Shown: in pieces, positions 1-64,000 of the stretch
Position numbering within the stretch: position 1 is the stretch's first letter
Layout of the letters: every line of letters begins with the position of its first letter
NCBI GenBank assembly: GCA_046861385.1
Contig: JBHHTW010000005.1
Span: 47,755-111,754, forward strand
Direction of reading: 5' to 3'
DNA from: Fidelibacterota bacterium
Lineage (GTDB): Bacteria; Fidelibacterota; Marinisomatia; Marinisomatales; TCS55
DNA: 64,000 nt
Translations under genes and position numbers: made by a program
Notes under the pieces: generated by a model
The model's input: the letters and a program-made list of their open reading frames with translations, nothing else
What the model was told of the DNA's origin: nothing
Databases searched by the model: none

Positions 1-1087
1 TGGTTAATGAAAATAATGCCAGCAATAAGCCGATAATCCAAAAGCGGATGACGACACGAGATTCGGGCCATCCTTTTAACTCAAAATGATGGTGAATCGG
101 TGCCATTTTGAATAATCGCTGTCCGTCACCGAATTTTATTTTAGTCCATCGAAAATATACGACCTGTAAAATAACGGTAAGCGCTTCCCAAACAAAAACA
201 CCACCAATGATGAATAGGAGCAATTCTTTTTTTAGTAAAACCGCCATTGTACCCAAAGCAGCGCCGGTAGATAAGGATCCAACATCACCCATAAATACTT
301 CGGCGGGAGATGCATTGAACCATAAATATCCAATCAATGCACCAGTGATCGCGGCAGTAAAAATGGTAAGTTCTCCTGCTCCGGGTAAATAGAGGATGTT
401 TAAATAACTGGAAAAATCAACGCGACCGCTCATATATGCAATGGCAGCAAAGACTGTAAAGCAAATGGCAAGCAAACCTGCAGCCAACCCATCCAAACCA
501 TCAGTCAGATTAACCGCATTGGATGACCCGGTGATAACCAATATAATCACAAGTGGGTAAAGATATCCAAAATCCAGCTCAAGATTTTTAAAAAATGGTA
601 CATTCGTTACACTTTTAATATCCACAAATGCCGGATGGTTAAATATCCACACACTAATGATGATTCCTAATAATATTTGACCAACAAGTTTATAGCGGGC
701 AACCAACCCTTTTTTAAATTTTTTAATTACTTTTAAATAATCGTCCAAAAAACCAATACATCCCATCCAGACTAATGCCAACATCACAATTTGAACATAC
801 GTGTTAGATAAGTCGGCCAATAGCAGGGTCGGGATTAACACAGATCCGATAATCATTAATCCACCCATGGTCGGTGTTCCCTGTTTCTTCCGGTGGCTTT
901 TAGGACCCTCAATCCTAATTTCCTCTCCAATTTGGTGTTTGTGTAAAAGTCGAATAATCCAAGGACCAATTATAAATGTCAATAATAGGGATAAAATGGC
1001 GGCCATAGCTGAGCGGAATGTGATGTATTGAAATACGTTGAAAGGTGAGAATACATCACGTAAAGGATAAAGTAACTTAAATAACAT
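1..1087 (-). CDS. mraY: phospho-N-acetylmuramoyl-pentapeptide transferase MraY (last few codons run off the window; absent from ORF track)
   Basis: Manual translation from ATG 1087 (TAATG overlap with murF stop): MLFKLLYPLRDVFSPFNVFQYITFRSA...GTPTMGG...NAVNLTDGLDGLA...FMGDVGS...MAPIHHHFELKGWPESRVVIRFWII. Confidence 0.96.
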   Translation of the reverse strand, partial: MLFKLLYPLRDVFSPFNVFQYITFRSAMAAILSLLLTFIIGPWIIRLLHKHQIGEEIRIEGPKSHRKKQGTPTMGGLMIIGSVLIPTLLLADLSNTYVQIVMLALVWMGCIGFLDDYLKVIKKFKKGLVARYKLVGQILLGIIISVWIFNHPAFVDIKSVTNVPFFKNLELDFGYLYPLVIILVITGSSNAVNLTDGLDGLAAGLLAICFTVFAAIAYMSGRVDFSSYLNILYLPGAGELTIFTAAITGALIGYLWFNASPAEVFMGDVGSLSTGAALGTMAVLLKKELLLFIIGGVFVWEALTVILQVVYFRWTKIKFGDGQRLFKMAPIHHHFELKGWPESRVVIRFWIIGLLLALFSLT

Positions 1088-2442
1088 TATTTCGTTTCTA
1101 GATCTCTCAAAATGGTTTCCATTAACATACCCCGCGACCCTTTTACCAGTATTTTGTCACCTTCTTGAATCCAGACCTTCAATTCTTCAGATAGGTCATG
1201 TTTTGAATCAAAATGTTTATGAAAAATACCCGAATTAATAGCCTCATTCGTTTCTCGAGTATTATTTCCAATCGTAAAAACAGCGTCCAATTTCTTTTTC
1301 GAACAATGTTCCCCCACTTTTCGATGATGAGAAATTGATTCATTTCCCAATTCGAGCATATCTCCAAAAACAAAAATATTTCTTCCATTTCCACTGAATG
1401 CCTTCAGATAATCTATAGCCGCAACGGTTGACGAAAGGTTCGCATTATAGGTATCGTCGATAATTGTGACTTGGTTCATCTGAGTGACTTCGCAGCGTCC
1501 TTTGGGAGCTTGAAATGATTGGACTTGATTTTCAAACGTTTTCCAGTCAATTCCAAAATGAGCACATACAGCCGAAGCAGCGATGACGTTCTTAATGAAC
1601 GAAAGATTTTGGGAAGCAGTGGCAATTTCATACGAATCAATTGTTAGGGTAATCGAGCCGTCTTTCTCATGATGAATATCAGCAGGGTAGTCACAATCTG
1701 GTGTCAGTCCATAAGAAATTCCCTTACCCGGTAGGTTCATTTTACGAATTAGATCATCCGCTTTGTTTACAAATGCTATTCCATCAGCTAAAGCTTCGAA
1801 TAGGGCTCCTTTAGTTTTTGCTATTTCATCAAGGGAACCAAATCCTTCCAGATGGGACGAGTTAATATTTGTGATCAAACCATGCGTTGGTTCTGATATC
1901 GAACATAAATATGCAATTTCGCCTGGTTGGCTTGCACCCATTTCTAATATTGAAAATGTGTGATCATAAGATATTTGGAAAATGGTTAACGGTAAGCCAA
2001 TAGACGTATTAAAATTTCCCGATGTTGCATGAACTTTTTCATCTACAGATAAAATATGTTTCAATAATTCTTTTGTTGATGTTTTTCCATTTGATCCGGT
2101 TATACCTATTAATGGAATATTAAATAATCTTCGATAAGACCGTGCAAATGCACCCAATGTTTCCACCGGTTTTTCAACAATGAATAATTCCATTCCACTA
2201 ATAACAGAAACTTCATGATCTGCCAAACATGCCACGGCACCATTTTCATTCGCCTGTAGTATAAACTTATGTCCATCAGTCCGCTCACCCCTAATGGCAA
2301 TATATAAATCCCCCACCTGGCATTCGCGGCTATCCGTGGAAATCCCAGTGATCGGGGAGGATGGGGTCACACCCAGATGGGTCTTCAATACAGTCGTAAA
2401 AGCTTCAGGTTCAGCTATTTGAATTCGCACAAAATTTCTCAA
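1087..2442 (-). CDS. murF: UDP-MurNAc-tripeptide--D-Ala-D-Ala ligase
   Basis: GITGSNGKTSTKE P-loop, NFNTSIGLP, DDTYNAN, GDMLELG, LVKGSRG; dcw context; start may be GTG 2430. Confidence 0.95.
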   Translation of the reverse strand: MRNFVRIQIAEPEAFTTVLKTHLGVTPSSPITGISTDSRECQVGDLYIAIRGERTDGHKFILQANENGAVACLADHEVSVISGMELFIVEKPVETLGAFARSYRRLFNIPLIGITGSNGKTSTKELLKHILSVDEKVHATSGNFNTSIGLPLTIFQISYDHTFSILEMGASQPGEIAYLCSISEPTHGLITNINSSHLEGFGSLDEIAKTKGALFEALADGIAFVNKADDLIRKMNLPGKGISYGLTPDCDYPADIHHEKDGSITLTIDSYEIATASQNLSFIKNVIAASAVCAHFGIDWKTFENQVQSFQAPKGRCEVTQMNQVTIIDDTYNANLSSTVAAIDYLKAFSGNGRNIFVFGDMLELGNESISHHRKVGEHCSKKKLDAVFTIGNNTRETNEAINSGIFHKHFDSKHDLSEELKVWIQEGDKILVKGSRGMLMETILRDLETK

Positions 2443-3874
2443 TGATTTCTATATCTGAATAGGGGTGTCTAACACCTTCAATTTCTTGATAAGTCTCCCG
2501 ACCCTTTCCTAAAACGACCAAAACGTCATTTTCCTCCAATTGGCTTAAAGCTTTCCTCAAAGCTATTCCCCGATTATTAACTATTTCATAACGATTTGAT
2601 GACAAGCCGGTAGAAATATCTTTTACAATGTCATCCTGATTTTCATACCGTGGATTATCTGGTGTGATATAAAAGAAAGCCGCATATTGTTCAACTAATC
2701 TACCCATAAGAGGTCGGTTAGAAGCATCTCTGTTGCCTCCGCATCCAAAAAGTACGATCATTTTTCCGTCTGCTTTCACCAGTCCATAAATTGTACTCAA
2801 TACTTTTTCATACGCATCCGGTGTATGGGCATAATCGACAATAATCTGAGCTCCATTCGCAGAAGTAAATTTTTCCATGCGTCCGGAAACGATTCTGCAT
2901 TTATTGATACCATTTCTGATTGTACCCATAGGAAGTCCTATTGCAATAGTCGCTCCAACCGCAGATAATATATTTTCTTTATTAAAATCCCCAATTAGGG
3001 ATGAATCGATCTGAATTTTGTGGTGTCCTGCGGAAATTAACCCTTTAATCCCCTTTAAAGTAGATTGCACCTCTTTGAAATAAATATCAGATTTGTTTTC
3101 GGGAGAAAATTTCAGAACAGGTGCCGTACTCTTCTCTGATAGACGCAAACCATATTCATCATTTGTATTAATGATCGAAGTTGCCGAGAGCGGAAGGGAA
3201 GTAAATAATTTCGCCTTTGCGTAAAAATAATCTTCCATACTACCATGATAATCAAGATGTTCAGGAGATAGATTGGTAAAAACAGTAACATCAAACTCAA
3301 TATCTGCAACTCGATATTGATGAATGGCATGAGAAGAAACTTCCATAACAATATGGGTAAAATTATCATCAGCGAGATCTCGCAAAAGTTTTTGCAAATT
3401 GATGGCATCCATTGTTGTGAGCGTTTTAGATTGCTCATGACCCGCAGCAATGACTCCCAATGTACCTAATTGAGCCGTTTTGCATCCTGCTTCATTCAAT
3501 ATGGATGTAATTAGAGTTGCGGTACTTGTTTTACCGTTTGTTCCGGTTATGCCAATCACAAACAATTCTTTTGAAGGATTTCCATAATATTCCGCTGCAA
3601 CATAAGAAGCAGCCTTTCTCGGATTAGATACTTTGACTTGTGGAACAGCGAGAACCCCGACATCCCGACCGTTAGTGATGACAGCTGATGCACCATTATC
3701 CAACGCTTCCGGAATGAAATCGTGACCGTCTGCGGAGGTTCCATAAACAGCAATATAAAGGTCACCCGGCTTCACATCTTTGGAATGTAATCGTATTTTG
3801 TTTATCGGTGTTGCCGGGATATCTTCCGTTGACGCCATAATTCCTTTAACCAGTTGATTTAGAGGTATTCTCAT
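2411..3874 (-). CDS. murE: UDP-MurNAc-L-Ala-D-Glu--meso-DAP ligase
   Basis: GITGTNGKTS, MEVSSH, DYAHTPDA, FGCGGNRD, DNPR (DAP-specificity motif); ATG 3874 overlaps the ftsI TGA. Confidence 0.96.
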   Translation of the reverse strand: MRIPLNQLVKGIMASTEDIPATPINKIRLHSKDVKPGDLYIAVYGTSADGHDFIPEALDNGASAVITNGRDVGVLAVPQVKVSNPRKAASYVAAEYYGNPSKELFVIGITGTNGKTSTATLITSILNEAGCKTAQLGTLGVIAAGHEQSKTLTTMDAINLQKLLRDLADDNFTHIVMEVSSHAIHQYRVADIEFDVTVFTNLSPEHLDYHGSMEDYFYAKAKLFTSLPLSATSIINTNDEYGLRLSEKSTAPVLKFSPENKSDIYFKEVQSTLKGIKGLISAGHHKIQIDSSLIGDFNKENILSAVGATIAIGLPMGTIRNGINKCRIVSGRMEKFTSANGAQIIVDYAHTPDAYEKVLSTIYGLVKADGKMIVLFGCGGNRDASNRPLMGRLVEQYAAFFYITPDNPRYENQDDIVKDISTGLSSNRYEIVNNRGIALRKALSQLEENDVLVVLGKGRETYQEIEGVRHPYSDIEIIEKFCANSNS

Positions 3875-5868
3875 TTTAATCCTATACTGCATATAGAGCT
3901 ATTAGCGACGATAGTTCCCGGCTTTGGGCTCTGCCACACCACTTTTCCTGACCCCGTGAAATTTGTATGCAATCCTAATTTCCTAAGTACGGTTCTTGCT
4001 TTTCTCAAGCTCATGCCTCGGACCTCAGGCATATAGAATTTTCCTTCTTTAGTTTGAGCGACTTTCATTATCTGCATTTGGTTGGATAAAGCCACTGGGC
4101 TGTTTACTGCATCACCCTGAGTATGTGGGAGGGGTAGACTTTCTTGAGCCCATTGCGGGTCTTTTGAGATCGTCCGCGGTTTAAAGCGGCGTATGGAATC
4201 GTCCATATTAATGATTCGTTCCATAACGCGGCGAAATACGGGTGCTGCTCCGTAACCACCCCAGTGGTATCCAATTTTTGGTTCGTCAAGTACGATTACA
4301 CAAACGAGTTGAGGATTATCTGCCGGTAGAAATCCAGCAAAGTTGGAAATAAATTTTTTATTTGAATAATGGTCACCAATAAATTTTTGAGCTGTCCCGG
4401 TTTTTCCGGCTACAGGCCAACCATTAATCGCCGCATTCGTCCCGGTTCCGGTTTCAACTACTCTGCAAAGGATATCCACCATAGTGCCAAGTACATCCTT
4501 CGAAGATATTTTGCGAACGACCTCAGGTTTTTCAGAATAAATAATTTTACCATCAGATGAGATAATCTGATTTACCAACCTGGGTTTCATTAAAAAACCG
4601 CCGTTTGCAATCGCTGCGTAAGCCATGCCTAACTGTAAGGTTGTTACACCTACTTCATGACCCAAAGAAATTTCAGCCAGAGATATATGGCTCCATTCAT
4701 TGACACGCCTTAAAGTGCCTGGATTCTCACCATCAATCGAAATATTTGTCGGAGTCCCAAATCCAAAATTTCTACTGTATTTATAAAGTTTTGATGGTCC
4801 CAACGTTTCAGCAATTTTTATGACACCGACATTGCTGGAATTTTCAATGATCTGTGGTAAAGTTAATAATCCGAAATTACCCCAGTCTTTGATTTTTTTC
4901 CCGGCAAATTCATAACTGCCGTTTTCACAATTGAATTCTTGCCATAGCGAAACAGTATTCTGGTCTAACGCACCTAAAGCAGTAACTATTTTATACGTTG
5001 AACCTGGTTCAAACTGGTCTGAAATCACTCTATTGCGCCGCCAGGATAAATCAGATCTTCCAGGATAGTTTGGGTCAAAATCAGGAGCGGATGACATGGC
5101 TAAAATCGCTCCATTTTGAGGGTTAATTATGAGCCCCATAGCAGATGAGGCTTCTGTTTTCTTTACTTGTGCATACAGTTCCTCTTGCAGAATAGCTTGG
5201 TACTCCAAATCCAGGGTTAATTGAATATTAGCGCCATCTATCGGTGGTTCCATCGGGAAATTCGTTTTAAATATAGATTTCCCTTTCCCACTCATTTGTT
5301 TTATCACCCAGCCGGGAGTACCTGTTAAGTATTTGTTAAATTTTTGCTCTAATCCGGCAATTCCCAAGTCATCAATATTGACAAATCCCAAAATTTGTGA
5401 CGCGATATTCTCATGAGGGTAATAACGACGCGAGTCCCTTTCAATGATAATACCATAAGGTTGATCGATCAAAATATCTTCACATTGCGATCGTTGGAGA
5501 TTGCGTTCCAGATAGACAAAACTTTTATTGGAATCTAATTTTTTCAGATATTCTTTTGGATCTCTTCCGGTGCACGCGCTTATTTTATCCGCTAATTCTT
5601 GTTTGTTGTGAATTTTGAATGGATGAACGCCTAAAGAATAATGAATAATATTCCGAGTTAATGAAATGTTATTGCGATCAAATATGTTTCCCCTCACGGG
5701 TCGCAATGGTTCTTGTACTCGCCCCTGCGCCAACCCTTTCATTCGAAGAGATTCACCATCAATGATTTGAATTTTGAACAATCGTATAGACAGGCCTATC
5801 CAACACAGGAAAATAATACCAGAAATAAATATTACACGGGACCGATATTTTAAATAGGTCTTAGTCAA
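3871..5868 (-). CDS. ftsI: class B penicillin-binding protein (FtsI/PBP3) with C-terminal PASTA domain
   Basis: N-terminal TM, RGNIFDRN, EPGSTYK (SxxK), SSN, KTGTAQ; PASTA-like MPEVRGMSLRKA. Confidence 0.93.
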   Translation of the reverse strand: MTKTYLKYRSRVIFISGIIFLCWIGLSIRLFKIQIIDGESLRMKGLAQGRVQEPLRPVRGNIFDRNNISLTRNIIHYSLGVHPFKIHNKQELADKISACTGRDPKEYLKKLDSNKSFVYLERNLQRSQCEDILIDQPYGIIIERDSRRYYPHENIASQILGFVNIDDLGIAGLEQKFNKYLTGTPGWVIKQMSGKGKSIFKTNFPMEPPIDGANIQLTLDLEYQAILQEELYAQVKKTEASSAMGLIINPQNGAILAMSSAPDFDPNYPGRSDLSWRRNRVISDQFEPGSTYKIVTALGALDQNTVSLWQEFNCENGSYEFAGKKIKDWGNFGLLTLPQIIENSSNVGVIKIAETLGPSKLYKYSRNFGFGTPTNISIDGENPGTLRRVNEWSHISLAEISLGHEVGVTTLQLGMAYAAIANGGFLMKPRLVNQIISSDGKIIYSEKPEVVRKISSKDVLGTMVDILCRVVETGTGTNAAINGWPVAGKTGTAQKFIGDHYSNKKFISNFAGFLPADNPQLVCVIVLDEPKIGYHWGGYGAAPVFRRVMERIINMDDSIRRFKPRTISKDPQWAQESLPLPHTQGDAVNSPVALSNQMQIMKVAQTKEGKFYMPEVRGMSLRKARTVLRKLGLHTNFTGSGKVVWQSPKPGTIVANSSICSIGLK

Positions 5869-6199
5869 GAGAATTCTCCATTACAATTGGGTCAACAAAC
5901 ACAGAAATGGATTCAGGATCAGCAACAACCATCCCCAATTCATTTCTGGCTACTGTCGTAATTCGGTCAACACGATTTAACAGTTCAATCTTGCCTTTTA
6001 ATTCTTTGACTGTATTATTTAATTCTGAAAAAGTGGATTTTTGAATTTCGATTGCCATCATTGTTTCATCTATTTCAGTATATACCCATAAATAAATTAT
6101 CAGGCCTCCAATCGAGAGAACTGTCACCAGAAAAAATGATAATGTTTGAAAAAAATCTCGGTACTTATTTTTCATTTTCGATTTACGTTTTTTGGTCAT
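5861..6199 (-). CDS. ftsL: cell division protein FtsL-like
   Basis: Single TM plus coiled coil, RITTVARNELGM motif, position between rsmH and ftsI. Confidence 0.8.
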   Translation of the reverse strand: MTKKRKSKMKNKYRDFFQTLSFFLVTVLSIGGLIIYLWVYTEIDETMMAIEIQKSTFSELNNTVKELKGKIELLNRVDRITTVARNELGMVVADPESISVFVDPIVMENSLD

Positions 6200-7092
6200 T
6201 ATATCCTTTCTGCTGCGCGCAGTTTTGCGCTTCTGGCGCGGGAATTATCTGCTATCTCTTTATTGGTGGGTCGAAGAGGTTTTTTTGTTAAGATGGATAC
6301 TACATTTTTATTGGACAGATCTTTGAATGAATGTTTCACTATTCTATCTTCCAGTGAATGATAACTCAAAATGACGATTCTTCCTTTAGGTGCTAAATAA
6401 TTGGCAAAATTTTCTAAGAATTTTTGTAAACGTGTTAATTCATCATTAACAGCAATTCGCAGAGCCTGGAAAACTCTCGCCAATGAATTTTTTCGATGGT
6501 TCGGTGGAGTGCTTCTTCGTATCGCTTCTTTTAAATCGGACACTGTGTTCATTGAATCCATATTTTTTATAGATCTCGCTATTCTTCTGGATAGTCGCTC
6601 TTCTCCATAATTGTAAAGGATGTCTGCTAATTCTTTTTCCGTTTTAGAAAAAATGAGTTGGGCAGCTGTTTGCCCGTCAGAAGAATTAAAACGCATGTCC
6701 AAAGAACCATTAGACTTGAAACCAAAACCTCTGGAGGAGGAATCCAGCTGGAAGGAAGATAAACCCAAGTCAAGTAATATACCATTCACGACCGATATAC
6801 CCTCGTCCTGAAGAATTTTAGGGAATAATTCGTACGAGGTATGGAGGCAGGAGAAGGCACGGCTGTCTGATAGTCGTTCTTTGCAAATTGCCAGAGCCTT
6901 CTCGTCGCGGTCAAGTCCGATTAACCTCCCTGAAGCTGAAAGGGCATTCAGTATCTGTGCAGCGTGCCCGCCGAGACCTACTGTCCCGTCGAGATAAATT
7001 CCATTCCGGTTCGTGATGAGAAAATTCATCGCTTCGTGAATCATCACCGGAATATGGAGCGACTTGGTTTCCGGCGTTGAATTTTTGTTCAT
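6199..7092 (-). CDS. rsmH: 16S rRNA m4C1402 methyltransferase
   Basis: HIPVM, DGTVGLGGH, DLGLSSFQLD, LDMRF, FQALRIAVNDE, SYHSLEDR, RARSAKLR. Confidence 0.97.
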   Translation of the reverse strand: MNKNSTPETKSLHIPVMIHEAMNFLITNRNGIYLDGTVGLGGHAAQILNALSASGRLIGLDRDEKALAICKERLSDSRAFSCLHTSYELFPKILQDEGISVVNGILLDLGLSSFQLDSSSRGFGFKSNGSLDMRFNSSDGQTAAQLIFSKTEKELADILYNYGEERLSRRIARSIKNMDSMNTVSDLKEAIRRSTPPNHRKNSLARVFQALRIAVNDELTRLQKFLENFANYLAPKGRIVILSYHSLEDRIVKHSFKDLSNKNVVSILTKKPLRPTNKEIADNSRARSAKLRAAERI

Positions 7093-7556
7093 TATAAAAT
7101 AATTTTTTCTGATAGTTCATCGTAAGCCGACGAGTCCAATTCTGTTGCTTGATTTTCAATTCTTGATAATTCCGCCGCATTCCATATTTCAATTTTATTG
7201 ATCATTCCAATAATCAAGGCATCATTATCGATATTGGCATAATCCATCAGTTGAGGCGAGAGAATGATTCGACCTTGTTTATCAAATTTAACAGGTGAAG
7301 CATACCGAGCTGTACTGCGGATAAATGATCTATTGATCGGTGAGATAGCAGATAGTTCTTTCAAATTGTCTTCGATATACTGCCAACCCGTAAGAGGGTA
7401 AACCCAGATACAGGGATCCATTCCCCGGGTGATAACAAATGTGTTATCGTTTTCCGGAGCAAGGCTCTGTCGAAATTTAGCAGGAATATTGACACGACCT
7501 TTCGCATCAATTGTATAGGAATACTCTCCTATAAATGTATCTTGATTGATTGTCAT
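7092..7556 (-). CDS. mraZ: division/cell wall cluster repressor MraZ
   Basis: IDAKGRVNIP and FDKQGRI repeats, IEIW; first gene of the dcw cluster. Confidence 0.96.
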   Translation of the reverse strand: MTINQDTFIGEYSYTIDAKGRVNIPAKFRQSLAPENDNTFVITRGMDPCIWVYPLTGWQYIEDNLKELSAISPINRSFIRSTARYASPVKFDKQGRIILSPQLMDYANIDNDALIIGMINKIEIWNAAELSRIENQATELDSSAYDELSEKIIL

Positions 7557-7617
7557 ACCCACTTAAGTTTGTTTTGAATTACCCACAATTACCCACAATA
7601 TATTTCACTCTACCCAC
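7557..7617 (-). promoter_or_regulatory. putative MraZ-binding direct repeats (GTGGGT on minus strand)
   Basis: ACCCAC at 7557, 7581, 7591, 7612 and degenerate TTTCAC at 7603, about 10-bp periodic, immediately upstream of mraZ. Confidence 0.7.
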
Positions 7618-7726
7618 TTATGTCAACTTATTTTATAAAGGTATTTAATAATTTTCTGTTTTTTTAGACGAGAAAAAGCTTCAACCGATAGTTGAAGTCA
7701 AGTGGGAAGTTAAAGTAATCTTTTAA

Positions 7727-8557
7727 CTATCTTTGGGGAATGTAGTGCTTAACGGTGACCGTGCTTGGGTCAGAAATGAATTCAATATCTGCAGGATGAG
7801 AGTAATCACCAAGCTCATCAACTTCAACACCATTTATATAAAGGGTAGTTCCCGCAGTTTGATTCAATCTTATATGAAATTTACTATCAAAGGGAAGACT
7901 GTATTCTTCGCCCGGAGGAAGAATACCTGATCGAGTAGTGGATGTATCGATTTTAACACTGTACCAAATGCGTTCATCTGATATGATTTTCATTTTAAAT
8001 GGAAAAGTGACAGTCATTGCAACAGTTTGAGATACTGCTTCTACGTAGTCATTTGTTAAAATATCATCGGTGATGATTGCCGGATTGTTCGTCAAAACAA
8101 TTTCACCATTTTGGAGAGATGCTGCACTGTCTTCAGAATTGATTTTTTTTATAATGAATATGGCAAATAGAAAGATGATTAATAAAACAACACCTTTGAT
8201 TAAATCCTCTCGAATTTTCGTTGGAGGTCTGGAGTGTGATGGTGGTTTCAATTTCGCATCTTTTTGATCATCTATCGATGCTTCTTTTGTAAAGACGGGT
8301 TTTTTTGGAATCCTTCTACCTTCTTTACTGGCTTGAAAAATATCCAATTGGTGCAATGCTTCATCGGGATCACCACCCAGTTCAACAACATATGCCCTCA
8401 AAAATAAGCGTACGTAAGGCAATGGTAAGATTTCAAATTGACCTTCTTCAATCGCTGTTAAATAATCAATATTGATTTTTGTTCTGGAATGGATTTCTTC
8501 CAGCTCAATATTTTGCGACTGCCTTTTTTCTTTGAGGTCTTTAAAGAATTCGTTCAT
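7727..8557 (-). CDS. RodZ-like helix-turn-helix membrane protein
   Basis: N-terminal HTH (LEEIHSRTKINIDYLTAIEEG...PYVRLFLRAY), central TM, C-terminal beta-rich domain. Confidence 0.8.
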   Translation of the reverse strand: MNEFFKDLKEKRQSQNIELEEIHSRTKINIDYLTAIEEGQFEILPLPYVRLFLRAYVVELGGDPDEALHQLDIFQASKEGRRIPKKPVFTKEASIDDQKDAKLKPPSHSRPPTKIREDLIKGVVLLIIFLFAIFIIKKINSEDSAASLQNGEIVLTNNPAIITDDILTNDYVEAVSQTVAMTVTFPFKMKIISDERIWYSVKIDTSTTRSGILPPGEEYSLPFDSKFHIRLNQTAGTTLYINGVEVDELGDYSHPADIEFISDPSTVTVKHYIPQR

Positions 8558-8619
8558 AATGATTCAATGAATAGGGGAGAAACTTAACCGACCGTATGCT
8601 TCGTTATCAATATAAATGT

Positions 8620-9207
8620 CTATTTATTTACAATATGTTTATAGTGTTTAAAAAATGCTGATAAGGGAAAACCCATTACGTTATAAAAACAACCATTTAT
8701 TTTTTTTACATTAACCGAAAACCAATCCTGGATTCCATAACTTCCAGCTTTATCAAATGGTCTGTAAGTCTCAATATAATTAGATATAGTACTATCTGAA
8801 AGATTCATAAACGTTACCTTTGTTTTTTCAAAAAATGTACGACTGATTTGATGGTTAATATGGTTTAATGACACTCCTGTGAAAACAGAATGTGTTCGGT
8901 CTGATAATGATTTTAACATAGCAAAACTTTCTTTTTTATCTTTAGGTTTGCCAAGAATTTTACCATCCAGCACGACAATAGTATCTGCACCGATTACTAA
9001 ATAATTTTGGTTTTTACTAGCAATATCAAGAGATTTTTCTTTTGCATAAAACTTGACAAATTCTTCAGGAGACAAACTGATATTAAAATCTTCGTGTATT
9101 TTGCTAGGGGCTACATCAAAGGTTAAATTGATCATTTCCAGAAGTTGTTTTCTTCTCGGAGAAGCAGAGGCGAGGATAATAGGGAACAGTTGCAAATTAT
9201 TATTCAA
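8620..9207 (-). CDS. maf: Maf family nucleoside-triphosphate pyrophosphatase
   Basis: IILASASPRRKQLL, GADTIV, LGKP, DKAGSYGIQ; likely start TTG 9207 rather than 9291. Confidence 0.92.
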   Translation of the reverse strand: MNNNLQLFPIILASASPRRKQLLEMINLTFDVAPSKIHEDFNISLSPEEFVKFYAKEKSLDIASKNQNYLVIGADTIVVLDGKILGKPKDKKESFAMLKSLSDRTHSVFTGVSLNHINHQISRTFFEKTKVTFMNLSDSTISNYIETYRPFDKAGSYGIQDWFSVNVKKINGCFYNVMGFPLSAFFKHYKHIVNK

Positions 9208-9208
9208 A

Positions 9209-9382
9209 TTAGATTTGATTGTTATCCCAAAGTGCCGCGACATTTTTTGGTAAAATACACCAGGGTTTTTCATCTCGTCCCTCTTCAGCAAGCCGAAAAC
9301 CTAATATTTTGTGGTACCGTTCTACGGCATCTTTAAAATTATGGGTACTTAAGTTAAAATGATCCATTCGTGTAACACTCAT
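9209..9382 (-). pseudogene. truncated VOC/glyoxalase-like ORF (57 aa)
   Basis: MSVTRMDHFNLSTHNFKDAVERYHKILGFRL matches the N-terminal VOC pattern (H-x-x-L...A.E.Y..ILGF) but is about half the usual length. Confidence 0.5.
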
Positions 9383-9395
9383 CTTAGAAATCGTA

Positions 9396-12300
9396 CTATT
9401 GGAATTTAGCAAGTTTCTTTATTACTGAAACTGTTTGATTACCATCATTTGCTTTCAGACGATACAAATATACTCCGTTCGCTAAGCGCTCACCGTAGGC
9501 ATCTCTGCCGTTCCAGTTAATATAATGATAACCTTCGGAAAATTGCTCTTCTGGAATGCTCATAATTCGTCGTCCACCAAGGGTGAAGATATCAATAGAA
9601 ACGTTTGCATCGGATGTTAATTCAAAAGCGAATTGGGTTGTTGTCGAATAGGGGTTTGGAAAATTCAGGACATTAAATATATTTAAAGTTTGATTTTCAA
9701 ACAGGTACAATGTGAATTCCTTTTCTGATGGATTATTCGCATTATCCCATGCTTTTATATGAAGAGAGAGAGGTGAATCTGTCCCATCATGGGGGAATTG
9801 TATCACTCCGGTTGTAATACTATTTTCATCATAAATGTATTGGGAGGACATATTTTTCTTCATGTCATCATTCAGATTTGATACTATAATCTCATGACCA
9901 ACTTCACCGGTGAGGTTGATTCCGATCGGATCGGATATCCGAATAATTATTTTTTCATCTTTCTGTAAATGATCATTATCCTGAAGCAGTCGCCCCGTTT
10001 CTGTTTCAAGTGAAATAATGGGTCCCTGTGTGTCAGAAATCGGTTTACCGCTTTTTAGAAAAATATTATTCAGTATTCCCAAAGCTTCCGTTGGTGGTTC
10101 CGAATTTAACTGTACATACGAATTTAGGTGGGCAGGGGTGGTTGAGTAAGATATATCTTTTGGTATTCTTAACCGGGCGCTAAAATTATTTTCAGTAATT
10201 GAAAATTGTCCTTTAAATAATATTGGCCCCGGCAAAGTATAGGATATTTCTTGTGTTTTTGAATTAATGATATATTGTCTGGTAACATCTCGATCTGCAT
10301 CAGCAAGCCTAATTACTCCAACACCGGATGCACCTGTTGGTGATGTTAATCTTCCAAAAACTCGTGCTGTATCCAGGGAGCTCAATGTGTCCGGTACAAT
10401 ATGGGTCATGTTAATTTCTTTTTCTGGGATTGGTAGTGGCATACTGGGATCGCCAAAAAGATGAAATAATTCGCCACTACTATTCCCATCTTTTACCGAT
10501 TGCAATACAACTCCAATTGGGGCATCTGTCACGCTGAGATCAGGGAATATTGCTTTAAATAATTTTACGATATAAGCAGCATTTGATGAAACTGCAATTG
10601 GGCGGCTGGTCGTAATAATGGATGAGGCTCCTTCCATAGGTTGGCGAATTAATTCCTCAGCAAATGACTCTTTGTCTAGGAAATCAAAATGTCCCCATGA
10701 ACATGTTCCGGCAATCCAAACCGGTAATTTCATATTGGTTTCAATTTGACCTATATCCCCTCGATCCTGAACAAGGAGTTTTTCCTGGGCCCACTGATGC
10801 TCGGATCCATGACCAATATAATTAATAATGGCTGTTCCTTCAGTTAAAATATCGAACAAAGCTTCAGTGGCATCCGGTTTAATAACGCCGTATGAAGATG
10901 CATCACTTACTTCCGGATATTCCAGCATATATAATTTTTGAACTTCAATTCTTGGTGAAATAAATTTGGAGGCGTTTTCAGAATTTAATGTATGGCTTTT
11001 TCCGGTTGAAATAGATCCATGAGGTCCATCATCTTCTGGCCGAGCGCCATCGTCGGCGACTAAGGTAACGCGCTGGCGCCAATAGCCCAATACTGGATGT
11101 GTTTCGTACTCAATGATTTTCTCAACATAATCCTGAACTTCGTCAACATTTTTCGCAGGAAATCGTCCAATTGCCAGGTCGGGTATGCGACCGCTGAACG
11201 CGGCAAGACGATCGTCAACAGCTCTATTTCCGTATGCACCTTTAATAATTGTCGGTACTTTTATACCAGACTCACCGGAAATGTTTCTATAATCATAATC
11301 TGCGTCTCCCATGAATAGAACGCTATATGGAATCGGGTTTGACCATTGCTCATTAGTCCATTGCAAAAACCTGCGAATCGCAGTTGGGTCAGCGTTTCCA
11401 CCGGAGAATTCGTCGTAAATGGTTTCGAGGGGTATGAATTTTGAACTCCCTCGATGGTCTGCCAATGGTTGGGAAGCCGATTCATATTTTCCAGGACCAA
11501 TAATCAGATGATCTACACCAGCATTATTATGGCGCAGCTGGGTGAAGGAATGACCACTTATTAAATCCATATTTGTAATTGGACTAACATCAGTATCTTT
11601 AAAGAGGATAAATCGCATTAGTGTATCAGATGGTAAATCGACATTCATTGAATAATTGGAATTATTAAATGCTATATCCACCATTTTTGGCTGTGTCACA
11701 TCAGTAATATCCCATACATTGGGTGCGAGTGTTCCTGAAAAATTAAATGAAACGGAGTTACCTGTAATCGGGGCAAAAAATTCAAAAGGACTATTATCTA
11801 TATTTAATTTTCTCCCATAACGAATTGTAGCGTAATCAAAATGGGGAAAGGAATAGCTACTGGAGGTTGATTTGTTGTCCAGATAAATAAGGTTAACACC
11901 TTCTTTTAAGTCGAATCCATTGACCGAAAATTTCCCCGATCTTTGATTTGCTCCCGAAAAAGTAATCGTATCCTTTGCAATTCCTCTTTCGTTGAGATAT
12001 ACGAATATTGTATGGTTTTTACTAATTCCTGATGTATTCATCACGTAGTCTAAATCTGTAAAGCTACCTCTAATTGATACCTTGATCTCTGCACTTACAG
12101 ATGGTTCCGGATCATTAATTTTAGGAACCACGGTGAAGCTGGATCCTCGTCCAAAACCTGATCCAGTCCAGATTAACCCACCAAGAAATGGGTTAATAAC
12201 ATCATTTTCAATATGGATATACGATGTTGCATAATCCAAAGATAGACTAGTCGTTGACGGACTGGCGGCAGTTTTAATTCGTTTACCTCTTATATTACTG

Positions 12301-13175
12301 TCATCAGGAATTAATAGCCAATAATGATTATCTGTAAAGTAGAGGTTTTGATGATGTTTAATTGTCTCTCCGTTTTGGTCAAACCCATTGGCTCCGCGAC
12401 CATAAAACTGGAACAAATCATCGTTGTCCAGTTTTTCATTATCTTCTCCCGTTACAAACATACTGATTTCAACCAGATTCTCTGGAATTTCAGAATAAGA
12501 AATAGTATTAATCACAGTACTGCTTCTGTCTCTTCCAAGAGCGGTTGATGTAAACAACATAAAGGAACGGGGATTCTCATTTTGCACAGTACCGCTAAGT
12601 GATATAAGGTCAGCACCGGAGAAGGAATACAATTTATCTTCCTTCACCGAAAATTTCATCCATTTTCCTAAGGGTAATTCTGATTTTTTTTTGCGTGAAT
12701 GTTTTTGGTCATAAAACCAATTTTTTGCGCTGTCCCAGTTCAGTATTCGATTTTGTAGAAATAATGTTTGTGTCTTGTTTGCAGTAACCAGTCTATTGTG
12801 TGAAGGGAAAAATGAAATTTCAATCCAATAATTTTCATAGTAATAATTATCGGAATTTGCTGGATTTATTTCAAGGGTAGCCGTTTCTAATGACCTCACT
12901 TTTTGCTGGTTGATCCAACGAACAGCCGGATGTTTGCCTTCAATGAAGAATGGGTTTTTTTGTTTATTTAATTCTCGAATGCTCAAAGTGGGTAATTCTT
13001 TATCTGGCAGACCGATCAGAAAGGTCAACGGTTCCAGGTCACTTTCTGTTTTAACGTCAAAATGGATCGAGATTACCAGTTTCTCATCAGTGGATTCATT
13101 TACTTCCCATTGCCTACCGGCAAAAATGAAAGTAATTAAAAACAAAAAATGAAAGTGTTTCCAAAATATTTTCAT
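9396..13175 (-). CDS. porU: PorU-like type IX secretion sortase / peptidase C25 (gingipain family) with C-terminal sorting-type domain
   Basis: Signal peptide; IYDEFSGG, IGRFP, INYIGHG and AGTCSWG (His/Cys dyad), LFGDP, DTQGP, KAWDNANN, NFPNP...WNGRD..G..LANGVYLYRL. Confidence 0.85.
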   Translation of the reverse strand: MKIFWKHFHFLFLITFIFAGRQWEVNESTDEKLVISIHFDVKTESDLEPLTFLIGLPDKELPTLSIRELNKQKNPFFIEGKHPAVRWINQQKVRSLETATLEINPANSDNYYYENYWIEISFFPSHNRLVTANKTQTLFLQNRILNWDSAKNWFYDQKHSRKKKSELPLGKWMKFSVKEDKLYSFSGADLISLSGTVQNENPRSFMLFTSTALGRDRSSTVINTISYSEIPENLVEISMFVTGEDNEKLDNDDLFQFYGRGANGFDQNGETIKHHQNLYFTDNHYWLLIPDDSNIRGKRIKTAASPSTTSLSLDYATSYIHIENDVINPFLGGLIWTGSGFGRGSSFTVVPKINDPEPSVSAEIKVSIRGSFTDLDYVMNTSGISKNHTIFVYLNERGIAKDTITFSGANQRSGKFSVNGFDLKEGVNLIYLDNKSTSSSYSFPHFDYATIRYGRKLNIDNSPFEFFAPITGNSVSFNFSGTLAPNVWDITDVTQPKMVDIAFNNSNYSMNVDLPSDTLMRFILFKDTDVSPITNMDLISGHSFTQLRHNNAGVDHLIIGPGKYESASQPLADHRGSSKFIPLETIYDEFSGGNADPTAIRRFLQWTNEQWSNPIPYSVLFMGDADYDYRNISGESGIKVPTIIKGAYGNRAVDDRLAAFSGRIPDLAIGRFPAKNVDEVQDYVEKIIEYETHPVLGYWRQRVTLVADDGARPEDDGPHGSISTGKSHTLNSENASKFISPRIEVQKLYMLEYPEVSDASSYGVIKPDATEALFDILTEGTAIINYIGHGSEHQWAQEKLLVQDRGDIGQIETNMKLPVWIAGTCSWGHFDFLDKESFAEELIRQPMEGASSIITTSRPIAVSSNAAYIVKLFKAIFPDLSVTDAPIGVVLQSVKDGNSSGELFHLFGDPSMPLPIPEKEINMTHIVPDTLSSLDTARVFGRLTSPTGASGVGVIRLADADRDVTRQYIINSKTQEISYTLPGPILFKGQFSITENNFSARLRIPKDISYSTTPAHLNSYVQLNSEPPTEALGILNNIFLKSGKPISDTQGPIISLETETGRLLQDNDHLQKDEKIIIRISDPIGINLTGEVGHEIIVSNLNDDMKKNMSSQYIYDENSITTGVIQFPHDGTDSPLSLHIKAWDNANNPSEKEFTLYLFENQTLNIFNVLNFPNPYSTTTQFAFELTSDANVSIDIFTLGGRRIMSIPEEQFSEGYHYINWNGRDAYGERLANGVYLYRLKANDGNQTVSVIKKLAKFQ

Positions 13176-13307
13176 TTGAATTTTATTAATTTATTCAGCA
13201 TTGAAATTGAAATATGATTACGTAAATGTGTAAGTTTGTCTATCGAAATCGAACGTGAATATAGTAGTTCGGTTCCATCTTCTTTAATCTAATTATTAGG
13301 ATTCCCT

Positions 13308-15575
13308 GTGTTTGATTTAGAAATGATTAATCATGTCTATAAGACCATTGTAGATAATAGTTCACTAGCCCGAAACCTAATGGGCAGACCCTTGACACTT
13401 TCTGAAAAAATACTTTATTCTCATTTATTTGATAAAAACAGTGGGGAAAAATATACCCGAGGTAAGTCGTATGTTGAATTTGCTCCGGATCGAGTAGCCA
13501 TGCAGGACGCAACGGCTCAAATGGCACTTTTACAATTTATGATGGCCGGCAAGGATAAAGTGGCTGTGCCATCCACAGTTCACTGTGATCATTTAATTCA
13601 GGCAAAAGACAACGCTAATCTTGATTTGTCTAATGCCAAAAATATTAATGGTGAGGTGTATGATTTTCTTGAATCTGTATCCAATAGATACGGAATTGGT
13701 TTCTGGAAACCGGGAGCAGGGATTATCCATCAAGTGGTTTTGGAAAATTATGCATTCCCTGGCGGACTGATGATCGGGACCGATAGTCATACGGTAAATG
13801 CGGGTGGACTCGGTATGATTGCCATAGGTGTCGGCGGTGCTGATGCAGTGGATGTGATGGCAAATATGCCTTGGGAATTAAAATTTCCGAAAATGATTGG
13901 CATTCAATTGACTGGAGAACTGAGCGGGTGGACCTCTGCGAAAGATGTAATACTCAAAGTAGCAGGAATTCTTACGGTGAAGGGCGGAACAGGCGCTATC
14001 GTTGAATATTTTGGACCAGGCGCTGAAAAATTGTCCTGTACCGGAAAAGGCACTATTTGCAACATGGGGGCTGAAATTGGTGCAACTACTTCTGTGTTTG
14101 CTTACGACAAACAAATGGCAGCGTATTTGCGAGCGACAGGTCGAAGTGCCGTAGCAGATCTCGCCGATGACATTGCCAATTGTTTACGGGCCGACGATGA
14201 AGTTTATGAGAATCCAGAGAAATATTATGATCAGATAATTGAAATAAATTTATCTGAGCTGGAACCCCATTTAAATGGTCCATTTACACCGGATCGCGCA
14301 ACGCCTATTTCTGAAATGTCGAAGGCAGCCGCAGAAAATGGGTGGCCTACCAAAGTCGATGTAGGTTTAATTGGTTCCTGCACTAATTCATCTTATGAAG
14401 ATATATCACGAGCAGCTTATATTGCAAAGCAGGCTGTTCAAATGGGATTGAATACGAAAGCTGATTTTACAATTACTCCCGGATCGGAACAAGTAAGGTA
14501 TACAATTGAAAGAGATGGTTTTATTCAAATATTTAACGAATTAGGTGCCCAGGTGTTTGCCAATGCATGCGGACCATGTATCGGTCAATGGGCTCGCCCG
14601 GGATCGGAGCAAAAAGAAAAAAATACAATTGTCCATTCATTTAATCGAAATTTTTCGAAAAGAGCCGATGGAAATCCTAATACACATGCATTTGTGGCAT
14701 CTCCCGAGCTGGTAACCGCACTTGCGATTGCAGGCGATCTGACATTCAATCCATTAACAGACTCTCTCATCAATGAAAATGGAGAGTCTGTTATGTTGGA
14801 AATTCCCAAAGGTGATCAATTGCCTTCAAAAGGATTTGACGTAGAAGATTTAGGTTATCAAGAGCCATCGATTGATGGTTCCGGAAGTGAAATAACTGTT
14901 AATCCGGATTCGGAGCGATTGCAATTATTAACTCCATTCGAGCCATGGGATGGACAAAATATCACTGGAATGAAACTGCTGATAAAAGCGAAGGGTAAAT
15001 GTACAACAGATCATATCTCAATGGCTGGACCCTGGCTGAAATTCAGAGGTCATTTAGACAATATTTCAAATAATTTTCTGACTGGGGCCGAGAATTATTT
15101 TAATGAAAAAACGAATTGTGTAATAAACCAACTAACAGGAGAATATGGCTCTGTTCCGGATGTACAAAGAGCTTATAATTCTGCCAATATTCCAACGATT
15201 GTCGTTGGGGATGAAAATTTTGGTGAAGGCTCATCACGAGAGCATGCTGCAATGGAACCAAGGCATTTGGGCGTCAGGGTCGTTTTGGTCCGTTCTTTTG
15301 CTCGAATCCACGAGACCAATTTGAAAAAGCAGGGGATGTTAGCCTTAACATTCGCAGATAAATCGGATTATGATAAAATTCAGGAAAACGACATTATGGA
15401 CTTTATTGATCTGGACGAATTCACTCCAAATAAACCACTGACTTTAAGGGTTGTACATAAGGGAAATACTGATGATACAATTATGTGCAATCATAGTTAT
15501 AATCATACACAAATTAGTTGGTACAAGGCCGGATCCGCTCTCAATTTAGTTCGAAGCCAATTAAAGGAAATATAA
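13308..15575 (+). CDS. aconitate hydratase (mitochondrial-like type)
   Basis: [52 protein letters not shown]. Confidence 0.96.
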
Positions 15576-17152
15576 TGACAAAAATACTTGTTTCTGACCC
15601 GGTTACAGATGCCGGAATGGCCATTCTGCAAGATGCAGGATTTGAAGTAAAATATTTACCTGACTCGCCTCCCGAAGATAAAGCAGAAGCATGTAAAGAT
15701 GTTGCTGGTTGGGTCGTACGCAGCGGAACAAAAGTAACTGCTGAAATGATAGAGTCAGCCAATCAGTTACGAGTTATTGGCCGGGCAGGTGTTGGTGTAG
15801 ATAACATTGATATTCCCAAGGCCACGAGGAGAGGAATCCTGGTCATGAACACGCCCAATGCAAGCACATATTCTGCTGCAGAGCATACGATGGCGATGAT
15901 GTTGGCTCTTTCCAGAAATATACCCAAGGGTCATGGCGGTATTATGGATGGAAAATGGAATAGAAATGCGTTGGTTGGAACCGAATTACGGAATAAAACG
16001 TTGGGAGTTGTCGGTCTTGGAAAAATTGGTCGGGAGGTGATAAAGCGATGCCGTGCGTTTGATATGAATATTCTTGGTTTCGACCCTTATGTAAGTCAAG
16101 AAATGTTTACTGAGGAAGAAATTAAAATAGTAGATCTGGATAAACTAACACAAGTATCAGATTATATCACTGTTCATGTCCCATTGACAGATTCCACGCG
16201 GAGTCTATTTGATTATGAACGTCTATGCATCATGAAACCAACTGCACGGATTATCAATGTTGCCAGGGGGGGAGTGATTGATGAAGTTGGACTTGCTCAA
16301 GCCCTGAATGAGGGAAAAATAGCTGGAGCAGCTATCGATGTCTTCTCATCAGAGCCGGTAGATAAATCCAATCCATTGCTCCGTGCAAAAAATATCGTTT
16401 TAACCCCTCACCTTGGCGCATCAACCAAAGAAGCTAAAGAAGGGGTTAGCCAAGCCGTTTGTGAACAGGTTCGTGATTATTTGCTCAAAGATAAGCCAAT
16501 CAATGCTATAAATATGCCAATATCAAACTTGGCAAAACTAAAAGAAATTCAGCCTCATTTAGATTTGGCTGAAATAATAGGAAAACTGCAGAGTCAGCTT
16601 GGATCCAATGAAGTAAAAAAAATATATATTGAATGTGCCGGAAAGATGGATAAGGCAAAACCAACAGCTCTTGCATTTTTAAAGGGCTTTTTGGCAGACC
16701 GTGTTCAAGAAAATGTGAACTATATTAATGTCGAAACACTTGCTGGTAATCTTGGAATCAACATTGAATACAGTGTATCCACGGATAATGGAAACTACTC
16801 TAACGCTATAAAAACACTGGTAACTGATGAAAATCTGTCACATGAAATTAATGGGAGTGTTTTTGAAGGAAATCAATTGAGATTAGTAAACATTTTGGGT
16901 TTTGAAATGGATATTATTCCATTCGGCACTATGTTATTTATCCGGAATAAAGATTACCCCGGAGTCATCGGAAAAGTTGGAGCAACTTTAGGAGATGCAA
17001 ACGTTAATATTGGTGCTTATTTGTTAAATAGGTCGTCGGAAAATGGTGAAGCGTTTGCAGTAATTCGAGTAGACAATCCTGTATCAAATAAAACCATTGA
17101 AAAACTTTTTGAATTTCCTGAAATCATATCGCTCCATCAAATCATTTGCTAA
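15575..17152 (+). CDS. serA: D-3-phosphoglycerate dehydrogenase (long form with ACT domain)
   Basis: RAGVGVDNID, GLGKIG, INVARGG, TPHLGAST.EA, C-terminal DYPGVIGKVG ACT; ATG 15575 overlaps the aconitase TAA. Confidence 0.95.
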   Translation: MTKILVSDPVTDAGMAILQDAGFEVKYLPDSPPEDKAEACKDVAGWVVRSGTKVTAEMIESANQLRVIGRAGVGVDNIDIPKATRRGILVMNTPNASTYSAAEHTMAMMLALSRNIPKGHGGIMDGKWNRNALVGTELRNKTLGVVGLGKIGREVIKRCRAFDMNILGFDPYVSQEMFTEEEIKIVDLDKLTQVSDYITVHVPLTDSTRSLFDYERLCIMKPTARIINVARGGVIDEVGLAQALNEGKIAGAAIDVFSSEPVDKSNPLLRAKNIVLTPHLGASTKEAKEGVSQAVCEQVRDYLLKDKPINAINMPISNLAKLKEIQPHLDLAEIIGKLQSQLGSNEVKKIYIECAGKMDKAKPTALAFLKGFLADRVQENVNYINVETLAGNLGINIEYSVSTDNGNYSNAIKTLVTDENLSHEINGSVFEGNQLRLVNILGFEMDIIPFGTMLFIRNKDYPGVIGKVGATLGDANVNIGAYLLNRSSENGEAFAVIRVDNPVSNKTIEKLFEFPEIISLHQIIC

Positions 17153-18231
17153 TATTGTTATCTTCGAGACAATCTGAACCACTTAATCCAATAAAAATCT
17201 CCGGAGCCGGCATCGCTGGTATGACGGCCGCTATTAATCTTAAAAAAGCGGGTAAAAATGTGGTTATCTTTGAGAAATATCCAGCAATTGGTTTAAGCAG
17301 GGATGGAGATTATGAAGGTTTGGAGAATTGGATTTTTGAAGAAAATTTACATTCATTTTTTATTAATCATGGTTTCTTATTCGATTCAATCAAAACCCAT
17401 CCCATATTTAATTTTACTGTTCACTTTGATGGTGTAGAGCCGTTTAATGTGCATTCGGCTATTCCTTTTTTTTATTTAGTTAAGCGGGGGTCGGAGCGCG
17501 ATTGTATTGACATGCAGCTTTATGAACAATGTGTTTCAACTGGTGTAGAATTTGAGTTTGGGAATAATGCACCGGATAAAATTACCATTGATGCTTCCGG
17601 TACAAAGAAAGCAGCAGGATTAATCCAGGGAATGAATTATAAAACAGACCTAAAAGATCAAATTCATTTGTTATTCGGACAAGAGTATGCACCAAAAGGG
17701 TATGCATATTTAATCGTTTTGGATGGGAAAGCTACTCTGGCGACAGCATTTAAGAAAAATAAAGATATATTAACAAATCCTTTGCAAAAATCAATCGACT
17801 ATTTTAATCAAAAGGGGTTTATGATTCCGAAAGGCAGTGCATTTGGTAGTCGGGGGAGTTTTGATATTCCTTTGATGAAAGCATTAAAGCATCCTTACAG
17901 AATTGGAGAAGCAGGTGGGTATCAGGATTATTTGTTTGGTTTTGGAATGCGTATGGCGATGACATCAGGATTGGCAATAGCAAAACACTTATCGGGAGAA
18001 TCAGATGAGGCGAAAAGATTACTAAAATTATTAAACAGGAAATGTAAAATTTCTTTTGTAAATAGAATAATCTATGAACGTATAACAGATCATCAAAAGT
18101 TAAAAATAGCAAAATCAATGGCAGTTTCAGATCGACCATTAAATATATTATCCAGGAGTTATCAATGGAACTTTAATAAAATGAAACGTTGGATAACAAT
18201 GAAAGCTCAATATGAAATTCGCCCTGTTTAG
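17146..18231 (+). CDS. FAD-dependent oxidoreductase (geranylgeranyl-reductase-like)
   Basis: ISGAGIAG Rossmann motif; IGEAGG.QD.LFGFGM second FAD motif. Confidence 0.75.
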   Translation: MLILLSSRQSEPLNPIKISGAGIAGMTAAINLKKAGKNVVIFEKYPAIGLSRDGDYEGLENWIFEENLHSFFINHGFLFDSIKTHPIFNFTVHFDGVEPFNVHSAIPFFYLVKRGSERDCIDMQLYEQCVSTGVEFEFGNNAPDKITIDASGTKKAAGLIQGMNYKTDLKDQIHLLFGQEYAPKGYAYLIVLDGKATLATAFKKNKDILTNPLQKSIDYFNQKGFMIPKGSAFGSRGSFDIPLMKALKHPYRIGEAGGYQDYLFGFGMRMAMTSGLAIAKHLSGESDEAKRLLKLLNRKCKISFVNRIIYERITDHQKLKIAKSMAVSDRPLNILSRSYQWNFNKMKRWITMKAQYEIRPV

Positions 18232-18379
18232 AAGTTTACAAGTTTTCGCCATGCTTTTAATATTATCCGGACTGTACGTTGGTATCAGGGATAATAATGT
18301 TTTCATTGAGTTGAATGCTTTGGTGATTGGAGCCGGGATTTTTTATGGAGTAAATATGATCATTAAAAGAAGCAATTAA
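18212..18379 (+). CDS. small two-TM membrane protein, 55 aa (not in ORF track)
   Basis: MKFALFRSLQVFAMLLILSGLYVGIRDNNVFIELNALVIGAGIFYGVNMIIKRSN; fills the gap in a co-directional run. Confidence 0.65.
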   Translation: MKFALFRSLQVFAMLLILSGLYVGIRDNNVFIELNALVIGAGIFYGVNMIIKRSN

Positions 18380-18434
18380 TTGATTAACTTTATACACAAT
18401 TATGAATGAATATTTTTATAAATAGAGGTTATTT

Positions 18435-18896
18435 ATGACACAAATATGGGATGATTTAAAGAAAAATATGAAGGAATGGAGTTCTGTTGCTGTTGAAAAA
18501 GCAGAGGAGGTCAGCAAGATTGCTGTAGCAAAAACAGAAGAGCTCACTAAAATCAGTAAAATCAAAATTGAAATACACCAGCTGCAGCGAGATAAGGCAA
18601 AAACCTTCGAGAATCTTGGCCGTCTGGTGGCTTACCATGCCAAAGAAGAAAACGTAGTCAATTTTACAGGGAATAAAGAATTTTACGGTTCCTTACAAAA
18701 ATTAGAAGAAATTCAAGAAAAAATCAGTAGAAAAGAGAAAGAAATCGAGAAGGTTAAAGAAATATTAGATATTGAAGAAGAAGTCATAGACGCAATATCA
18801 ACTGAAACCGAAAAAGAAGAAACCAGTATGGAAAATAATGGATCTGATCAAGAACTGGATGAAGCAACGCCTGAGTCAGACTCCGAAAAGAATTGA
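18435..18896 (+). CDS. hypothetical coiled-coil protein with acidic tail
   Basis: GAGG SD, 153-aa ORF, heptad-rich. Confidence 0.7.
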   Translation: MTQIWDDLKKNMKEWSSVAVEKAEEVSKIAVAKTEELTKISKIKIEIHQLQRDKAKTFENLGRLVAYHAKEENVVNFTGNKEFYGSLQKLEEIQEKISRKEKEIEKVKEILDIEEEVIDAISTETEKEETSMENNGSDQELDEATPESDSEKN

Positions 18897-19732
18897 TAAA
18901 ATCCTCTTTTTCTAAAGGGCGTAAAGCCCTTGAGCTTTATTTAAACGAAATAAAAAAACTTGAACCTCTTACCCCCGAAGAGGAAGTCCAATATGCTAGA
19001 CGCGCCCGGAATGGTGATAATGTAGCCTTCCAACAATTGGTGACACATAATTTGCGATTTGTTGTCGCAATGGCAAAGAAATTCCAAGGGCAGGGTGTTC
19101 CTTTTGAAGATCTGATTAATGAGGGAAACCTAGGTCTGATAAAAGCAGTAAATAAGTTTGATGAGACTCGAGGATTTAAATTTATTTCTTACGCTGTATG
19201 GTGGATCACCCAACATATTCGAAACGCGATTCAAAAAACTGGGCGTACGATCAGACTTCCGGCGCATGTCACTGAGTCTATGGGGAAAATGTATCGTGCT
19301 TCCCTGGAATTAGAGCAGGAAATCGAACGTGAGCCATCAATGGAAGAACTCGCTGAAATATCTGATACCACTGTCAAATGGATTGAAAATCTTGTGAAAG
19401 CTTATAGTAGTTCAATTTCGCTGGAGGATAATAGTAGCATAAACAAACCATTAATTGAATATCTGATTTCAAATGATTCCCGCCCCGAAATGCAACTCAT
19501 GAAAGAATCACTAAAGAAGGAAATATTAAATATGATGAGTTTACTCAGAAAAAGAGATGCATATATATTAACAGAATATTATGGACTTGGAGATAATGAA
19601 CCCAAAACCCTGGAACAGATAGGACAGAGTTTGAATTTATCCAGTGAACGGATTCGGCAGATAAAGGAAAGAACATTGCAGCATTTGCGAAAATCTACAC
19701 AGTCACATCTGCTAAAATTGTACTTAGGTTAA
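18893..19732 (+). CDS. sigma-70 family RNA polymerase sigma factor (RpoD/SigA-like, regions 1.2-4)
   Basis: LYLNEI, NLRFVV, DLINEGNLGLIKAV.KFD..RGFKFISYAVWWI, TLEQIG...ERIRQI. Confidence 0.92.
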   Translation: MIKSSFSKGRKALELYLNEIKKLEPLTPEEEVQYARRARNGDNVAFQQLVTHNLRFVVAMAKKFQGQGVPFEDLINEGNLGLIKAVNKFDETRGFKFISYAVWWITQHIRNAIQKTGRTIRLPAHVTESMGKMYRASLELEQEIEREPSMEELAEISDTTVKWIENLVKAYSSSISLEDNSSINKPLIEYLISNDSRPEMQLMKESLKKEILNMMSLLRKRDAYILTEYYGLGDNEPKTLEQIGQSLNLSSERIRQIKERTLQHLRKSTQSHLLKLYLG

Positions 19733-19791
19733 TATTTGGTTTTATAGGTTCAAACTCTTAAAATCATCGTACTAAAAGAGTACTATTATAC

Positions 19792-20718
19792 GTGTTTGGT
19801 TCGAAAAGGAAAAGTCAAAAACATTATATCATTATTTCCGCCGATGACAAAGGAATGCATCAACGGAACGTTACCCGTCGCCGTGTTTTTACACTGTTAG
19901 CACTTGCCGTCGTGTTGTTATCAGGCATTTTTTTTATTAGTACCGATGCGTTGACGGATATTTTGTATAAATCCAAAATTGAAAAAATTAAGCTGCATTA
20001 TTTTACATTATCCACAACGTTAGTGGACTTACAAAACAAGATGGAAAATATATCATCCACGATGGAAACTATTGAGGAAAAGGATAAAGCCATTCGTGCA
20101 TATGCCGATTTACCAATAGTAGATCATGATATAAATAAGCTGGGTATCGGAGGAGTAAGACTTGCTGATAACATTAGCGATAAGAGCGAATTCACCGATA
20201 GATTAAAATCTTTGGAAATGGACGTAGATGCCCTTACCAGAAAAGTAAAATTAGAATTACACAGTTATTCTGATATATATGATAAAGTCACCGGTAATGT
20301 TGATGTTATTCACTCAATACCTTCCATTCGTCCAGTTAGAAATGGGTATTTAAACTCTAGCTTCGGATACCGTAAAGATCCAATGAATGGAAAGGTTCGC
20401 TTTCACTATGGCCAGGATATCACGGTGAATACAGGTGAAACAGTATTCGCTCCTGCCGATGGAATCATTAAAGAAGCTCGTTATAAAGGTGGTTATGGCA
20501 AAGTAATCAAAATTGATCACGGATATGGCTACACTACGCTTTATGCCCACCTTTCGAAAATAAATGTAAAAAAGGGTCAAAAAATAAAGCGGGGTTCAAT
20601 CCTTGGTTATTCGGGTAATACCGGACGATCAACCGCTCCCCATTTACACTATGAAGTCCACCGCAACGGCACACCGCAAAACCCCCTGGATTATTTTTTC
20701 AGTGGGTATCTTAAATAA
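19792..20718 (+). CDS. M23 family metallopeptidase
   Basis: TM plus coiled coil, HYGQD, YAHLS, STAPHLHYEV. Confidence 0.92.
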   Translation: MFGSKRKSQKHYIIISADDKGMHQRNVTRRRVFTLLALAVVLLSGIFFISTDALTDILYKSKIEKIKLHYFTLSTTLVDLQNKMENISSTMETIEEKDKAIRAYADLPIVDHDINKLGIGGVRLADNISDKSEFTDRLKSLEMDVDALTRKVKLELHSYSDIYDKVTGNVDVIHSIPSIRPVRNGYLNSSFGYRKDPMNGKVRFHYGQDITVNTGETVFAPADGIIKEARYKGGYGKVIKIDHGYGYTTLYAHLSKINVKKGQKIKRGSILGYSGNTGRSTAPHLHYEVHRNGTPQNPLDYFFSGYLK

Positions 20719-20753
20719 ACTGATTTTTCAGTTCCTTTCAGATATAATCACGA

Positions 20754-22082
20754 ATGCTTAAAACCTATTTCATAGAGACCTATGGGTGTCAGATGAATGT
20801 TTCTGATTCTGAGTTGGTTGAGGGTTTATTGCAAAAAGAAGGCTTTATTCAATCAGAAAAACTGAATGATGCTGATGCCATTTTTGTCAATACGTGTGCG
20901 ATAAGAGATCATGCAGAAGAAAAAGTTCATTCACAGCTTGGTCGGTATCACCGAATAAAAAAACAAAAACCGGAAACAATCATAGGGGTGTTAGGATGCA
21001 TGGCTCAGCATTTAAAAAATGATATTCTTGAAAATAAACCATATGTCGATATCGTTCTTGGTCCTGACTCCTATAGAAAATTACCCGGAATCCTTAAGAA
21101 TAGGATTAATACAAAAAATAATATCGTGGATACAAAATTATCTAAGTATGAAGTATATGATGGTTTATTCCCCAGCCGGAATGAAGGGATCAATGCTTGG
21201 ATTTCCATTATGCGGGGATGTGATAAATTTTGCACATTTTGTATCGTACCGTTTACCCGGGGTCGTGAACGGAGCAGAAGCGTTGAAAGTATTGTCAGTG
21301 AGGTAAAACAAGCAATTGACGAAGGGTTTGTTGAAATAACACTCCTGGGCCAAAACGTTAATTCCTATATTTCTGAGAATATTAGATTCCCACAACTGCT
21401 TGAATGTATTGCATCAATCGATGGTGTAAAAAGAATCCGATATACCTCACCCCATCCTCAAGATATTACTGAAGAATTGTTGAATGTTATGGCCGCTCAT
21501 GAGAATATTTGTCATTATGTTCATTTACCTCTACAGGCTGGGAATAATCGAATTCTCAAACGAATGAACCGAACTTATTCAAAAGAGCATTTTATTGATC
21601 TCACTCAATTAATACGGAAAAAACTACCCAATACAGGAATCAGTACAGATATAATCGTTGGTTTCCCCGGAGAAACCAACGTAGAATTTGAAGAAACACT
21701 CGAAGTGATGGAAAAAGTAAAATTCGATTCAGCATTTACATTTAAATATTCTCCACGACCGGGAACCAAAGCAGCTGAATACAGTGATTTCTTACCAGAA
21801 GATATAAAACAAACGAGATTAGAAAAAGTAATTGAATTACAAAAAAAACATACACTTCTACGCAATTTAGATTTCGTGAGAAATGTGGAGACTGTTTTAG
21901 TTGAAAAAGAAAGTAAACTGTCTTCAAAGGAATGGGCAGGACGTACTGATTCTAATAAATGGGTTATTTTTCAAAAAGGCGATGCAAAAATAAAAGACTT
22001 CGTTCCGGTATTGATTACAGCAGCAAAAGGCATTAGTTTACATGGAGAATTAATTCACAATGACAAAGATATAAATACATGA
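20754..22082 (+). CDS. miaB: tRNA-2-methylthio-N6-dimethylallyladenosine synthase
   Basis: TYGCQMN, NTCAIR, GCMAQ, radical SAM CDKFCTFC, C-terminal TRAM domain. Confidence 0.96.
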   Translation: MLKTYFIETYGCQMNVSDSELVEGLLQKEGFIQSEKLNDADAIFVNTCAIRDHAEEKVHSQLGRYHRIKKQKPETIIGVLGCMAQHLKNDILENKPYVDIVLGPDSYRKLPGILKNRINTKNNIVDTKLSKYEVYDGLFPSRNEGINAWISIMRGCDKFCTFCIVPFTRGRERSRSVESIVSEVKQAIDEGFVEITLLGQNVNSYISENIRFPQLLECIASIDGVKRIRYTSPHPQDITEELLNVMAAHENICHYVHLPLQAGNNRILKRMNRTYSKEHFIDLTQLIRKKLPNTGISTDIIVGFPGETNVEFEETLEVMEKVKFDSAFTFKYSPRPGTKAAEYSDFLPEDIKQTRLEKVIELQKKHTLLRNLDFVRNVETVLVEKESKLSSKEWAGRTDSNKWVIFQKGDAKIKDFVPVLITAAKGISLHGELIHNDKDINT

Positions 22083-22396
22083 AGCTATTAAAAATATTCA
22101 TTGCATTTGCTTTATTGATATTGGTGCTCCTATTTTTATTGCAAAATACTGAAGTTGTCAATATTGATTTAATATTTTCAAAATTTGAAAATGTTAAAGT
22201 AGCATTTATTATGGTCGGAGCCTTGTCAATCGGATTTTTAATCGGTTATGGAGTAGCTGTGGCGAGCATCTTGACAAATAAAGCAGATATTCGCTCACTG
22301 AGAACTAAAAATCGCAAATTATCCGATGAATTGAACGATTTGCGAAATGTGGCTATTGATGAAGGGATCTACGATTTAGATGACGGAGAAGATTAG
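22079..22396 (+). CDS. LapA-family membrane protein
   Basis: Two TMs with F.LQN motif and C-terminal coiled coil; precedes a TPR gene. Confidence 0.75.
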   Translation: MKLLKIFIAFALLILVLLFLLQNTEVVNIDLIFSKFENVKVAFIMVGALSIGFLIGYGVAVASILTNKADIRSLRTKNRKLSDELNDLRNVAIDEGIYDLDDGED

Positions 22397-22398
22397 AT

Positions 22399-23451
22399 TT
22401 GAATACATTTCTCCTTATTTTTATTATCGCCTTGGCAGTTGCAGGGACTGCAGCTGCTATTTTTTACCGCCCCAAAAAACCACGTAAATTTGAATCAATT
22501 TATACAGATGCGCTGAATGCCATTGTCCATGGTGATACAAAAACGGCACTGAAGCTTCTCAGTGAAGTCGTAAAGAAAGATACCAATCACATCAACGCTT
22601 ACCTCCAAATGGGGGAGATTCTTCGTGCGGAAGGGAACCCCCATCAAGCGGTAAAAATCCATCAATCACTCACGGTGCGTCCTAACTTGGATGACCAGCT
22701 TCAGATAGATATCCATCGATCTCTGGCTTTGGATTATCAACAAGTGAATCATTTTACGAAATCGAAAAATGAAGCAAAGATTATTCTTAAAATTGATAAG
22801 AAAAATATTTGGGCGTTAGAATTTTTATTGAATCTCGCAGAAGAGGAACATGATTGGGTCGAGGCAGCATCCCTGGCAAAAGAAATTCAAAGAATTACGC
22901 AGAAAAAAGATCCAACCAGTCTGGCAAAATTCCAGATGTTCGAAGGGCTGGATCAATTGGAAAAAAAAGAACGGGATCGTGCGAAAAAGTGTTTTATTAA
23001 GGCAATTGAAATTGATAATAATTATGGGCGGGCTCACGAATGTTTGGGAGATTTTTATTCTGAGGATCGCGATTTAATCAAAGCACTGGATCATTGGGAG
23101 AAATTTGCCCATTTAGACCTTGAAAATGCTTCTAATGTATTTTCCAAAATGGAAACAGCGTTATATGATTTAGGCAGGTATGGTGAAGTTGAAAAATTTT
23201 ATAAAAGATTATTAGCTGAGGATCCAGGTCATTTGGACGCTCTTGCAAGGATGGCAAATGTACTTGAAGAAAAGGGGGAAAGACAGCAAGCCTTGGATTT
23301 ATTGGAAACAGCGCTGAAGCAATTTGAGAATTCTGTACACACACGGCTCATGAAATTAAAATTAAGTTTGACCGATTCTCCCCCTCATGAATTATCGAGA
23401 CAGATTGATAAAATTATTGATATTATAACGGAACATAAAAACGGATCATAA
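22399..23451 (+). CDS. LapB-like membrane-anchored TPR protein (no C-terminal rubredoxin cysteines seen)
   Basis: N-terminal TM, G.ILR..G...AVKIHQSL motif, TPR repeats. Confidence 0.75.
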   Translation: MNTFLLIFIIALAVAGTAAAIFYRPKKPRKFESIYTDALNAIVHGDTKTALKLLSEVVKKDTNHINAYLQMGEILRAEGNPHQAVKIHQSLTVRPNLDDQLQIDIHRSLALDYQQVNHFTKSKNEAKIILKIDKKNIWALEFLLNLAEEEHDWVEAASLAKEIQRITQKKDPTSLAKFQMFEGLDQLEKKERDRAKKCFIKAIEIDNNYGRAHECLGDFYSEDRDLIKALDHWEKFAHLDLENASNVFSKMETALYDLGRYGEVEKFYKRLLAEDPGHLDALARMANVLEEKGERQQALDLLETALKQFENSVHTRLMKLKLSLTDSPPHELSRQIDKIIDIITEHKNGS

Positions 23452-23456
23452 TTTGT

Positions 23457-24248
23457 ATGAAACTCTTTTGGTTTTTTTTTCTTTTTAGTTCTTTCACCAT
23501 TGGGCAATCATTTGAGCCTTATTTTCAATTATTGGAAGATGGGAATATTAAAGCCGTTAAAGATCAACTCCCTGAATTAAAGTCAAAATATCCATACAAT
23601 CCTACTCTGACTTATTTGCAGTTATTGATGAGTGACGATGGAGATTCAACAGTGGATCGTTTTAAATATTTTCTCAAACAGTATCCGGACAGTGAATATG
23701 CAGACGGCGCTGAAATGAAAATTGGTGAATACCTCTATTCTCGTGGATTGTATGAACAATCCGGTCGACAGTTTAAAAAAATACCATTAATGTATCCAAA
23801 AAGCGAGCATATCCAGCGGGCAGTTGATCTGATGGTATTAAGTTTTAATGCCACAGGAGAATCAGACAGTGTACAATATTATCTCGCTAAGTATAAATGG
23901 AAATTTCCCCAATTAGAGGTGAAACAATACAATGTTAATTTGGAAAAAGCGGAATTAAAACAGGATAATCAATTCGATAAAAAAACGAAAACAGACGTAA
24001 TAAATCCAGGCTCTCATCCTTGGGTAGTTCAATTAGGTGCTTTTGGAAAGTATTCTAATGCCAAAAGATTAAAGAACATCGTATCAGGGCTGGAATACCC
24101 CATTGAAATAGTTGAGGTGATGTCCAATGGGAAAAGATTACACGCAGTCAGGGTCGTTCGGTTTAAAACCAGGGAGGAAGCAGAACGTATCGGACGAGAA
24201 GTCAAAACGAAATACGGTGTAAATTTCAGGGTTCTTAAACGATCTTAA
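23457..24248 (+). CDS. SPOR domain-containing periplasmic protein
   Basis: Signal peptide, TPR-like YPDSEYA segment, C-terminal WVVQLGAFGKYSNA SPOR motif. Confidence 0.85.
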   Translation: MKLFWFFFLFSSFTIGQSFEPYFQLLEDGNIKAVKDQLPELKSKYPYNPTLTYLQLLMSDDGDSTVDRFKYFLKQYPDSEYADGAEMKIGEYLYSRGLYEQSGRQFKKIPLMYPKSEHIQRAVDLMVLSFNATGESDSVQYYLAKYKWKFPQLEVKQYNVNLEKAELKQDNQFDKKTKTDVINPGSHPWVVQLGAFGKYSNAKRLKNIVSGLEYPIEIVEVMSNGKRLHAVRVVRFKTREEAERIGREVKTKYGVNFRVLKRS

Positions 24249-24254
24249 CACATT

Positions 24255-24347
24255 GGGAATGATTACGAGGCTGGTGTCCGTCGCGGTCTTCAAAACCGTT
24301 GTCCCCGCCATAAACGGGGAGCTGGGTTCGATTCCCAGGCGTTCCCG
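24255..24347 (+). tRNA. selC: tRNA-Sec (anticodon TCA)
   Basis: GGGAATG/CGTTCCC acceptor; long D stem with TGGT loop; GCGGT-CTTCAAA-ACCGT anticodon arm; long variable arm TCCCCG/CGGGGA; CTGGG-TTCGATT-CCCAG; G discriminator; CCA not encoded. Confidence 0.93.
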
Positions 24348-24360
24348 CAAAACAGGGTTC

Positions 24361-24381
24361 CCTGCCTGCCGGCAGGGATTC
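24361..24381 (-). repeat. short GC-rich palindromic element (AATCCCTGCCGGCAGGCAGG), same family as the miaA inserts
   Basis: Reverse complement matches the CAAT-CCYGCC-n-GGCRGG-CAGG units at 59933-59977. Confidence 0.7.
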
Positions 24382-24523
24382 TCACGCATTCCGCTAGTAT
24401 TAATAAGTCTGTAAGTGCAGGTATACACAGGCATAGCGTTTTATAATAATCATTATTGATCTAACCTGTAATTTTCAGTAAAATCGCCAAATGGTCTCAA
24501 TTAGTCTGTTTTGATCTGTAATG

Positions 24524-24542
24524 TGGCACCAATATGGCACCA
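24524..24542 (+). repeat. TGGCACCA direct repeat pair (possible integrase arm-type sites)
   Basis: Two copies with 11-bp periodicity about 180 bp downstream of the tRNA 3' end. Confidence 0.4.
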
Positions 24543-24589
24543 CTTTTAGGGTGATTTATAATGAATAAATTTTGTTTTAATTCATACTT

Positions 24590-24606
24590 GTTCCCAAAAT
24601 GGGAAC
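24590..24606 (+). promoter_or_regulatory. palindromic operator in higBA promoter
   Basis: GTTCCCA-AAA-TGGGAAC perfect 7-bp inverted repeat ending 27 bp before the higB ATG; type II antitoxins typically autorepress. Confidence 0.65.
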
Positions 24607-24632
24607 TTGTGTAAATTATCGTTATAAAAATC

Positions 24633-24926
24633 ATGAGAATTATCGCAATTAGACCCTTAAGAAAATTTTGGAAAGAATATCATGACGCTGAGGTTCCCCT
24701 TAGAGCTTGGTATACAGAAGCAAAAGTCGCAAAATGGAGGAAACCGAATGATATTAAAGAGAAATATAGGTCAGTTAGCATCATTGCTAATAATAGGGCT
24801 GTATTTAACATTTCGGGGAATAAATACCGGTTAGTTGTTGCGATAAAATATGATTTCCAAATTGTATACATAAGGTTCATTGGGACTCATAAGCAATATG
24901 ATACAATAAATGCGAAGGAGATTTAA
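24633..24926 (+). CDS. higB: type II toxin, HigB family
   Basis: MRII...L..FW, W....DIK, RAVFNISGNKYRLVV.I.Y, YIRFIGTH.QYD. Confidence 0.92.
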   Translation: MRIIAIRPLRKFWKEYHDAEVPLRAWYTEAKVAKWRKPNDIKEKYRSVSIIANNRAVFNISGNKYRLVVAIKYDFQIVYIRFIGTHKQYDTINAKEI

Positions 24927-24929
24927 TAA

Positions 24930-25280
24930 ATGGTTATTAGACCCATTAGAAATGAAAAAGATTATAAAGCAACATTGCAGCAAATCGAGAAACTTTGGAA
25001 CTCGAGAATGGGATCACCTGAAGGAGATATTCTTGAAGTGCTAACAATATTGGTTGCTGATTATGAAAAAGAGCATTATGACATTTTTCCTCCAGGACCT
25101 ATAGGCGCTATCATGTTCCGTATGGAACAACTTGGTATGAAGCAAAAGGATTTGGGGGAATTGGTAGGTGGTTCGAATAGAGCCTCAGAATTGCTTCATG
25201 GTAAAAGAAAATTAACTGTGAAAATGATAAAAGTCATACATGAAGAATTAAACATACCTGCTGAGTCATTATTAGGATAA
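24930..25280 (+). CDS. higA: type II antitoxin, HigA family (HTH)
   Basis: IRPIRNE.DY, L..LV.DYE, FRMEQLGMKQKDL...SE.L.GKRKLT..MI; toxin-first order. Confidence 0.9.
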   Translation: MVIRPIRNEKDYKATLQQIEKLWNSRMGSPEGDILEVLTILVADYEKEHYDIFPPGPIGAIMFRMEQLGMKQKDLGELVGGSNRASELLHGKRKLTVKMIKVIHEELNIPAESLLG

Positions 25281-25452
25281 GAGTGCTAATGGGTGCAATA
25301 CCAAATTTTTGGTGATCTCTGTCATATAAGTTATTTGGCTTAATATAACAATATTGCAGTAAGCTATATACAAAAAGTATTCTTTAGTTATGTATTGTTC
25401 AATTTGTAATTAACTTTGAAGGTAGTGCAATGAGCAATAAATGGGAGTCAAT

Positions 25453-25812
25453 ATGAAAAATCCACCACTCTATCACTACCACGCTAAGGTAGTATCCGTT
25501 TATGATGGGGATACATGTACAGTCGATATTGATTTAGGGCTCAATGTTTGGGCTCGGGGAGAAAAAATTCGCCTGGCGCGCATAAATACTCCTGAACTTC
25601 GTAAAAAAGAAAGGCCAAAGGGATTAATATCGAGAGATTATCTCCGGAAGCGGATTTTGAATCAATCCATTGTTTTGGAGACGATAAAAGATAAAAAAGG
25701 GAAATATGGGCGCTATTTGGGTGAAATATGGGTTCAAACAAATAATAAAAATTATACAAATATCAATGATGAGTTAGTGATGGCAGGAATGGCAGAATAT
25801 AAATCCTATTAA
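25453..25812 (+). CDS. thermonuclease (SNase) family protein, no signal peptide
   Basis: VVSVYDGDT, IRLARINTPE, KGKYGRYLG, INDELV..G.A; GGGAG SD before ATG 25453. Confidence 0.88.
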   Translation: MKNPPLYHYHAKVVSVYDGDTCTVDIDLGLNVWARGEKIRLARINTPELRKKERPKGLISRDYLRKRILNQSIVLETIKDKKGKYGRYLGEIWVQTNNKNYTNINDELVMAGMAEYKSY

Positions 25813-26055
25813 TGATTTCTTCTTCAGATTATAATAAAAAAAGTCTATAAAATACCTGGTGTAAAACGGAACCCAAAATGAATAGAATAATATCTAATGA
25901 AATGGACTTCTGCCAAAATTATTTTTATAAATTAATAAAATATTTCTATTATAGGATAATATTATCTTATATTCCACATAGTGATTCTACTATAAATATT
26001 AACAAAAGTAGAATTAGGAAAAAATTAGTATAATAACAAACGAGAGGAATACAAA

Positions 26056-27039
26056 ATGAATACCAAAAAAAGCTCGATATTACTATTGTTGATTATTGGG
26101 TTAATGATCACATCCTGTGAGGATGATAAAAATAAAGCTCCAATTACCGACCTAACTGTTGCGACGGTTTCCAGCGCACCAACACTTGATGGCGTTGGCA
26201 GTGATGCCGCTTGGGATCAGGCCGATGAATTGGTCGTTACAGTTGGGCTAGATGCATCTCATGCAAATGCTTTTGGTGAAATAGACGTAAGTTTAGCCGC
26301 GGTAACTGATGGCGACAATTTATACATTAAAGCCACATGGGCAGATGCTACAGAAAGCATTGATAAGAAACAATGGGAATATGAAAATGGTGCATGGTCA
26401 CAGTCAGGGAACGAAGACAGAATGTTTTTCTTCTTTGATATGGGTGAGAATGGCTCTGATAAAGCAGATTGTGCAACCATGTGTCATGTAGCAGAAGGTA
26501 AAATGTGGACATCTACTGGCATTGTTGATCAGTGGCATTGGAAAGCCCATCGTACCGCGCCCATTCACCATGCTGATGATAAACATATTAATAACGATTA
26601 TCAAGAATCAGATGGCACTCTCTACCATGACGGTGGACAACATGGCGATTCAAAAACAACAGGTTTGTACAATGATAACAAGGACGCAAATGGTCTTCCA
26701 ATTTACTCTGGTCCAATTACAGACGGACATTATCTCATTTTGCCCGAGGGACAAACTGCAGATTCATATTTCACACCTTTTGATAGCAGCACCACATCCA
26801 CCAGCTCTCTGATTCCGGGCTACTGGTTAAATGAAAATGCAGACGGCAGCAGGGCAGATGTGACTGCTTATTCTCAATATAGTAACGGTACTTGGACGGT
26901 TGAATTCAGCCGTGCTTTGAATACCGGGAATAGTGATGATGTTGTATTTGGTAGTGGCGATATTCAAGTAGTAATTGCAATTACGGACAACTCAGGTGGT
27001 GATCATAGTGGATCAGCTCCTTTCCTAATTAAATTCTAA
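26056..27039 (+). CDS. lipoprotein with ethylbenzene-dehydrogenase-gamma-like (EB_dh/DOMON-type) heme domain and CX3CH motif
   Basis: Lipobox ITSC; APTLDG...W, LYIKATWAD, EDR, CATMCH, DQWHWKA.R, GTWTVEFSR.L.TG. Confidence 0.8.
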   Translation: MNTKKSSILLLLIIGLMITSCEDDKNKAPITDLTVATVSSAPTLDGVGSDAAWDQADELVVTVGLDASHANAFGEIDVSLAAVTDGDNLYIKATWADATESIDKKQWEYENGAWSQSGNEDRMFFFFDMGENGSDKADCATMCHVAEGKMWTSTGIVDQWHWKAHRTAPIHHADDKHINNDYQESDGTLYHDGGQHGDSKTTGLYNDNKDANGLPIYSGPITDGHYLILPEGQTADSYFTPFDSSTTSTSSLIPGYWLNENADGSRADVTAYSQYSNGTWTVEFSRALNTGNSDDVVFGSGDIQVVIAITDNSGGDHSGSAPFLIKF

Positions 27040-27055
27040 ACAAGAATAATAAAAA

Positions 27056-27085
27056 TAGGGGTGATTTATTCACCCCTGTTTTTTT
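27056..27085 (+). terminator. intrinsic terminator
   Basis: TAGGGGTGA-TTTAT-TCACCCCTG followed by T7, preceded by an A-tract. Confidence 0.85.
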
Positions 27086-27129
27086 ATATTATATCCAATT
27101 CTATAATTAATAAAGTAAAGGAGAACTCA

Positions 27130-27705
27130 GTGAAAAATATATTGATAATGAGTATATGGGTAATGACAGCCTTGCTTTTTGGTGATGATAAAGCCGATAA
27201 GACAAATATATATGCCGGTGTGAAACGCTGTAAAGTATGTCATGAAACAGAAGATATGGGGAATCAATATACCGTTTGGGAGCACTCCAAGCATGCCAAA
27301 GCATATGAAACTTTATTAACAGACGAATCTGCAGAAATTGCTAAATCATGGGGACTCAGTCTCCCTGCGAATGAAGCACCGGAATGTTTAAAATGCCACG
27401 TAAGCGGGTATAATAATGAAAAAGCAGAATTCGGGAAAAAATTTAACAAAGAAGATGGCGTCCAATGTGAAAGCTGTCACGGACCGGGTGAAGCATATCG
27501 AAAAGAGGAAATCATGTGTGACCGTGAATTATCCCTCGCAAATGGACTGATTTTACCCAAACCGGAGGATTGTTTAACTTGCCATAATGAAGAAAGTCCC
27601 AAGTATAAAACATTTACTTATGAAGCCTATTATGCAAAAATGATTCATAAGAAAAACCCTGACTATAACTGTCCTTCAGATGAAGAAGAAGATGAAGATT
27701 GGTAG
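27130..27705 (+). CDS. periplasmic tetraheme cytochrome c (c554-like)
   Basis: GTG 27130 after AAGGAG; signal peptide; CKVCH, CLKCH, CESCH(GPG), CLTCH. Confidence 0.88.
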   Translation: MKNILIMSIWVMTALLFGDDKADKTNIYAGVKRCKVCHETEDMGNQYTVWEHSKHAKAYETLLTDESAEIAKSWGLSLPANEAPECLKCHVSGYNNEKAEFGKKFNKEDGVQCESCHGPGEAYRKEEIMCDRELSLANGLILPKPEDCLTCHNEESPKYKTFTYEAYYAKMIHKKNPDYNCPSDEEEDEDW

Positions 27706-27706
27706 T

Positions 27707-28216
27707 ATGATGGTGAGAGGTTCTATAAATATAATTAATCATATATTCATTTTATCCATAATGGGATTAATGATCGCCGGCTGCTCCAAAAAACCCATTA
27801 AGCAACCCATAGCCTACAACCACTCAATCCACGTTAATGATGCTGGATTGGATTGTACCGATTGCCATTCTGGAGCGGTAAATAAAATTCGAGCCACGTT
27901 GCCTTCTATTAAAAAGTGCAAATCGTGCCATTCAGAAATGCAGGGAGAAAGCATCGCAGAAACACTGGTAGTTAAAGCGGTTAACAATAAAGAAGAAATC
28001 CCTTGGCAACGAATATATCAACTCAAAGACCACGTATTCTTCTCACACCGCCGACATGTAACAGCAGGAAATCTATCCTGTGAATTATGTCATGGAAATG
28101 TAGAAGAAATGGTGGTGCCACCTAAACAGCCATTGATTCCAATATCCATGGATAATTGCATTAAATGCCATGATAGTAAATCAATATCAACCGATTGTCT
28201 GAATTGTCATGTCTGA
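27707..28216 (+). CDS. pentaheme cytochrome c, QrcA/ActA-like (lipobox)
   Basis: IAGC lipobox; QPIAYNHSIH, CTDCH, CKSCH, IPW.RIY.L.DHVFFSH..H, CELCH, CIKCH, CLNCH. Confidence 0.88.
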   Translation: MMVRGSINIINHIFILSIMGLMIAGCSKKPIKQPIAYNHSIHVNDAGLDCTDCHSGAVNKIRATLPSIKKCKSCHSEMQGESIAETLVVKAVNNKEEIPWQRIYQLKDHVFFSHRRHVTAGNLSCELCHGNVEEMVVPPKQPLIPISMDNCIKCHDSKSISTDCLNCHV

Positions 28217-30629
28217 AAAAAAAGTAATAAGTAGAAGAAAATTTTTAAAAATATCCGGTCTGGCTTCCGGAGGCGCTGCAATTGGTACTGCAGTTTTTTC
28301 ACAAGCGCTGGGAGTATCAGAAAAAGCAATTAATGTTCTACAGAATGGACCCGGAAAAGTATCTTGGCGAGCCACCGCATGCCGGCTATGTCCTGGCGGC
28401 TGCAGCCTGTCTGTAAAAAGGGTTGATGGAATTCCAATCGGTCTAAAAGGAAATGCTTTCTCGCCAATTAATAGAGGCGGTACGTGTCCTGCGGCATATG
28501 CTAACCTTGAATTACTTTACCATCCTGATCGATATACCGAACCCCTTGTTCGTCCCAATGGCGACAAGAACAAAGATGCGACTCCTGATTCTTGGAGGAA
28601 CGTCTTTAATAAAATAACTAATTCTCTCAATTCTTTAGTTGAAAATAACCAATCCCATAAAATTGCAATCATTAATAGTGATGATTCACCCATAATGGAA
28701 GAAGCATGGAGAAATTTTGCGAATTGGATTGGAACACCCCATTATTTTCAAGAAAAGCACTCCGGGGACTTTTCTAACTCTTCCTTTATTACACAAGGAA
28801 TGTTTTGTTCGCCAAAATACGATTTAATGAATTCTGATTGTATCGTGAGTCTTGGTGCCAATTTTCTTGAGGAAGGCGCTCCTGTCCATTTTAACCAATT
28901 GTTGAGCCAATTTAAAGATGTAAATAATATTTCTCGTAATAAAATGGTTTATGTGGGGCCTAGAGCAAATGCCACGGCTGCCAGTGCCCATAAATGGATC
29001 CCAATAAATCCCGATACTTGGGGGACCCTTGCATTAGGACTTGTTCATGTCCTCATTGATAAGCGTTATATCGACTTGGATTACTTTCGAACTCATACTC
29101 CTGATTTTTCTGATTGGGTTGATGAAAAAGGCCAAAAACATATTGGATTTGAAAATATAATTCGTTCTGAATTTCATCCTAAACTTGTAGAAGAAATTAC
29201 GGGCATTTCTGAGTCGCAAATTAATGAACTGGTCGAGTTAATTCATAGCCGTGAAACACCGGTTGTTTTGTTTGGATCAGAAGCTCTAGAGTCACCCCGA
29301 GGAGAACTCCATGGCTGGGCTGTTCAAAGTTTGAATTATCTCATTGGTAGTATTCAGCGTACCGGGGGTTGTTTTTTTACGGATAATATTGATATAGAAA
29401 AATTGCATATACAGGATTATACTGGTCAGGATATTCAAAGTTTGTTTACCTCTGATAAAAGTCATGCCTTGAATAAAGCATCTTTAGATATTTTTGCTAA
29501 AAAGGTCGGAAATAATTCTCATAATGATATAGAATTATTAATTATTAATAAAGCAAATCCGGTTTATTATGGCGAGGACAGAGAGAAATGGGAATCATTA
29601 TTGAAGCATATTCCAACTGTAATATTTATAGGAGATATTCCAAACGAAACCAGTTATCATGCAGATATAGTTCTTCCTGCCCATTCAGAATTTGAAAATT
29701 GGGATTTGGTTGAAGATATTCCCGGTGTAGCTGCTAAGGTTGCTGTCCTCCAAAGAGCAGTTATAAAACCAATGTATGGTACAAAAAGTAGTTATTCGAT
29801 CCTTAAATCGTTCGCCGATGGAATGAATAACAAAACCAATTCGTTTTTAAAAGGTGTTGATTCAAAATCGATTGTAAAAGAAAGACTGAAGAAAATTTAT
29901 CAGCCTAAACGAGGTCAATTATTTACATCCCAAACGACAGAGGAATGGAAAGATTTATATAATAATCATAAAAAAATAAAAATTTCCGATTCAAGAAAAA
30001 TTTTTATGAAGGGAATGTTGAAAACCGGCGGATGGTGGGATCCTTCCCTTGTGGGTCAGGCCGACCAAATAGAAATTGGCAAAAACAAGAAGGATCAATT
30101 CACTTTTCTAAAAAGAATCCTTGAATCATTTCAAGGTGAAGCATCAGATGAAGCTCAATTTCTGAAAGAACTTTTGGCTTCTAATACCTATCCAAAAAAT
30201 TCAAAAAAATATAATGCATCTGAGTTATCAGGCTTCCCACTGACGTTAATGTCCGGATATCCCATTACCAATCCGTACGGCAGGACTGTCTCTTCTCCAA
30301 CCATGGTGGAGACAATGGGAATTGTTCGGGAAATCTATTGGGAAACCTGGGCAGAGATTAACCCTGAAACTGCAGAAAAATATCACATCGCAGATGGAAT
30401 GATAATTCAATTAGATTCATCGGTGGGAAAAATTCAAGTTCGGGCAAGAGTCAGACCGATCATCCATCCGGATGTTGTCTATGTCCCCTTGGGACTCGGT
30501 CGTGATAATGTGGGAAGATTCACATCGAATAAGGGATCTGATCCTCGGAACTTAATGGTATCCCAACCAGAAATATATTCCGGAAATACAATTTTGTCCG
30601 GTACACCAATTAAAATAACGTTGATTTAG
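28209..30629 (+). CDS. Tat-exported molybdopterin-oxidoreductase-fold subunit, QrcB/ActB-like
   Basis: ISRRKFLK twin-arginine; CRLCPGGC...GTC FeS motif; NETSYHADIVLP; EINP.TA C-terminal domain. Confidence 0.85.
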   Translation: MSEKKVISRRKFLKISGLASGGAAIGTAVFSQALGVSEKAINVLQNGPGKVSWRATACRLCPGGCSLSVKRVDGIPIGLKGNAFSPINRGGTCPAAYANLELLYHPDRYTEPLVRPNGDKNKDATPDSWRNVFNKITNSLNSLVENNQSHKIAIINSDDSPIMEEAWRNFANWIGTPHYFQEKHSGDFSNSSFITQGMFCSPKYDLMNSDCIVSLGANFLEEGAPVHFNQLLSQFKDVNNISRNKMVYVGPRANATAASAHKWIPINPDTWGTLALGLVHVLIDKRYIDLDYFRTHTPDFSDWVDEKGQKHIGFENIIRSEFHPKLVEEITGISESQINELVELIHSRETPVVLFGSEALESPRGELHGWAVQSLNYLIGSIQRTGGCFFTDNIDIEKLHIQDYTGQDIQSLFTSDKSHALNKASLDIFAKKVGNNSHNDIELLIINKANPVYYGEDREKWESLLKHIPTVIFIGDIPNETSYHADIVLPAHSEFENWDLVEDIPGVAAKVAVLQRAVIKPMYGTKSSYSILKSFADGMNNKTNSFLKGVDSKSIVKERLKKIYQPKRGQLFTSQTTEEWKDLYNNHKKIKISDSRKIFMKGMLKTGGWWDPSLVGQADQIEIGKNKKDQFTFLKRILESFQGEASDEAQFLKELLASNTYPKNSKKYNASELSGFPLTLMSGYPITNPYGRTVSSPTMVETMGIVREIYWETWAEINPETAEKYHIADGMIIQLDSSVGKIQVRARVRPIIHPDVVYVPLGLGRDNVGRFTSNKGSDPRNLMVSQPEIYSGNTILSGTPIKITLI

Positions 30630-30639
30630 GGAGTGAATT

Positions 30640-31326
30640 ATGGCTAAATGGGGAATGGTCATTGACTTGAATAAATGCACGGGATGTGGATCCTGTGTAA
30701 ATTCATGTCGAATGGAAAATAATGTCCCCAATGTTGGCGATAAGGCTGCACAGGCAGGACGCGCCATGGATTGGATGCAAATCATTACTGAATATGAAGG
30801 TGAATATCCTAATATTCGAATAACTCATATACCGAGACCGTGCTTTCATTGTGAAAATCCTCCATGTACAAAGGTTTGCCCTGTACATGCCACATACCAG
30901 AATGATGACGGTTTGATTGGACAAATTTATTACCGTTGTATTGGATGTCGGTTTTGTATGGCAGCTTGCCCATATTCCGCAAAAACATTTAATTATAGTA
31001 AACCAAATATTCCGGAAGCATATGAGGATAATTTGAACCCGGATGTTTCTCGTAGAATGAATGGTGTGGTTGAAAAATGCAGTTTCTGTTCCCATCGATT
31101 GATTAAAGCAAAAGATGAAGCTCGTTTTGAGGGGAGAGAAATGCGTGAAGAAGACTACCAGCCGGCATGTGTGGAATCTTGTCCAACTGATGCAATTACA
31201 TTTGGTGATCTGGAGAATTCGGACCATCATGTTCATGAATTAAAACACTCAAACCGTGCATTTAGATTGGAAGAAGAATTGGGAACAGAACCTAAAGTCT
31301 ATTATCTAACGAAGGAAGATAGATAA
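30640..31326 (+). CDS. 4Fe-4S subunit, QrcC/NrfC/PsrB-like
   Basis: CTGCGSC..SC, CFHCENPPCTKVCP, CIGCRFCMAACPY, KCSFC...PACVESCP. Confidence 0.92.
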   Translation: MAKWGMVIDLNKCTGCGSCVNSCRMENNVPNVGDKAAQAGRAMDWMQIITEYEGEYPNIRITHIPRPCFHCENPPCTKVCPVHATYQNDDGLIGQIYYRCIGCRFCMAACPYSAKTFNYSKPNIPEAYEDNLNPDVSRRMNGVVEKCSFCSHRLIKAKDEARFEGREMREEDYQPACVESCPTDAITFGDLENSDHHVHELKHSNRAFRLEEELGTEPKVYYLTKEDR

Positions 31327-32672
31327 TGAATGAGCTACGCAAAGACCCGGATTATGCCCTTTACCGCCCTATATTAGTCAGTGACCGTCGATTTTATTGG
31401 GCGGTAGGCTTCTTATCTGTTGTGATTATTTGGGCATTGTATATGTATATACAGCAATTGATAAACGGCCTTGAGGTCACCGGAATGAACAATACGGTAA
31501 CTTGGGGATTTTATATTATCAATTTTGTTTTCTTTATCGGTATCAGCCATGCCGGGACACTGATTTCGGCCATACTAAGACTTTCCCAGGCAGAATGGCG
31601 TCGACCCATTACCAGAATGGCCGAGGTTATTACAGCTATTGTGTTGATGATTGGCGGTTTACACCCAATCATTGACTTGGGTCGACCTGACCGCGTTTTA
31701 AATGTGTTTACGTTCGGAAGATTACAGTCTCCCTTATTATGGGATGTAACAGCCATTTCACTGTATTTTACCGCCAGCACGGTATATCTTTTTGTTCCCA
31801 TGATCCCGGACATTGCTCTTCTTCGGGATCGGACCAATACAAAATTAAAATGGCTTTATACATTTTTAAGCTGGGGATATCAAGGAACCGAACGACAAAA
31901 ACATATATTGGAAAGAGCCATTACGATTTTGATGGTTGCAGTAATACCAATTGCCGTCAGTGTTCACACTGTTATTTCTTACATATTTTCAATGACACTC
32001 CAATCCGGTTGGCATAGCACCATTTTTGGCCCCTATTTTGTGACGGGCGCCATATTTTCCGGTACGGCTACCTTATTGGTCGTAATGATTTTTTTCCGAA
32101 AGTTTTTTCATCTGGAAAATTATTTAAAAGAAATTCATTTTCAATACATGGGAATCCTGCTTCTGGTTTTCTCATTATTTTGGACTTATTTCACATTTAG
32201 TGAGTACCTCACAGGTGTTTATGGGAATGAACCCCAGGAAATGAACGTTATTATGTTCAAATTTACGGGACCTTATGCCCCTTATTTCTGGGCAATGGTT
32301 ATATGTAATTTTGTGGTTCCTGTGATAGTGCTATCTTTTAAGAAATTAAAAAAGATCCCGGGCATTTTGTTTGCTTCAATTTGCGTCATCATCGGCATGT
32401 GGTTGGAACGCCTGACCATTATTGTTCCCTCCTTATCCAATCCGCGGTTACCGATCATTAGTGAGCCATACATTCCTTCGATGACCGAGTGGGCGTTATT
32501 TGCCGGTGGTATCGCTGTATTTTGTTTGTTTTTCCTATTATTTTCAAAAATTTTCCCAATAATATCAATCTGGGAAATAAGAGAAGGCCGTGCAGAAGGA
32601 TTGGATGAAGCAAAAGAAAGGTTGGATTCTTACTTGCCCGATTCGGATATGATCAACAAGGAGGTGATCTAA
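31326..32672 (+). CDS. NrfD/PsrC-family quinone-binding membrane subunit (ActC/QrcD-like)
   Basis: WGFYIINFVFFIGISHAGTLISAIL, R.AE, DLGRP.R, SPLLWD, SVHT, GWHSTIF.PYFV.GAIFSG, GMWLER. Confidence 0.92.
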   Translation: MNELRKDPDYALYRPILVSDRRFYWAVGFLSVVIIWALYMYIQQLINGLEVTGMNNTVTWGFYIINFVFFIGISHAGTLISAILRLSQAEWRRPITRMAEVITAIVLMIGGLHPIIDLGRPDRVLNVFTFGRLQSPLLWDVTAISLYFTASTVYLFVPMIPDIALLRDRTNTKLKWLYTFLSWGYQGTERQKHILERAITILMVAVIPIAVSVHTVISYIFSMTLQSGWHSTIFGPYFVTGAIFSGTATLLVVMIFFRKFFHLENYLKEIHFQYMGILLLVFSLFWTYFTFSEYLTGVYGNEPQEMNVIMFKFTGPYAPYFWAMVICNFVVPVIVLSFKKLKKIPGILFASICVIIGMWLERLTIIVPSLSNPRLPIISEPYIPSMTEWALFAGGIAVFCLFFLLFSKIFPIISIWEIREGRAEGLDEAKERLDSYLPDSDMINKEVI

Positions 32673-32923
32673 TGGAAAAGAGAAAAAGAGTAACACCATT
32701 CTATATTTTATTTCTTCAAATTCTTAGCATCTTAATTATCTGGCTTCTATTTGTTGGGGTCAATTTTTGGATTTTTAATCTCATATCCTTATCGAGATAT
32801 TTACAGGATGCACAAAATGCCACTTTGGTTATATCCCTTATTATTCTGCCTATATTTGGACTATTAGCATGTGTATTAACCTATGTATTTATAGGCTTGA
32901 GAAAAGGGAGAATTACTCATTAG
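32672..32923 (+). CDS. small two-TM membrane protein
   Basis: GGAGG SD, translationally coupled to the NrfD gene, two hydrophobic segments. Confidence 0.75.
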   Translation: MEKRKRVTPFYILFLQILSILIIWLLFVGVNFWIFNLISLSRYLQDAQNATLVISLIILPIFGLLACVLTYVFIGLRKGRITH

Positions 32924-32942
32924 GCTTTTCAAGTCGAAATGG

Positions 32943-34181
32943 TTGCTGTTATTACTGCTGACCAGCCTTTCTTATGGCAGTAAGTTTTACGGATATTTTT
33001 CAACGAATACATATACATTCTCTCGCAAAAATCTAGACGATAGTACATTGGTTCATATACGCCTTTACCAGTCTGTTTGGCTTCAGGGGAGGGATGTTCT
33101 TATAAAAAAAAGCCGGTTAAATATCTCCGGTGTATTTTACATGGACCCTGTAAACCCCTTTCACTATGGAGACGTAGAAAATTCAACTGATGGAGATTAT
33201 GTATTCCAAATATATAATTTTAATTATTCCACATCTTGGTTTTCAGATAGAATGAAGGTGAATATTGGTCGTCAATTTCAATATTCAGTTTCTGATGCAG
33301 GTCGATTGGACGGTATATCGACAGATTACACATTTCGGCAACTAAAATTCAAAGGATTCGCTGGGTTATATGTTCCTGCATCCGGCATGACGGAAAATCC
33401 ATCTGATGATCATTTTTATGGTGGTGAAATTTCCTGGAAAAAATCTAAATCGTTTGATTTGAAACTTGGTTATTCAGATAAATCACATTCCAGGGAAATT
33501 TATCATTCAAATGCGGTTTTCAAGGATGTGGAAGTTCCACCATCGATTCGTCAGCGAGTTGGAATCCAAAGCAGTCTTAAAAGGGGGCACCTGACCTTTT
33601 ATGCCAGAACCAGGCACCGCATTCGTGAATTTGAATTAGACGACGCCACATTCCAAACCACCTATCATGGAAATAGGGATCAACGGCTACAAAACGTTGT
33701 TTTTGAATATAATCTTCGAAAACCGCAAATACCTGATAATTCAATATTTTCTGTTTTTGATTCTTATGCCTCTCAAGAGTTTTCGTTAAGAGGGCGCTTA
33801 TCATTGGTGAAGAAAATATCCGGATGGTTTAATTTTCGACAGGTTCTGTTTAATAATGATCAATCCTCAATAATATTATTGGGAGTGGGAATGTCCGTGG
33901 TACGTGCAGAATTTGTTCGTCAGGATGGATATGGCGGCAGCTCAAACCGAATGGTTGTCGGAGCTCGGAAAAAAATGGGGAAACTGAATTTATCCAGTCG
34001 TCTTTCTTTGGGGAATTACCGCTTAATCGAAGGAAAGTGGAATGATTTATCTACTGTTACTTTTTCAGCATCTTATCCCATGTGGAAAAAATTTGAAATC
34101 AATTCTGAAATCCATGTATTGAAAAATAAATATTATTCAAATGATACAAGATTACAGATGGGCATCAGGTACCGGTTATGA
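32943..34181 (+). CDS. putative outer-membrane beta-barrel protein
   Basis: Signal peptide, alternating amphipathic strands, IGRQF...LDG motif, C-terminal LQMGIRYRL beta-signal-like end, no heme motifs. Confidence 0.7.
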   Translation: MLLLLLTSLSYGSKFYGYFSTNTYTFSRKNLDDSTLVHIRLYQSVWLQGRDVLIKKSRLNISGVFYMDPVNPFHYGDVENSTDGDYVFQIYNFNYSTSWFSDRMKVNIGRQFQYSVSDAGRLDGISTDYTFRQLKFKGFAGLYVPASGMTENPSDDHFYGGEISWKKSKSFDLKLGYSDKSHSREIYHSNAVFKDVEVPPSIRQRVGIQSSLKRGHLTFYARTRHRIREFELDDATFQTTYHGNRDQRLQNVVFEYNLRKPQIPDNSIFSVFDSYASQEFSLRGRLSLVKKISGWFNFRQVLFNNDQSSIILLGVGMSVVRAEFVRQDGYGGSSNRMVVGARKKMGKLNLSSRLSLGNYRLIEGKWNDLSTVTFSASYPMWKKFEINSEIHVLKNKYYSNDTRLQMGIRYRL

Positions 34182-35344
34182 GAAATACTAAAGGATTTAT
34201 AATCTATATTAGTATCATTGGCTGTGTAAACATTGTTCATAGTGCGACATCGGATCCAATCATTCAATTTAGTCATGACCTTCATGTTGCTGATTTGGAA
34301 ATAAAGTGTACAAAGTGTCATAATCCAAAAGTACTCAAAACGAGCATGGGTTCAGATGACGTTATTCTACCCACGGAAAAACGCTGTATGAAATGTCATA
34401 AAGTGTGGAAGAAAAAAGGGGAATGTGAAAATTGTCATTTGAAAGAACCTCCTTATGAAACTTTTCCTAAAGTAACCCGAATTTTTAAATTTCCACATAA
34501 AACTCATTGGGTTGATCAAAAAATTGAATGCAATGAATGTCATGGAAACATGGCTGGTGTTGATAATTTTCCTCCCATCCCGGTTATGGATGATTGTATG
34601 TCATGTCATGCAGAGAAACACGCACCTGAATATTGCTCTTCCTGCCACGATAATGTCGCATATTTACGTCCTAAAGATCATTCGGAAGCCTGGCTCACTG
34701 ATCATGATTTAGCTGCATTGTCCAATGCTTCTGATTGTCAAATTTGTCATTCCCAAAATACATGCGACAATTGCCATAGCGGCGGTCTACTCGGATTTGA
34801 TGAATTACCAAAGATGAATCCGGTACCAGGTTATCGTCCCGGAGCAATTGTCAATAAAATGTTATTAAATAGCAATCATGCCTTAGACTATGTTTACTCC
34901 CATGGGCTGGATGCAAGTACAAAAGCAAAAGATTGCAGTGTGTGTCATGAATCGCCAGAATTTTGTACCGCTTGCCATCAGAACAAGGACGAACAGATTT
35001 TAAATAAGCCCGATTTTCATGGCGGATTGGACTGGGGAGCAGTTCTATATAAAGAGGATACGGATTTTGCCAATGATATCACGGGCGGTGTCCATGCGGA
35101 AATGGCGAGGAAAGATATTGAACTTTGTCAATCTTGCCACGATGTGGAAGGGGCAGACCCCACTTGTATCAGGTGTCATGCGGACAGAGATGGAATTCAA
35201 AATACAGATCCAAAAACTCACGCAGCAGGATTTATGAAAAATGTCCAGGGCGATTGGTGTACAGAACCGGTCTCAATGTGTTTTGTGTGTCATACCCCGG
35301 AGGAAAGCAAGACAAACGGCTTTTGCGGATATTGCCATAATTGA
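34178..35344 (+). CDS. 14-heme periplasmic cytochrome c
   Basis: 14 CxxCH counted: CTKCH CMKCH CENCH CNECH CMSCH CSSCH CQICH CDNCH CSVCH CTACH CQSCH CIRCH CFVCH CGYCH; FSH..H and FPH..H c3/c7-type distal His motifs. Confidence 0.92.
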   Translation: MRNTKGFIIYISIIGCVNIVHSATSDPIIQFSHDLHVADLEIKCTKCHNPKVLKTSMGSDDVILPTEKRCMKCHKVWKKKGECENCHLKEPPYETFPKVTRIFKFPHKTHWVDQKIECNECHGNMAGVDNFPPIPVMDDCMSCHAEKHAPEYCSSCHDNVAYLRPKDHSEAWLTDHDLAALSNASDCQICHSQNTCDNCHSGGLLGFDELPKMNPVPGYRPGAIVNKMLLNSNHALDYVYSHGLDASTKAKDCSVCHESPEFCTACHQNKDEQILNKPDFHGGLDWGAVLYKEDTDFANDITGGVHAEMARKDIELCQSCHDVEGADPTCIRCHADRDGIQNTDPKTHAAGFMKNVQGDWCTEPVSMCFVCHTPEESKTNGFCGYCHN

Positions 35345-35345
35345 T

Positions 35346-35729
35346 ATGAAAATAATCAACACATCAATCAGTATTTTTATCATTTCTTTGATTATAGGGT
35401 GTTCAGAATTAGATAAATCATTTAAAGAGCCTTTGCCAGATAGGGTAACATATAAATCCCATATTAAAGCTATTCTTGATAGAAGTTGTGTCCGGTGTCA
35501 TGGAGGATCGGAACAAATTGTCCCAGATGTTAATTTTTCATCTTATAGTGAAATTAAGCTGCTAATCGGGACAGATGTTTCATCCGATCTTATTGTGCCG
35601 GGGAATCAATCTTCCGGTTTGCTAAGAAAAACCAAACCTGGCGGAAGTATGAATCTGAACCTCAATGATAACAGAGATTACGATTTGCTTTATCAATGGA
35701 TTGTCCTTGATAGTGTAGCACAAAACTAA
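35346..35729 (+). CDS. monoheme cytochrome c lipoprotein
   Basis: ATG 35346, lipobox IIGC, IL.RSCVRCHGG, IVPG..S.L, WI. Confidence 0.8.
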   Translation: MKIINTSISIFIISLIIGCSELDKSFKEPLPDRVTYKSHIKAILDRSCVRCHGGSEQIVPDVNFSSYSEIKLLIGTDVSSDLIVPGNQSSGLLRKTKPGGSMNLNLNDNRDYDLLYQWIVLDSVAQN

Positions 35730-35739
35730 AGCAAATACA

Positions 35740-35793
35740 GAGCAGATCTGGTGCGCTTGCCACAACGGTATGTTTGACTTGACCGGCAAGAAA
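35740..35793 (+). pseudogene. remnant of a Rieske [2Fe-2S] protein gene
   Basis: Intergenic DNA translates to EQIWCACHNGMFDLTGKK, matching Rieske box II (C-x-C-H-x-x-x-F/Y-D-x-x-G); in-frame stop at 35716, no box I. Confidence 0.72.
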
Positions 35794-35802
35794 GGAATAA
35801 AC

Positions 35803-36393
35803 ATGATTAAATACGTAACAGGTTTTTTACTCCTCGGAAGTATTGTATGGACTCAGCAACCAGAATATGTAGGAACGAATAAGTGTAAAGCTTGCCACTC
35901 CAGCAAGAAGAAAGGAGCCCAATACAAACTTTGGAAAGAAACGAAACACGCCAAGGCATTTGACCTGCTTCTCACTGAAGAAGCAAAACAGATAGCGAAA
36001 GAGAGGGGTTTAGCAAATACACCGGATAAAGCTCCGGAATGTTTAGAGTGTCATACCGTTGGGTTTGGCTCCGGCGGATATGAAATAATGGATGGGGAAT
36101 TCTGGTCTCCAGCTGAGGATGATCGGGATGGGAAGAAAGCCGTAAAACGAATGGAAAATCTTAAAAATGTTGGGTGTGAAAATTGTCATGGCCCTGGCAG
36201 TGCTTATAAGAAAAAGAAAATTATGGAAGCAATTTTTGCAGGAACTGTATCAGGCGATGAATATGGTTTATCAAAAGCGACCGAAGTAACTTGTAAAAAA
36301 TGTCATAACGAACGCAGTCCTTCCTATAAACCTTTTAATTTTGAAGAAAGAATAGCTGAAATTACTCACCCGTTTCCTGATAGTATGAAATAA
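35803..36393 (+). CDS. periplasmic tetraheme cytochrome c (c554-like), paralog of 27130..27705
   Basis: ATG 35803 after AAGGA; signal peptide; CKACH, CLECH, CENCH(GPG), CKKCH. Confidence 0.88.
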   Translation: MIKYVTGFLLLGSIVWTQQPEYVGTNKCKACHSSKKKGAQYKLWKETKHAKAFDLLLTEEAKQIAKERGLANTPDKAPECLECHTVGFGSGGYEIMDGEFWSPAEDDRDGKKAVKRMENLKNVGCENCHGPGSAYKKKKIMEAIFAGTVSGDEYGLSKATEVTCKKCHNERSPSYKPFNFEERIAEITHPFPDSMK

Positions 36394-36803
36394 ATATTTA
36401 ATCTATCCGCTAGAAATAATTGCAGTTAGAAATATGTAAAATGATATTTCGACCGTGATCAGTGAAAAGAAATTGCTTTAATTCATCTTCTCTATTTATT
36501 TGACATACCACGGAACAGACTATCCCCAGCCAGCTGCAGCAAAGCACGCGAATGGGTAAAAGAAACTGTAATTCCACCCATTTTAGTACCAATCAAAATT
36601 AGAGTTATGAACTCCATGTTAATTTATTCTCTATTCAAAAATATTTATGTAATAACTGTAATCATTTACCAATAGTTAGTTAAATTTTCAACTGTAGTTA
36701 AGCCAATATTATTAAAAAGAGGCTGGCAAGTTTAAAATAAAACTAAATGTTTATAATCTGCGCTAATAATTGCAATTTATGAATAATTTGAAAAAGGGAG
36801 ACA

Positions 36804-38726
36804 ATGGGGAAATATAAAGGAATTAAATCTACTGCGGACGGCGCAGCAATGGTTGTATGGGTAGAAAGCCACATTACACAAGCTGCTTGTGCATACCCTA
36901 TTACTTCTTCAACGACTATGGGCTCCGGTTATCAAGCTGTCATTGCGAATGGCGGCACCAATATTTGGGATGAATCAATGGTTTTCATTGAATCAGAGTC
37001 GGAGCATAGTTCTGCTTCTGCTTGTGAAGGATATTCCCTCGCCGGAGGACGTGTAACCAATTTCACATCCGGTCAAGGATTGGTTTTAATGAAAGAAGTG
37101 CTTTATACAATTTCAGGAAAAAGACTTCCAGTTGTCTTTCATATTGGCGCGAGGGCACTCACGTCTCATTCTTTAAATGTTCATGCAGGTCATGATGATG
37201 TCATGGCTGTGACTGATTGTGGTTGGGGAATGTTATTTGGCAGAAATGCACAAGAAGCCGGTGACCTTGCATTAATTTCACGACGGGTAGCAGAAGACAC
37301 ACACACCCCGTTTTTTAATATTATGGATGGATTTTTAACAACCCATACAATTGAAAATGTCCTTTTACATGAGCCTGAAATGATGGAAGAATTCGTAGGG
37401 AAACCTCAAGATAAACTGGTAAATATGATGGATCCTTATCATCCCATCATGTCCGGCGTTGTTCAAAATCAGGATTCCTACATGAAAGGAAAAATTGCAC
37501 AACGGGTATACACTGACAAAATTGAAACATCCATCGTAAATACAATGGATAAATTTTTTGAGCTGACCGGTCGAAGATATGGATTAATATCTCAATATAA
37601 AATGGATGATGCCGATTATGCTATCATTGGAATGGGATCTATGGCAGAAACGGCTGAAGCAGCTGCAGATTATTTAAGACAGGAAAAAAATATAAAAGTT
37701 GGAATTATTCACATTACATCTTTTCGGCCTTTTCCTGGAAAACAAGTCGTGAATGCGTTGAAAAATGTGAAAGCGATGACAGTTTTAGAAAGAATGGACA
37801 ATCCGCTGGCAGAAAGTAATCCACTCACACTCGAGATAAAATCAGCATTTGCAGACAACCTGATTTCCGACGAAAATGGAAATACGAAATTACCAACAAT
37901 TTATTCAGGATCTGCAGGATTAGGGTCAAGAGACGTTCGACCTGACGATATTATGGCTGTGGTTGATAACATGATTAAAAAAGACAAAAAATATTTTGCT
38001 ATTGGTATTAAGCACGACTTATCTCTTGTAACCGGTGAATCCACAGATATTCGAAATGAAGGAACATTCTCTATGCGCGGTCATTCTGTTGGAGGTTATG
38101 GATCGGTCACAACCAATAAAATTATTGCAACAATCGTTGCGGATCTTTTCGATATGTATGTGCAAGCTTATCCCAAATATGGATCCGAAAAGAAAGGACT
38201 TCCCACCACGTATTATTTAACGGTAAGTCCTGACCGGGTTAAAACCCATAACGAACTTGAATTTGTTGAGTTTGTACCGTTAAATGATATTAATGCATTT
38301 AATTTGGCAAATCCTCTAAAAGGACTGCAGACTGGAGGTATGTTATTCGTCCAAAGTCCAAAAACAAAATCGGTTGACATTTGGTGTGACTTCCCAAAGT
38401 GGGCACAAAAAACTATTCAAGAAAGAAAGATTGTTGTTATGGCGCTTGACACAGTGAAAATAGCCAGAGAAGTATCATCAAAACCGGATTTAATCCAAAG
38501 AATGCAGGGAATTGTTTTATTGGGTATTTTTCTGAAAGCGACTCCATTTTTGGAACAATCCGGAATTAGTGAAGATGAATTAATGCAAGGGGTAGAAAAG
38601 TCATTGAGGAAATATTTTGGAAAACGGGGTGAACAAGTTGTGCAAGACAATTTAAATGCTGTAAAGCGCGGATTCACTGAAGTTTTTGAAGTTAAACAAG
38701 ACGAAGGTGAGGAAGTATCAGCATGA
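36804..38726 (+). CDS. pyruvate/2-oxoacid:ferredoxin oxidoreductase, alpha+gamma fusion
   Basis: YPITSS, ESEH, FTSGQGLVLM.E, GHDDV, DGFLTTH, FRPFP, gamma domain VGGYGSVT..K, YGSEKKG.PT. Confidence 0.9.
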   Translation: MGKYKGIKSTADGAAMVVWVESHITQAACAYPITSSTTMGSGYQAVIANGGTNIWDESMVFIESESEHSSASACEGYSLAGGRVTNFTSGQGLVLMKEVLYTISGKRLPVVFHIGARALTSHSLNVHAGHDDVMAVTDCGWGMLFGRNAQEAGDLALISRRVAEDTHTPFFNIMDGFLTTHTIENVLLHEPEMMEEFVGKPQDKLVNMMDPYHPIMSGVVQNQDSYMKGKIAQRVYTDKIETSIVNTMDKFFELTGRRYGLISQYKMDDADYAIIGMGSMAETAEAAADYLRQEKNIKVGIIHITSFRPFPGKQVVNALKNVKAMTVLERMDNPLAESNPLTLEIKSAFADNLISDENGNTKLPTIYSGSAGLGSRDVRPDDIMAVVDNMIKKDKKYFAIGIKHDLSLVTGESTDIRNEGTFSMRGHSVGGYGSVTTNKIIATIVADLFDMYVQAYPKYGSEKKGLPTTYYLTVSPDRVKTHNELEFVEFVPLNDINAFNLANPLKGLQTGGMLFVQSPKTKSVDIWCDFPKWAQKTIQERKIVVMALDTVKIAREVSSKPDLIQRMQGIVLLGIFLKATPFLEQSGISEDELMQGVEKSLRKYFGKRGEQVVQDNLNAVKRGFTEVFEVKQDEGEEVSA

Positions 38727-40306
38727 GTACCCAATTTTCAGAATTAAACAAGCAGAATGCATTTTCTATTTTAGATATAGAAGATTTTAACGAACGAATT
38801 GTCGGTGCCTATAATGACGGAATAGCAGAAGATAGTTTGCCCGCGGACACTACGACAGCAAGAAGTTTAATACCAGCAGGAACGGCAGCGCTTCGCGATT
38901 TTAGTTATATTGCCCCGGATATTCCTGAATTTCTTTCAGATAACTGCGTGGCTTGCATGGAATGTGTCACTCAATGTCCCGATACAGCCATTCTCGGAAA
39001 AGCGATTCCAGAATCAAAATTGGGTGAAACGATTGATAAATTGGATTCAGGTGAATTAAAAGGGTGGATTTCCGATCAATGGACTGATACAAATAAATTT
39101 TATAAAGTCCCGGCGAAACAGGGAAAAGAACCGGCAAAATTCGGAATTTTTATTGATCCGACAAAATGTAAAGGCTGTGCCGAATGTGTGGACGCCTGCG
39201 GTGAGCACGAAGCACTCAGGATGATTACAAAAGAGGATAATACTATTCCTACATATCAAAAAGCATTTGAATTTTTTAATCAACTTGGCGAAACACCTTC
39301 CGATTATATCAATGAACGGGTACTGGTAGATATGATGCTTGCCAGTGATTCCATGCTTTACACCGGAGGTGCCGGGTCCTGCATGGGGTGTGGAGAAGGA
39401 ACTGCATTGAGAATGATGCTGGCCGCTACAGGATTTGTGTACGGAAAAGAAAGTGTAGGACTTGTGGCTGCAACTGGTTGTAATACGGTCTATGGATCGA
39501 CTTATCCCTATAATCCATTTTTAGTACCATGGACAAATTCTCTCTTTGAAAATGTATCTGCAGATGCCATGGGAATTCGTGCCCGATGGGATCAAATGGG
39601 ATGGCATGATAAAAAATTATGGGCTATTGGCGGTGATGGTGCCATGGTTGATATTGGATTTCAGGCACTATCACGTATGTTGGCTTCCGGCATGAACATA
39701 AATGTACTGATTTTAGATACGCAGGTCTATTCTAATACAGGAGGGCAGACATCCACGGCAACATTTGCAGGCCAGGATGCAAAAATGTCCATAGTTGGAA
39801 AATCAATAGGTGGTAAAACTGAGCGACGAAAAGAAATTGCTAATTTGTGTATGATGCACCCTGAAATTTTTGTCGCTCAAACGACATCTGCTCATACAAA
39901 CCATTTTTATAAGGCAATTATGGCAGCAAATGAGTATTCCGGTCCATCGGTTATTAATGTGTACACGACGTGTCAACCGGAACATGGAGTCGCAGATGAT
40001 ATGGCTATGCATCAGGCAAAGTTAGCCGCTGACTCCAGGGCATTTCCTGTATTTATTTATGACCCAACTAAAGGAGAAAAATTCTCGGAGCGTCTTTCCC
40101 TTCAGGGAAACCCGGCAAAAAATAATGATTGGTTTGTAAATCCAAAAACAAAAGAGCAAATTGATTTTGCCTATTTTGCCAAAACTGAAGGTAGATTTGC
40201 CAAACATTTTGATAAAGATGGCAATCCGGATAAAATGATACAGTTCACTCAAAAAGAGAGACTTTCCAACTGGCATTTACTTCAAGAATTAGCGGGGATT
40301 ATATAA
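38723..40306 (+). CDS. pyruvate/2-oxoacid:ferredoxin oxidoreductase, delta+beta fusion
   Basis: CVACMECVTQCP, CKGCAECVDAC, GSCMGCGE, ATGCN.VYG, SLFEN, GGDG (TPP), YSNTGGQ. Confidence 0.9.
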   Translation: MSTQFSELNKQNAFSILDIEDFNERIVGAYNDGIAEDSLPADTTTARSLIPAGTAALRDFSYIAPDIPEFLSDNCVACMECVTQCPDTAILGKAIPESKLGETIDKLDSGELKGWISDQWTDTNKFYKVPAKQGKEPAKFGIFIDPTKCKGCAECVDACGEHEALRMITKEDNTIPTYQKAFEFFNQLGETPSDYINERVLVDMMLASDSMLYTGGAGSCMGCGEGTALRMMLAATGFVYGKESVGLVAATGCNTVYGSTYPYNPFLVPWTNSLFENVSADAMGIRARWDQMGWHDKKLWAIGGDGAMVDIGFQALSRMLASGMNINVLILDTQVYSNTGGQTSTATFAGQDAKMSIVGKSIGGKTERRKEIANLCMMHPEIFVAQTTSAHTNHFYKAIMAANEYSGPSVINVYTTCQPEHGVADDMAMHQAKLAADSRAFPVFIYDPTKGEKFSERLSLQGNPAKNNDWFVNPKTKEQIDFAYFAKTEGRFAKHFDKDGNPDKMIQFTQKERLSNWHLLQELAGII

Positions 40307-40912
40307 ATGAAAGATAAAACAATCCGTTTAAAAAATAAAATTATCATCATCATTAGAGATTTAACCTCTAAGGATGTAAATAAATCTCATGAATTTTTCA
40401 CAGCTATACCTGAATCCAAAAGAAGATTTTTTCGTAGTGATGTAACCAGTAAAAAACATTTAAAAATGAGAGCAGAACAATCCGAGTCCGGTAAAATTAT
40501 TCGACGGATTGCCCTAATGGATGAAAAAATTGTAGGAGATGCCTCGTTAGAAATAGATACAGATTCATGGAAAAGTGGTACAGCGTTTTTAAGACTCGTC
40601 ATTGATCCGAGTCATTCAGGAAAAGGGTTACAATATGCTCTAGCAAAAGATATGTATGATATTGCCTATGATAAAAAAATCGAAAAAATTATTGCTAAGT
40701 TCATGAGACCACAGAAAGATTTATTGGATATCTACACGAACCTTGGGTTCAAAATGGAGGGAGTATTGCCTGATTACGTGCATGACCAAAAGGGAAAAGA
40801 TCAGGATTTGGTCATAATGGTTGCTCCCTTAGAAGATCTTCGTTCAGCACATGACTTTATTGGATATTGGCTGGACAATGATCACAGTTCTGTCGGAGCA
40901 GGAGAGATGTAG
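40307..40912 (+). CDS. GNAT family N-acetyltransferase
   Basis: IDPSHSGKGL acetyl-CoA motif A, LGFKMEG.L; starts immediately after the PFOR stop. Confidence 0.8.
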   Translation: MKDKTIRLKNKIIIIIRDLTSKDVNKSHEFFTAIPESKRRFFRSDVTSKKHLKMRAEQSESGKIIRRIALMDEKIVGDASLEIDTDSWKSGTAFLRLVIDPSHSGKGLQYALAKDMYDIAYDKKIEKIIAKFMRPQKDLLDIYTNLGFKMEGVLPDYVHDQKGKDQDLVIMVAPLEDLRSAHDFIGYWLDNDHSSVGAGEM

Positions 40913-41033
40913 ATTGTATTTGAATCGTTTTAATTACGCGTTTATCATAAAAAATGTTTTGTGTTTCTAAACGGTACGGGGGATTATTTGATTGGAGGTT
41001 TTGCATAACCCTCCAATAGTATTGCATTTTATT

Positions 41034-42689
41034 ATGGAAAATTATAGCAATAAACCACCAGAAAGGATTTTGCCAAAAGGAACTGATTTATTACTCGATC
41101 CATTATATAATAAAGGAACAGCTTTTACAGAAAGGGAGCGAAAGCTACTTAATCTGGAAGGGTTGCTTCCTCCTCATACATTAACCCTGGTTGAACAAAA
41201 AGCAAAAGTCCTGGAAACAGTACGATCCAAAAATACAGACATTGAAAAATATATTTATCTCATGTCATTGCAGGATCGAAATGAAACATTATTTTATCGT
41301 CTGATAACTGAAGAAATCGAAGAATTCTTACCTATTATTTATACACCCACGGTTGGTCAGGCTTGCCAGGAGTATGGTATTGTTTTTCGACGCCCCAGGG
41401 GAATGTATATCAGCCTAAAAGAGAAAGGGTCCGTTAAAAAAGTCCTGAGAAACTGGCGAAGGGAAGATGTAGACGTCATTGTGATTACAGATGGAGAAAG
41501 AATTCTCGGATTGGGCGATCTTGGTGCCGACGGGATGGGGATACCTGTGGGGAAATTATCTTTATATACTGTGTGTTCTGGTATCCATCCTGGTCGTACC
41601 CTACCCGTTACAATTGATGTAGGTACCAATAATGAAGAATTGCTGAATAATCCCTATTATTTTGGACTAAGAGAAAAGAGGACAACTGGTAAAGATTATG
41701 ATGAATTAATAGATGAATTCATGGAAGCTGCATCGGAAATTTTCCCCAATGTTTTGATTCAATTTGAAGATTTTGCTAATCAAAATGCATATCGTTTGTT
41801 GGAAAAATACCGTAATAATTACTTTATGTTTAACGATGATATTCAAGGAACCGGCAGCGTTGTATTGGCCGGGCTTTTGACGGCAGTAAGTTCAATAAAT
41901 TCTACGTTTCGTCAACAGCGTATCTTATTTTATGGTGCTGGTTCAGCAGCATTGGGTATTGCTGAAAATATCATCCAACGGATGGAAATGGCAGGCATAT
42001 CCAATCTGGCAGCAAGGGAAAAAGTATTTTTATTTGATTCCCGTGGACTAGTGGTTAAAGGAAGGGATCATTTAACACCAAATAAAGAGAAATATGCTCA
42101 TCAAATGGATGAAGCAAACCATTTTTATCATGCAGTTAAACAAGTGAAGCCTACGATGATAATTGGCGTATCCGGACAGCCAAAAGTTTTTACAAAAGAA
42201 GTTGTGGAGGAAATGGCCAGATTAAATGAGCATCCTGTCATTTTCGCATTATCCAATCCAACAAATAAATCCGAATGCTCAGCTGAAGAGGCTTACAAAT
42301 GGTCTGATGGAAACGCCATATTTGCCAGTGGCAGCCCCTTCGATCCAGTTGAGTATCGTGGAAAAACTTTTTATCCCGGGCAGGGGAACAATGCTTACAT
42401 TTTCCCGGGAGTGGGGTTAGGTGTGGTGGCGTCTAAATCAGTACGTGTTACGGATGAAATGTTTATTATTGCTGCCCAAGAGTTAGCCAAAATGGTTACC
42501 CAAGAAGATATTAATAAAGGAAGAATGTATCCATCTCTTACAAATATTCGTGAAATTTCACTCAATATTGCAATTGCCGTTGCAGAATATGCTTTTGAGA
42601 ATAATCTAACGCAGGTTCCCATACCGGACAGTATTTCTAAAATGCTAAAAGATGTTATCTATGAACCGGAATATAAATCTTATATTTAG
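41034..42689 (+). CDS. maeA: NAD(P)-dependent malic enzyme (MaeA-type)
   Basis: NKGTAFT, PIIYTPTVG.AC, TDGERILGLGDLG, QFEDF, FNDDIQGT, GAGSA, LSNPT, QGNNAYIFPG. Confidence 0.93.
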   Translation: MENYSNKPPERILPKGTDLLLDPLYNKGTAFTERERKLLNLEGLLPPHTLTLVEQKAKVLETVRSKNTDIEKYIYLMSLQDRNETLFYRLITEEIEEFLPIIYTPTVGQACQEYGIVFRRPRGMYISLKEKGSVKKVLRNWRREDVDVIVITDGERILGLGDLGADGMGIPVGKLSLYTVCSGIHPGRTLPVTIDVGTNNEELLNNPYYFGLREKRTTGKDYDELIDEFMEAASEIFPNVLIQFEDFANQNAYRLLEKYRNNYFMFNDDIQGTGSVVLAGLLTAVSSINSTFRQQRILFYGAGSAALGIAENIIQRMEMAGISNLAAREKVFLFDSRGLVVKGRDHLTPNKEKYAHQMDEANHFYHAVKQVKPTMIIGVSGQPKVFTKEVVEEMARLNEHPVIFALSNPTNKSECSAEEAYKWSDGNAIFASGSPFDPVEYRGKTFYPGQGNNAYIFPGVGLGVVASKSVRVTDEMFIIAAQELAKMVTQEDINKGRMYPSLTNIREISLNIAIAVAEYAFENNLTQVPIPDSISKMLKDVIYEPEYKSYI

Positions 42690-43175
42690 CATGGATTGTG
42701 TTCAATAAAGCACGATTAGAATTTTATTCTCCCTAACAGTTGGGAAATGTGTTATGCTGGTTTTTAAGCACTTAACATTCTACTTGCTGCAAATTTATTT
42801 AATTAGTTTTTCATATTAACTACTTAACCCCCCATTGCTTAAAAGCCCTTGTTATGCACCAGCGGTTTTTTTCTCATTTACTATGGAATCCACTCATTAC
42901 ACAATCTCTTTTACTCCTAAAACTTGTATATAAACTATCTGTATTCGAAAAGAGGAAAACATATCTATTCCCTTATCAGAAAAGGAGACAGCTTCAAAAA
43001 TCGATGGAGATCATTCAAAGATATACGCATTTCATTCATAAGAATTAAAAAGGATATGTTCACTCGATCAGGTGAAATAAAAATATTGGTATAATTACAG
43101 TTAGCTATTGTAGGTTTTCATTGTATTTCATCCGTGAGATGGGGAATCTCCCTTAATAAGCAACACACTTGAACT

Positions 43176-43451
43176 ATGACTGAAATAATCATTAATCAAC
43201 TGTCCCAGGAAGAATTGGAATCCAAGGGAGTTTTTCAATGGCCCATTTGGGAATGTGAAATTTCTGAGTTTCCTTGGACTTACCCTGAAAAAGAAACCTG
43301 TTACATTATCGAAGGAGAAATTGAAGTTAAAACGGATGACAACGTTGTTAATATTAAACCTGGAGATTTTGTCGTATTTTCCGCAGGATTAAGCTGCGTT
43401 TGGAATGTACTAGTTCCTGTGAAAAAACATTATAAGTTTGGGTCAATATGA
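43176..43451 (+). CDS. cupin domain protein (DUF861-like)
   Basis: WPIWECE.SEFPW.Y...ETCYI.EG, I.PGDFV.F..GL.C.W.V..PV.KHY. Confidence 0.85.
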   Translation: MTEIIINQLSQEELESKGVFQWPIWECEISEFPWTYPEKETCYIIEGEIEVKTDDNVVNIKPGDFVVFSAGLSCVWNVLVPVKKHYKFGSI

Positions 43452-43651
43452 TTATTGTCAATTGGCGTATATTACTATTTTTAGGAATTGGTATGCTAAT
43501 CGGTTCCGGAATTCTCTTTTATTGGGGTTACCAATTAAAAATTACAGGAGAATCGTTTAACCATTTTTGGGTGTTAGCCCTTGGCTTTGCGTGGGTGGGC
43601 AGTGACTTAGTTAAAAAAGCTGTTGACAAAAAAACGAATCAAGACAAGTGA
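43448..43651 (+). CDS. small membrane protein
   Basis: Two TM segments, coupled to neighbours. Confidence 0.6.
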   Translation: MIIVNWRILLFLGIGMLIGSGILFYWGYQLKITGESFNHFWVLALGFAWVGSDLVKKAVDKKTNQDK

Positions 43652-44428
43652 TTGAAATATGTTAACCAAATTGCTAACATCATGAGAGAAGCTGTTTATA
43701 ACTATCTAAATACATTTGAACCATTCAATATGTTTGGTACTGAATATTTCTTGGGGAATATGATCTCTTTATTAGTCATAATCTTCTTACCTCTGTATGC
43801 AAAACGCCATCTGGATAGTAAAACCCAGCACACAGTGGGAAAAGTCATTGGATGGATGGTTTTCAGTAATTATCTATTGTGGGTTATTTTGGAGATGATA
43901 GCCGGCACTTTTGATGTAAAACTCCATTTGCCTGTCCACCTTTGCCGACTTGCGAATATTATGATACCGCTCGTGTTGGTCTGGCGAAATTATTTTGTGT
44001 ATGAGATATTATTCTTTTGGGGATTTTCAGGTATGCTTCAAGCTGCTATTACTCCGGATATCGCCGCTGGATTTCCTCATTTTCATTATTTCCGGTTTTG
44101 GGTTGGCCACCAGGGGATGATTTTGGGTTTGGTTTATGCGACTGTTATTTACGAGATGCGACCAACCATGAAAAGTCTGGTGAAAGCGTTTATCGCGTTA
44201 AATATTATGCTGTTAATTGCTGCAGCTGTAAACCTTTCGATAGGAACCAATTATTTATGGATTTGCGGAAAGCCAACCAACCATTTAGGTGAGCATCTTC
44301 CTACTATCATGGATTATTTTGGACCTTGGCCGTGGTATATTCTTACAGCCGAAATATTTGCTATACTTCATTTTGGATTGGCGTACACACCAATCTATTT
44401 TCTCAATAAAAAAAAGGCTTCGCAATGA
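43652..44428 (+). CDS. YwaF-like integral membrane protein
   Basis: LPVHLC, FFWG..G..QA.ITPD, FW.GH, NYLW...KP, GPWPWYI. Confidence 0.8.
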   Translation: MKYVNQIANIMREAVYNYLNTFEPFNMFGTEYFLGNMISLLVIIFLPLYAKRHLDSKTQHTVGKVIGWMVFSNYLLWVILEMIAGTFDVKLHLPVHLCRLANIMIPLVLVWRNYFVYEILFFWGFSGMLQAAITPDIAAGFPHFHYFRFWVGHQGMILGLVYATVIYEMRPTMKSLVKAFIALNIMLLIAAAVNLSIGTNYLWICGKPTNHLGEHLPTIMDYFGPWPWYILTAEIFAILHFGLAYTPIYFLNKKKASQ

Positions 44429-46584
44429 ATCGAATTGTGGGTTTGGTAATAACAATAGTGATGGCAATGATAATGATGGGAAATAATAAACCAAAAATGA
44501 TGCAAACGAACATGCCTCCAATTGCAGAAAAAATACCTCACACGACAAGTATCCATGGATATGAACGAGTAGATAACTACCATTGGATGCGCTTGACAGA
44601 TGAGCAAAAATTGTCAAAAGATTCTGATGAACAAACCCAAAAGGTCTTGGATAATCTAAAAGCAGAAAATTCATACAAAGAAGCCATGCTAAAGCATACT
44701 GAAAAATTCCAGGATGATTTATTTAATGAAATTGTTGGACGAATTAAGAAAGATGACGAATCAGTACCTTACTTCGATAATGGTTATTGGTATTATTCCC
44801 GTTATGAAAAAGGAAAAGAATACCCCATATACTGCAGAAAAAAAGAAACACTGGAAGCCACTGAATCTATTATAATTGACGTAAATGAATGGGCAGAAGG
44901 GCATGATTATTATTCTTTAACTGGTTTGGAGGTCAGTCCCAATAATCAATATTTAGCTTTTAGTGTAGATACGTTAAGCCGTCGAATATATACCATAAAA
45001 ATTAAGGATTTAAAGACGGGCGAAATTCTTCCAGATGAAATTCACGGTACCGAAAGAGGGGTTGCCTGGGCAAATGATAACAAAACATTATTCTACACGA
45101 CAAAAAATGAAGAGACACTCTTATCCGAACATATAGATAGACATAAATTGGGAACACTTCAATCGGAAGATGTAAGAGTTTATACTGAAAATGATAATTC
45201 ATTTTATATCGGTGTCTACCGTTCCAAGTCGGATAAATATATTATCATTTATAATTCAAGTACCTTGGTGAGTGACTTCCAAATTTTAGAAACAAATAAT
45301 CCTGAAGGAAAATTTCGGTCTTTTTCTCCCCGAGAAAGTGAACATGAATATTCTATCGAGCATTATAAAGATAAATTTTATATCATAACAAATTGGGATG
45401 CAGTCAACTTTCGTTTGATGGAAACGCCGGAAAACGCTACATCCAAAGAAAACTGGACTGAAGTGATTCCACATCGTAATAATGTACTTTTGAGTGATAT
45501 TGAAGTATTTACCAATCATATGGTACTCAGTGAACGGAAGGACGGTTTACGGCAGCTGCGAGTCATAGATCAAAGAAACAGCAGCGAACATTACATTGAT
45601 TTTGGAGAAGCGGTTTATGCTTCATATATATTGGTGAATTTAAGTTTTGATACGAATATACTTAGGGTTGGATTTACTTCAATGAAAACACCTTTTTCCA
45701 CTTTAGACTATCAAATGGATACGCGAGAATCTACTCTTTTAAAACAAACTGAGGTCGTGGGTGGATATAATGCAGATAATTATGAAACCGAGCGCTTGTT
45801 TGCAACCGCTAGAGACGGTAAGCAAATTCCAATATCCATTATTTACAAAAAAGGATTCAGAAAGAATGGTAAAGGGAATGTACTTGTCTACGGATATGGG
45901 TCATATGGTGCTACTATGGAACCGTCATTCAGCTCTACGCGATTAAGTTTATTGGATAGGGGATTTGCCTATGCCATTGCCCATATTCGAGGGAGTCAAA
46001 CCTACGGTCGACCCTGGTACGATGACGGTAAAATGGAAAATAAAATGAACACATTTACTGATTTTATTGATTGCAGCCAATATTTGATTGATAAAAAGTA
46101 TACCGATAAGGATCATTTATTTGCCATGGGAGGAAGTGCCGGAGGATTATTAATGGGAGCTATTGTCAATATAGCACCGGAATTATATAAAGGAATCGTA
46201 GCCGCCGTTCCATTTGTAGATGTGATTAACACCATGCTCGATGAAACCATACCACTAACATCAAACGAATGGAATGAATGGGGAAATCCAAAAATTAAGG
46301 AAGAGTACGATTATATAATTAAATATTCACCATATGATAATGTTGAAGCAAAGGAATATCCTAATATGTTGGTAACCACCGGATATTTTGATTCACAGGT
46401 TCAATATTGGGAGCCCCAGAAATGGGTAGCCAAACTTCGAGATATGAAGAAAGACGATCATGTATTATTGATGCATGTTAATATGGAGGCCGGTCATGGT
46501 GGAAAATCAGGACGATTTCGTCGTTATCGTGAAGTGGCGCTTGAATATGCGTTTTTACTTGATTTGGTTGGGATTAACCAATGA
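44425..46584 (+). CDS. ptrB: oligopeptidase B (S9A serine peptidase)
   Basis: DNYHWMR, YGYGSYG, GGSAGG nucleophile, DSQVQYWEP.KWVAKLR, AGHGG.SGR. Confidence 0.92.
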   Translation: MNRIVGLVITIVMAMIMMGNNKPKMMQTNMPPIAEKIPHTTSIHGYERVDNYHWMRLTDEQKLSKDSDEQTQKVLDNLKAENSYKEAMLKHTEKFQDDLFNEIVGRIKKDDESVPYFDNGYWYYSRYEKGKEYPIYCRKKETLEATESIIIDVNEWAEGHDYYSLTGLEVSPNNQYLAFSVDTLSRRIYTIKIKDLKTGEILPDEIHGTERGVAWANDNKTLFYTTKNEETLLSEHIDRHKLGTLQSEDVRVYTENDNSFYIGVYRSKSDKYIIIYNSSTLVSDFQILETNNPEGKFRSFSPRESEHEYSIEHYKDKFYIITNWDAVNFRLMETPENATSKENWTEVIPHRNNVLLSDIEVFTNHMVLSERKDGLRQLRVIDQRNSSEHYIDFGEAVYASYILVNLSFDTNILRVGFTSMKTPFSTLDYQMDTRESTLLKQTEVVGGYNADNYETERLFATARDGKQIPISIIYKKGFRKNGKGNVLVYGYGSYGATMEPSFSSTRLSLLDRGFAYAIAHIRGSQTYGRPWYDDGKMENKMNTFTDFIDCSQYLIDKKYTDKDHLFAMGGSAGGLLMGAIVNIAPELYKGIVAAVPFVDVINTMLDETIPLTSNEWNEWGNPKIKEEYDYIIKYSPYDNVEAKEYPNMLVTTGYFDSQVQYWEPQKWVAKLRDMKKDDHVLLMHVNMEAGHGGKSGRFRRYREVALEYAFLLDLVGINQ

Positions 46585-47171
46585 TTAATAGAATTCTTTC
46601 CAAACTCAGATTCCCCGGAATTTGTTTGGATTTATACACTAACTCCGCCATGAAGAGGGTTGGGCGAATGGGCGCTGTGCTCAACCTAATTTTCATCTTC
46701 ATTCTGTTCCAGACTGGGGCTCATGCCCAACATCAAAATCGCTTATTCTGGGATGGCGGTGACTGGAACCGCGTGAGCCAATTAGCTGCCGGAGACCGGC
46801 AAATGGAAATAAGAATTAAATCTGCATATCTGAATGGTGTGTTGGATGGACGACTATTCTTCTATTTAAAAATCTGGTCAGTAGAACAAGGATTAGCCGA
46901 TAGTGTATTCGCTGAAACAATTGACTACTTAAGCCCCAAAGAGATGGTTCGCTCATTGGATAATTTCTATTCAGATCCGCTAATGGTTTATGTACCGGTC
47001 CCATCTGCTATGATTGTTTCCAATATGTATGGTGAAAGGATCCCATTAAAGATTATTGATGCCTATGTCCAACAAACAAAATTTTGGATCAATGACTTAC
47101 AATTAAGATTGGAGGAACAAACGCCGACGGAATTACTTGAAGGTAAACGTAAAAAACATTTAGAGAAGTAG
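46581..47171 (+). CDS. hypothetical exported protein
   Basis: 196-aa ORF with signal-peptide-like segment (true start probably downstream). Confidence 0.6.
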   Translation: MINRILSKLRFPGICLDLYTNSAMKRVGRMGAVLNLIFIFILFQTGAHAQHQNRLFWDGGDWNRVSQLAAGDRQMEIRIKSAYLNGVLDGRLFFYLKIWSVEQGLADSVFAETIDYLSPKEMVRSLDNFYSDPLMVYVPVPSAMIVSNMYGERIPLKIIDAYVQQTKFWINDLQLRLEEQTPTELLEGKRKKHLEK

Positions 47172-47182
47172 CAGAGGAATTA

Positions 47183-47320
47183 TGTCATTGCGATTCGCCC
47201 AGTAGGCGGAGAATCAATCTTCTTGAGTGATAAAACCGAAGGACATCAATAATTTCTGGTCTTTGACGTACCCATTGGGATCGCCACGCCTTTTCACTTC
47301 ATATCAAAAATTCGCGATAA
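47183..47320. repeat. degenerate REP-like composite element between convergent genes
   Basis: TGTCATTGCGA...TCGCC-CAGTA-GGCGGA-GAATCAATCT and partner GGGATCGCCACG...TTCGCGATAA. Confidence 0.45.
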
Positions 47321-47326
47321 TTTACA

Positions 47327-47713
47327 CTAATCTACTCTGTAAAACCCGATTTTAGAATGATATGTATAAATGCGATAATCTCCGGTAAATGTGATTTTAC
47401 TAATATTGAATTTGTAATCCGGAAGTGGTTTAACGAGATCTAATTTAATGATTTTTGATACAGTTCGATTGTTTTGTAAAGCAGGATCATTCGGCCCTAT
47501 GATGATCATCCTCTTTTCTGACAATAACCCATCCGTACTATTAGAAAAAAACAAAAATCCTTCGAGATGATTGATCTTTCGTCCTGATTCATTGTCGATT
47601 TGCACCACTATACTAACTGTATTTTCATCTATTAACCGGGGGCGAACATCGATCTTCAAGGATTGACCGGTCAGAAATCCTGCAACAATGATTAAGAAAC
47701 ACAGCTTTTTCAT
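47327..47713 (-). CDS. hypothetical exported protein
   Basis: ATG 47713, signal peptide MKKLCFLIIVAGFLTG, beta-rich body. Confidence 0.6.
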   Translation of the reverse strand: MKKLCFLIIVAGFLTGQSLKIDVRPRLIDENTVSIVVQIDNESGRKINHLEGFLFFSNSTDGLLSEKRMIIIGPNDPALQNNRTVSKIIKLDLVKPLPDYKFNISKITFTGDYRIYTYHSKIGFYRVD

Positions 47714-47777
47714 ACGTAAACTTCGGGAACGTTTTTGAAAGACAAAAGAAAAACTATGCAACAAATAAACTAATATT

Positions 47778-48872
47778 TTGTTCAATCTAAATCCGATGAA
47801 CCAAGATCAATTCCGACAAGCACTCGATAAATTAAATGATTCATTTTTATTGAAAAAGATTGGGCATTTTGACGGCACCTGGATTGCAAAGGGTCGATTA
47901 ATGTCCGGATCAAATATCAAAAATGTAAAACGCACATTAAACAAAGAACCATTTGATTACGATGTTTCCTCCGAGAATGGTGAAATAATTATTAAGAGTA
48001 AGGGAAAAACTGCAGTTATTCTGCGAATTCCAAAGATTTCAAGATTGCACATGGGTCTGTTTGCTGCGACAGTGTTTACTACACTCCTCGCCGGGGCCAT
48101 TATGGAAGGTGCGGATCTTGTTTCTCATCCGTTTGAAATCACAAGGGGAATTCCATTTTCATTTACACTATTATTGATTCTGGGATGCCATGAATTCGGG
48201 CATTACTATTATGCGGTGAAACATCATGTAGATGCAACGCTGCCGTATTTCATTCCAGCTCCGCCATTTTTATTCCTTATCGGGACCTTTGGTGCATTCA
48301 TTAAGATTAAATCACCCATTTATAAACGGGATGCGCTGCTTCAAATTGGCGCTGCAGGACCTATCGCCGGCTTTATTGTAGCTGTACCTGCACTGATCAT
48401 CGGATTATTATTATCAAATGTTGTGGATGTAAACACGGGGGAAGTAGGTATCGTATTGGGCGATTCTATTCTAATGAAAATACTGACCGGCATAATCTAT
48501 CCCGCTTTACCCCATGGAAAGGATATCCTCCTCCATCCTGTAGCATTCGCCGGATGGATTGGACTTCTTGTGACTATGTTGAATTTATTGCCGATTGGAC
48601 AATTAGACGGTGGGCATATAGCCTACGCTATTCTTGGAAGGAAACATAATTTAGTGGCAAAAATAGCATTCCTGTCTCTCATTCCACTCAGTTTTCTGTC
48701 ACCCAATTGGCTGGTTTGGGGAATCCTGATTCTGGTTATTATGCGCACAACAAAACATCCTCCTGTCCAGGATATTTTATCACCTCTATCTAAAGAGAAT
48801 AGAATCATAGGATACATTTGCCTGGCCATATTCATTCTCTGTTTTATTCCGGCGCCGTTTCAAGTTCCATAA
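47778..48872 (+). CDS. site-2 protease (M50 zinc metalloprotease)
   Basis: HEFGH, GTFGAFI, AGPIAG, NLLPIGQLDGGH. Confidence 0.93.
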   Translation: MFNLNPMNQDQFRQALDKLNDSFLLKKIGHFDGTWIAKGRLMSGSNIKNVKRTLNKEPFDYDVSSENGEIIIKSKGKTAVILRIPKISRLHMGLFAATVFTTLLAGAIMEGADLVSHPFEITRGIPFSFTLLLILGCHEFGHYYYAVKHHVDATLPYFIPAPPFLFLIGTFGAFIKIKSPIYKRDALLQIGAAGPIAGFIVAVPALIIGLLLSNVVDVNTGEVGIVLGDSILMKILTGIIYPALPHGKDILLHPVAFAGWIGLLVTMLNLLPIGQLDGGHIAYAILGRKHNLVAKIAFLSLIPLSFLSPNWLVWGILILVIMRTTKHPPVQDILSPLSKENRIIGYICLAIFILCFIPAPFQVP

Positions 48873-51211
48873 TGAAAAAATTATATCTATTTTTCCTCTT
48901 AAATACTCTATTTAGCCAAGTTCGGGTTGGAGAATGGGATATTTTTACTTCCCCCTTAGAAATTACCGATTTGATCGAAATGGACTCATTACTGGTTTGT
49001 GCAACAAACGGAGGAATACTGATATATGATCGCGAGAAGGATTCATTTGATACAATAACCAAATTGGATGGATTATTGAATACACAGTTAGATGTGATTT
49101 CAATAGACCCTTACAATCACCTATGGGTTGGAGGTTCGTCCCCAAACGGATTTATTCAAATATTAGATGAATCACATTCTGTCCAAAAAACATTCGATAT
49201 GGATTTGACAGAAATTATCGGTTTTGCCATTACGGACTCCATCGCATTCGGTGCATATTTACAAAACCAAGATTGGGGAATCATGGAATTTCGCCATGAT
49301 GGTGAACAATACTTTTATAAAGATGTCTATAAAAATTGGCCTGTCACCCTAAACCACATAACAGGAATTGTATTAGATGATAAGAAACTTTATATTGGAA
49401 CAGATCAGGGTTTGTATATTGGAGACTGGAAAAATACAAATTTAAAGAACCCTTCAAATTGGGTGTTACATAGTGGTCTCACGGGTAATATTACAGTGGT
49501 TCGACCTTACAGTGATCACATTCTCATGGTCATCGACAAGGATATATATTCGATTGATTTAAATACAAATGCAGTTGAGAAAAAGTGGAATTATTACCAT
49601 GATTCGTATTTATTAATCGATATTATACTCGATAAGGATGATACATTGTGGGGAATTAGAACAAAAACATTTATAAAAATGAATTCGTCTTCAGTCGATT
49701 GGAGCCAAAGGCCGGGTGAAACACTTAAAAGAATTTTTTCATTGATGGACGGCAGTATTGTGATGGGAACGACGACTGGATTACTTTTTTGGGATGAAAT
49801 AAGCCAATCGTTTATGAGGCAAAAACCCAATGCTTTGTCCACAAATGAAATATCAGCTATCCATGTTTTGAGTGATGGCCGGGTTATTGCCGGTTCCCGA
49901 AGAGGTTTAATGGTGAAAGAATCGGGAGGATGGCGGAATATTGTTGGAATAGATGGCGATGACTTGATCATCCACGATGTGAAGGATTATACTAAATTTG
50001 TTGCAGACACCATCCCGGTTCATTTTGGAAATTATATAGCAGAAATTGAAGAAGGTAACGATGGGTTGGTATATTGCGGTATTCGCGGTACATACCCCGA
50101 ACCTCGCCGTCATGGAGGGGGCATTCTTGTCATTGATATTGATGATCCGGCAAATTTCACGCTCATTGATACCAGCCACTTGGATTCTTTTCAGGATGAA
50201 TACATGATTGTGAAAGACATTGTAAAGGATCCACTTGGAAATCTTTGGATTGCTGATACGTATGCAACGAATAACTTCGAACCATTGAAACTGTTAAAAC
50301 CGGATGGTACCTGGGGAACCTATTCCGTTAAGGAGTCTGGAAATGCGTTGAGTCTCACACCAAATACGATTGGTTTTGATTCTTGGGGAAGAGTGTGGAT
50401 TGGATCATTTGAGGATAATAACAATGTCAGTGGTGCAAAAAACGGCGGTGTTGCCATGTTGGATTATTCTGGAGATCCTGCCGATCCTGACGAGACTGAG
50501 TGGAATAATGTCCGCGTAAATTCAGATGGCTCAACCAATACCGTTTGGTCATTAGGGATAAATCAAAACAATATTTTGTACTTACTATCACCGGTTGGAT
50601 TATCTGCTTTAACGCTGCAATTTTCGAACACTAACCCGGTCCAACAATATAGCTTTACATACTACCCAAATATATCATTTAGTGCCGGCTCGAAATTGCA
50701 AATTGATCCAAGAGATAACATTTGGGTGAGCTCACCTTCTGAAGGTGTTCATATTTTGACAGCATCCGCAACTTACTGGCCCGACATAAATGGATTGACC
50801 GAAGACAACAGTTTTTTACTTTCCAATTCAGTTTCTTCCGTTGCATTTGATGTTAAAAAAGGATTGGCTTATATCGGAACCAATAGTGGAATTAATGTTT
50901 TAAAAATACCTTTTGCAGAGAAGAATAAAACCTATTCATCAATTGGAGTTTTTCCCAGCCCGTTCCATGTGCCAAGTGATATTCTGTTAACCATTGATGG
51001 ATTAATGGATAATTCATCCTGTAAAATAATGACTCTGACCGGCAGAGTATTGAAGACGGTTAAATCCAGGTCTGAAGTGGAAGGGTTTCAGGCTTTCTGG
51101 GATGGAAGAGATGAATCAGGAAGCTGGGTAGGAACGGGTGTTTATCTTATTGGGGCTTATGACGAAAATGGGTCGTCTACAGTTACAAAAATTGCAGTCA
51201 TTCGCCGCTAA
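48872..51211 (+). CDS. PorZ-like beta-propeller protein with C-terminal sorting-type domain
   Basis: Signal peptide, VGEW..F start, repeated D..G.LW propeller blades, YIGT..G, VFPSPF...WDGRD..G..V.TGVYL...KIAVIR. Confidence 0.72.
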   Translation: MKKLYLFFLLNTLFSQVRVGEWDIFTSPLEITDLIEMDSLLVCATNGGILIYDREKDSFDTITKLDGLLNTQLDVISIDPYNHLWVGGSSPNGFIQILDESHSVQKTFDMDLTEIIGFAITDSIAFGAYLQNQDWGIMEFRHDGEQYFYKDVYKNWPVTLNHITGIVLDDKKLYIGTDQGLYIGDWKNTNLKNPSNWVLHSGLTGNITVVRPYSDHILMVIDKDIYSIDLNTNAVEKKWNYYHDSYLLIDIILDKDDTLWGIRTKTFIKMNSSSVDWSQRPGETLKRIFSLMDGSIVMGTTTGLLFWDEISQSFMRQKPNALSTNEISAIHVLSDGRVIAGSRRGLMVKESGGWRNIVGIDGDDLIIHDVKDYTKFVADTIPVHFGNYIAEIEEGNDGLVYCGIRGTYPEPRRHGGGILVIDIDDPANFTLIDTSHLDSFQDEYMIVKDIVKDPLGNLWIADTYATNNFEPLKLLKPDGTWGTYSVKESGNALSLTPNTIGFDSWGRVWIGSFEDNNNVSGAKNGGVAMLDYSGDPADPDETEWNNVRVNSDGSTNTVWSLGINQNNILYLLSPVGLSALTLQFSNTNPVQQYSFTYYPNISFSAGSKLQIDPRDNIWVSSPSEGVHILTASATYWPDINGLTEDNSFLLSNSVSSVAFDVKKGLAYIGTNSGINVLKIPFAEKNKTYSSIGVFPSPFHVPSDILLTIDGLMDNSSCKIMTLTGRVLKTVKSRSEVEGFQAFWDGRDESGSWVGTGVYLIGAYDENGSSTVTKIAVIRR

Positions 51212-51421
51212 ATGGTCGTCAAAACTGTAAAAAACACTGTCAAAGTAGTTATCGGCGTCATCCTGGTTGTCATTGGGATCATTGGTGGTTTTATACCCGT
51301 TTTCCAAGGATGGATCTTTGGAATACCAGGTTTACTTTTATTGAGTTCTGTTTTTCCGCCGCTACGAAAATGGGTAGAGCATATAAAGGAAAAAATTAAG
51401 AATAAAAAAACGACAGTTTAA
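51212..51421 (+). CDS. small membrane protein (PGPGW-like)
   Basis: G..L...GIIG..IPVFQGW pattern. Confidence 0.65.
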   Translation: MVVKTVKNTVKVVIGVILVVIGIIGGFIPVFQGWIFGIPGLLLLSSVFPPLRKWVEHIKEKIKNKKTTV

Positions 51422-51479
51422 ATTATTACCAGCTATTTTCAGTGTAAATATTGATATTTTGAAAATGGATTATATTATA

Positions 51480-52538
51480 TTAACGCTCGACGTATTCAGG
51501 TTTTAATCCGAATTCTAATTCCAATTCCTCCGCAATATTCTTGATCATTATTTTTCGTTTATCATGGTGCATAAATGCACTTTTCATGGCAAAAATAGTT
51601 ATTTCTCTAAAGTCATGCAGCCTGAAGCCGAATAGTTTTCTAGATAAATAAAATTCATCCGTCAACGTTGTCCCGGACATGAGCCGGTTATCTGTATTTA
51701 ATGTGACTCGAATTCCCTGATTATAATAATATTTGATTGGGTGGTATTTCAAGGAACGGATCGATTTCGTTTGCCAGTTGGACGTGAGACAGATTTCCAG
51801 GGGAATTCGATGATCAATGACGTAATTCATTAAATCTTTATCCTCTTTTAATCGTGTACCATGTCCAATTCGATGTGCACCGCAATAATGAATTGCCTGA
51901 TGAATTGATGACGGTCCGAATGCTTCACCAGCGTGGATGGTAGCGTTAATATTATGATTTAGTATCATATAGAATGCTTCCCGATGATCTTTTGCAGGGA
52001 AATTTTCCTCAGCACCGGCGAGGTCAAAACCCACAACGCCTTTATTCTTATATTGAACCGTTAAGTCGGCAAGTTTTAGTGAAACTTCCGCCGAAATATT
52101 TCGGATCCCGCATACGATAATACCTGACTTTACACCAAAATCATTTTCGCCTCTTTTGAGTCCAGCCCGGACGGCATCGATAGAATCAGCGGGTGTCATG
52201 TCGTATTGATTATGGAGAATAGGAGAATACCGTATTTCGATATAACGGACATTTTCTTTTGATACATCTTCAATCAATTCATAGGCGCATCTCTCCAGAT
52301 TCTCTGGTGTCTGCATGACGCTCAACGTTATGTCAAACCTCGCCAGATAGTCCTCCAATGATCCTCTGGTTTTGCCTAAAACAAGTATTCTTTTCAGGTC
52401 ATCCTTATTTGATGCAGGAAGGGTAATATTATCTTTATTAGCCAAATCCATAATCGTTTCGAGGCGAAGACTTCCATCAAGATGACAATGGAGCTCGACT
52501 TTTGGGAGCCTTTGAAGGAGTGACTTGGTTATTCTCAT
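51480..52538 (-). CDS. add: adenosine deaminase
   Basis: PKVELHCHLDGS, GFDLAGAE, TIHAGE, RIGHG, EICLTSN, NTDN. Confidence 0.92.
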   Translation of the reverse strand: MRITKSLLQRLPKVELHCHLDGSLRLETIMDLANKDNITLPASNKDDLKRILVLGKTRGSLEDYLARFDITLSVMQTPENLERCAYELIEDVSKENVRYIEIRYSPILHNQYDMTPADSIDAVRAGLKRGENDFGVKSGIIVCGIRNISAEVSLKLADLTVQYKNKGVVGFDLAGAEENFPAKDHREAFYMILNHNINATIHAGEAFGPSSIHQAIHYCGAHRIGHGTRLKEDKDLMNYVIDHRIPLEICLTSNWQTKSIRSLKYHPIKYYYNQGIRVTLNTDNRLMSGTTLTDEFYLSRKLFGFRLHDFREITIFAMKSAFMHHDKRKIMIKNIAEELELEFGLKPEYVER

Positions 52539-54403
52539 TTTTTAATCACTGTTTTATATAGCCAGAAAATTATACCCACAAATGCTACCGGGCCCAGTAT
52601 TTCGAAACCTTGAATGGCAGGCCACCAATCTTTATCACCGGTGATGAAAATCGGTACGGCAACCAGAATTCCCATAAGCGCTTCACCAGTGATAAGTCCA
52701 CTGGCTAATAATAACCCTTTCTTCTCGGACGCTTTTGAACCACCGGCTAGTTTACCGAAATGATTGATCATACCACCAATAAAGATAGGTACAGTTAATT
52801 CGATGGGTAGATAAATACCGACTGCGACTGCCAAAACGGGAATGCGAAAGTCCGATCCACGCTTTTCCTGGCGGATATCCAATAAAATAATAACAATCGC
52901 GATGACAGCACCAATATATACAAAGTTCCAGGGAAGATTACCGGAAAAGACTCCATCGGCGACGGACTTCATAAGGGTTGCCTGGGGTGCTGAAAGTGTG
53001 GGCGAACCAATTGTATACGCGGTATGCAAAATATCCAACACAAGTCCCAAAACCACTGCAGCGCTGATAGTCCCGATGACTTGCATAATCTGCTGTTTCC
53101 AAGGTGTAGCACCAACAATATAACCCGTTTTGAGATCCTGCATATTATCTCCGCCAATGGCAGCTGCACAGCACACAACTGCTCCAACCATTATGGCTCC
53201 GGCAGCGCCAACTCCTGAATCAGAACCTAGCAATGCCAGCAGTAATAATGAAGAAAAGAGAATGGTTGCAATCGTGACACCGGAAATAGGATTATTAGAC
53301 GATCCAACCACACCGGCCATATAAGCAGCGACGGCGGAAAAGAAAAAGCCAAAGATAGCCATAACAATGGTAAGCAATGCTGCAATACCAGCTGTTTTAA
53401 GAATCCCAATGTATAATAAGAAAACGGGAATTAGCATGAACAGCAATACGAGACCAACATAAGTGATGGGAATATCTTTTTCTTCTCTAGGCACATCACC
53501 ACCGCTGTTGGCATGTTTAACCGCATCCAGGCTGGCTTTAATACCTAGAATCAGTGGTTTGAATAATTTAATAAGCGACCAAATACCACCGATCACCATA
53601 GCTCCGACACCCATGTAACGAATTTTTGAATTCCAAATCGTCCAAGCAGCATCCATTGGTTCACCTTCAAAACCGACAATGGCAGAATAGATGGGGATTG
53701 CAACTGCCCAGGAAATGAGTCCACCGGCCACCACAAGGATACCAATATTTCTACCAACTATGTATCCAACAGAAATCAGTGCAGGGGACAGGTTTGTTCC
53801 CAGTCCAAATATGGAATTTCCAAAGGTAGCTGCTCCTTCCATAACGGCATGCCACATGGTAAATCCCTGTTCGGCTATTTTCATTGCTCCCCCAGCCAGT
53901 CCGGCATAGGCAATCGTTATGAGACCCCTCTTGGCATTTGCATCTTCACTGGATCGAGCTTCGTCTCCGGCTTTCAGGACTTCTGCCGTGGCTATTCCTT
54001 CAGGATATTGCAATTTGGCCGCCACGATCAGCGCTCTGCGTAGTGGAACAGTAAACATGACACCAATTGTACCGCCGATGGCAGCTATTTTTGCCACTTC
54101 CATATAATCAAATGTTTGCCAGTAACCTAACAAAACCAGTGCCGGAATTGTAAAAATTACCCCAGCCGCTAAAGATTCTCCTGCGGAAGCGGCGGTTTGA
54201 ACAATGTTATTCTCTAATATATTTGATTTTCTAAATAAAGATAAAACGCCCATAGATATAACGGCTGCCGGTATGGATGCAGACACCGTCATCCCCGCAA
54301 ATAATCCTAAATATGCATTGGCTCCGGCGAGGATCATGGATAGGACGACACCCAACAAAAGTGCTTTGATCGTAATTTCTGGCAGTGGTTTGTGGTTAGA
54401 CAT
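52535..54403 (-). CDS. OPT family oligopeptide transporter
   Basis: NAYLGL.AG.TVSASIPAAV, ENNIVQT.ASAGE, YPEG.A.AEVL, SNNPISG, MQDLKTG, APQATLM. Confidence 0.93.
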   Translation of the reverse strand: MSNHKPLPEITIKALLLGVVLSMILAGANAYLGLFAGMTVSASIPAAVISMGVLSLFRKSNILENNIVQTAASAGESLAAGVIFTIPALVLLGYWQTFDYMEVAKIAAIGGTIGVMFTVPLRRALIVAAKLQYPEGIATAEVLKAGDEARSSEDANAKRGLITIAYAGLAGGAMKIAEQGFTMWHAVMEGAATFGNSIFGLGTNLSPALISVGYIVGRNIGILVVAGGLISWAVAIPIYSAIVGFEGEPMDAAWTIWNSKIRYMGVGAMVIGGIWSLIKLFKPLILGIKASLDAVKHANSGGDVPREEKDIPITYVGLVLLFMLIPVFLLYIGILKTAGIAALLTIVMAIFGFFFSAVAAYMAGVVGSSNNPISGVTIATILFSSLLLLALLGSDSGVGAAGAIMVGAVVCCAAAIGGDNMQDLKTGYIVGATPWKQQIMQVIGTISAAVVLGLVLDILHTAYTIGSPTLSAPQATLMKSVADGVFSGNLPWNFVYIGAVIAIVIILLDIRQEKRGSDFRIPVLAVAVGIYLPIELTVPIFIGGMINHFGKLAGGSKASEKKGLLLASGLITGEALMGILVAVPIFITGDKDWWPAIQGFEILGPVAFVGIIFWLYKTVIKK

Positions 54404-54464
54404 CTGGATTCCTTGATTTATTATCGTATAAGATAGACAGGAATCTTATTGTCCGGCAATATAT

Positions 54465-54574
54465 TGGTGAGCGGTGAGGGGTAACTGGTGGAGCGGTAAC
54501 TGATGAGCGATAATATAATGGAAAATGTATGATGGAAGATGTATGATGTATGATGGAAGATGGCAGATGTACAA
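54465..54574 (+). repeat. two blocks of degenerate heptamer tandem repeats
   Basis: TGGTGAG/CGGTGAG/GGGTAAC... (54465-54513) and TGGAAAA-TGTATGA-TGGAAGA-TGTATGA-TGTATGA-TGGAAGA-TGGCAGA-TGTACAA (54519-54574). Confidence 0.75.
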
Positions 54575-54827
54575 TTGCCTGGTTTTCATAAGCTTGCACG
54601 AATGATTGAGCGAGGTCAGTTGAAAAAATCTCTCATTTATGAGATGGACTTTGCTCATGAATTCCCTCTTGTGAAAGGGGGAAAGGGTGATATATCAAAA
54701 ATAGAAAAAGTACAACATGGACTTGTTATAATATGAAGGACGTTGCAAAAAGTCATTTATCCAATCAATCAACCAATCATCCAAATGTTCTATCATTGTT
54801 TCGAGAATTGGCTTAATTTAATAAACA

Positions 54828-54912
54828 TCGAACGGGGTGCTATTCCGACTTAGATGGAATTGCTGAGATAACACCCTAAAACCTGATCTGGATAATGCCA
54901 GCGTAGGAAAAA
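54828..54912 (+). ncRNA. TPP riboswitch
   Basis: GGGGTGC...TGCTGAGA..ACACCC..AACCTGATCTGGATAATGCCAGCGTAGGAA consensus directly before the TonB receptor ATG. Confidence 0.95.
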
Positions 54913-54914
54913 CA

Positions 54915-57272
54915 ATGAGACACATTACCTACCTTACACTTTTTCTTTTTTCATCTGCATTGATATACTCTCAAGTCAATGGATTAGTTGTCAATGCCAA
55001 AACCAACCAACCCATTGTTGGTGTAAACATAACCGGTGAATCTTCAGGAACATCAACAGATGAACTCGGTCGATTTTTCATCGATGTACCGGAGGAGGAG
55101 GAACTGACCATTTCCCATATCGGTTATGAAAAAGTAATCGTAGCTGCTAAGGACGGTATGGAAATCAGACTAAATGCGATTGTTTTAAAAAGTAATGAAA
55201 TTATAGTTAAGGCTGGATTAACAGAAGAAACATTGCAGAGGTCGACATCCAGTGTGACGGTATTTAATACAATCTCCATAAAACAAACAGATGGGAATCA
55301 TTTCCAAGATGTGATGGAAACAATTCCAAACTTAAATGCAGCTGGGGGAACCAGCCGCCCTCGCTACTTTCAAATACGCGGAATTGGAGAGCGAAGCCAT
55401 TATTTTTCGGAAGGACCGCCTAATTTTTCTGTCGGTTTTGTATTGGATGATATCGATTTGAGCGGAATGGGCATGGCTGGACTTCTTTATGATTTGGAAC
55501 AAATTGAAGTTTTTAAGGGACCTCAATCATCCATTTTTGGCCCAAACGCCCTGGCAGGTTTGATTAGCATGAGATCCACCGATCCGGGTGATGCTTTTAC
55601 TGCTCATATAAAACTAACGGGCGGTACAGACAATATTCAAAGATTGAACGGAATGGTAAATATACCCTTGGGAAATACCTTTGCATTCAGGGTGGCTGTT
55701 GAATCCGGGACGGGTGATGGTTTCCGAGAGAACAAATATATGAATAAAACAAATACAAACGGACGGAGGGAAAATATCATTCGGGAAAAATTACTTTTTC
55801 AACCTACCGGGAATTTTAAAGCAATTTTGACTGCATTCCGGGCTGTCCTTGATAATAAATATGATGCATGGGCGCCGGATAACAATAAAGATTTGTTTAC
55901 ATATACCAATCAGCAAGGTTGGGATAAACAGGAAACCAGTGCATTTTCATTCCGAACAAATTATAACGTCCATAACCTGAACGCATCGTTCATTACTTCA
56001 CAATCGGTGACCGACCTGATTCACGCCTACGACGGTGATTGGGGAAATAATGATTACTGGCTCCAGGAACCATATCGTTTTGATCCCAATGTGACTTATT
56101 GGAATTATGAATTTTTTGACAGTACTGCACGGAATCGCACCAATCAAACCATTGAAGGGCGGATAAACTATGGTGATATAGTCGTTGGGTATTATTCTAA
56201 GACATTGGAAGAAAAAGACGATGCTATCGGTTATCTATTTGGCGGTGACGCCACCCTGGGAGCCAGTGAGTTTGATTTCCGTATTTCTGCCGTTTACGGA
56301 CAGATAAATCTTTCAGTTTCAGATCAATTCAAATTCCTCGCCAATATTCGAAAAGAGGGTAATAGAATTAACTACTTTGGCACAGCAAGTAATTTTGACT
56401 GGGAATTAAATGACTACGTACCCTTAGATACGATTTCATTTGATGTTGAACATGATCTTTGGGGTGGAAAGCTGGCTCTGCAGTATTTTGTGAATAATGA
56501 CTTGAATATCTATGGAAGTATATCAAGAGGATATAAGGCAGGCGGTGTGAATCAGCATCCGTATTTGGCCGCTAAAAACCGTCCCTATGATCCGGAATAT
56601 ATGGTGAATTATGAAACAGGGTTGCGATATTACGCCGACAAATCAAATTTCCATCTGACACTGTTTTTTGCCAACCGGCAAAACCAGCAGGTTTCAATTT
56701 CCAGTCAGCAGCAGGAGGGAGATCCGAACAGCTTTGTATATTATACTGCAAATGCCACCACCGGATGGTTAAGCGGACTTGAAGTAGATGGGAGTTATCA
56801 ACTTAATTCAACACTGACATTATCCGGGTCGTTGGGTATACTGAACACACACGTGGATGCGTTTACATTTGAATCAGATTCCGGTATGACTGCTATTTTA
56901 GGAGACCGCGCTGCAGCTCATGCTCCAAAATATTCATTCAGTACTGCAGTGGACTATGGGAAAGACACTGGACTTTTTGGAAGACTGGAAATGACCGGAA
57001 AAGATAAATTTTATTATTCTGATAGTCATGATGAAATCGCTGAACCCTATCAATTACTGAATGGTTATTTTGGTTATAATTTTGGAGATTGGTCCATCAA
57101 AATCTGGGGTAGGAATATCCTGGATACCCGATATACAACTCGTGGTTTTTATTTTGGGTTAGAACCTATTTGGAACGAGGAACTTCAGGACCATGAATAT
57201 CCAGATAGAAAATACGTTAGCTACGGAGATCCGGCCCACTATGGATTGACAGTGGATTATGAATTTAAATGA
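54915..57272 (+). CDS. TonB-dependent receptor, probably thiamine or precursor uptake
   Basis: Signal peptide, N-terminal carboxypeptidase-regulatory-like domain, plug (IRGIG...IEVFKGPQSSIFG.NA.AG.I), C-terminal YGLTVDYEF; TPP riboswitch. Confidence 0.9.
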   Translation: MRHITYLTLFLFSSALIYSQVNGLVVNAKTNQPIVGVNITGESSGTSTDELGRFFIDVPEEEELTISHIGYEKVIVAAKDGMEIRLNAIVLKSNEIIVKAGLTEETLQRSTSSVTVFNTISIKQTDGNHFQDVMETIPNLNAAGGTSRPRYFQIRGIGERSHYFSEGPPNFSVGFVLDDIDLSGMGMAGLLYDLEQIEVFKGPQSSIFGPNALAGLISMRSTDPGDAFTAHIKLTGGTDNIQRLNGMVNIPLGNTFAFRVAVESGTGDGFRENKYMNKTNTNGRRENIIREKLLFQPTGNFKAILTAFRAVLDNKYDAWAPDNNKDLFTYTNQQGWDKQETSAFSFRTNYNVHNLNASFITSQSVTDLIHAYDGDWGNNDYWLQEPYRFDPNVTYWNYEFFDSTARNRTNQTIEGRINYGDIVVGYYSKTLEEKDDAIGYLFGGDATLGASEFDFRISAVYGQINLSVSDQFKFLANIRKEGNRINYFGTASNFDWELNDYVPLDTISFDVEHDLWGGKLALQYFVNNDLNIYGSISRGYKAGGVNQHPYLAAKNRPYDPEYMVNYETGLRYYADKSNFHLTLFFANRQNQQVSISSQQQEGDPNSFVYYTANATTGWLSGLEVDGSYQLNSTLTLSGSLGILNTHVDAFTFESDSGMTAILGDRAAAHAPKYSFSTAVDYGKDTGLFGRLEMTGKDKFYYSDSHDEIAEPYQLLNGYFGYNFGDWSIKIWGRNILDTRYTTRGFYFGLEPIWNEELQDHEYPDRKYVSYGDPAHYGLTVDYEFK

Positions 57273-57439
57273 TGAAATATCTTTTCTATGAAAATAGTCC
57301 AGCTAATTAAAAAGACGCAAACTATGGTGAAATTTTTTTCAGAGCAGAAATTTAGTTATATTTTCTTTTAAAACCTGAAAATCAAATTTCTCATATTTGA
57401 CCATCACATGGGATTGTATCCGAGTGCTAAATGTTTTTC

Positions 57440-58102
57440 TCATTCTGACTGAGTATGAAGACCGGTTCCAAACAAGTCATGGGGTGGCACTTCGAAACTC
57501 TCCTGAAACACATTAACCAATGCAATTACATATAAAATAAAACCCAGAACAATGAGCATCTGGACTTTGGATGTTTTCTGAATATCTTGTTTTGAGTTTA
57601 CGTCACACACTTCGCCTGGGCAGTGTTGTGCTTTTTCCTTATATATGAGCGAATAAACTTTGCATCCAATACAAATGCCAAATGCTGCTTCAAAAAATAG
57701 AAAAATAAGGCATATGAAGCAGATCAAACCTGTAATGGGACTATAAGAGTTAACAATGACAAGAAGGACAAGCATAGTTGTTGCCAGAACCACTCCGATT
57801 ATCCAGGCAAACTTTTTTTGTTGAGCCCCAACATATTCCGGTACTTGATTCCGAACGATTAATCGTCCAATTATTAATGAAGGTGCATATTTTGGATTAA
57901 TAAAAACGCGTATTAAAATATCCGTTAGGAAAATAACAGTAGCATATTTCAGTGGTGTAAAATTCCCATCAGACGCTGCTTATTTGATGGTTATAAACAT
58001 CAGTAAAAAGAGTAAACCGGCCGCTGCTCTTATTTCTCGTTCATTTAGTACCGGTATATTATATCCTTCGACCTTTTCTCCAAATTGTACAATCTTTTTC
58101 AT
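57440..58102 (-). pseudogene. DUF4395-like membrane protein interrupted by in-frame TAA (57980-57982)
   Basis: MKKIVQFGEKVEGYNIPVLNEREIRAAAG...ITIK*AASDG...PEYVGAQQKKFAW...FEAAFGICIGC in one continuous frame. Confidence 0.75.
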
Positions 58103-58197
58103 CTTCGATCCCTATTATTTTTTGTTTATTGAATAGTAAGTGTCATATTTTTACATGAGAAATTAAAATGTAAATAACATACGATTATATTAATGTA

Positions 58198-58273
58198 ATC
58201 TAACGAAAGTCAGCGGCTGGAGCCGACGCGCGAAAGGGCGGTGGTTACAGTCCGTTAGATTGTTTTGTTAGCA
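58198..58273 (-). mobile_element. integron attC site
   Basis: Minus strand TGCTAAC-AAAAC-AATCTAACGGAC...GCCGCTGA-CTTTC-GTTAGAT, 76 bp, GC-rich core, 4 nt after the cassette stop. Confidence 0.78.
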
Positions 58274-58277
58274 TTGA

Positions 58278-58790
58278 TTATTGTTCTTTTAATTTTTGTA
58301 TTTTGTCTTTAATCCTTGCAGGTTTTGATATACCTTTGAATGAGACTTCAATGCCAGCAGTACCCGCTGAACCAACATTAACAGAGCCTATGTCGAATAT
58401 TCTTTCCAATATGCCTTGATTAAGGTTAACGCTTCTTATATCTCGTGCAAAAACCTCATGGATAGAACGGGAAATAATTCCTGTTTTTGATTTTATTCTT
58501 TTGTTTGTTAAAGTGAATATTTTACATTTTCTATCAATAATGGCAAACAGAATAATTAATGAACCTAAACCATAAAGAAGGATCAATATTCCACCAATGA
58601 TGTAGATAAAAAGATAATTTATATGAGAAGGATTGCCTTCCCACAATATTTTTTCTGGTTCATATATTTTATCGACATGTTGAATATTACTGTCGGATTT
58701 ATTCAAAAATTCTCCGCAATGTTTACATTTTATGGCGATAGATAAAATTTCTTCACCGCAGAAAGGGCATTTTTTATTTTCTTCGTTCAT
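58278..58790 (-). CDS. integron cassette ORF: zinc ribbon + TM + bacterial PH domain
   Basis: [10 protein letters not shown]...[24 protein letters not shown]...TGI.SR, I..V...QG..ERIF.IG.V. Confidence 0.82.
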
Positions 58791-58810
58791 GCGTCTTCCT
58801 TTTTATTTTA

Positions 58811-58836
58811 CTCTAACAGTTAATATGTGACGAAAT
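58811..58836 (-). mobile_element. attI-like core site
   Basis: Minus strand ATTTCGTCACATATTAACT-GTTAGAG, 20 nt before the cassette ATG, between the cassette and the divergent intI remnant. Confidence 0.55.
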
Positions 58837-59131
58837 CGTCAAATAGTGCTCCTATATGCGTGATATTTTGTACCTTTTCATTTTTTAAGATTTTTTGCAT
58901 AGCAAACTCCCATTTTCAATTCTGCCGGTTTGCTGCACCAGCCAATGGCAATAAATCTTCCGGCTCACACCCCGGCCGGCTTTAGGGCTTGCTACATCTG
59001 CGACCTGGCGGTCTTGAAAGGGACTGAAGTTTAAAAAGCTACTGGGGTTTTTACAATGAAAATTAATGGTCGATAAACAGCTCACCGGCCGGCTGGCGTG
59101 TGGACCCAAGTTATGACCAAAGTGATTATTA

Positions 59132-59270
59132 ATCCATTTTAATTAAAGCAAACATCAATATTACTTGGGTCCAGGAACTGCTGGGGCATAAAGACATCCG
59201 CACGAAGATAATTCACACCCATGTCATGCAAAAAGGACCATTGGCAGTAAAGAGCCCATTGGATGATTAA
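59132..59270 (+). pseudogene. integron integrase (IntI) C-terminal remnant
   Basis: NINITWVQELLGHKDIRTKIIHTHVMQKGPLAVKSPLDD* resembles the IntI terminus (DIRTVQELLGH.DV.TTMIYTHV...V.SPLD); catalytic Tyr reads His. Confidence 0.85.
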
Positions 59271-59395
59271 ATGTGCCTCCCACATCCATGCTGGAGGACG
59301 AGTAATTAGAATATCACTCTCCGTGAATAAAATGATCACGGCACACTTATCTCATTGAACATTAAATAACCCATGTTCTAATTTCAATCCTGAAT

Positions 59396-60373
59396 ATGAA
59401 TAAAATTCTTACCATAGTTGGTCCCACCGCTGTTGGGAAAACCGCAGTAGCTATTGCCGTAGCCAAAAAAACCAATGGTGAAATAATTAGTCTGGATTCT
59501 CGCCAGATTTATGAGAATATGGCGATCGGGACAGCCCAACCGTCAGCAAAAGAGATGGAGGCCATTCCGCATCATTTGATGGCCATTCGCACGCCTAATA
59601 AATCAATCTCCGCTGGGAAATACGCTCAAATGGTAGAAGAAAAAATGGAAGACATAAGAAAACGGAAAAGAAACCCAATTCTTTGCGGCGGCGCCGGTCT
59701 TTATCTGGAAGCGCTTACAAAAGGTATTTTTAAGGAAAGTAAGACTAACCTGAAAATCCGAGAACGATTAAGTCGAGAATATGACAAGAACCCAGCCGAA
59801 CTCCTGAATAAACTGCAGGAACTTGATCCTGACTACGCTGAAAAAGTCCACATTAATAATAAAAAGCGACTAATTCGAGCGTTGGAAATAGTTGAAATAA
59901 CGGGAAAACCACCAACTCAGCATTTTGCCGATCAATCCCGCCACGGCGGGCAGGCAATCCTGCCTCTGGCAGGCAGGCAACATCACCAACCTTTTTGCAT
60001 TATTTTACTTTCCATGGACAAAAAACAATTGGAAGAGCGCATCCGTATTCGAACCAAGAAAATGTTAGGGCACGGTTGGATCGAAGAAACAAAAGCGTTA
60101 CGTAAAAAATATTCGGTTGAAGAAGCCCACGCCTTGGATTCCATTGGTTACCGCCAAATTTTCCAGTACCTGAAAGGTGAATACACATTAGAGGAATTGG
60201 AGGAGGAAATTGTTGTACGGACACGGCAATATGCCAAGCGCCAGCTAACTTGGTTCAGAAATCGTGGGAATCCTATAGAAATCGATGGTAATGAATTTAA
60301 CAATATTGATTCTCTGTCAGACGAAATCATTCATATCTGGAAGAGATCATCAAAGATCTCCATCATCCATTAA
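59396..60373 (+). CDS. miaA: tRNA dimethylallyltransferase
   Basis: GPTAVGKT, SLDSRQIY..M.IGTA, GGAGLY, RLIRALE, SIGY, TRQYAKRQLTWFR. Confidence 0.96.
   Translation: MNKILTIVGPTAVGKTAVAIAVAKKTNGEIISLDSRQIYENMAIGTAQPSAKEMEAIPHHLMAIRTPNKSISAGKYAQMVEEKMEDIRKRKRNPILCGGAGLYLEALTKGIFKESKTNLKIRERLSREYDKNPAELLNKLQELDPDYAEKVHINNKKRLIRALEIVEITGKPPTQHFADQSRHGGQAILPLAGRQHHQPFCIILLSMDKKQLEERIRIRTKKMLGHGWIEETKALRKKYSVEEAHALDSIGYRQIFQYLKGEYTLEELEEEIVVRTRQYAKRQLTWFRNRGNPIEIDGNEFNNIDSLSDEIIHIWKRSSKISIIH
59933..59977 (+). repeat. tandem palindromic inserts within miaA (22+23 nt)
   Basis: CAATCCCGCCACGGCGGGCAGG + CAATCCTGCCTCTGGCAGGCAGG, followed by CAA. Confidence 0.8.
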
Positions 60374-60403
60374 TTTTTATAAAAATTATTGTTTTTGTAG
60401 ACG

Positions 60404-60649
60404 TATGACAGACATTCTTGTCTGTCATAGTGCAAACAGGAATGTTTGCACACCTATTATTTTCGAATTTAATTAAATGATATTACAAATAGAAATAGCA
60501 TTAGAATATACTGATCAACTTTTCCGTACGACAGTCATTCCCCGCCTGCCTGTCTGCCGGAATGAAATACAGGCATGGCCCCATTTGAAAAATATTGACG
60601 GGGGCGAGCAGGCTGACTGTCGTAGGACAGACAAGAATGTCTGTCCTAC
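60404..60649. repeat. cluster of REP-like hairpins
   Basis: TATGACAGACA-TTCT-TGTCTGTCATA (60404-60429), GTGCAAACA-GGAA-TGTTTGCAC (60430-60451), GTAGGACAGACA-AGAA-TGTCTGTCCTAC (60622-60649), 11-bp IR 60527-60537/60614-60624. Confidence 0.8.
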
Positions 60650-60803
60650 ATTAAACAAAATATAGTTTTATTATAGAATACAAGGGCCAATACCGAAAGA
60701 GATAAACAGAAAAACATGCCAATGCTACATTAACAAAAAACTGATCTGGTTGAATCATATTTCTTTTTTCTAACATGGTTTGAACTTTAACTTCACTTTC
60801 GAA

Positions 60804-60913
60804 TTGACCCTTTAAAATGCTCCAGAGAGAGTGATAAGGGCAGCGAATGAACCTCCGTTCAGCGAGTCCGTAAATGAAACGCGGAAAATGCAGCTGCCCG
60901 GGGGTTTTTTATT
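60804..60913 (+). promoter_or_regulatory. PyrR-binding attenuator leader
   Basis: GACCCTTTAA...GCTCCAGAGAGAGT...AAGGG resembles the PyrR binding loop; downstream AACCTCCG/CGGGGGTT stem plus T-tract; upstream of pyrR. Confidence 0.78.
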
Positions 60914-60926
60914 GACAGGAGAAAAT

Positions 60927-61478
60927 GTGGAAACGAAACAAACATTAATTGAGGATAGTAGCTCAATAAACAGTTCCATCAAGCGAATATCTCATGAGAT
61001 TATTGAAAAAAATACCAGCGCTGAAAATGTGGTTCTTGTGGGTATCCGAACTCGGGGTGAACCGTTAGCTGAACGATTCAAAGTTTTAATCCAGGAAAAT
61101 ACCGGCCAGGAGGTCTTACTGGGTGCTTTGGATATTACATTCCATCGCGATGATTACCGGGAGCGTCTGGTTGTTCCCCAAGTTGAAGGAACTCATATTG
61201 ATTTTTCGCTCGATGATAAAATAGTCATTTTAGTGGATGATGTGTTATACACAGGTCGCACCATCCGTTCTGCCATGGAAGCGCTTTTGGCATTTGGGCG
61301 ACCGAAGAAAATCCAACTGGCCGTACTGGTGGATCGGGGTCATCGCGAAATGCCAATCAAAGCGGATTACGTTGGTAAAAATATTCCCACCAATGATGGC
61401 GAACACGTGAAGGTTCTTTTAAATGAAATTGACGGAAAAGATGCAGTGGTTCTTATGTCATATAAGGGGGAATCATGA
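60927..61478 (+). CDS. pyrR: bifunctional pyrimidine regulator / uracil phosphoribosyltransferase
   Basis: GTG 60927 after AGGAG; RISHEIIEKN, GIRTRG, LDITFHRDD, LVDDVLYTGRTIR, DRGHREMPI. Confidence 0.95.
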   Translation: METKQTLIEDSSSINSSIKRISHEIIEKNTSAENVVLVGIRTRGEPLAERFKVLIQENTGQEVLLGALDITFHRDDYRERLVVPQVEGTHIDFSLDDKIVILVDDVLYTGRTIRSAMEALLAFGRPKKIQLAVLVDRGHREMPIKADYVGKNIPTNDGEHVKVLLNEIDGKDAVVLMSYKGES

Positions 61479-62401
61479 GTTTAAAAAACCGTCATTTATT
61501 GGGATTAGAAGGGTATCCTAGAGAGGATATTCAAACCATCATCGATACAGCATTTACTTTTAGAGAAGTCTTGGATCGCCCCATTAAAAAGGTTCCTTCT
61601 CTCCAAGGAAAAACCATTGTAAATCTCTTTTTTGAAAATTCTACCCGGACGCGGATTAGTTTTGAATTAGCCCAAAAACGCCTGAGCGCTGACATGATCA
61701 ATTTTTCAGGGTCCACCTCCAGTTTGAAAAAAGGTGAAAGCTTCAAAGATACAGTCCAGAACATTGAAGCCATGAAAATAGACGCATGTGTTATGCGCCA
61801 TCCGACGCCTGGCGCGCCCCTTAAACTTACAGAATATGTTGAGGCTGTTGTAATTAATGCCGGTGACGGAACCCATGAACATCCGACTCAAGGCATTTTG
61901 GACATGACCAGTCTTCATGAAAAATTTGGTCGTTTAGATGGATTAAAAATTGGTATCATCGGTGATATTTCTCACAGTCGAGTTGCATTGAGTAACATTC
62001 ATGGGTTGCTGACCATGGGAGCTGAAGTTACATTGTGCGGTCCGGCTACATTGATTCCTCCACATATTGAAGAATTGGGTGTGTCTGTCAGTTATAATTT
62101 GGATGAAGTGATTGAATGGGCAGATGCATTGAATATACTGCGTATCCAAATGGAAAGAATGGGTGTCAATTTGTTTCCTTCTATTCGGGAATATCGCTCC
62201 CAATTTGGTATCACAAAAGAACGGTTGACCAATCATAAAAAAGAAATTGTCATTATGCATCCCGGTCCAATGAATAGAGGTGTGGAAATCGAAAGTGCCG
62301 TGGCAGATAGTGACCAAGCTATTATTTTGGATCAGGTCCTCAATGGCGTTGCTTCGCGAATGGCCATCCTATATTTACTTCTCGGAGGAAAAACAGAATA
62401 A
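61475..62401 (+). CDS. pyrB: aspartate carbamoyltransferase catalytic subunit
   Basis: FFENSTRTR, NAGDG.HEHPTQ, HSRVA, MHPGPMNRG. Confidence 0.97.
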   Translation: MSLKNRHLLGLEGYPREDIQTIIDTAFTFREVLDRPIKKVPSLQGKTIVNLFFENSTRTRISFELAQKRLSADMINFSGSTSSLKKGESFKDTVQNIEAMKIDACVMRHPTPGAPLKLTEYVEAVVINAGDGTHEHPTQGILDMTSLHEKFGRLDGLKIGIIGDISHSRVALSNIHGLLTMGAEVTLCGPATLIPPHIEELGVSVSYNLDEVIEWADALNILRIQMERMGVNLFPSIREYRSQFGITKERLTNHKKEIVIMHPGPMNRGVEIESAVADSDQAIILDQVLNGVASRMAILYLLLGGKTE

Positions 62402-63687
62402 TGAAAACCAAAAAATTATCAAAAAAGACCTTATTAAAAAACGGAACCATCCTTGATCCGGTAACTGAAAAAACATTTATTGGGAATGTTTTAATTGAAA
62501 ATGGAAATATTGTCCAAATTGGAGACATCGAATCTACCGATGCTGAAATTATTGATTGTTCAGGATTAGTTGTGACCCACGGTTTCTGTGATTTACACGT
62601 TCATTTCCGGGAACCGGGGCGGGAAGATAAGGAGACCTTATCTTCCGGTTCTCAAGCCGCATTAGCCGGCGGTTTCACGAGAGTTTGTATCATGCCTAAC
62701 ACGGATCCACCTATTGATTCGCCAGAATCTGTAAAATTTATTACTGAAAAATCACAAGAATGTCCAATTTATATCCATCCAATCGGCGCAGCCACAAAAG
62801 GTCAGAAGGGCAATGAGCTAACCGAGATGGCTGGAATGGTTGAAGAAGGCGCCGTGGCTTTCAGTGACGATGGCCTTCCCATTACAGACGGTGGCGTCAT
62901 GCGGAGAATCTTGGAGTATAGTGGAATGCTGGGAAAACCGGTTATTAACCACGCTGAAGATGAGTGTTTACGGAATAATGGCTTAATAAATGAAGGGTTA
63001 ATGTCTACAAGGCTGGGATTGCCTGGAAATCCGACTCAAGCAGAGTCTACCATGGTTTTTCGGGATTTGGAATTAGCAAAATTAACGGGTGCGAAATTAC
63101 ATGTTCCTCATGTGAGCACGGAATCCGCAACGCACCATTTATCTGAAATTAAATCCTGTTATAATAAGGTTACAGCAGAGGTCACTCCCCATCATCTATT
63201 TTTTACTGATGATCATTTAGCAGGCTATGATACGAATCTGAAAGTAGCACCGCCTTTGCGGAGTGAATCAGATCGAAATGCATTAATCAGGGGATTAAAA
63301 AGTGGAATCATTGATTGTATTGCCACAGATCACGCTCCCCATACTATCGAAGAAAAGGAAACAACATTTGACCTGGCAGCTTTTGGTATGATTGGGTTGG
63401 AAAGTTGTTTAGGTGCCGTATTAAAAGTTCTCGTTGAAGATGCAAATATGGATCTAATATCAATTATAAAGGCATTGACCGTAAATCCCAGAAGAGTCAT
63501 GAAGTTCGAATCAAATTTATTTATGAAAAAAACGCCGGCGGAATTAACCATTTTTGATCCTAAGGAGCCGTGGATTTTTTCCAGGAATAATATATATTCA
63601 AAATCAATTAACTCTCCATATATTGGTAAATCAATGATGGGGAAAGTAAAATCAACGATTGTTAAGGGTCACATACATCTCCTTTAA
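62401..63687 (+). CDS. pyrC: dihydroorotase
   Basis: DLHVHFREPG, MPNT.P, HAED, EVTPHH, PPLR, ATDHAPH. Confidence 0.95.
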   Translation: MKTKKLSKKTLLKNGTILDPVTEKTFIGNVLIENGNIVQIGDIESTDAEIIDCSGLVVTHGFCDLHVHFREPGREDKETLSSGSQAALAGGFTRVCIMPNTDPPIDSPESVKFITEKSQECPIYIHPIGAATKGQKGNELTEMAGMVEEGAVAFSDDGLPITDGGVMRRILEYSGMLGKPVINHAEDECLRNNGLINEGLMSTRLGLPGNPTQAESTMVFRDLELAKLTGAKLHVPHVSTESATHHLSEIKSCYNKVTAEVTPHHLFFTDDHLAGYDTNLKVAPPLRSESDRNALIRGLKSGIIDCIATDHAPHTIEEKETTFDLAAFGMIGLESCLGAVLKVLVEDANMDLISIIKALTVNPRRVMKFESNLFMKKTPAELTIFDPKEPWIFSRNNIYSKSINSPYIGKSMMGKVKSTIVKGHIHLL

Positions 63688-63810
63688 TTAAGTGTTGTAT
63701 CCTTGGCATTTTCAGTTTTGTAATATTAATGATAAGAGGCATATTTTACTCGAAAGTCATAATCAGATTAGAAAAATAAATAAATAAAAAATAAATGTAG
63801 TATATATATA

Positions 63811-63886
63811 TTGACATACGATAGATAAAGGAATTAATTTTGTGGGCTTTGCACGGTATGTGTAGAGCAAATTTGTTTTTTGAAAA
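63811..63886 (+). promoter_or_regulatory. rRNA operon promoter and antitermination leader
   Basis: AT-rich UP region, TTGACA (63811) N18 TAATTT, hairpin GCTTTGCAC/GTGTAGAGC, boxA-like TGTTTTTTGAAAA. Confidence 0.7.
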
Positions 63887-63946
63887 TTTGGTATACGTGA
63901 CTCGTCAGTGAATTTGAGACACAAATCGATAAGCTAAATCAAACTA

Positions 63947-64000
63947 ACAATGGAGAGTTTGATCCTGGCTCAGGACGAACGCTGGCGGCGTGCTTAACAC
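63947..64000 (+). rRNA. rrs: 16S rRNA 5' end (partial)
   Basis: AGAGTTTGATCCTGGCTCAGGACGAACGCTGGCGGCGTGCTTAACAC starting at 63954. Confidence 0.98.

Follow-up and report, generated by a model that had tools for sequence, protein, structure and literature searches.

A Marinimicrobia gene cluster joining an ACIII-like quinol module to a porin-cytochrome unit: a candidate route from the quinone pool to the cell surface

Marinimicrobia are abundant, uncultured ocean bacteria, and the locus described here raises the question of whether one of them may pass respiratory electrons from quinones of the inner membrane to the cell surface. A sequence-only reading of the window (the whole 64-kb stretch of DNA analysed) had proposed that eleven genes of an “FCB-type heterotroph”, a placement now narrowed to Marinimicrobia/Fidelibacterota, form a self-contained extracellular electron transfer chain, an interpretation which, taken as a whole, is partly supported by our analysis. 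On balance, we lean towards a respiratory route of this kind, made of two units, and we infer that extracellular electron transfer is its function. If this is true, Marinimicrobia would be able to respire extracellular solids or humic matter.

The cluster itself was confirmed (Table 1). Eleven ORFs, g1 to g11, lie on the same strand between 26056 and 36393 and carry 0/4/5/0/0/0/0/0/14/1/4 CxxCH motifs, 28 in total, in agreement with the initial coordinates and counts; Pfam and NCBIfam also agreed with the products first listed (heme-domain lipoprotein, tetraheme, pentaheme, Mo-fold, 4Fe-4S and NrfD). Indeed, 28 of the 36 CxxCH motifs found in the six frames of the window (127,996 codons) fall in five cluster ORFs, with none in the 26 other large window ORFs checked. 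The genes had been described as mostly overlapping, which holds for g2 to g10 and not for g1, set apart from g2 by a terminator-like hairpin. As this hairpin overlaps the longer, mechanical GTG start of g2 (27061), GTG 27130 is its most likely start, and the orthologs, of 191 aa, begin at the equivalent GTG. For g8, ATT 32919 is the most likely start: translation from there recovers a normal signal peptide, and the codon is also kept in two relatives (L001 and L002). In turn, g10 yields a lipoprotein signal peptide when started at 35346, not at 35241. The cluster is flanked by genes of a heterotroph (aconitase, 2-oxoacid:ferredoxin oxidoreductase, malic enzyme and peptidases); none of the 11 flanking genes queried was found in any of the 20 relative loci, although the cluster is conserved there.

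Table 1. Features of the cluster, in positions of the window.
Feature	Coordinates	Strand	Description
g1	26056..27039	+	Acidic lipoprotein with lipobox, EB_dh/DOMON-type heme domain, invariant C-x3-C-H
Hairpin	27051..27083	+	Terminator-like, 14 pairs and T run, between g1 and g2
g2	27130..27705	+	Secreted c554-type tetraheme, 4 CxxCH; accompanies ACIII-like module
g3	27680..28216	+	ActA/QrcA-like pentaheme lipoprotein
g4	28209..30629	+	Tat-exported Mo-bisPGD-fold subunit, ActB1/QrcB position, conserved FS0 four-Cys motif
g5	30640..31326	+	4Fe-4S subunit, ActB2/QrcC position, four complete Cys motifs
g6	31326..32672	+	ActC-like NrfD-family membrane subunit, quinone-interacting
g7	32672..32923	+	Conserved 83-aa membrane protein, two hydrophobic helices, ActD gene position
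g8	32919..34181	+	Outer-membrane beta-barrel, 22 strands, Pcc-type porin candidate; mechanical ORF from TTG 32943
g9	34178..35344	+	Secreted 14-heme cytochrome
g10	35346..35729	+	Monoheme lipoprotein (1 CxxCH, lipobox), Pcc outer-membrane cytochrome position
g11	35770..36393	+	Second secreted c554-type tetraheme, 4 CxxCH; probable start 35803

A passage across the outer membrane would depend on the barrel and the 14-heme cytochrome. The AF2 model of g8 (412-aa ORF; pLDDT 94.4, pTM 0.86) has 22 long strands, and Foldseek matched it in the PDB to outer-membrane barrels only (usher pores and porins, E 3e-11 to 8e-8), in line with the transmembrane barrel first proposed for 32943..34181. Each strand has one hydrophobic and one polar face in alternation (mean KD +0.86 and -1.52, respectively), and the polar faces bear, in an approximate count by eye with faces assigned by hydrophobicity, some 28 R/K versus 11 D/E. 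No Pfam or NCBIfam family matched g8, and the Mtr/Dms models of NCBIfam matched neither g8 nor g9. The g8 family comprised 79 cluster representatives at E<=1e-3 among 1.84 billion, and the nearest Atlas clusters of both g8 and g9 belong to Ignavibacteriota and Bacteroidota. With an estimated C-alpha radius of ~20 A, against ~24 A for 26 strands, this barrel is narrower than MtrB. In g9, whose start overlaps the g8 stop by 4 nt, all 14 CxxCH motifs were invariant in 16/16 orthologs, together with 11 further His and 2 Met, and the 14-heme gene directly follows the barrel in all 19 loci with downstream sequence. The two proteins are of opposite charge, with a pI of 5.69 for g9 and 9.71 for g8. 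While the AF2 model of g9 alone was useless (pLDDT 38.6), complex predictions gave ipSAE values of 0.50, 0.44 and 0.66 (median 0.50), versus 0.00 for the best of 3 controls, with at least 50% of contacts in agreement and a partner pLDDT of at least 61. The mark applied was passed by 116/157 solved complexes and by 2/215 mismatched pairs. Only 18 of these solved complexes, but both passing mismatches, scored 0.60 or less; as our own alignments were used, these counts hold only approximately here. These predictions weakly suggest that g8 and g9 form a complex, in which g9 is proposed to be a heme wire inserted in the barrel. Memory of solved MtrAB-like complexes in the model may contribute to the score.

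A purely periplasmic chain, which we consider unlikely, would have g2 to g7 act as a complex III equivalent and the cytochrome pool (g2, g9 and g11) serve oxidases or N-oxide reductases encoded elsewhere. The barrel would then be an ordinary porin or serve in assembly or anchoring, and the outer membrane would not be crossed by electrons. Aerobic and denitrifying chains do usually rely on ACIII or Rieske/cytochrome b complexes as quinol:cytochrome c oxidoreductases, and a class-I dihaem cytochrome c (Pfam Cytochrome_CBB3), of a kind serving cbb3 oxidases, stands at the place of g1 in L006 and L015. The weakness of the complex prediction and the generic porins and ushers retrieved by the fold search, with MtrB absent from the best 50 PDB matches, also fit this reading. 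However, the barrel family bears no porin Pfam signature, 14 hemes on 365 residues are suggestive of a wire and not of a diffusible carrier, and both the constant, overlapping adjacency of the two genes and their charge complementarity argue for a dedicated pair. Moreover, in one relative (L009) the cluster is closely preceded by the gene of a 16-heme cytochrome of 918 aa carrying FlgD_ig and Por_Secre_tail domains (type IX secretion tail), and a like architecture is classed as a porin-cytochrome conduit (Pcc) in PMC4245776.

On the outer face, the only candidates encoded in the window are the one-heme lipoprotein g10 and the EB_dh protein g1. No Pfam family matched g10, and its NCBIfam match, the LIC11213 lipoprotein, reached only 22 bits; nevertheless, of the 15 loci reaching that far, 14 have a BLAST ortholog after the 14-heme gene, and in the fifteenth (L013) this place is taken by a one-heme lipoprotein ORF of 115 aa. 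The assignment of g1 relied on Pfam EB_dh (6.6e-28) and on a profile of nine orthologs, which matched NxrC (7b04_C, 4.6e-9) and, at 0.069, EbdC (2ivf_C). Residues C139, C143, H144, M150 and H317 were invariant in 9/9 orthologs, M150 being aligned with EbdC Met108, which we take to be a heme ligand, and the C-x3-C-H motif is a possible, putative 29th c-type heme site. Acidic residues after the lipid-anchor Cys are a surface-export signal in Bacteroidota. In g1 (pI 4.26), the lipobox Cys is followed by two to three acidic residues in 8/8 orthologs, which resembles this signal, while basic or neutral residues follow it in g3. We accordingly propose g1 as a candidate surface-exposed terminal redox protein. 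The two tetrahemes matched Pfam Cytochrome_C554 (3.2e-19 for g2, 4.4e-16 for g11), and g11 accompanies the barrel unit, as well as the Rieske/cytochrome b unit described below in the loci that have it.

Comparison with the relatives bore out the expected co-conservation of the genes. ACIII-like genes directly precede the barrel in 16 of the 18 loci with upstream sequence, g7 is present in 16/18 and absent where this module is absent, and g2 is found wherever g3 to g7 occur. In the other two loci (L016 and L017), g2 to g7 are missing, g1 lies directly upstream of the barrel and g11 is present; g10 is followed by Rieske-, cytochrome b- and 9-heme-sized ORFs in L016, which has a 9-heme protein with a PKD domain, and by Rieske- and 9-heme-sized ORFs in L017. 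Both quinol modules occur in L002, L006, L009 and L015, with Rieske, Cytochrome_B and a multiheme protein confirmed by Pfam in L002. In characterised systems, the ACIII and Rieske/cytochrome b types are both quinol:cytochrome c oxidoreductases. Since the Rieske/cytochrome b/9-heme module swaps with the ACIII-like module or joins it, the barrel and its cytochromes appear to stay constant, while the quinol oxidoreductase partnered with them can be exchanged. By contrast, the self-contained character first attributed to the chain is doubtful: the Rieske/cytochrome b module, added in most relatives, is missing from the window, and so is any large surface multiheme cytochrome, such as the one with a type IX tail in L009.

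From a mechanistic point of view, unit 1 (g2 to g7) would be a stripped-down ACIII/Qrc hybrid, in which the ActC-like NrfD protein g6 would bind quinol at the periplasmic face, alongside the four-cluster FeS protein g5, the Mo-fold protein g4, the pentaheme lipoprotein g3, the 2-TM protein g7 and the soluble tetraheme g2. Unit 2 (g8 to g11, with g1) would be a Geobacter/Ignavibacterium-type Pcc conduit, where the acidic g9, inside the basic barrel, would link the periplasmic tetrahemes to the outer-face lipoprotein redox proteins g10 and g1. Most likely, quinol would be oxidised and electrons sent out to an acceptor that is insoluble or macromolecular, for instance Mn/Fe oxides, humic matter or a partner cell. 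As regards direction, g6 matched solved ActC chains over residues ~21-433 (8k9e_C, 3.3e-74, to 6f0k_C, 7.3e-70, also 6lod_C and 6btm_C), while NCBIfam gave only 40.8 bits for QrcD and 119 bits for DsrP. As Act oxidises menaquinol and Qrc reduces menaquinone, according to PMC6303296, we counted this proximity to ActC in favour of a quinol-oxidising route.

The same hardware could work inwards, which is about as improbable as a periplasmic chain: extracellular Fe(II), Mn(II), reduced humics, a cathodic mineral or a partner cell would feed the c554-type cytochromes, then a terminal oxidase encoded at another locus or, in a Qrc-like manner, the quinone pool. Nitrosomonas c554 carries electrons towards the quinone pool, in line with the family of g2 and g11. 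In g5, close to the C-terminal domain of ActB (6f0k_B, 3.9e-55), 16 Cys were invariant in 15/15 orthologs, while the position of C103 is a Thr in 4/4 solved ACIII ActB chains, presumably the site of the high-potential 3Fe-4S cluster; its replacement by a full Cys motif would suit lower-potential traffic. Furthermore, Qrc models gave the best NCBIfam scores of g3 to g5, all below cut-off: QrcA for g3 (83.7 bits, cut-off 180), QrcB for g4 (238, cut-off 440) and QrcC for g5 (300, cut-off 400; DsrO 187). Porin-cytochrome pairs without a large surface cytochrome, as in the window, are also typical of the oxidising systems MtoAB and PioAB according to PMC4245776. Against inward flow, g6 is not QrcD-like, the relatives' alternative module is of a type that normally oxidises quinol, the flanking genes are those of a heterotroph, and the window holds no carbon-fixation or oxidase genes.

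The function of g4 deserves separate consideration. This protein bears a Tat signal (TIGR01409, 18.0 bits, cut-off 16.7) as well as Molybdopterin, Molydop_binding and Fe4S4 domains, and its top PDB match was the arsenate reductase ArrA (6cz7_A, 1.1e-43, residues 49-780 aligned). Its FS0 motif (C58, C61, C65 and C93) was kept in 25/25 sampled family members, and the ...ET..AD.VLP....E segment, classic for the Mo-bisPGD fold, is conserved too. FS0 and the four full clusters of g5 together make up the full wiring of an active molybdoenzyme, so that g4 could be a real reductase or oxidase acting on a soluble substrate, which counts against the outward route that we favour. However, what we take to be the Mo-ligand Cys of ArrA aligns to a gap, in a segment variable in length and sequence without any conserved Cys, Ser or Asp, and in the Marinimicrobia clade the presumably expected “DPR” motif reads GPR and the “NP” after glycine reads NF; in our reading, g4 retains FS0 and probably lacks a Mo ligand. 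That g4 to g6 form a catalytic Mo/W-bisPGD enzyme of the Arr/Psr/Phs/Ttr lineage, acting on a soluble arsenic, sulfur, selenium or iodine oxyanion admitted by the barrel, with the cytochromes as side branches, is the least likely reading, given equivalog scores far below cut-off (ArrA 181/1600, PhsA 160/694, TtrA 48/1750), identities of g4 that stay below those of g5 and g6 at each locus (53% vs 75% and 74% in L013), barrel units devoid of g4 to g6 in L016 and L017, and, according to PMC6303296, the pairing of ten-helix ActC-type NrfD proteins with non-standard “catalytic” subunits.

Compared with known systems, the inner-membrane module g3 to g7 is a hybrid, distinct from canonical ACIII, Qrc, Psr or Arr, and no subunit reached the NCBIfam cut-off of the Qrc, Arr, Phs, Ttr, Dsr or Nrf models, in line with the initial view that it is not orthologous to a characterised periplasmic system. 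The label “Qrc/ACIII-like” suits the ActC-like g6 and the ActA-like g3 (8k9e_A, 1.3e-22; 6f0k_A, 2.8e-20; also 6btm_A and 6lod_A), but not the four full Cys motifs of g5, where solved ACIII chains are one Cys short, the FS0 motif of g4 or the 2-TM g7. ActB is split into two genes (g4 and g5) and, as first noted, ActD/E/F are not recognisable in the cluster. A new 2-TM subunit, g7, comes after the NrfD gene: its 15 orthologs share 28 invariant columns, including an inter-helix loop motif, and neither its sequence nor its profile matched an ACIII chain in the PDB (E<=10) or a known family. The barrel/14-heme pair, on the other hand, is probably not a new invention. By architecture, the succession of a barrel, a ~390-aa 14-heme protein and a lipoprotein cytochrome looks like the Geobacter-type Pcc of Ignavibacterium album. 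There, according to PMC4245776, the porin is IALB_1839 (Pcc porins have 18-22 strands), the periplasmic cytochrome IALB_1838 carries 14 hemes on 400 aa, and the heme motif of the outer-membrane cytochrome IALB_1837 is of an atypical CX3-15CH form.

The DNA studied here carried, on its forward strand, a cluster of eleven open reading frames (ORFs) whose gene-by-gene anatomy proved to be real, as a sequence-only reading had claimed. These ORFs encode an EB_dh-type heme lipoprotein (g1), two c554-type tetraheme cytochromes (g2 and g11), a pentaheme lipoprotein (g3), a Tat-exported subunit of the molybdoenzyme (Mo) fold (g4), an iron-sulfur (FeS) subunit (g5), an NrfD subunit (g6), a two-helix membrane protein (g7), a barrel (g8), a 14-heme cytochrome (g9) and a monoheme lipoprotein (g10). 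CxxCH motifs numbered four each in g2 and g11, five in g3, 14 in g9, one in g10 and zero in g1 and g4 to g8, i.e. 28 of the 36 that the 64-kb window holds in all six frames, and they were absent from all 26 other large ORFs of the window that were checked (26/26), so that this concentration does not result from chance. The cluster is best filed as a conduit of the porin-cytochrome cluster (Pcc) type, comprising g8 to g11 plus g1, joined in one operon to a new hybrid (g2 to g7, the ACIII-like module) of alternative complex III (ACIII, ActABCDEF) and Qrc (QrcABCD).

With mechanically determined starts, neighboring genes from g2 to g10 either overlap or have no more than 10 nt between them, except for 19 nt before g8, and 40 nt separate g10 from g11. 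The gap before g8 becomes an overlap if the gene begins at an ATT codon, which is its most likely start, because the upstream in-frame codons supply the basic region that the signal peptide otherwise lacks and because this ATT is kept in two relatives (L001 and L002), both without ATG, GTG or TTG at this site. In two further loci (L003 and L008), a GTG lies ahead of the conserved ATT of the barrel gene. A strong terminator-like hairpin (14 pairs and a T run) directly follows g1, separating it from g2 and overlapping the longest possible start of the latter; given this hairpin, g1 may be transcribed alone, or read-through may be attenuated. A promoter scan yielded 44 sites, versus 43.9 in shuffled sequence, and hence no excess.

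The flanking genes are housekeeping genes. Upstream, they comprise aconitase, phosphoglycerate dehydrogenase, a sigma-70 factor, an M23 peptidase, a radical-SAM/TRAM methylthiotransferase-like gene, and LapA, TPR and SPOR proteins, followed, directly upstream of the cluster, by a HigB-type toxin gene, its partner of 116 aa, assigned to no family, and a small gene resembling staphylococcal nuclease; downstream, they comprise a 2-oxoacid:ferredoxin oxidoreductase pair and malic enzyme. Elsewhere in the window, a 1259-aa C25 (gingipain-type) peptidase bears a C-terminal FlgD_ig domain, as in type IX secretion cargo, which fits an FCB-group organism that can display proteins at its surface. Another gene encodes a TonB-dependent receptor whose N-terminal domain is CarboxypepD_reg, as in the SusC-like receptors of Bacteroidota, and adjoins genes for an OPT oligopeptide transporter and an adenosine deaminase.

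Coordinates of the cluster, its start sites and neighboring features in the window, and of features in related loci (L handles)
Sequence	Coordinates	Strand	Feature
Window	26056-36393	+	Cluster g1 to g11
Window	27051-27083		Terminator-like hairpin
Window	27130	+	Most likely start of g2
Window	32919	+	Most likely start of g8 (ATT codon)
Window	32898-32945		Site of the ATT codon
L001	~9960-10004		Conserved ATT site
L002	~9965-10010		Conserved ATT site
Window	35346	+	Corrected start of g10
Window	24633-25812		HigB-type toxin, partner and nuclease-like genes
Window	9396-13175	-	C25 peptidase
Window	54915-57272		TonB-dependent receptor
L002	12936-15726		Rieske, cytochrome b and 9-heme genes
L009	806-3562		16-heme cytochrome
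L002	16713-19947		Large cytochromes downstream of g11
L006	16993-18906		Large cytochromes downstream of g11
L015	16655-21165		Large cytochromes downstream of g11
L006	12760-13245		Regulator region
L009	12724-13188		Regulator region
L013	2624-3082		Regulator region
L016	8378-8830		Regulator region
L017	7892-9496		Regulator region

The genes of the cluster were indeed co-conserved, in agreement with the earlier expectation. A profile search of genome contigs with a 14-row barrel alignment gave 20 related loci, 18 of them from Marinimicrobia/Fidelibacterota, FCB-group or "uncultured bacterium" metagenome-assembled genomes and one labelled Bacteroidetes; the closest, L001, shares 75-95% identity per protein with the window. 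The 14-heme gene directly followed the barrel gene in 19/19 loci with downstream sequence, and BLAST placed the one-heme lipoprotein next in 14 of 15 loci, position and motif doing so in the 15th. The two-helix gene and other ACIII-like genes preceded the barrel in 16 of the 18 loci with upstream sequence, and all of g2 to g7 were present in twelve loci long enough to show them. By contrast with this conservation, none of 11 queried flanking genes of the window, including the HigB, partner and nuclease genes, was found in any of the 20 loci, which indicates that the neighborhood of the cluster is not conserved.

In the two exceptions (L016 and L017), g1 lies directly before the barrel, and ORFs of the size of Rieske, cytochrome b and 9-heme proteins (all three in L016, the first and last in L017) follow g10. 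Both quinol modules occur in four loci (L002, L006, L009 and L015), with Pfam confirmation in L002 only, and a gap of the same ~3-kb size is present in L003 and L008; the ACIII-like module stands alone in the window, L001 and L013. This pattern shows that the barrel/14-heme/lipoprotein unit is the constant element and the quinol oxidoreductase an exchangeable feeder. It constitutes a natural experiment in modular bioenergetics, the barrel/14-heme unit being associated with an ACIII-like module, with Rieske/cytochrome b, or with both. Between g10 and g11, L002 has an insertion that encodes the Rieske protein, cytochrome b and a 9-heme cytochrome anchored in the membrane; the same insertion is found in most relatives (L006, L009, L015 and L016, by ORF sizes), and is lacking in the window and L001.

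Other components vary among these loci. Just upstream of its cluster, L009 encodes a 918-aa cytochrome with 16 CxxCH, which combines an FlgD_ig domain with the type IX secretion sorting domain Por_Secre_tail and is a candidate multiheme cytochrome of the cell surface. The 9-heme protein of L016 has a PKD domain, and a class-I dihaem cytochrome takes the place of g1 in L006 and L015. Downstream of g11, L002, L006 and L015 encode further large cytochromes, among them 17-heme proteins (637-836 aa) whose N-terminus is of the NapC/NirT type; L002 also has there a 6-heme lipoprotein containing a short Gly-X-Y run that resembles collagen. Rrf2-family regulators inside the related clusters, MerR-family regulators beside them and a methyl-accepting chemotaxis protein downstream of the L017 cluster are possible redox- or metal-responsive controls; the window has neither type of regulator, nor the chemotaxis protein.

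The transmembrane-barrel fold of g8, set beforehand as a test, was borne out by structure prediction. This protein had no Pfam or NCBIfam match at E ≤ 0.01, and 79 relatives at E ≤ 1e-3 among 1.84 billion cluster representatives; the profile of a 60-row barrel alignment retrieved 20 proteins (16 in the first search) from a 5.8-billion-protein set, none of them from a named isolate. The AF2 model built with the 60-row alignment (pLDDT 94.4, pTM 0.86) has 22 long strands, and its Foldseek matches were outer-membrane barrels only (usher pores, Occ porins and AlgE), MtrB not being among the top 50. A hydrophobic face alternates in these strands with a polar face rich in Arg and Lys, and the mature protein has a pI of 9.71. 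The 14-heme cytochrome g9, which begins 4 nt before the end of g8, is a 388-aa protein with a Sec signal peptide, about 26 residues per heme and a pI of 5.69 (heme propionates not counted). Its 14 CxxCH motifs, 11 further His and 2 Met are invariant in 16/16 orthologs, and its AF2 model with these 16 orthologs reached a pLDDT of 38.6. In the Atlas, the nearest clusters of g8 and g9 belong to Ignavibacteriota and Bacteroidota, with matching lengths, and those of Ignavibacteriota score 0.97-0.98, the barrel reaching a structural TM-score of 0.87.

Prediction of the two proteins together lends weak support to a g8-g9 complex, with ipSAE values of 0.50, 0.44 and 0.66 (median 0.50) versus 0.00 in three controls, at least 50% of contacts agreeing between runs and a partner pLDDT of at least 61. 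Of 157 solved complexes, 116 reach the ipSAE mark, as do 2 of 215 mismatched pairs, and at or below 0.60 are found just 18 of these 157 complexes plus both passing mismatches, counts which hold roughly here, custom alignments having been used; likeness to solved porin-cytochrome complexes may add to the score. With a C-alpha radius estimated at ~20 A, versus ~24 A for 26 strands, a 22-strand barrel would be a tight but plausible fit for a single heme chain.

Two lipoproteins may complete the conduit. The one-heme lipoprotein g10, directly after g9, belongs to no family. The other, g1, an acidic protein (pI 4.26), belongs to the EB_dh family (6.6e-28, Pfam), and its profile finds NxrC and EbdC; residue Met108 of EbdC, which we take to be its heme ligand, aligns with the invariant M150 of g1, and an invariant C-x3-C-H lies six residues upstream of M150. 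Two or three acidic residues follow the lipid-anchor Cys of g1 in 8/8 orthologs, whereas basic or neutral residues follow that of g3. Acidic residues at this position are a surface-export signal of Bacteroidota lipoproteins, and those of g1 hint, by analogy, at surface export, as a lead to be pursued.

The feeder was described as Qrc/ACIII-like from the sequence. In the searches, the NrfD, FeS and Mo-fold subunits all fell below the equivalog cut-offs of the Qrc, Arr, Phs and Ttr models, and no subunit of the module reached any such cut-off. The NrfD-family subunit g6, of the ten-helix ActC type, matched ActC of all four solved ACIII over its whole length (3.3e-74 to 7.3e-70, PDB), and scored 40.8 bits with the QrcD model (cut-off 570) and 119 bits with DsrP. 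It is the sole NrfD gene of the cluster, and ActF chains matched it as paralogs only (3e-10 to 6e-5). The pentaheme g3 matched ActA chains (1.3e-22 to 5.9e-18, PDB), and its best NCBIfam model was QrcA (83.7 bits, cut-off 180). As for g7, this 83-aa protein has 28 invariant columns in 15 orthologs, resembles no known protein and occupies the actD position of act operons; neither g7 nor g10 matched any ACIII chain among PDB sequences at E ≤ 10, as single sequences or profiles. ActD, ActE and ActF are thus not recognizable in the cluster, as first noticed.

The FeS subunit g5 matched the C-terminal FeS domain of ActB (3.9e-55, PDB), with QrcC as best NCBIfam model (300.1 bits, cut-off 400). Its 16 Cys are all invariant in 15/15 orthologs, including C103, which corresponds to Thr in 4/4 solved ActB chains, at what is presumably the 3Fe-4S cluster site of ACIII; g5 should therefore bind four 4Fe-4S clusters. 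In QrcC, a 3Fe-4S cluster is placed beside the quinone site, according to the section of PMC6303296 dealing with it.

The Mo-fold subunit g4 has ArrA as best solved relative (1.1e-43), whereas its match to ActB1 (8k9e_B) reaches just 1e-13, over residues 6-273. Its best NCBIfam model was QrcB (238.4 bits, cut-off 440), and its scores with ArrA, PhsA and TtrA (181, 160 and 48 bits) lie below the equivalog cut-offs of 1600, 694 and 1750 bits. The four cysteines of its N-terminal cluster motif (FS0) are retained in g4 and in 25/25 relatives sampled from 289 matches. The ArrA Cys that we take to be the Mo ligand faces a gap in g4, in a segment whose length and sequence differ among family members, and the 25 sampled relatives have no conserved Mo-ligand residue. 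From these alignments, g4 is most likely cofactor-less, resembling QrcB and ActB1, both cofactor-less in the corresponding part of PMC6303296. Binding of a Mo cofactor by g4, which does have the Mo-bisPGD fold, is kept as the rival of the cofactor-less reading. The g4 family, with 289 proteins at E ≤ 1e-10 bearing generic annotations only, extends to Acidobacteria, Bdellovibrionota, Chloroflexi, Deltaproteobacteria and Ignavibacteria (relatives P0095-P0214), and may be an unrecognized class of Mo-fold scaffolds. The cluster appears to hold a form midway between molybdoenzymes with catalytic activity and the ActB/QrcB scaffolds, which are cofactor-less.

From a mechanistic point of view, quinol would be oxidized at the periplasmic face of g6, and the four clusters of g5 would conduct the electrons to the pentaheme g3, perhaps also via FS0 of g4. 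The soluble tetrahemes g2 and g11 would relay them to the 14-heme wire in the barrel, from which they would finally reach g10 and g1 at the outer surface. We infer the function, direction and acceptor: the outward direction is suggested by a membrane subunit that is ActC-like and not QrcD-like and by the Rieske/cytochrome b alternative in relatives. Inward electron flow, through the same conduit, is possible. Two other identities were rejected. An alpha-beta-gamma enzyme of the type II DMSO-reductase family made of g4, g5 and g1 does not fit, because the type II alpha-subunit model TIGR03479 gave g4 only 74.6 bits, over parts of it, because g5 is of the NrfC/ActB2 type and because L016 and L017 have g1 but neither g4 nor g5. 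Nor is the cluster the published Marinimicrobia psrABC: in the passages of PMC3906813 describing it, the "polysulfide reductase" operon is arranged as psrBCA and its PsrA lacks a Tat signal, whereas here the genes run A-B-C and g4 bears such a signal, which makes these different operons.

Few uncultured bacteria are as common in the deep and oxygen-deficient ocean as Marinimicrobia (SAR406). An outer-membrane conduit hard-wired to the quinone pool would add particulate Mn/Fe oxides, humic matter or partner cells to their possible acceptors or donors. We regard one joint reading as rather unlikely to hold as a whole: a minimal conduit would allow pelagic Marinimicrobia to use extracellular acceptors for respiration, or to trade electrons with partner cells or particles, the surface terminal of which conduit would be an EB_dh/DOMON-fold lipoprotein with an acquired covalent heme (C-x3-C-H beside the Met ligand of the family) instead of a multiheme cytochrome of the MtrC/OmcB type (OmcB being the 12-heme outer-membrane cytochrome of G. 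sulfurreducens), and the feeder of which would be an undescribed ACIII/Qrc hybrid with a cofactor-less Mo-fold subunit keeping FS0 as electron exit to the cytochromes. If it were true, extracellular electron transfer would characterize a phylum that ranks among the most abundant uncultured ones of the dark and oxygen-poor ocean. In the relevant passages of PMC5688066 and PMC3906813, the discussion of Marinimicrobia energy metabolism centers on oxygen, nitrogen oxides and a "polysulfide reductase". Our literature searches found no report of extracellular electron transfer in Marinimicrobia or Fidelibacterota; with "multiheme cytochrome", no such claim was found in the passages retrieved, where Marinimicrobia served for phylogeny only, and none of the best matches listed tied Marinimicrobia/SAR406 to porin-cytochrome. 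A Pcc-type conduit in one operon with an ACIII/Qrc hybrid is, as far as these searches found, new for the phylum.

Compared with ACIII (6F0K, 6BTM, 6LOD and 8K9E), the module shares an ActC-like NrfD protein, an ActA-like pentaheme, the C-terminal FeS domain of ActB and the A-B-C order, but ActB is split here into two genes (g4 and g5), g4 is nearer to ArrA and QrcB than to ActB1 and keeps FS0, ActD/E/F are absent from the cluster and oxidase genes from the window. With Qrc of sulfate reducers, it shares a four-part composition, separate B and C subunits, QrcA, QrcB and QrcC as best models of g3, g4 and g5, and a Mo-fold subunit without recognizable Mo ligand. It differs from Qrc by its scores below all four cut-offs, its ActC-like membrane subunit and the full four-Cys motif of g5 in place of the 3Fe-4S cluster of QrcC; QrcD was found only in Deltaproteobacteria, within the survey part of PMC6303296. 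In the candidate phylum MBNT15 and in Melioribacter roseus, ACIII-like modules with multiheme clusters were predicted to be Fe(III)-reduction routes (PMC9386147). As here, the module adjoins multiheme cytochromes and is remote from oxidase genes, and was read as an extracellular iron route, but those clusters keep ActD/E/F-type genes, and a barrel partner is not described in the portion of PMC9386147 dealing with these clusters.

As for the conduit, it would share with MtrCAB, MtoAB, PioAB and DmsEF the principle of a multiheme cytochrome threaded through an outer-membrane barrel, and the two genes are likewise adjacent. It differs from these systems by 14 hemes instead of 10 and by the absence of an MtrC-like decaheme; similarity in sequence to them was not detected, neither g8 nor g9 matching the MtrB/PioB and DmsE-family models of NCBIfam. 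In Geobacter-type Pcc, as summarized in Shi et al. (2014, PMC4245776), porins have 18-22 predicted strands and periplasmic cytochromes 5-14 hemes, some clusters have no outer-membrane cytochrome component, and similarity between members is judged at BLAST E < 0.01. The cluster differs from these Pcc by a candidate outer cytochrome of one heme, versus 12 in G. sulfurreducens (PMC4245776), by an EB_dh-type heme lipoprotein belonging to the unit, by a conduit in one operon with a quinol oxidoreductase and by its pelagic Marinimicrobia host. The Pcc of Ignavibacterium album consists, in the same account, of the porin IALB_1839, the 14-heme, 400-aa periplasmic cytochrome IALB_1838, the outer-membrane cytochrome IALB_1837 with an atypical heme motif and the periplasmic cytochrome IALB_1840 (PMC4245776). 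The 22 strands of g8 are within the 18-22 range, g9 has 388 aa and 14 hemes like its 400-aa counterpart, a candidate outer cytochrome of lipoprotein type (here g10) comes next, more periplasmic cytochromes lie alongside and an atypical CX3-type heme motif occurs in a member of the cluster, here g1. Set against this published description, and likened by architecture, g8 to g10 have the architecture of the I. album Pcc.
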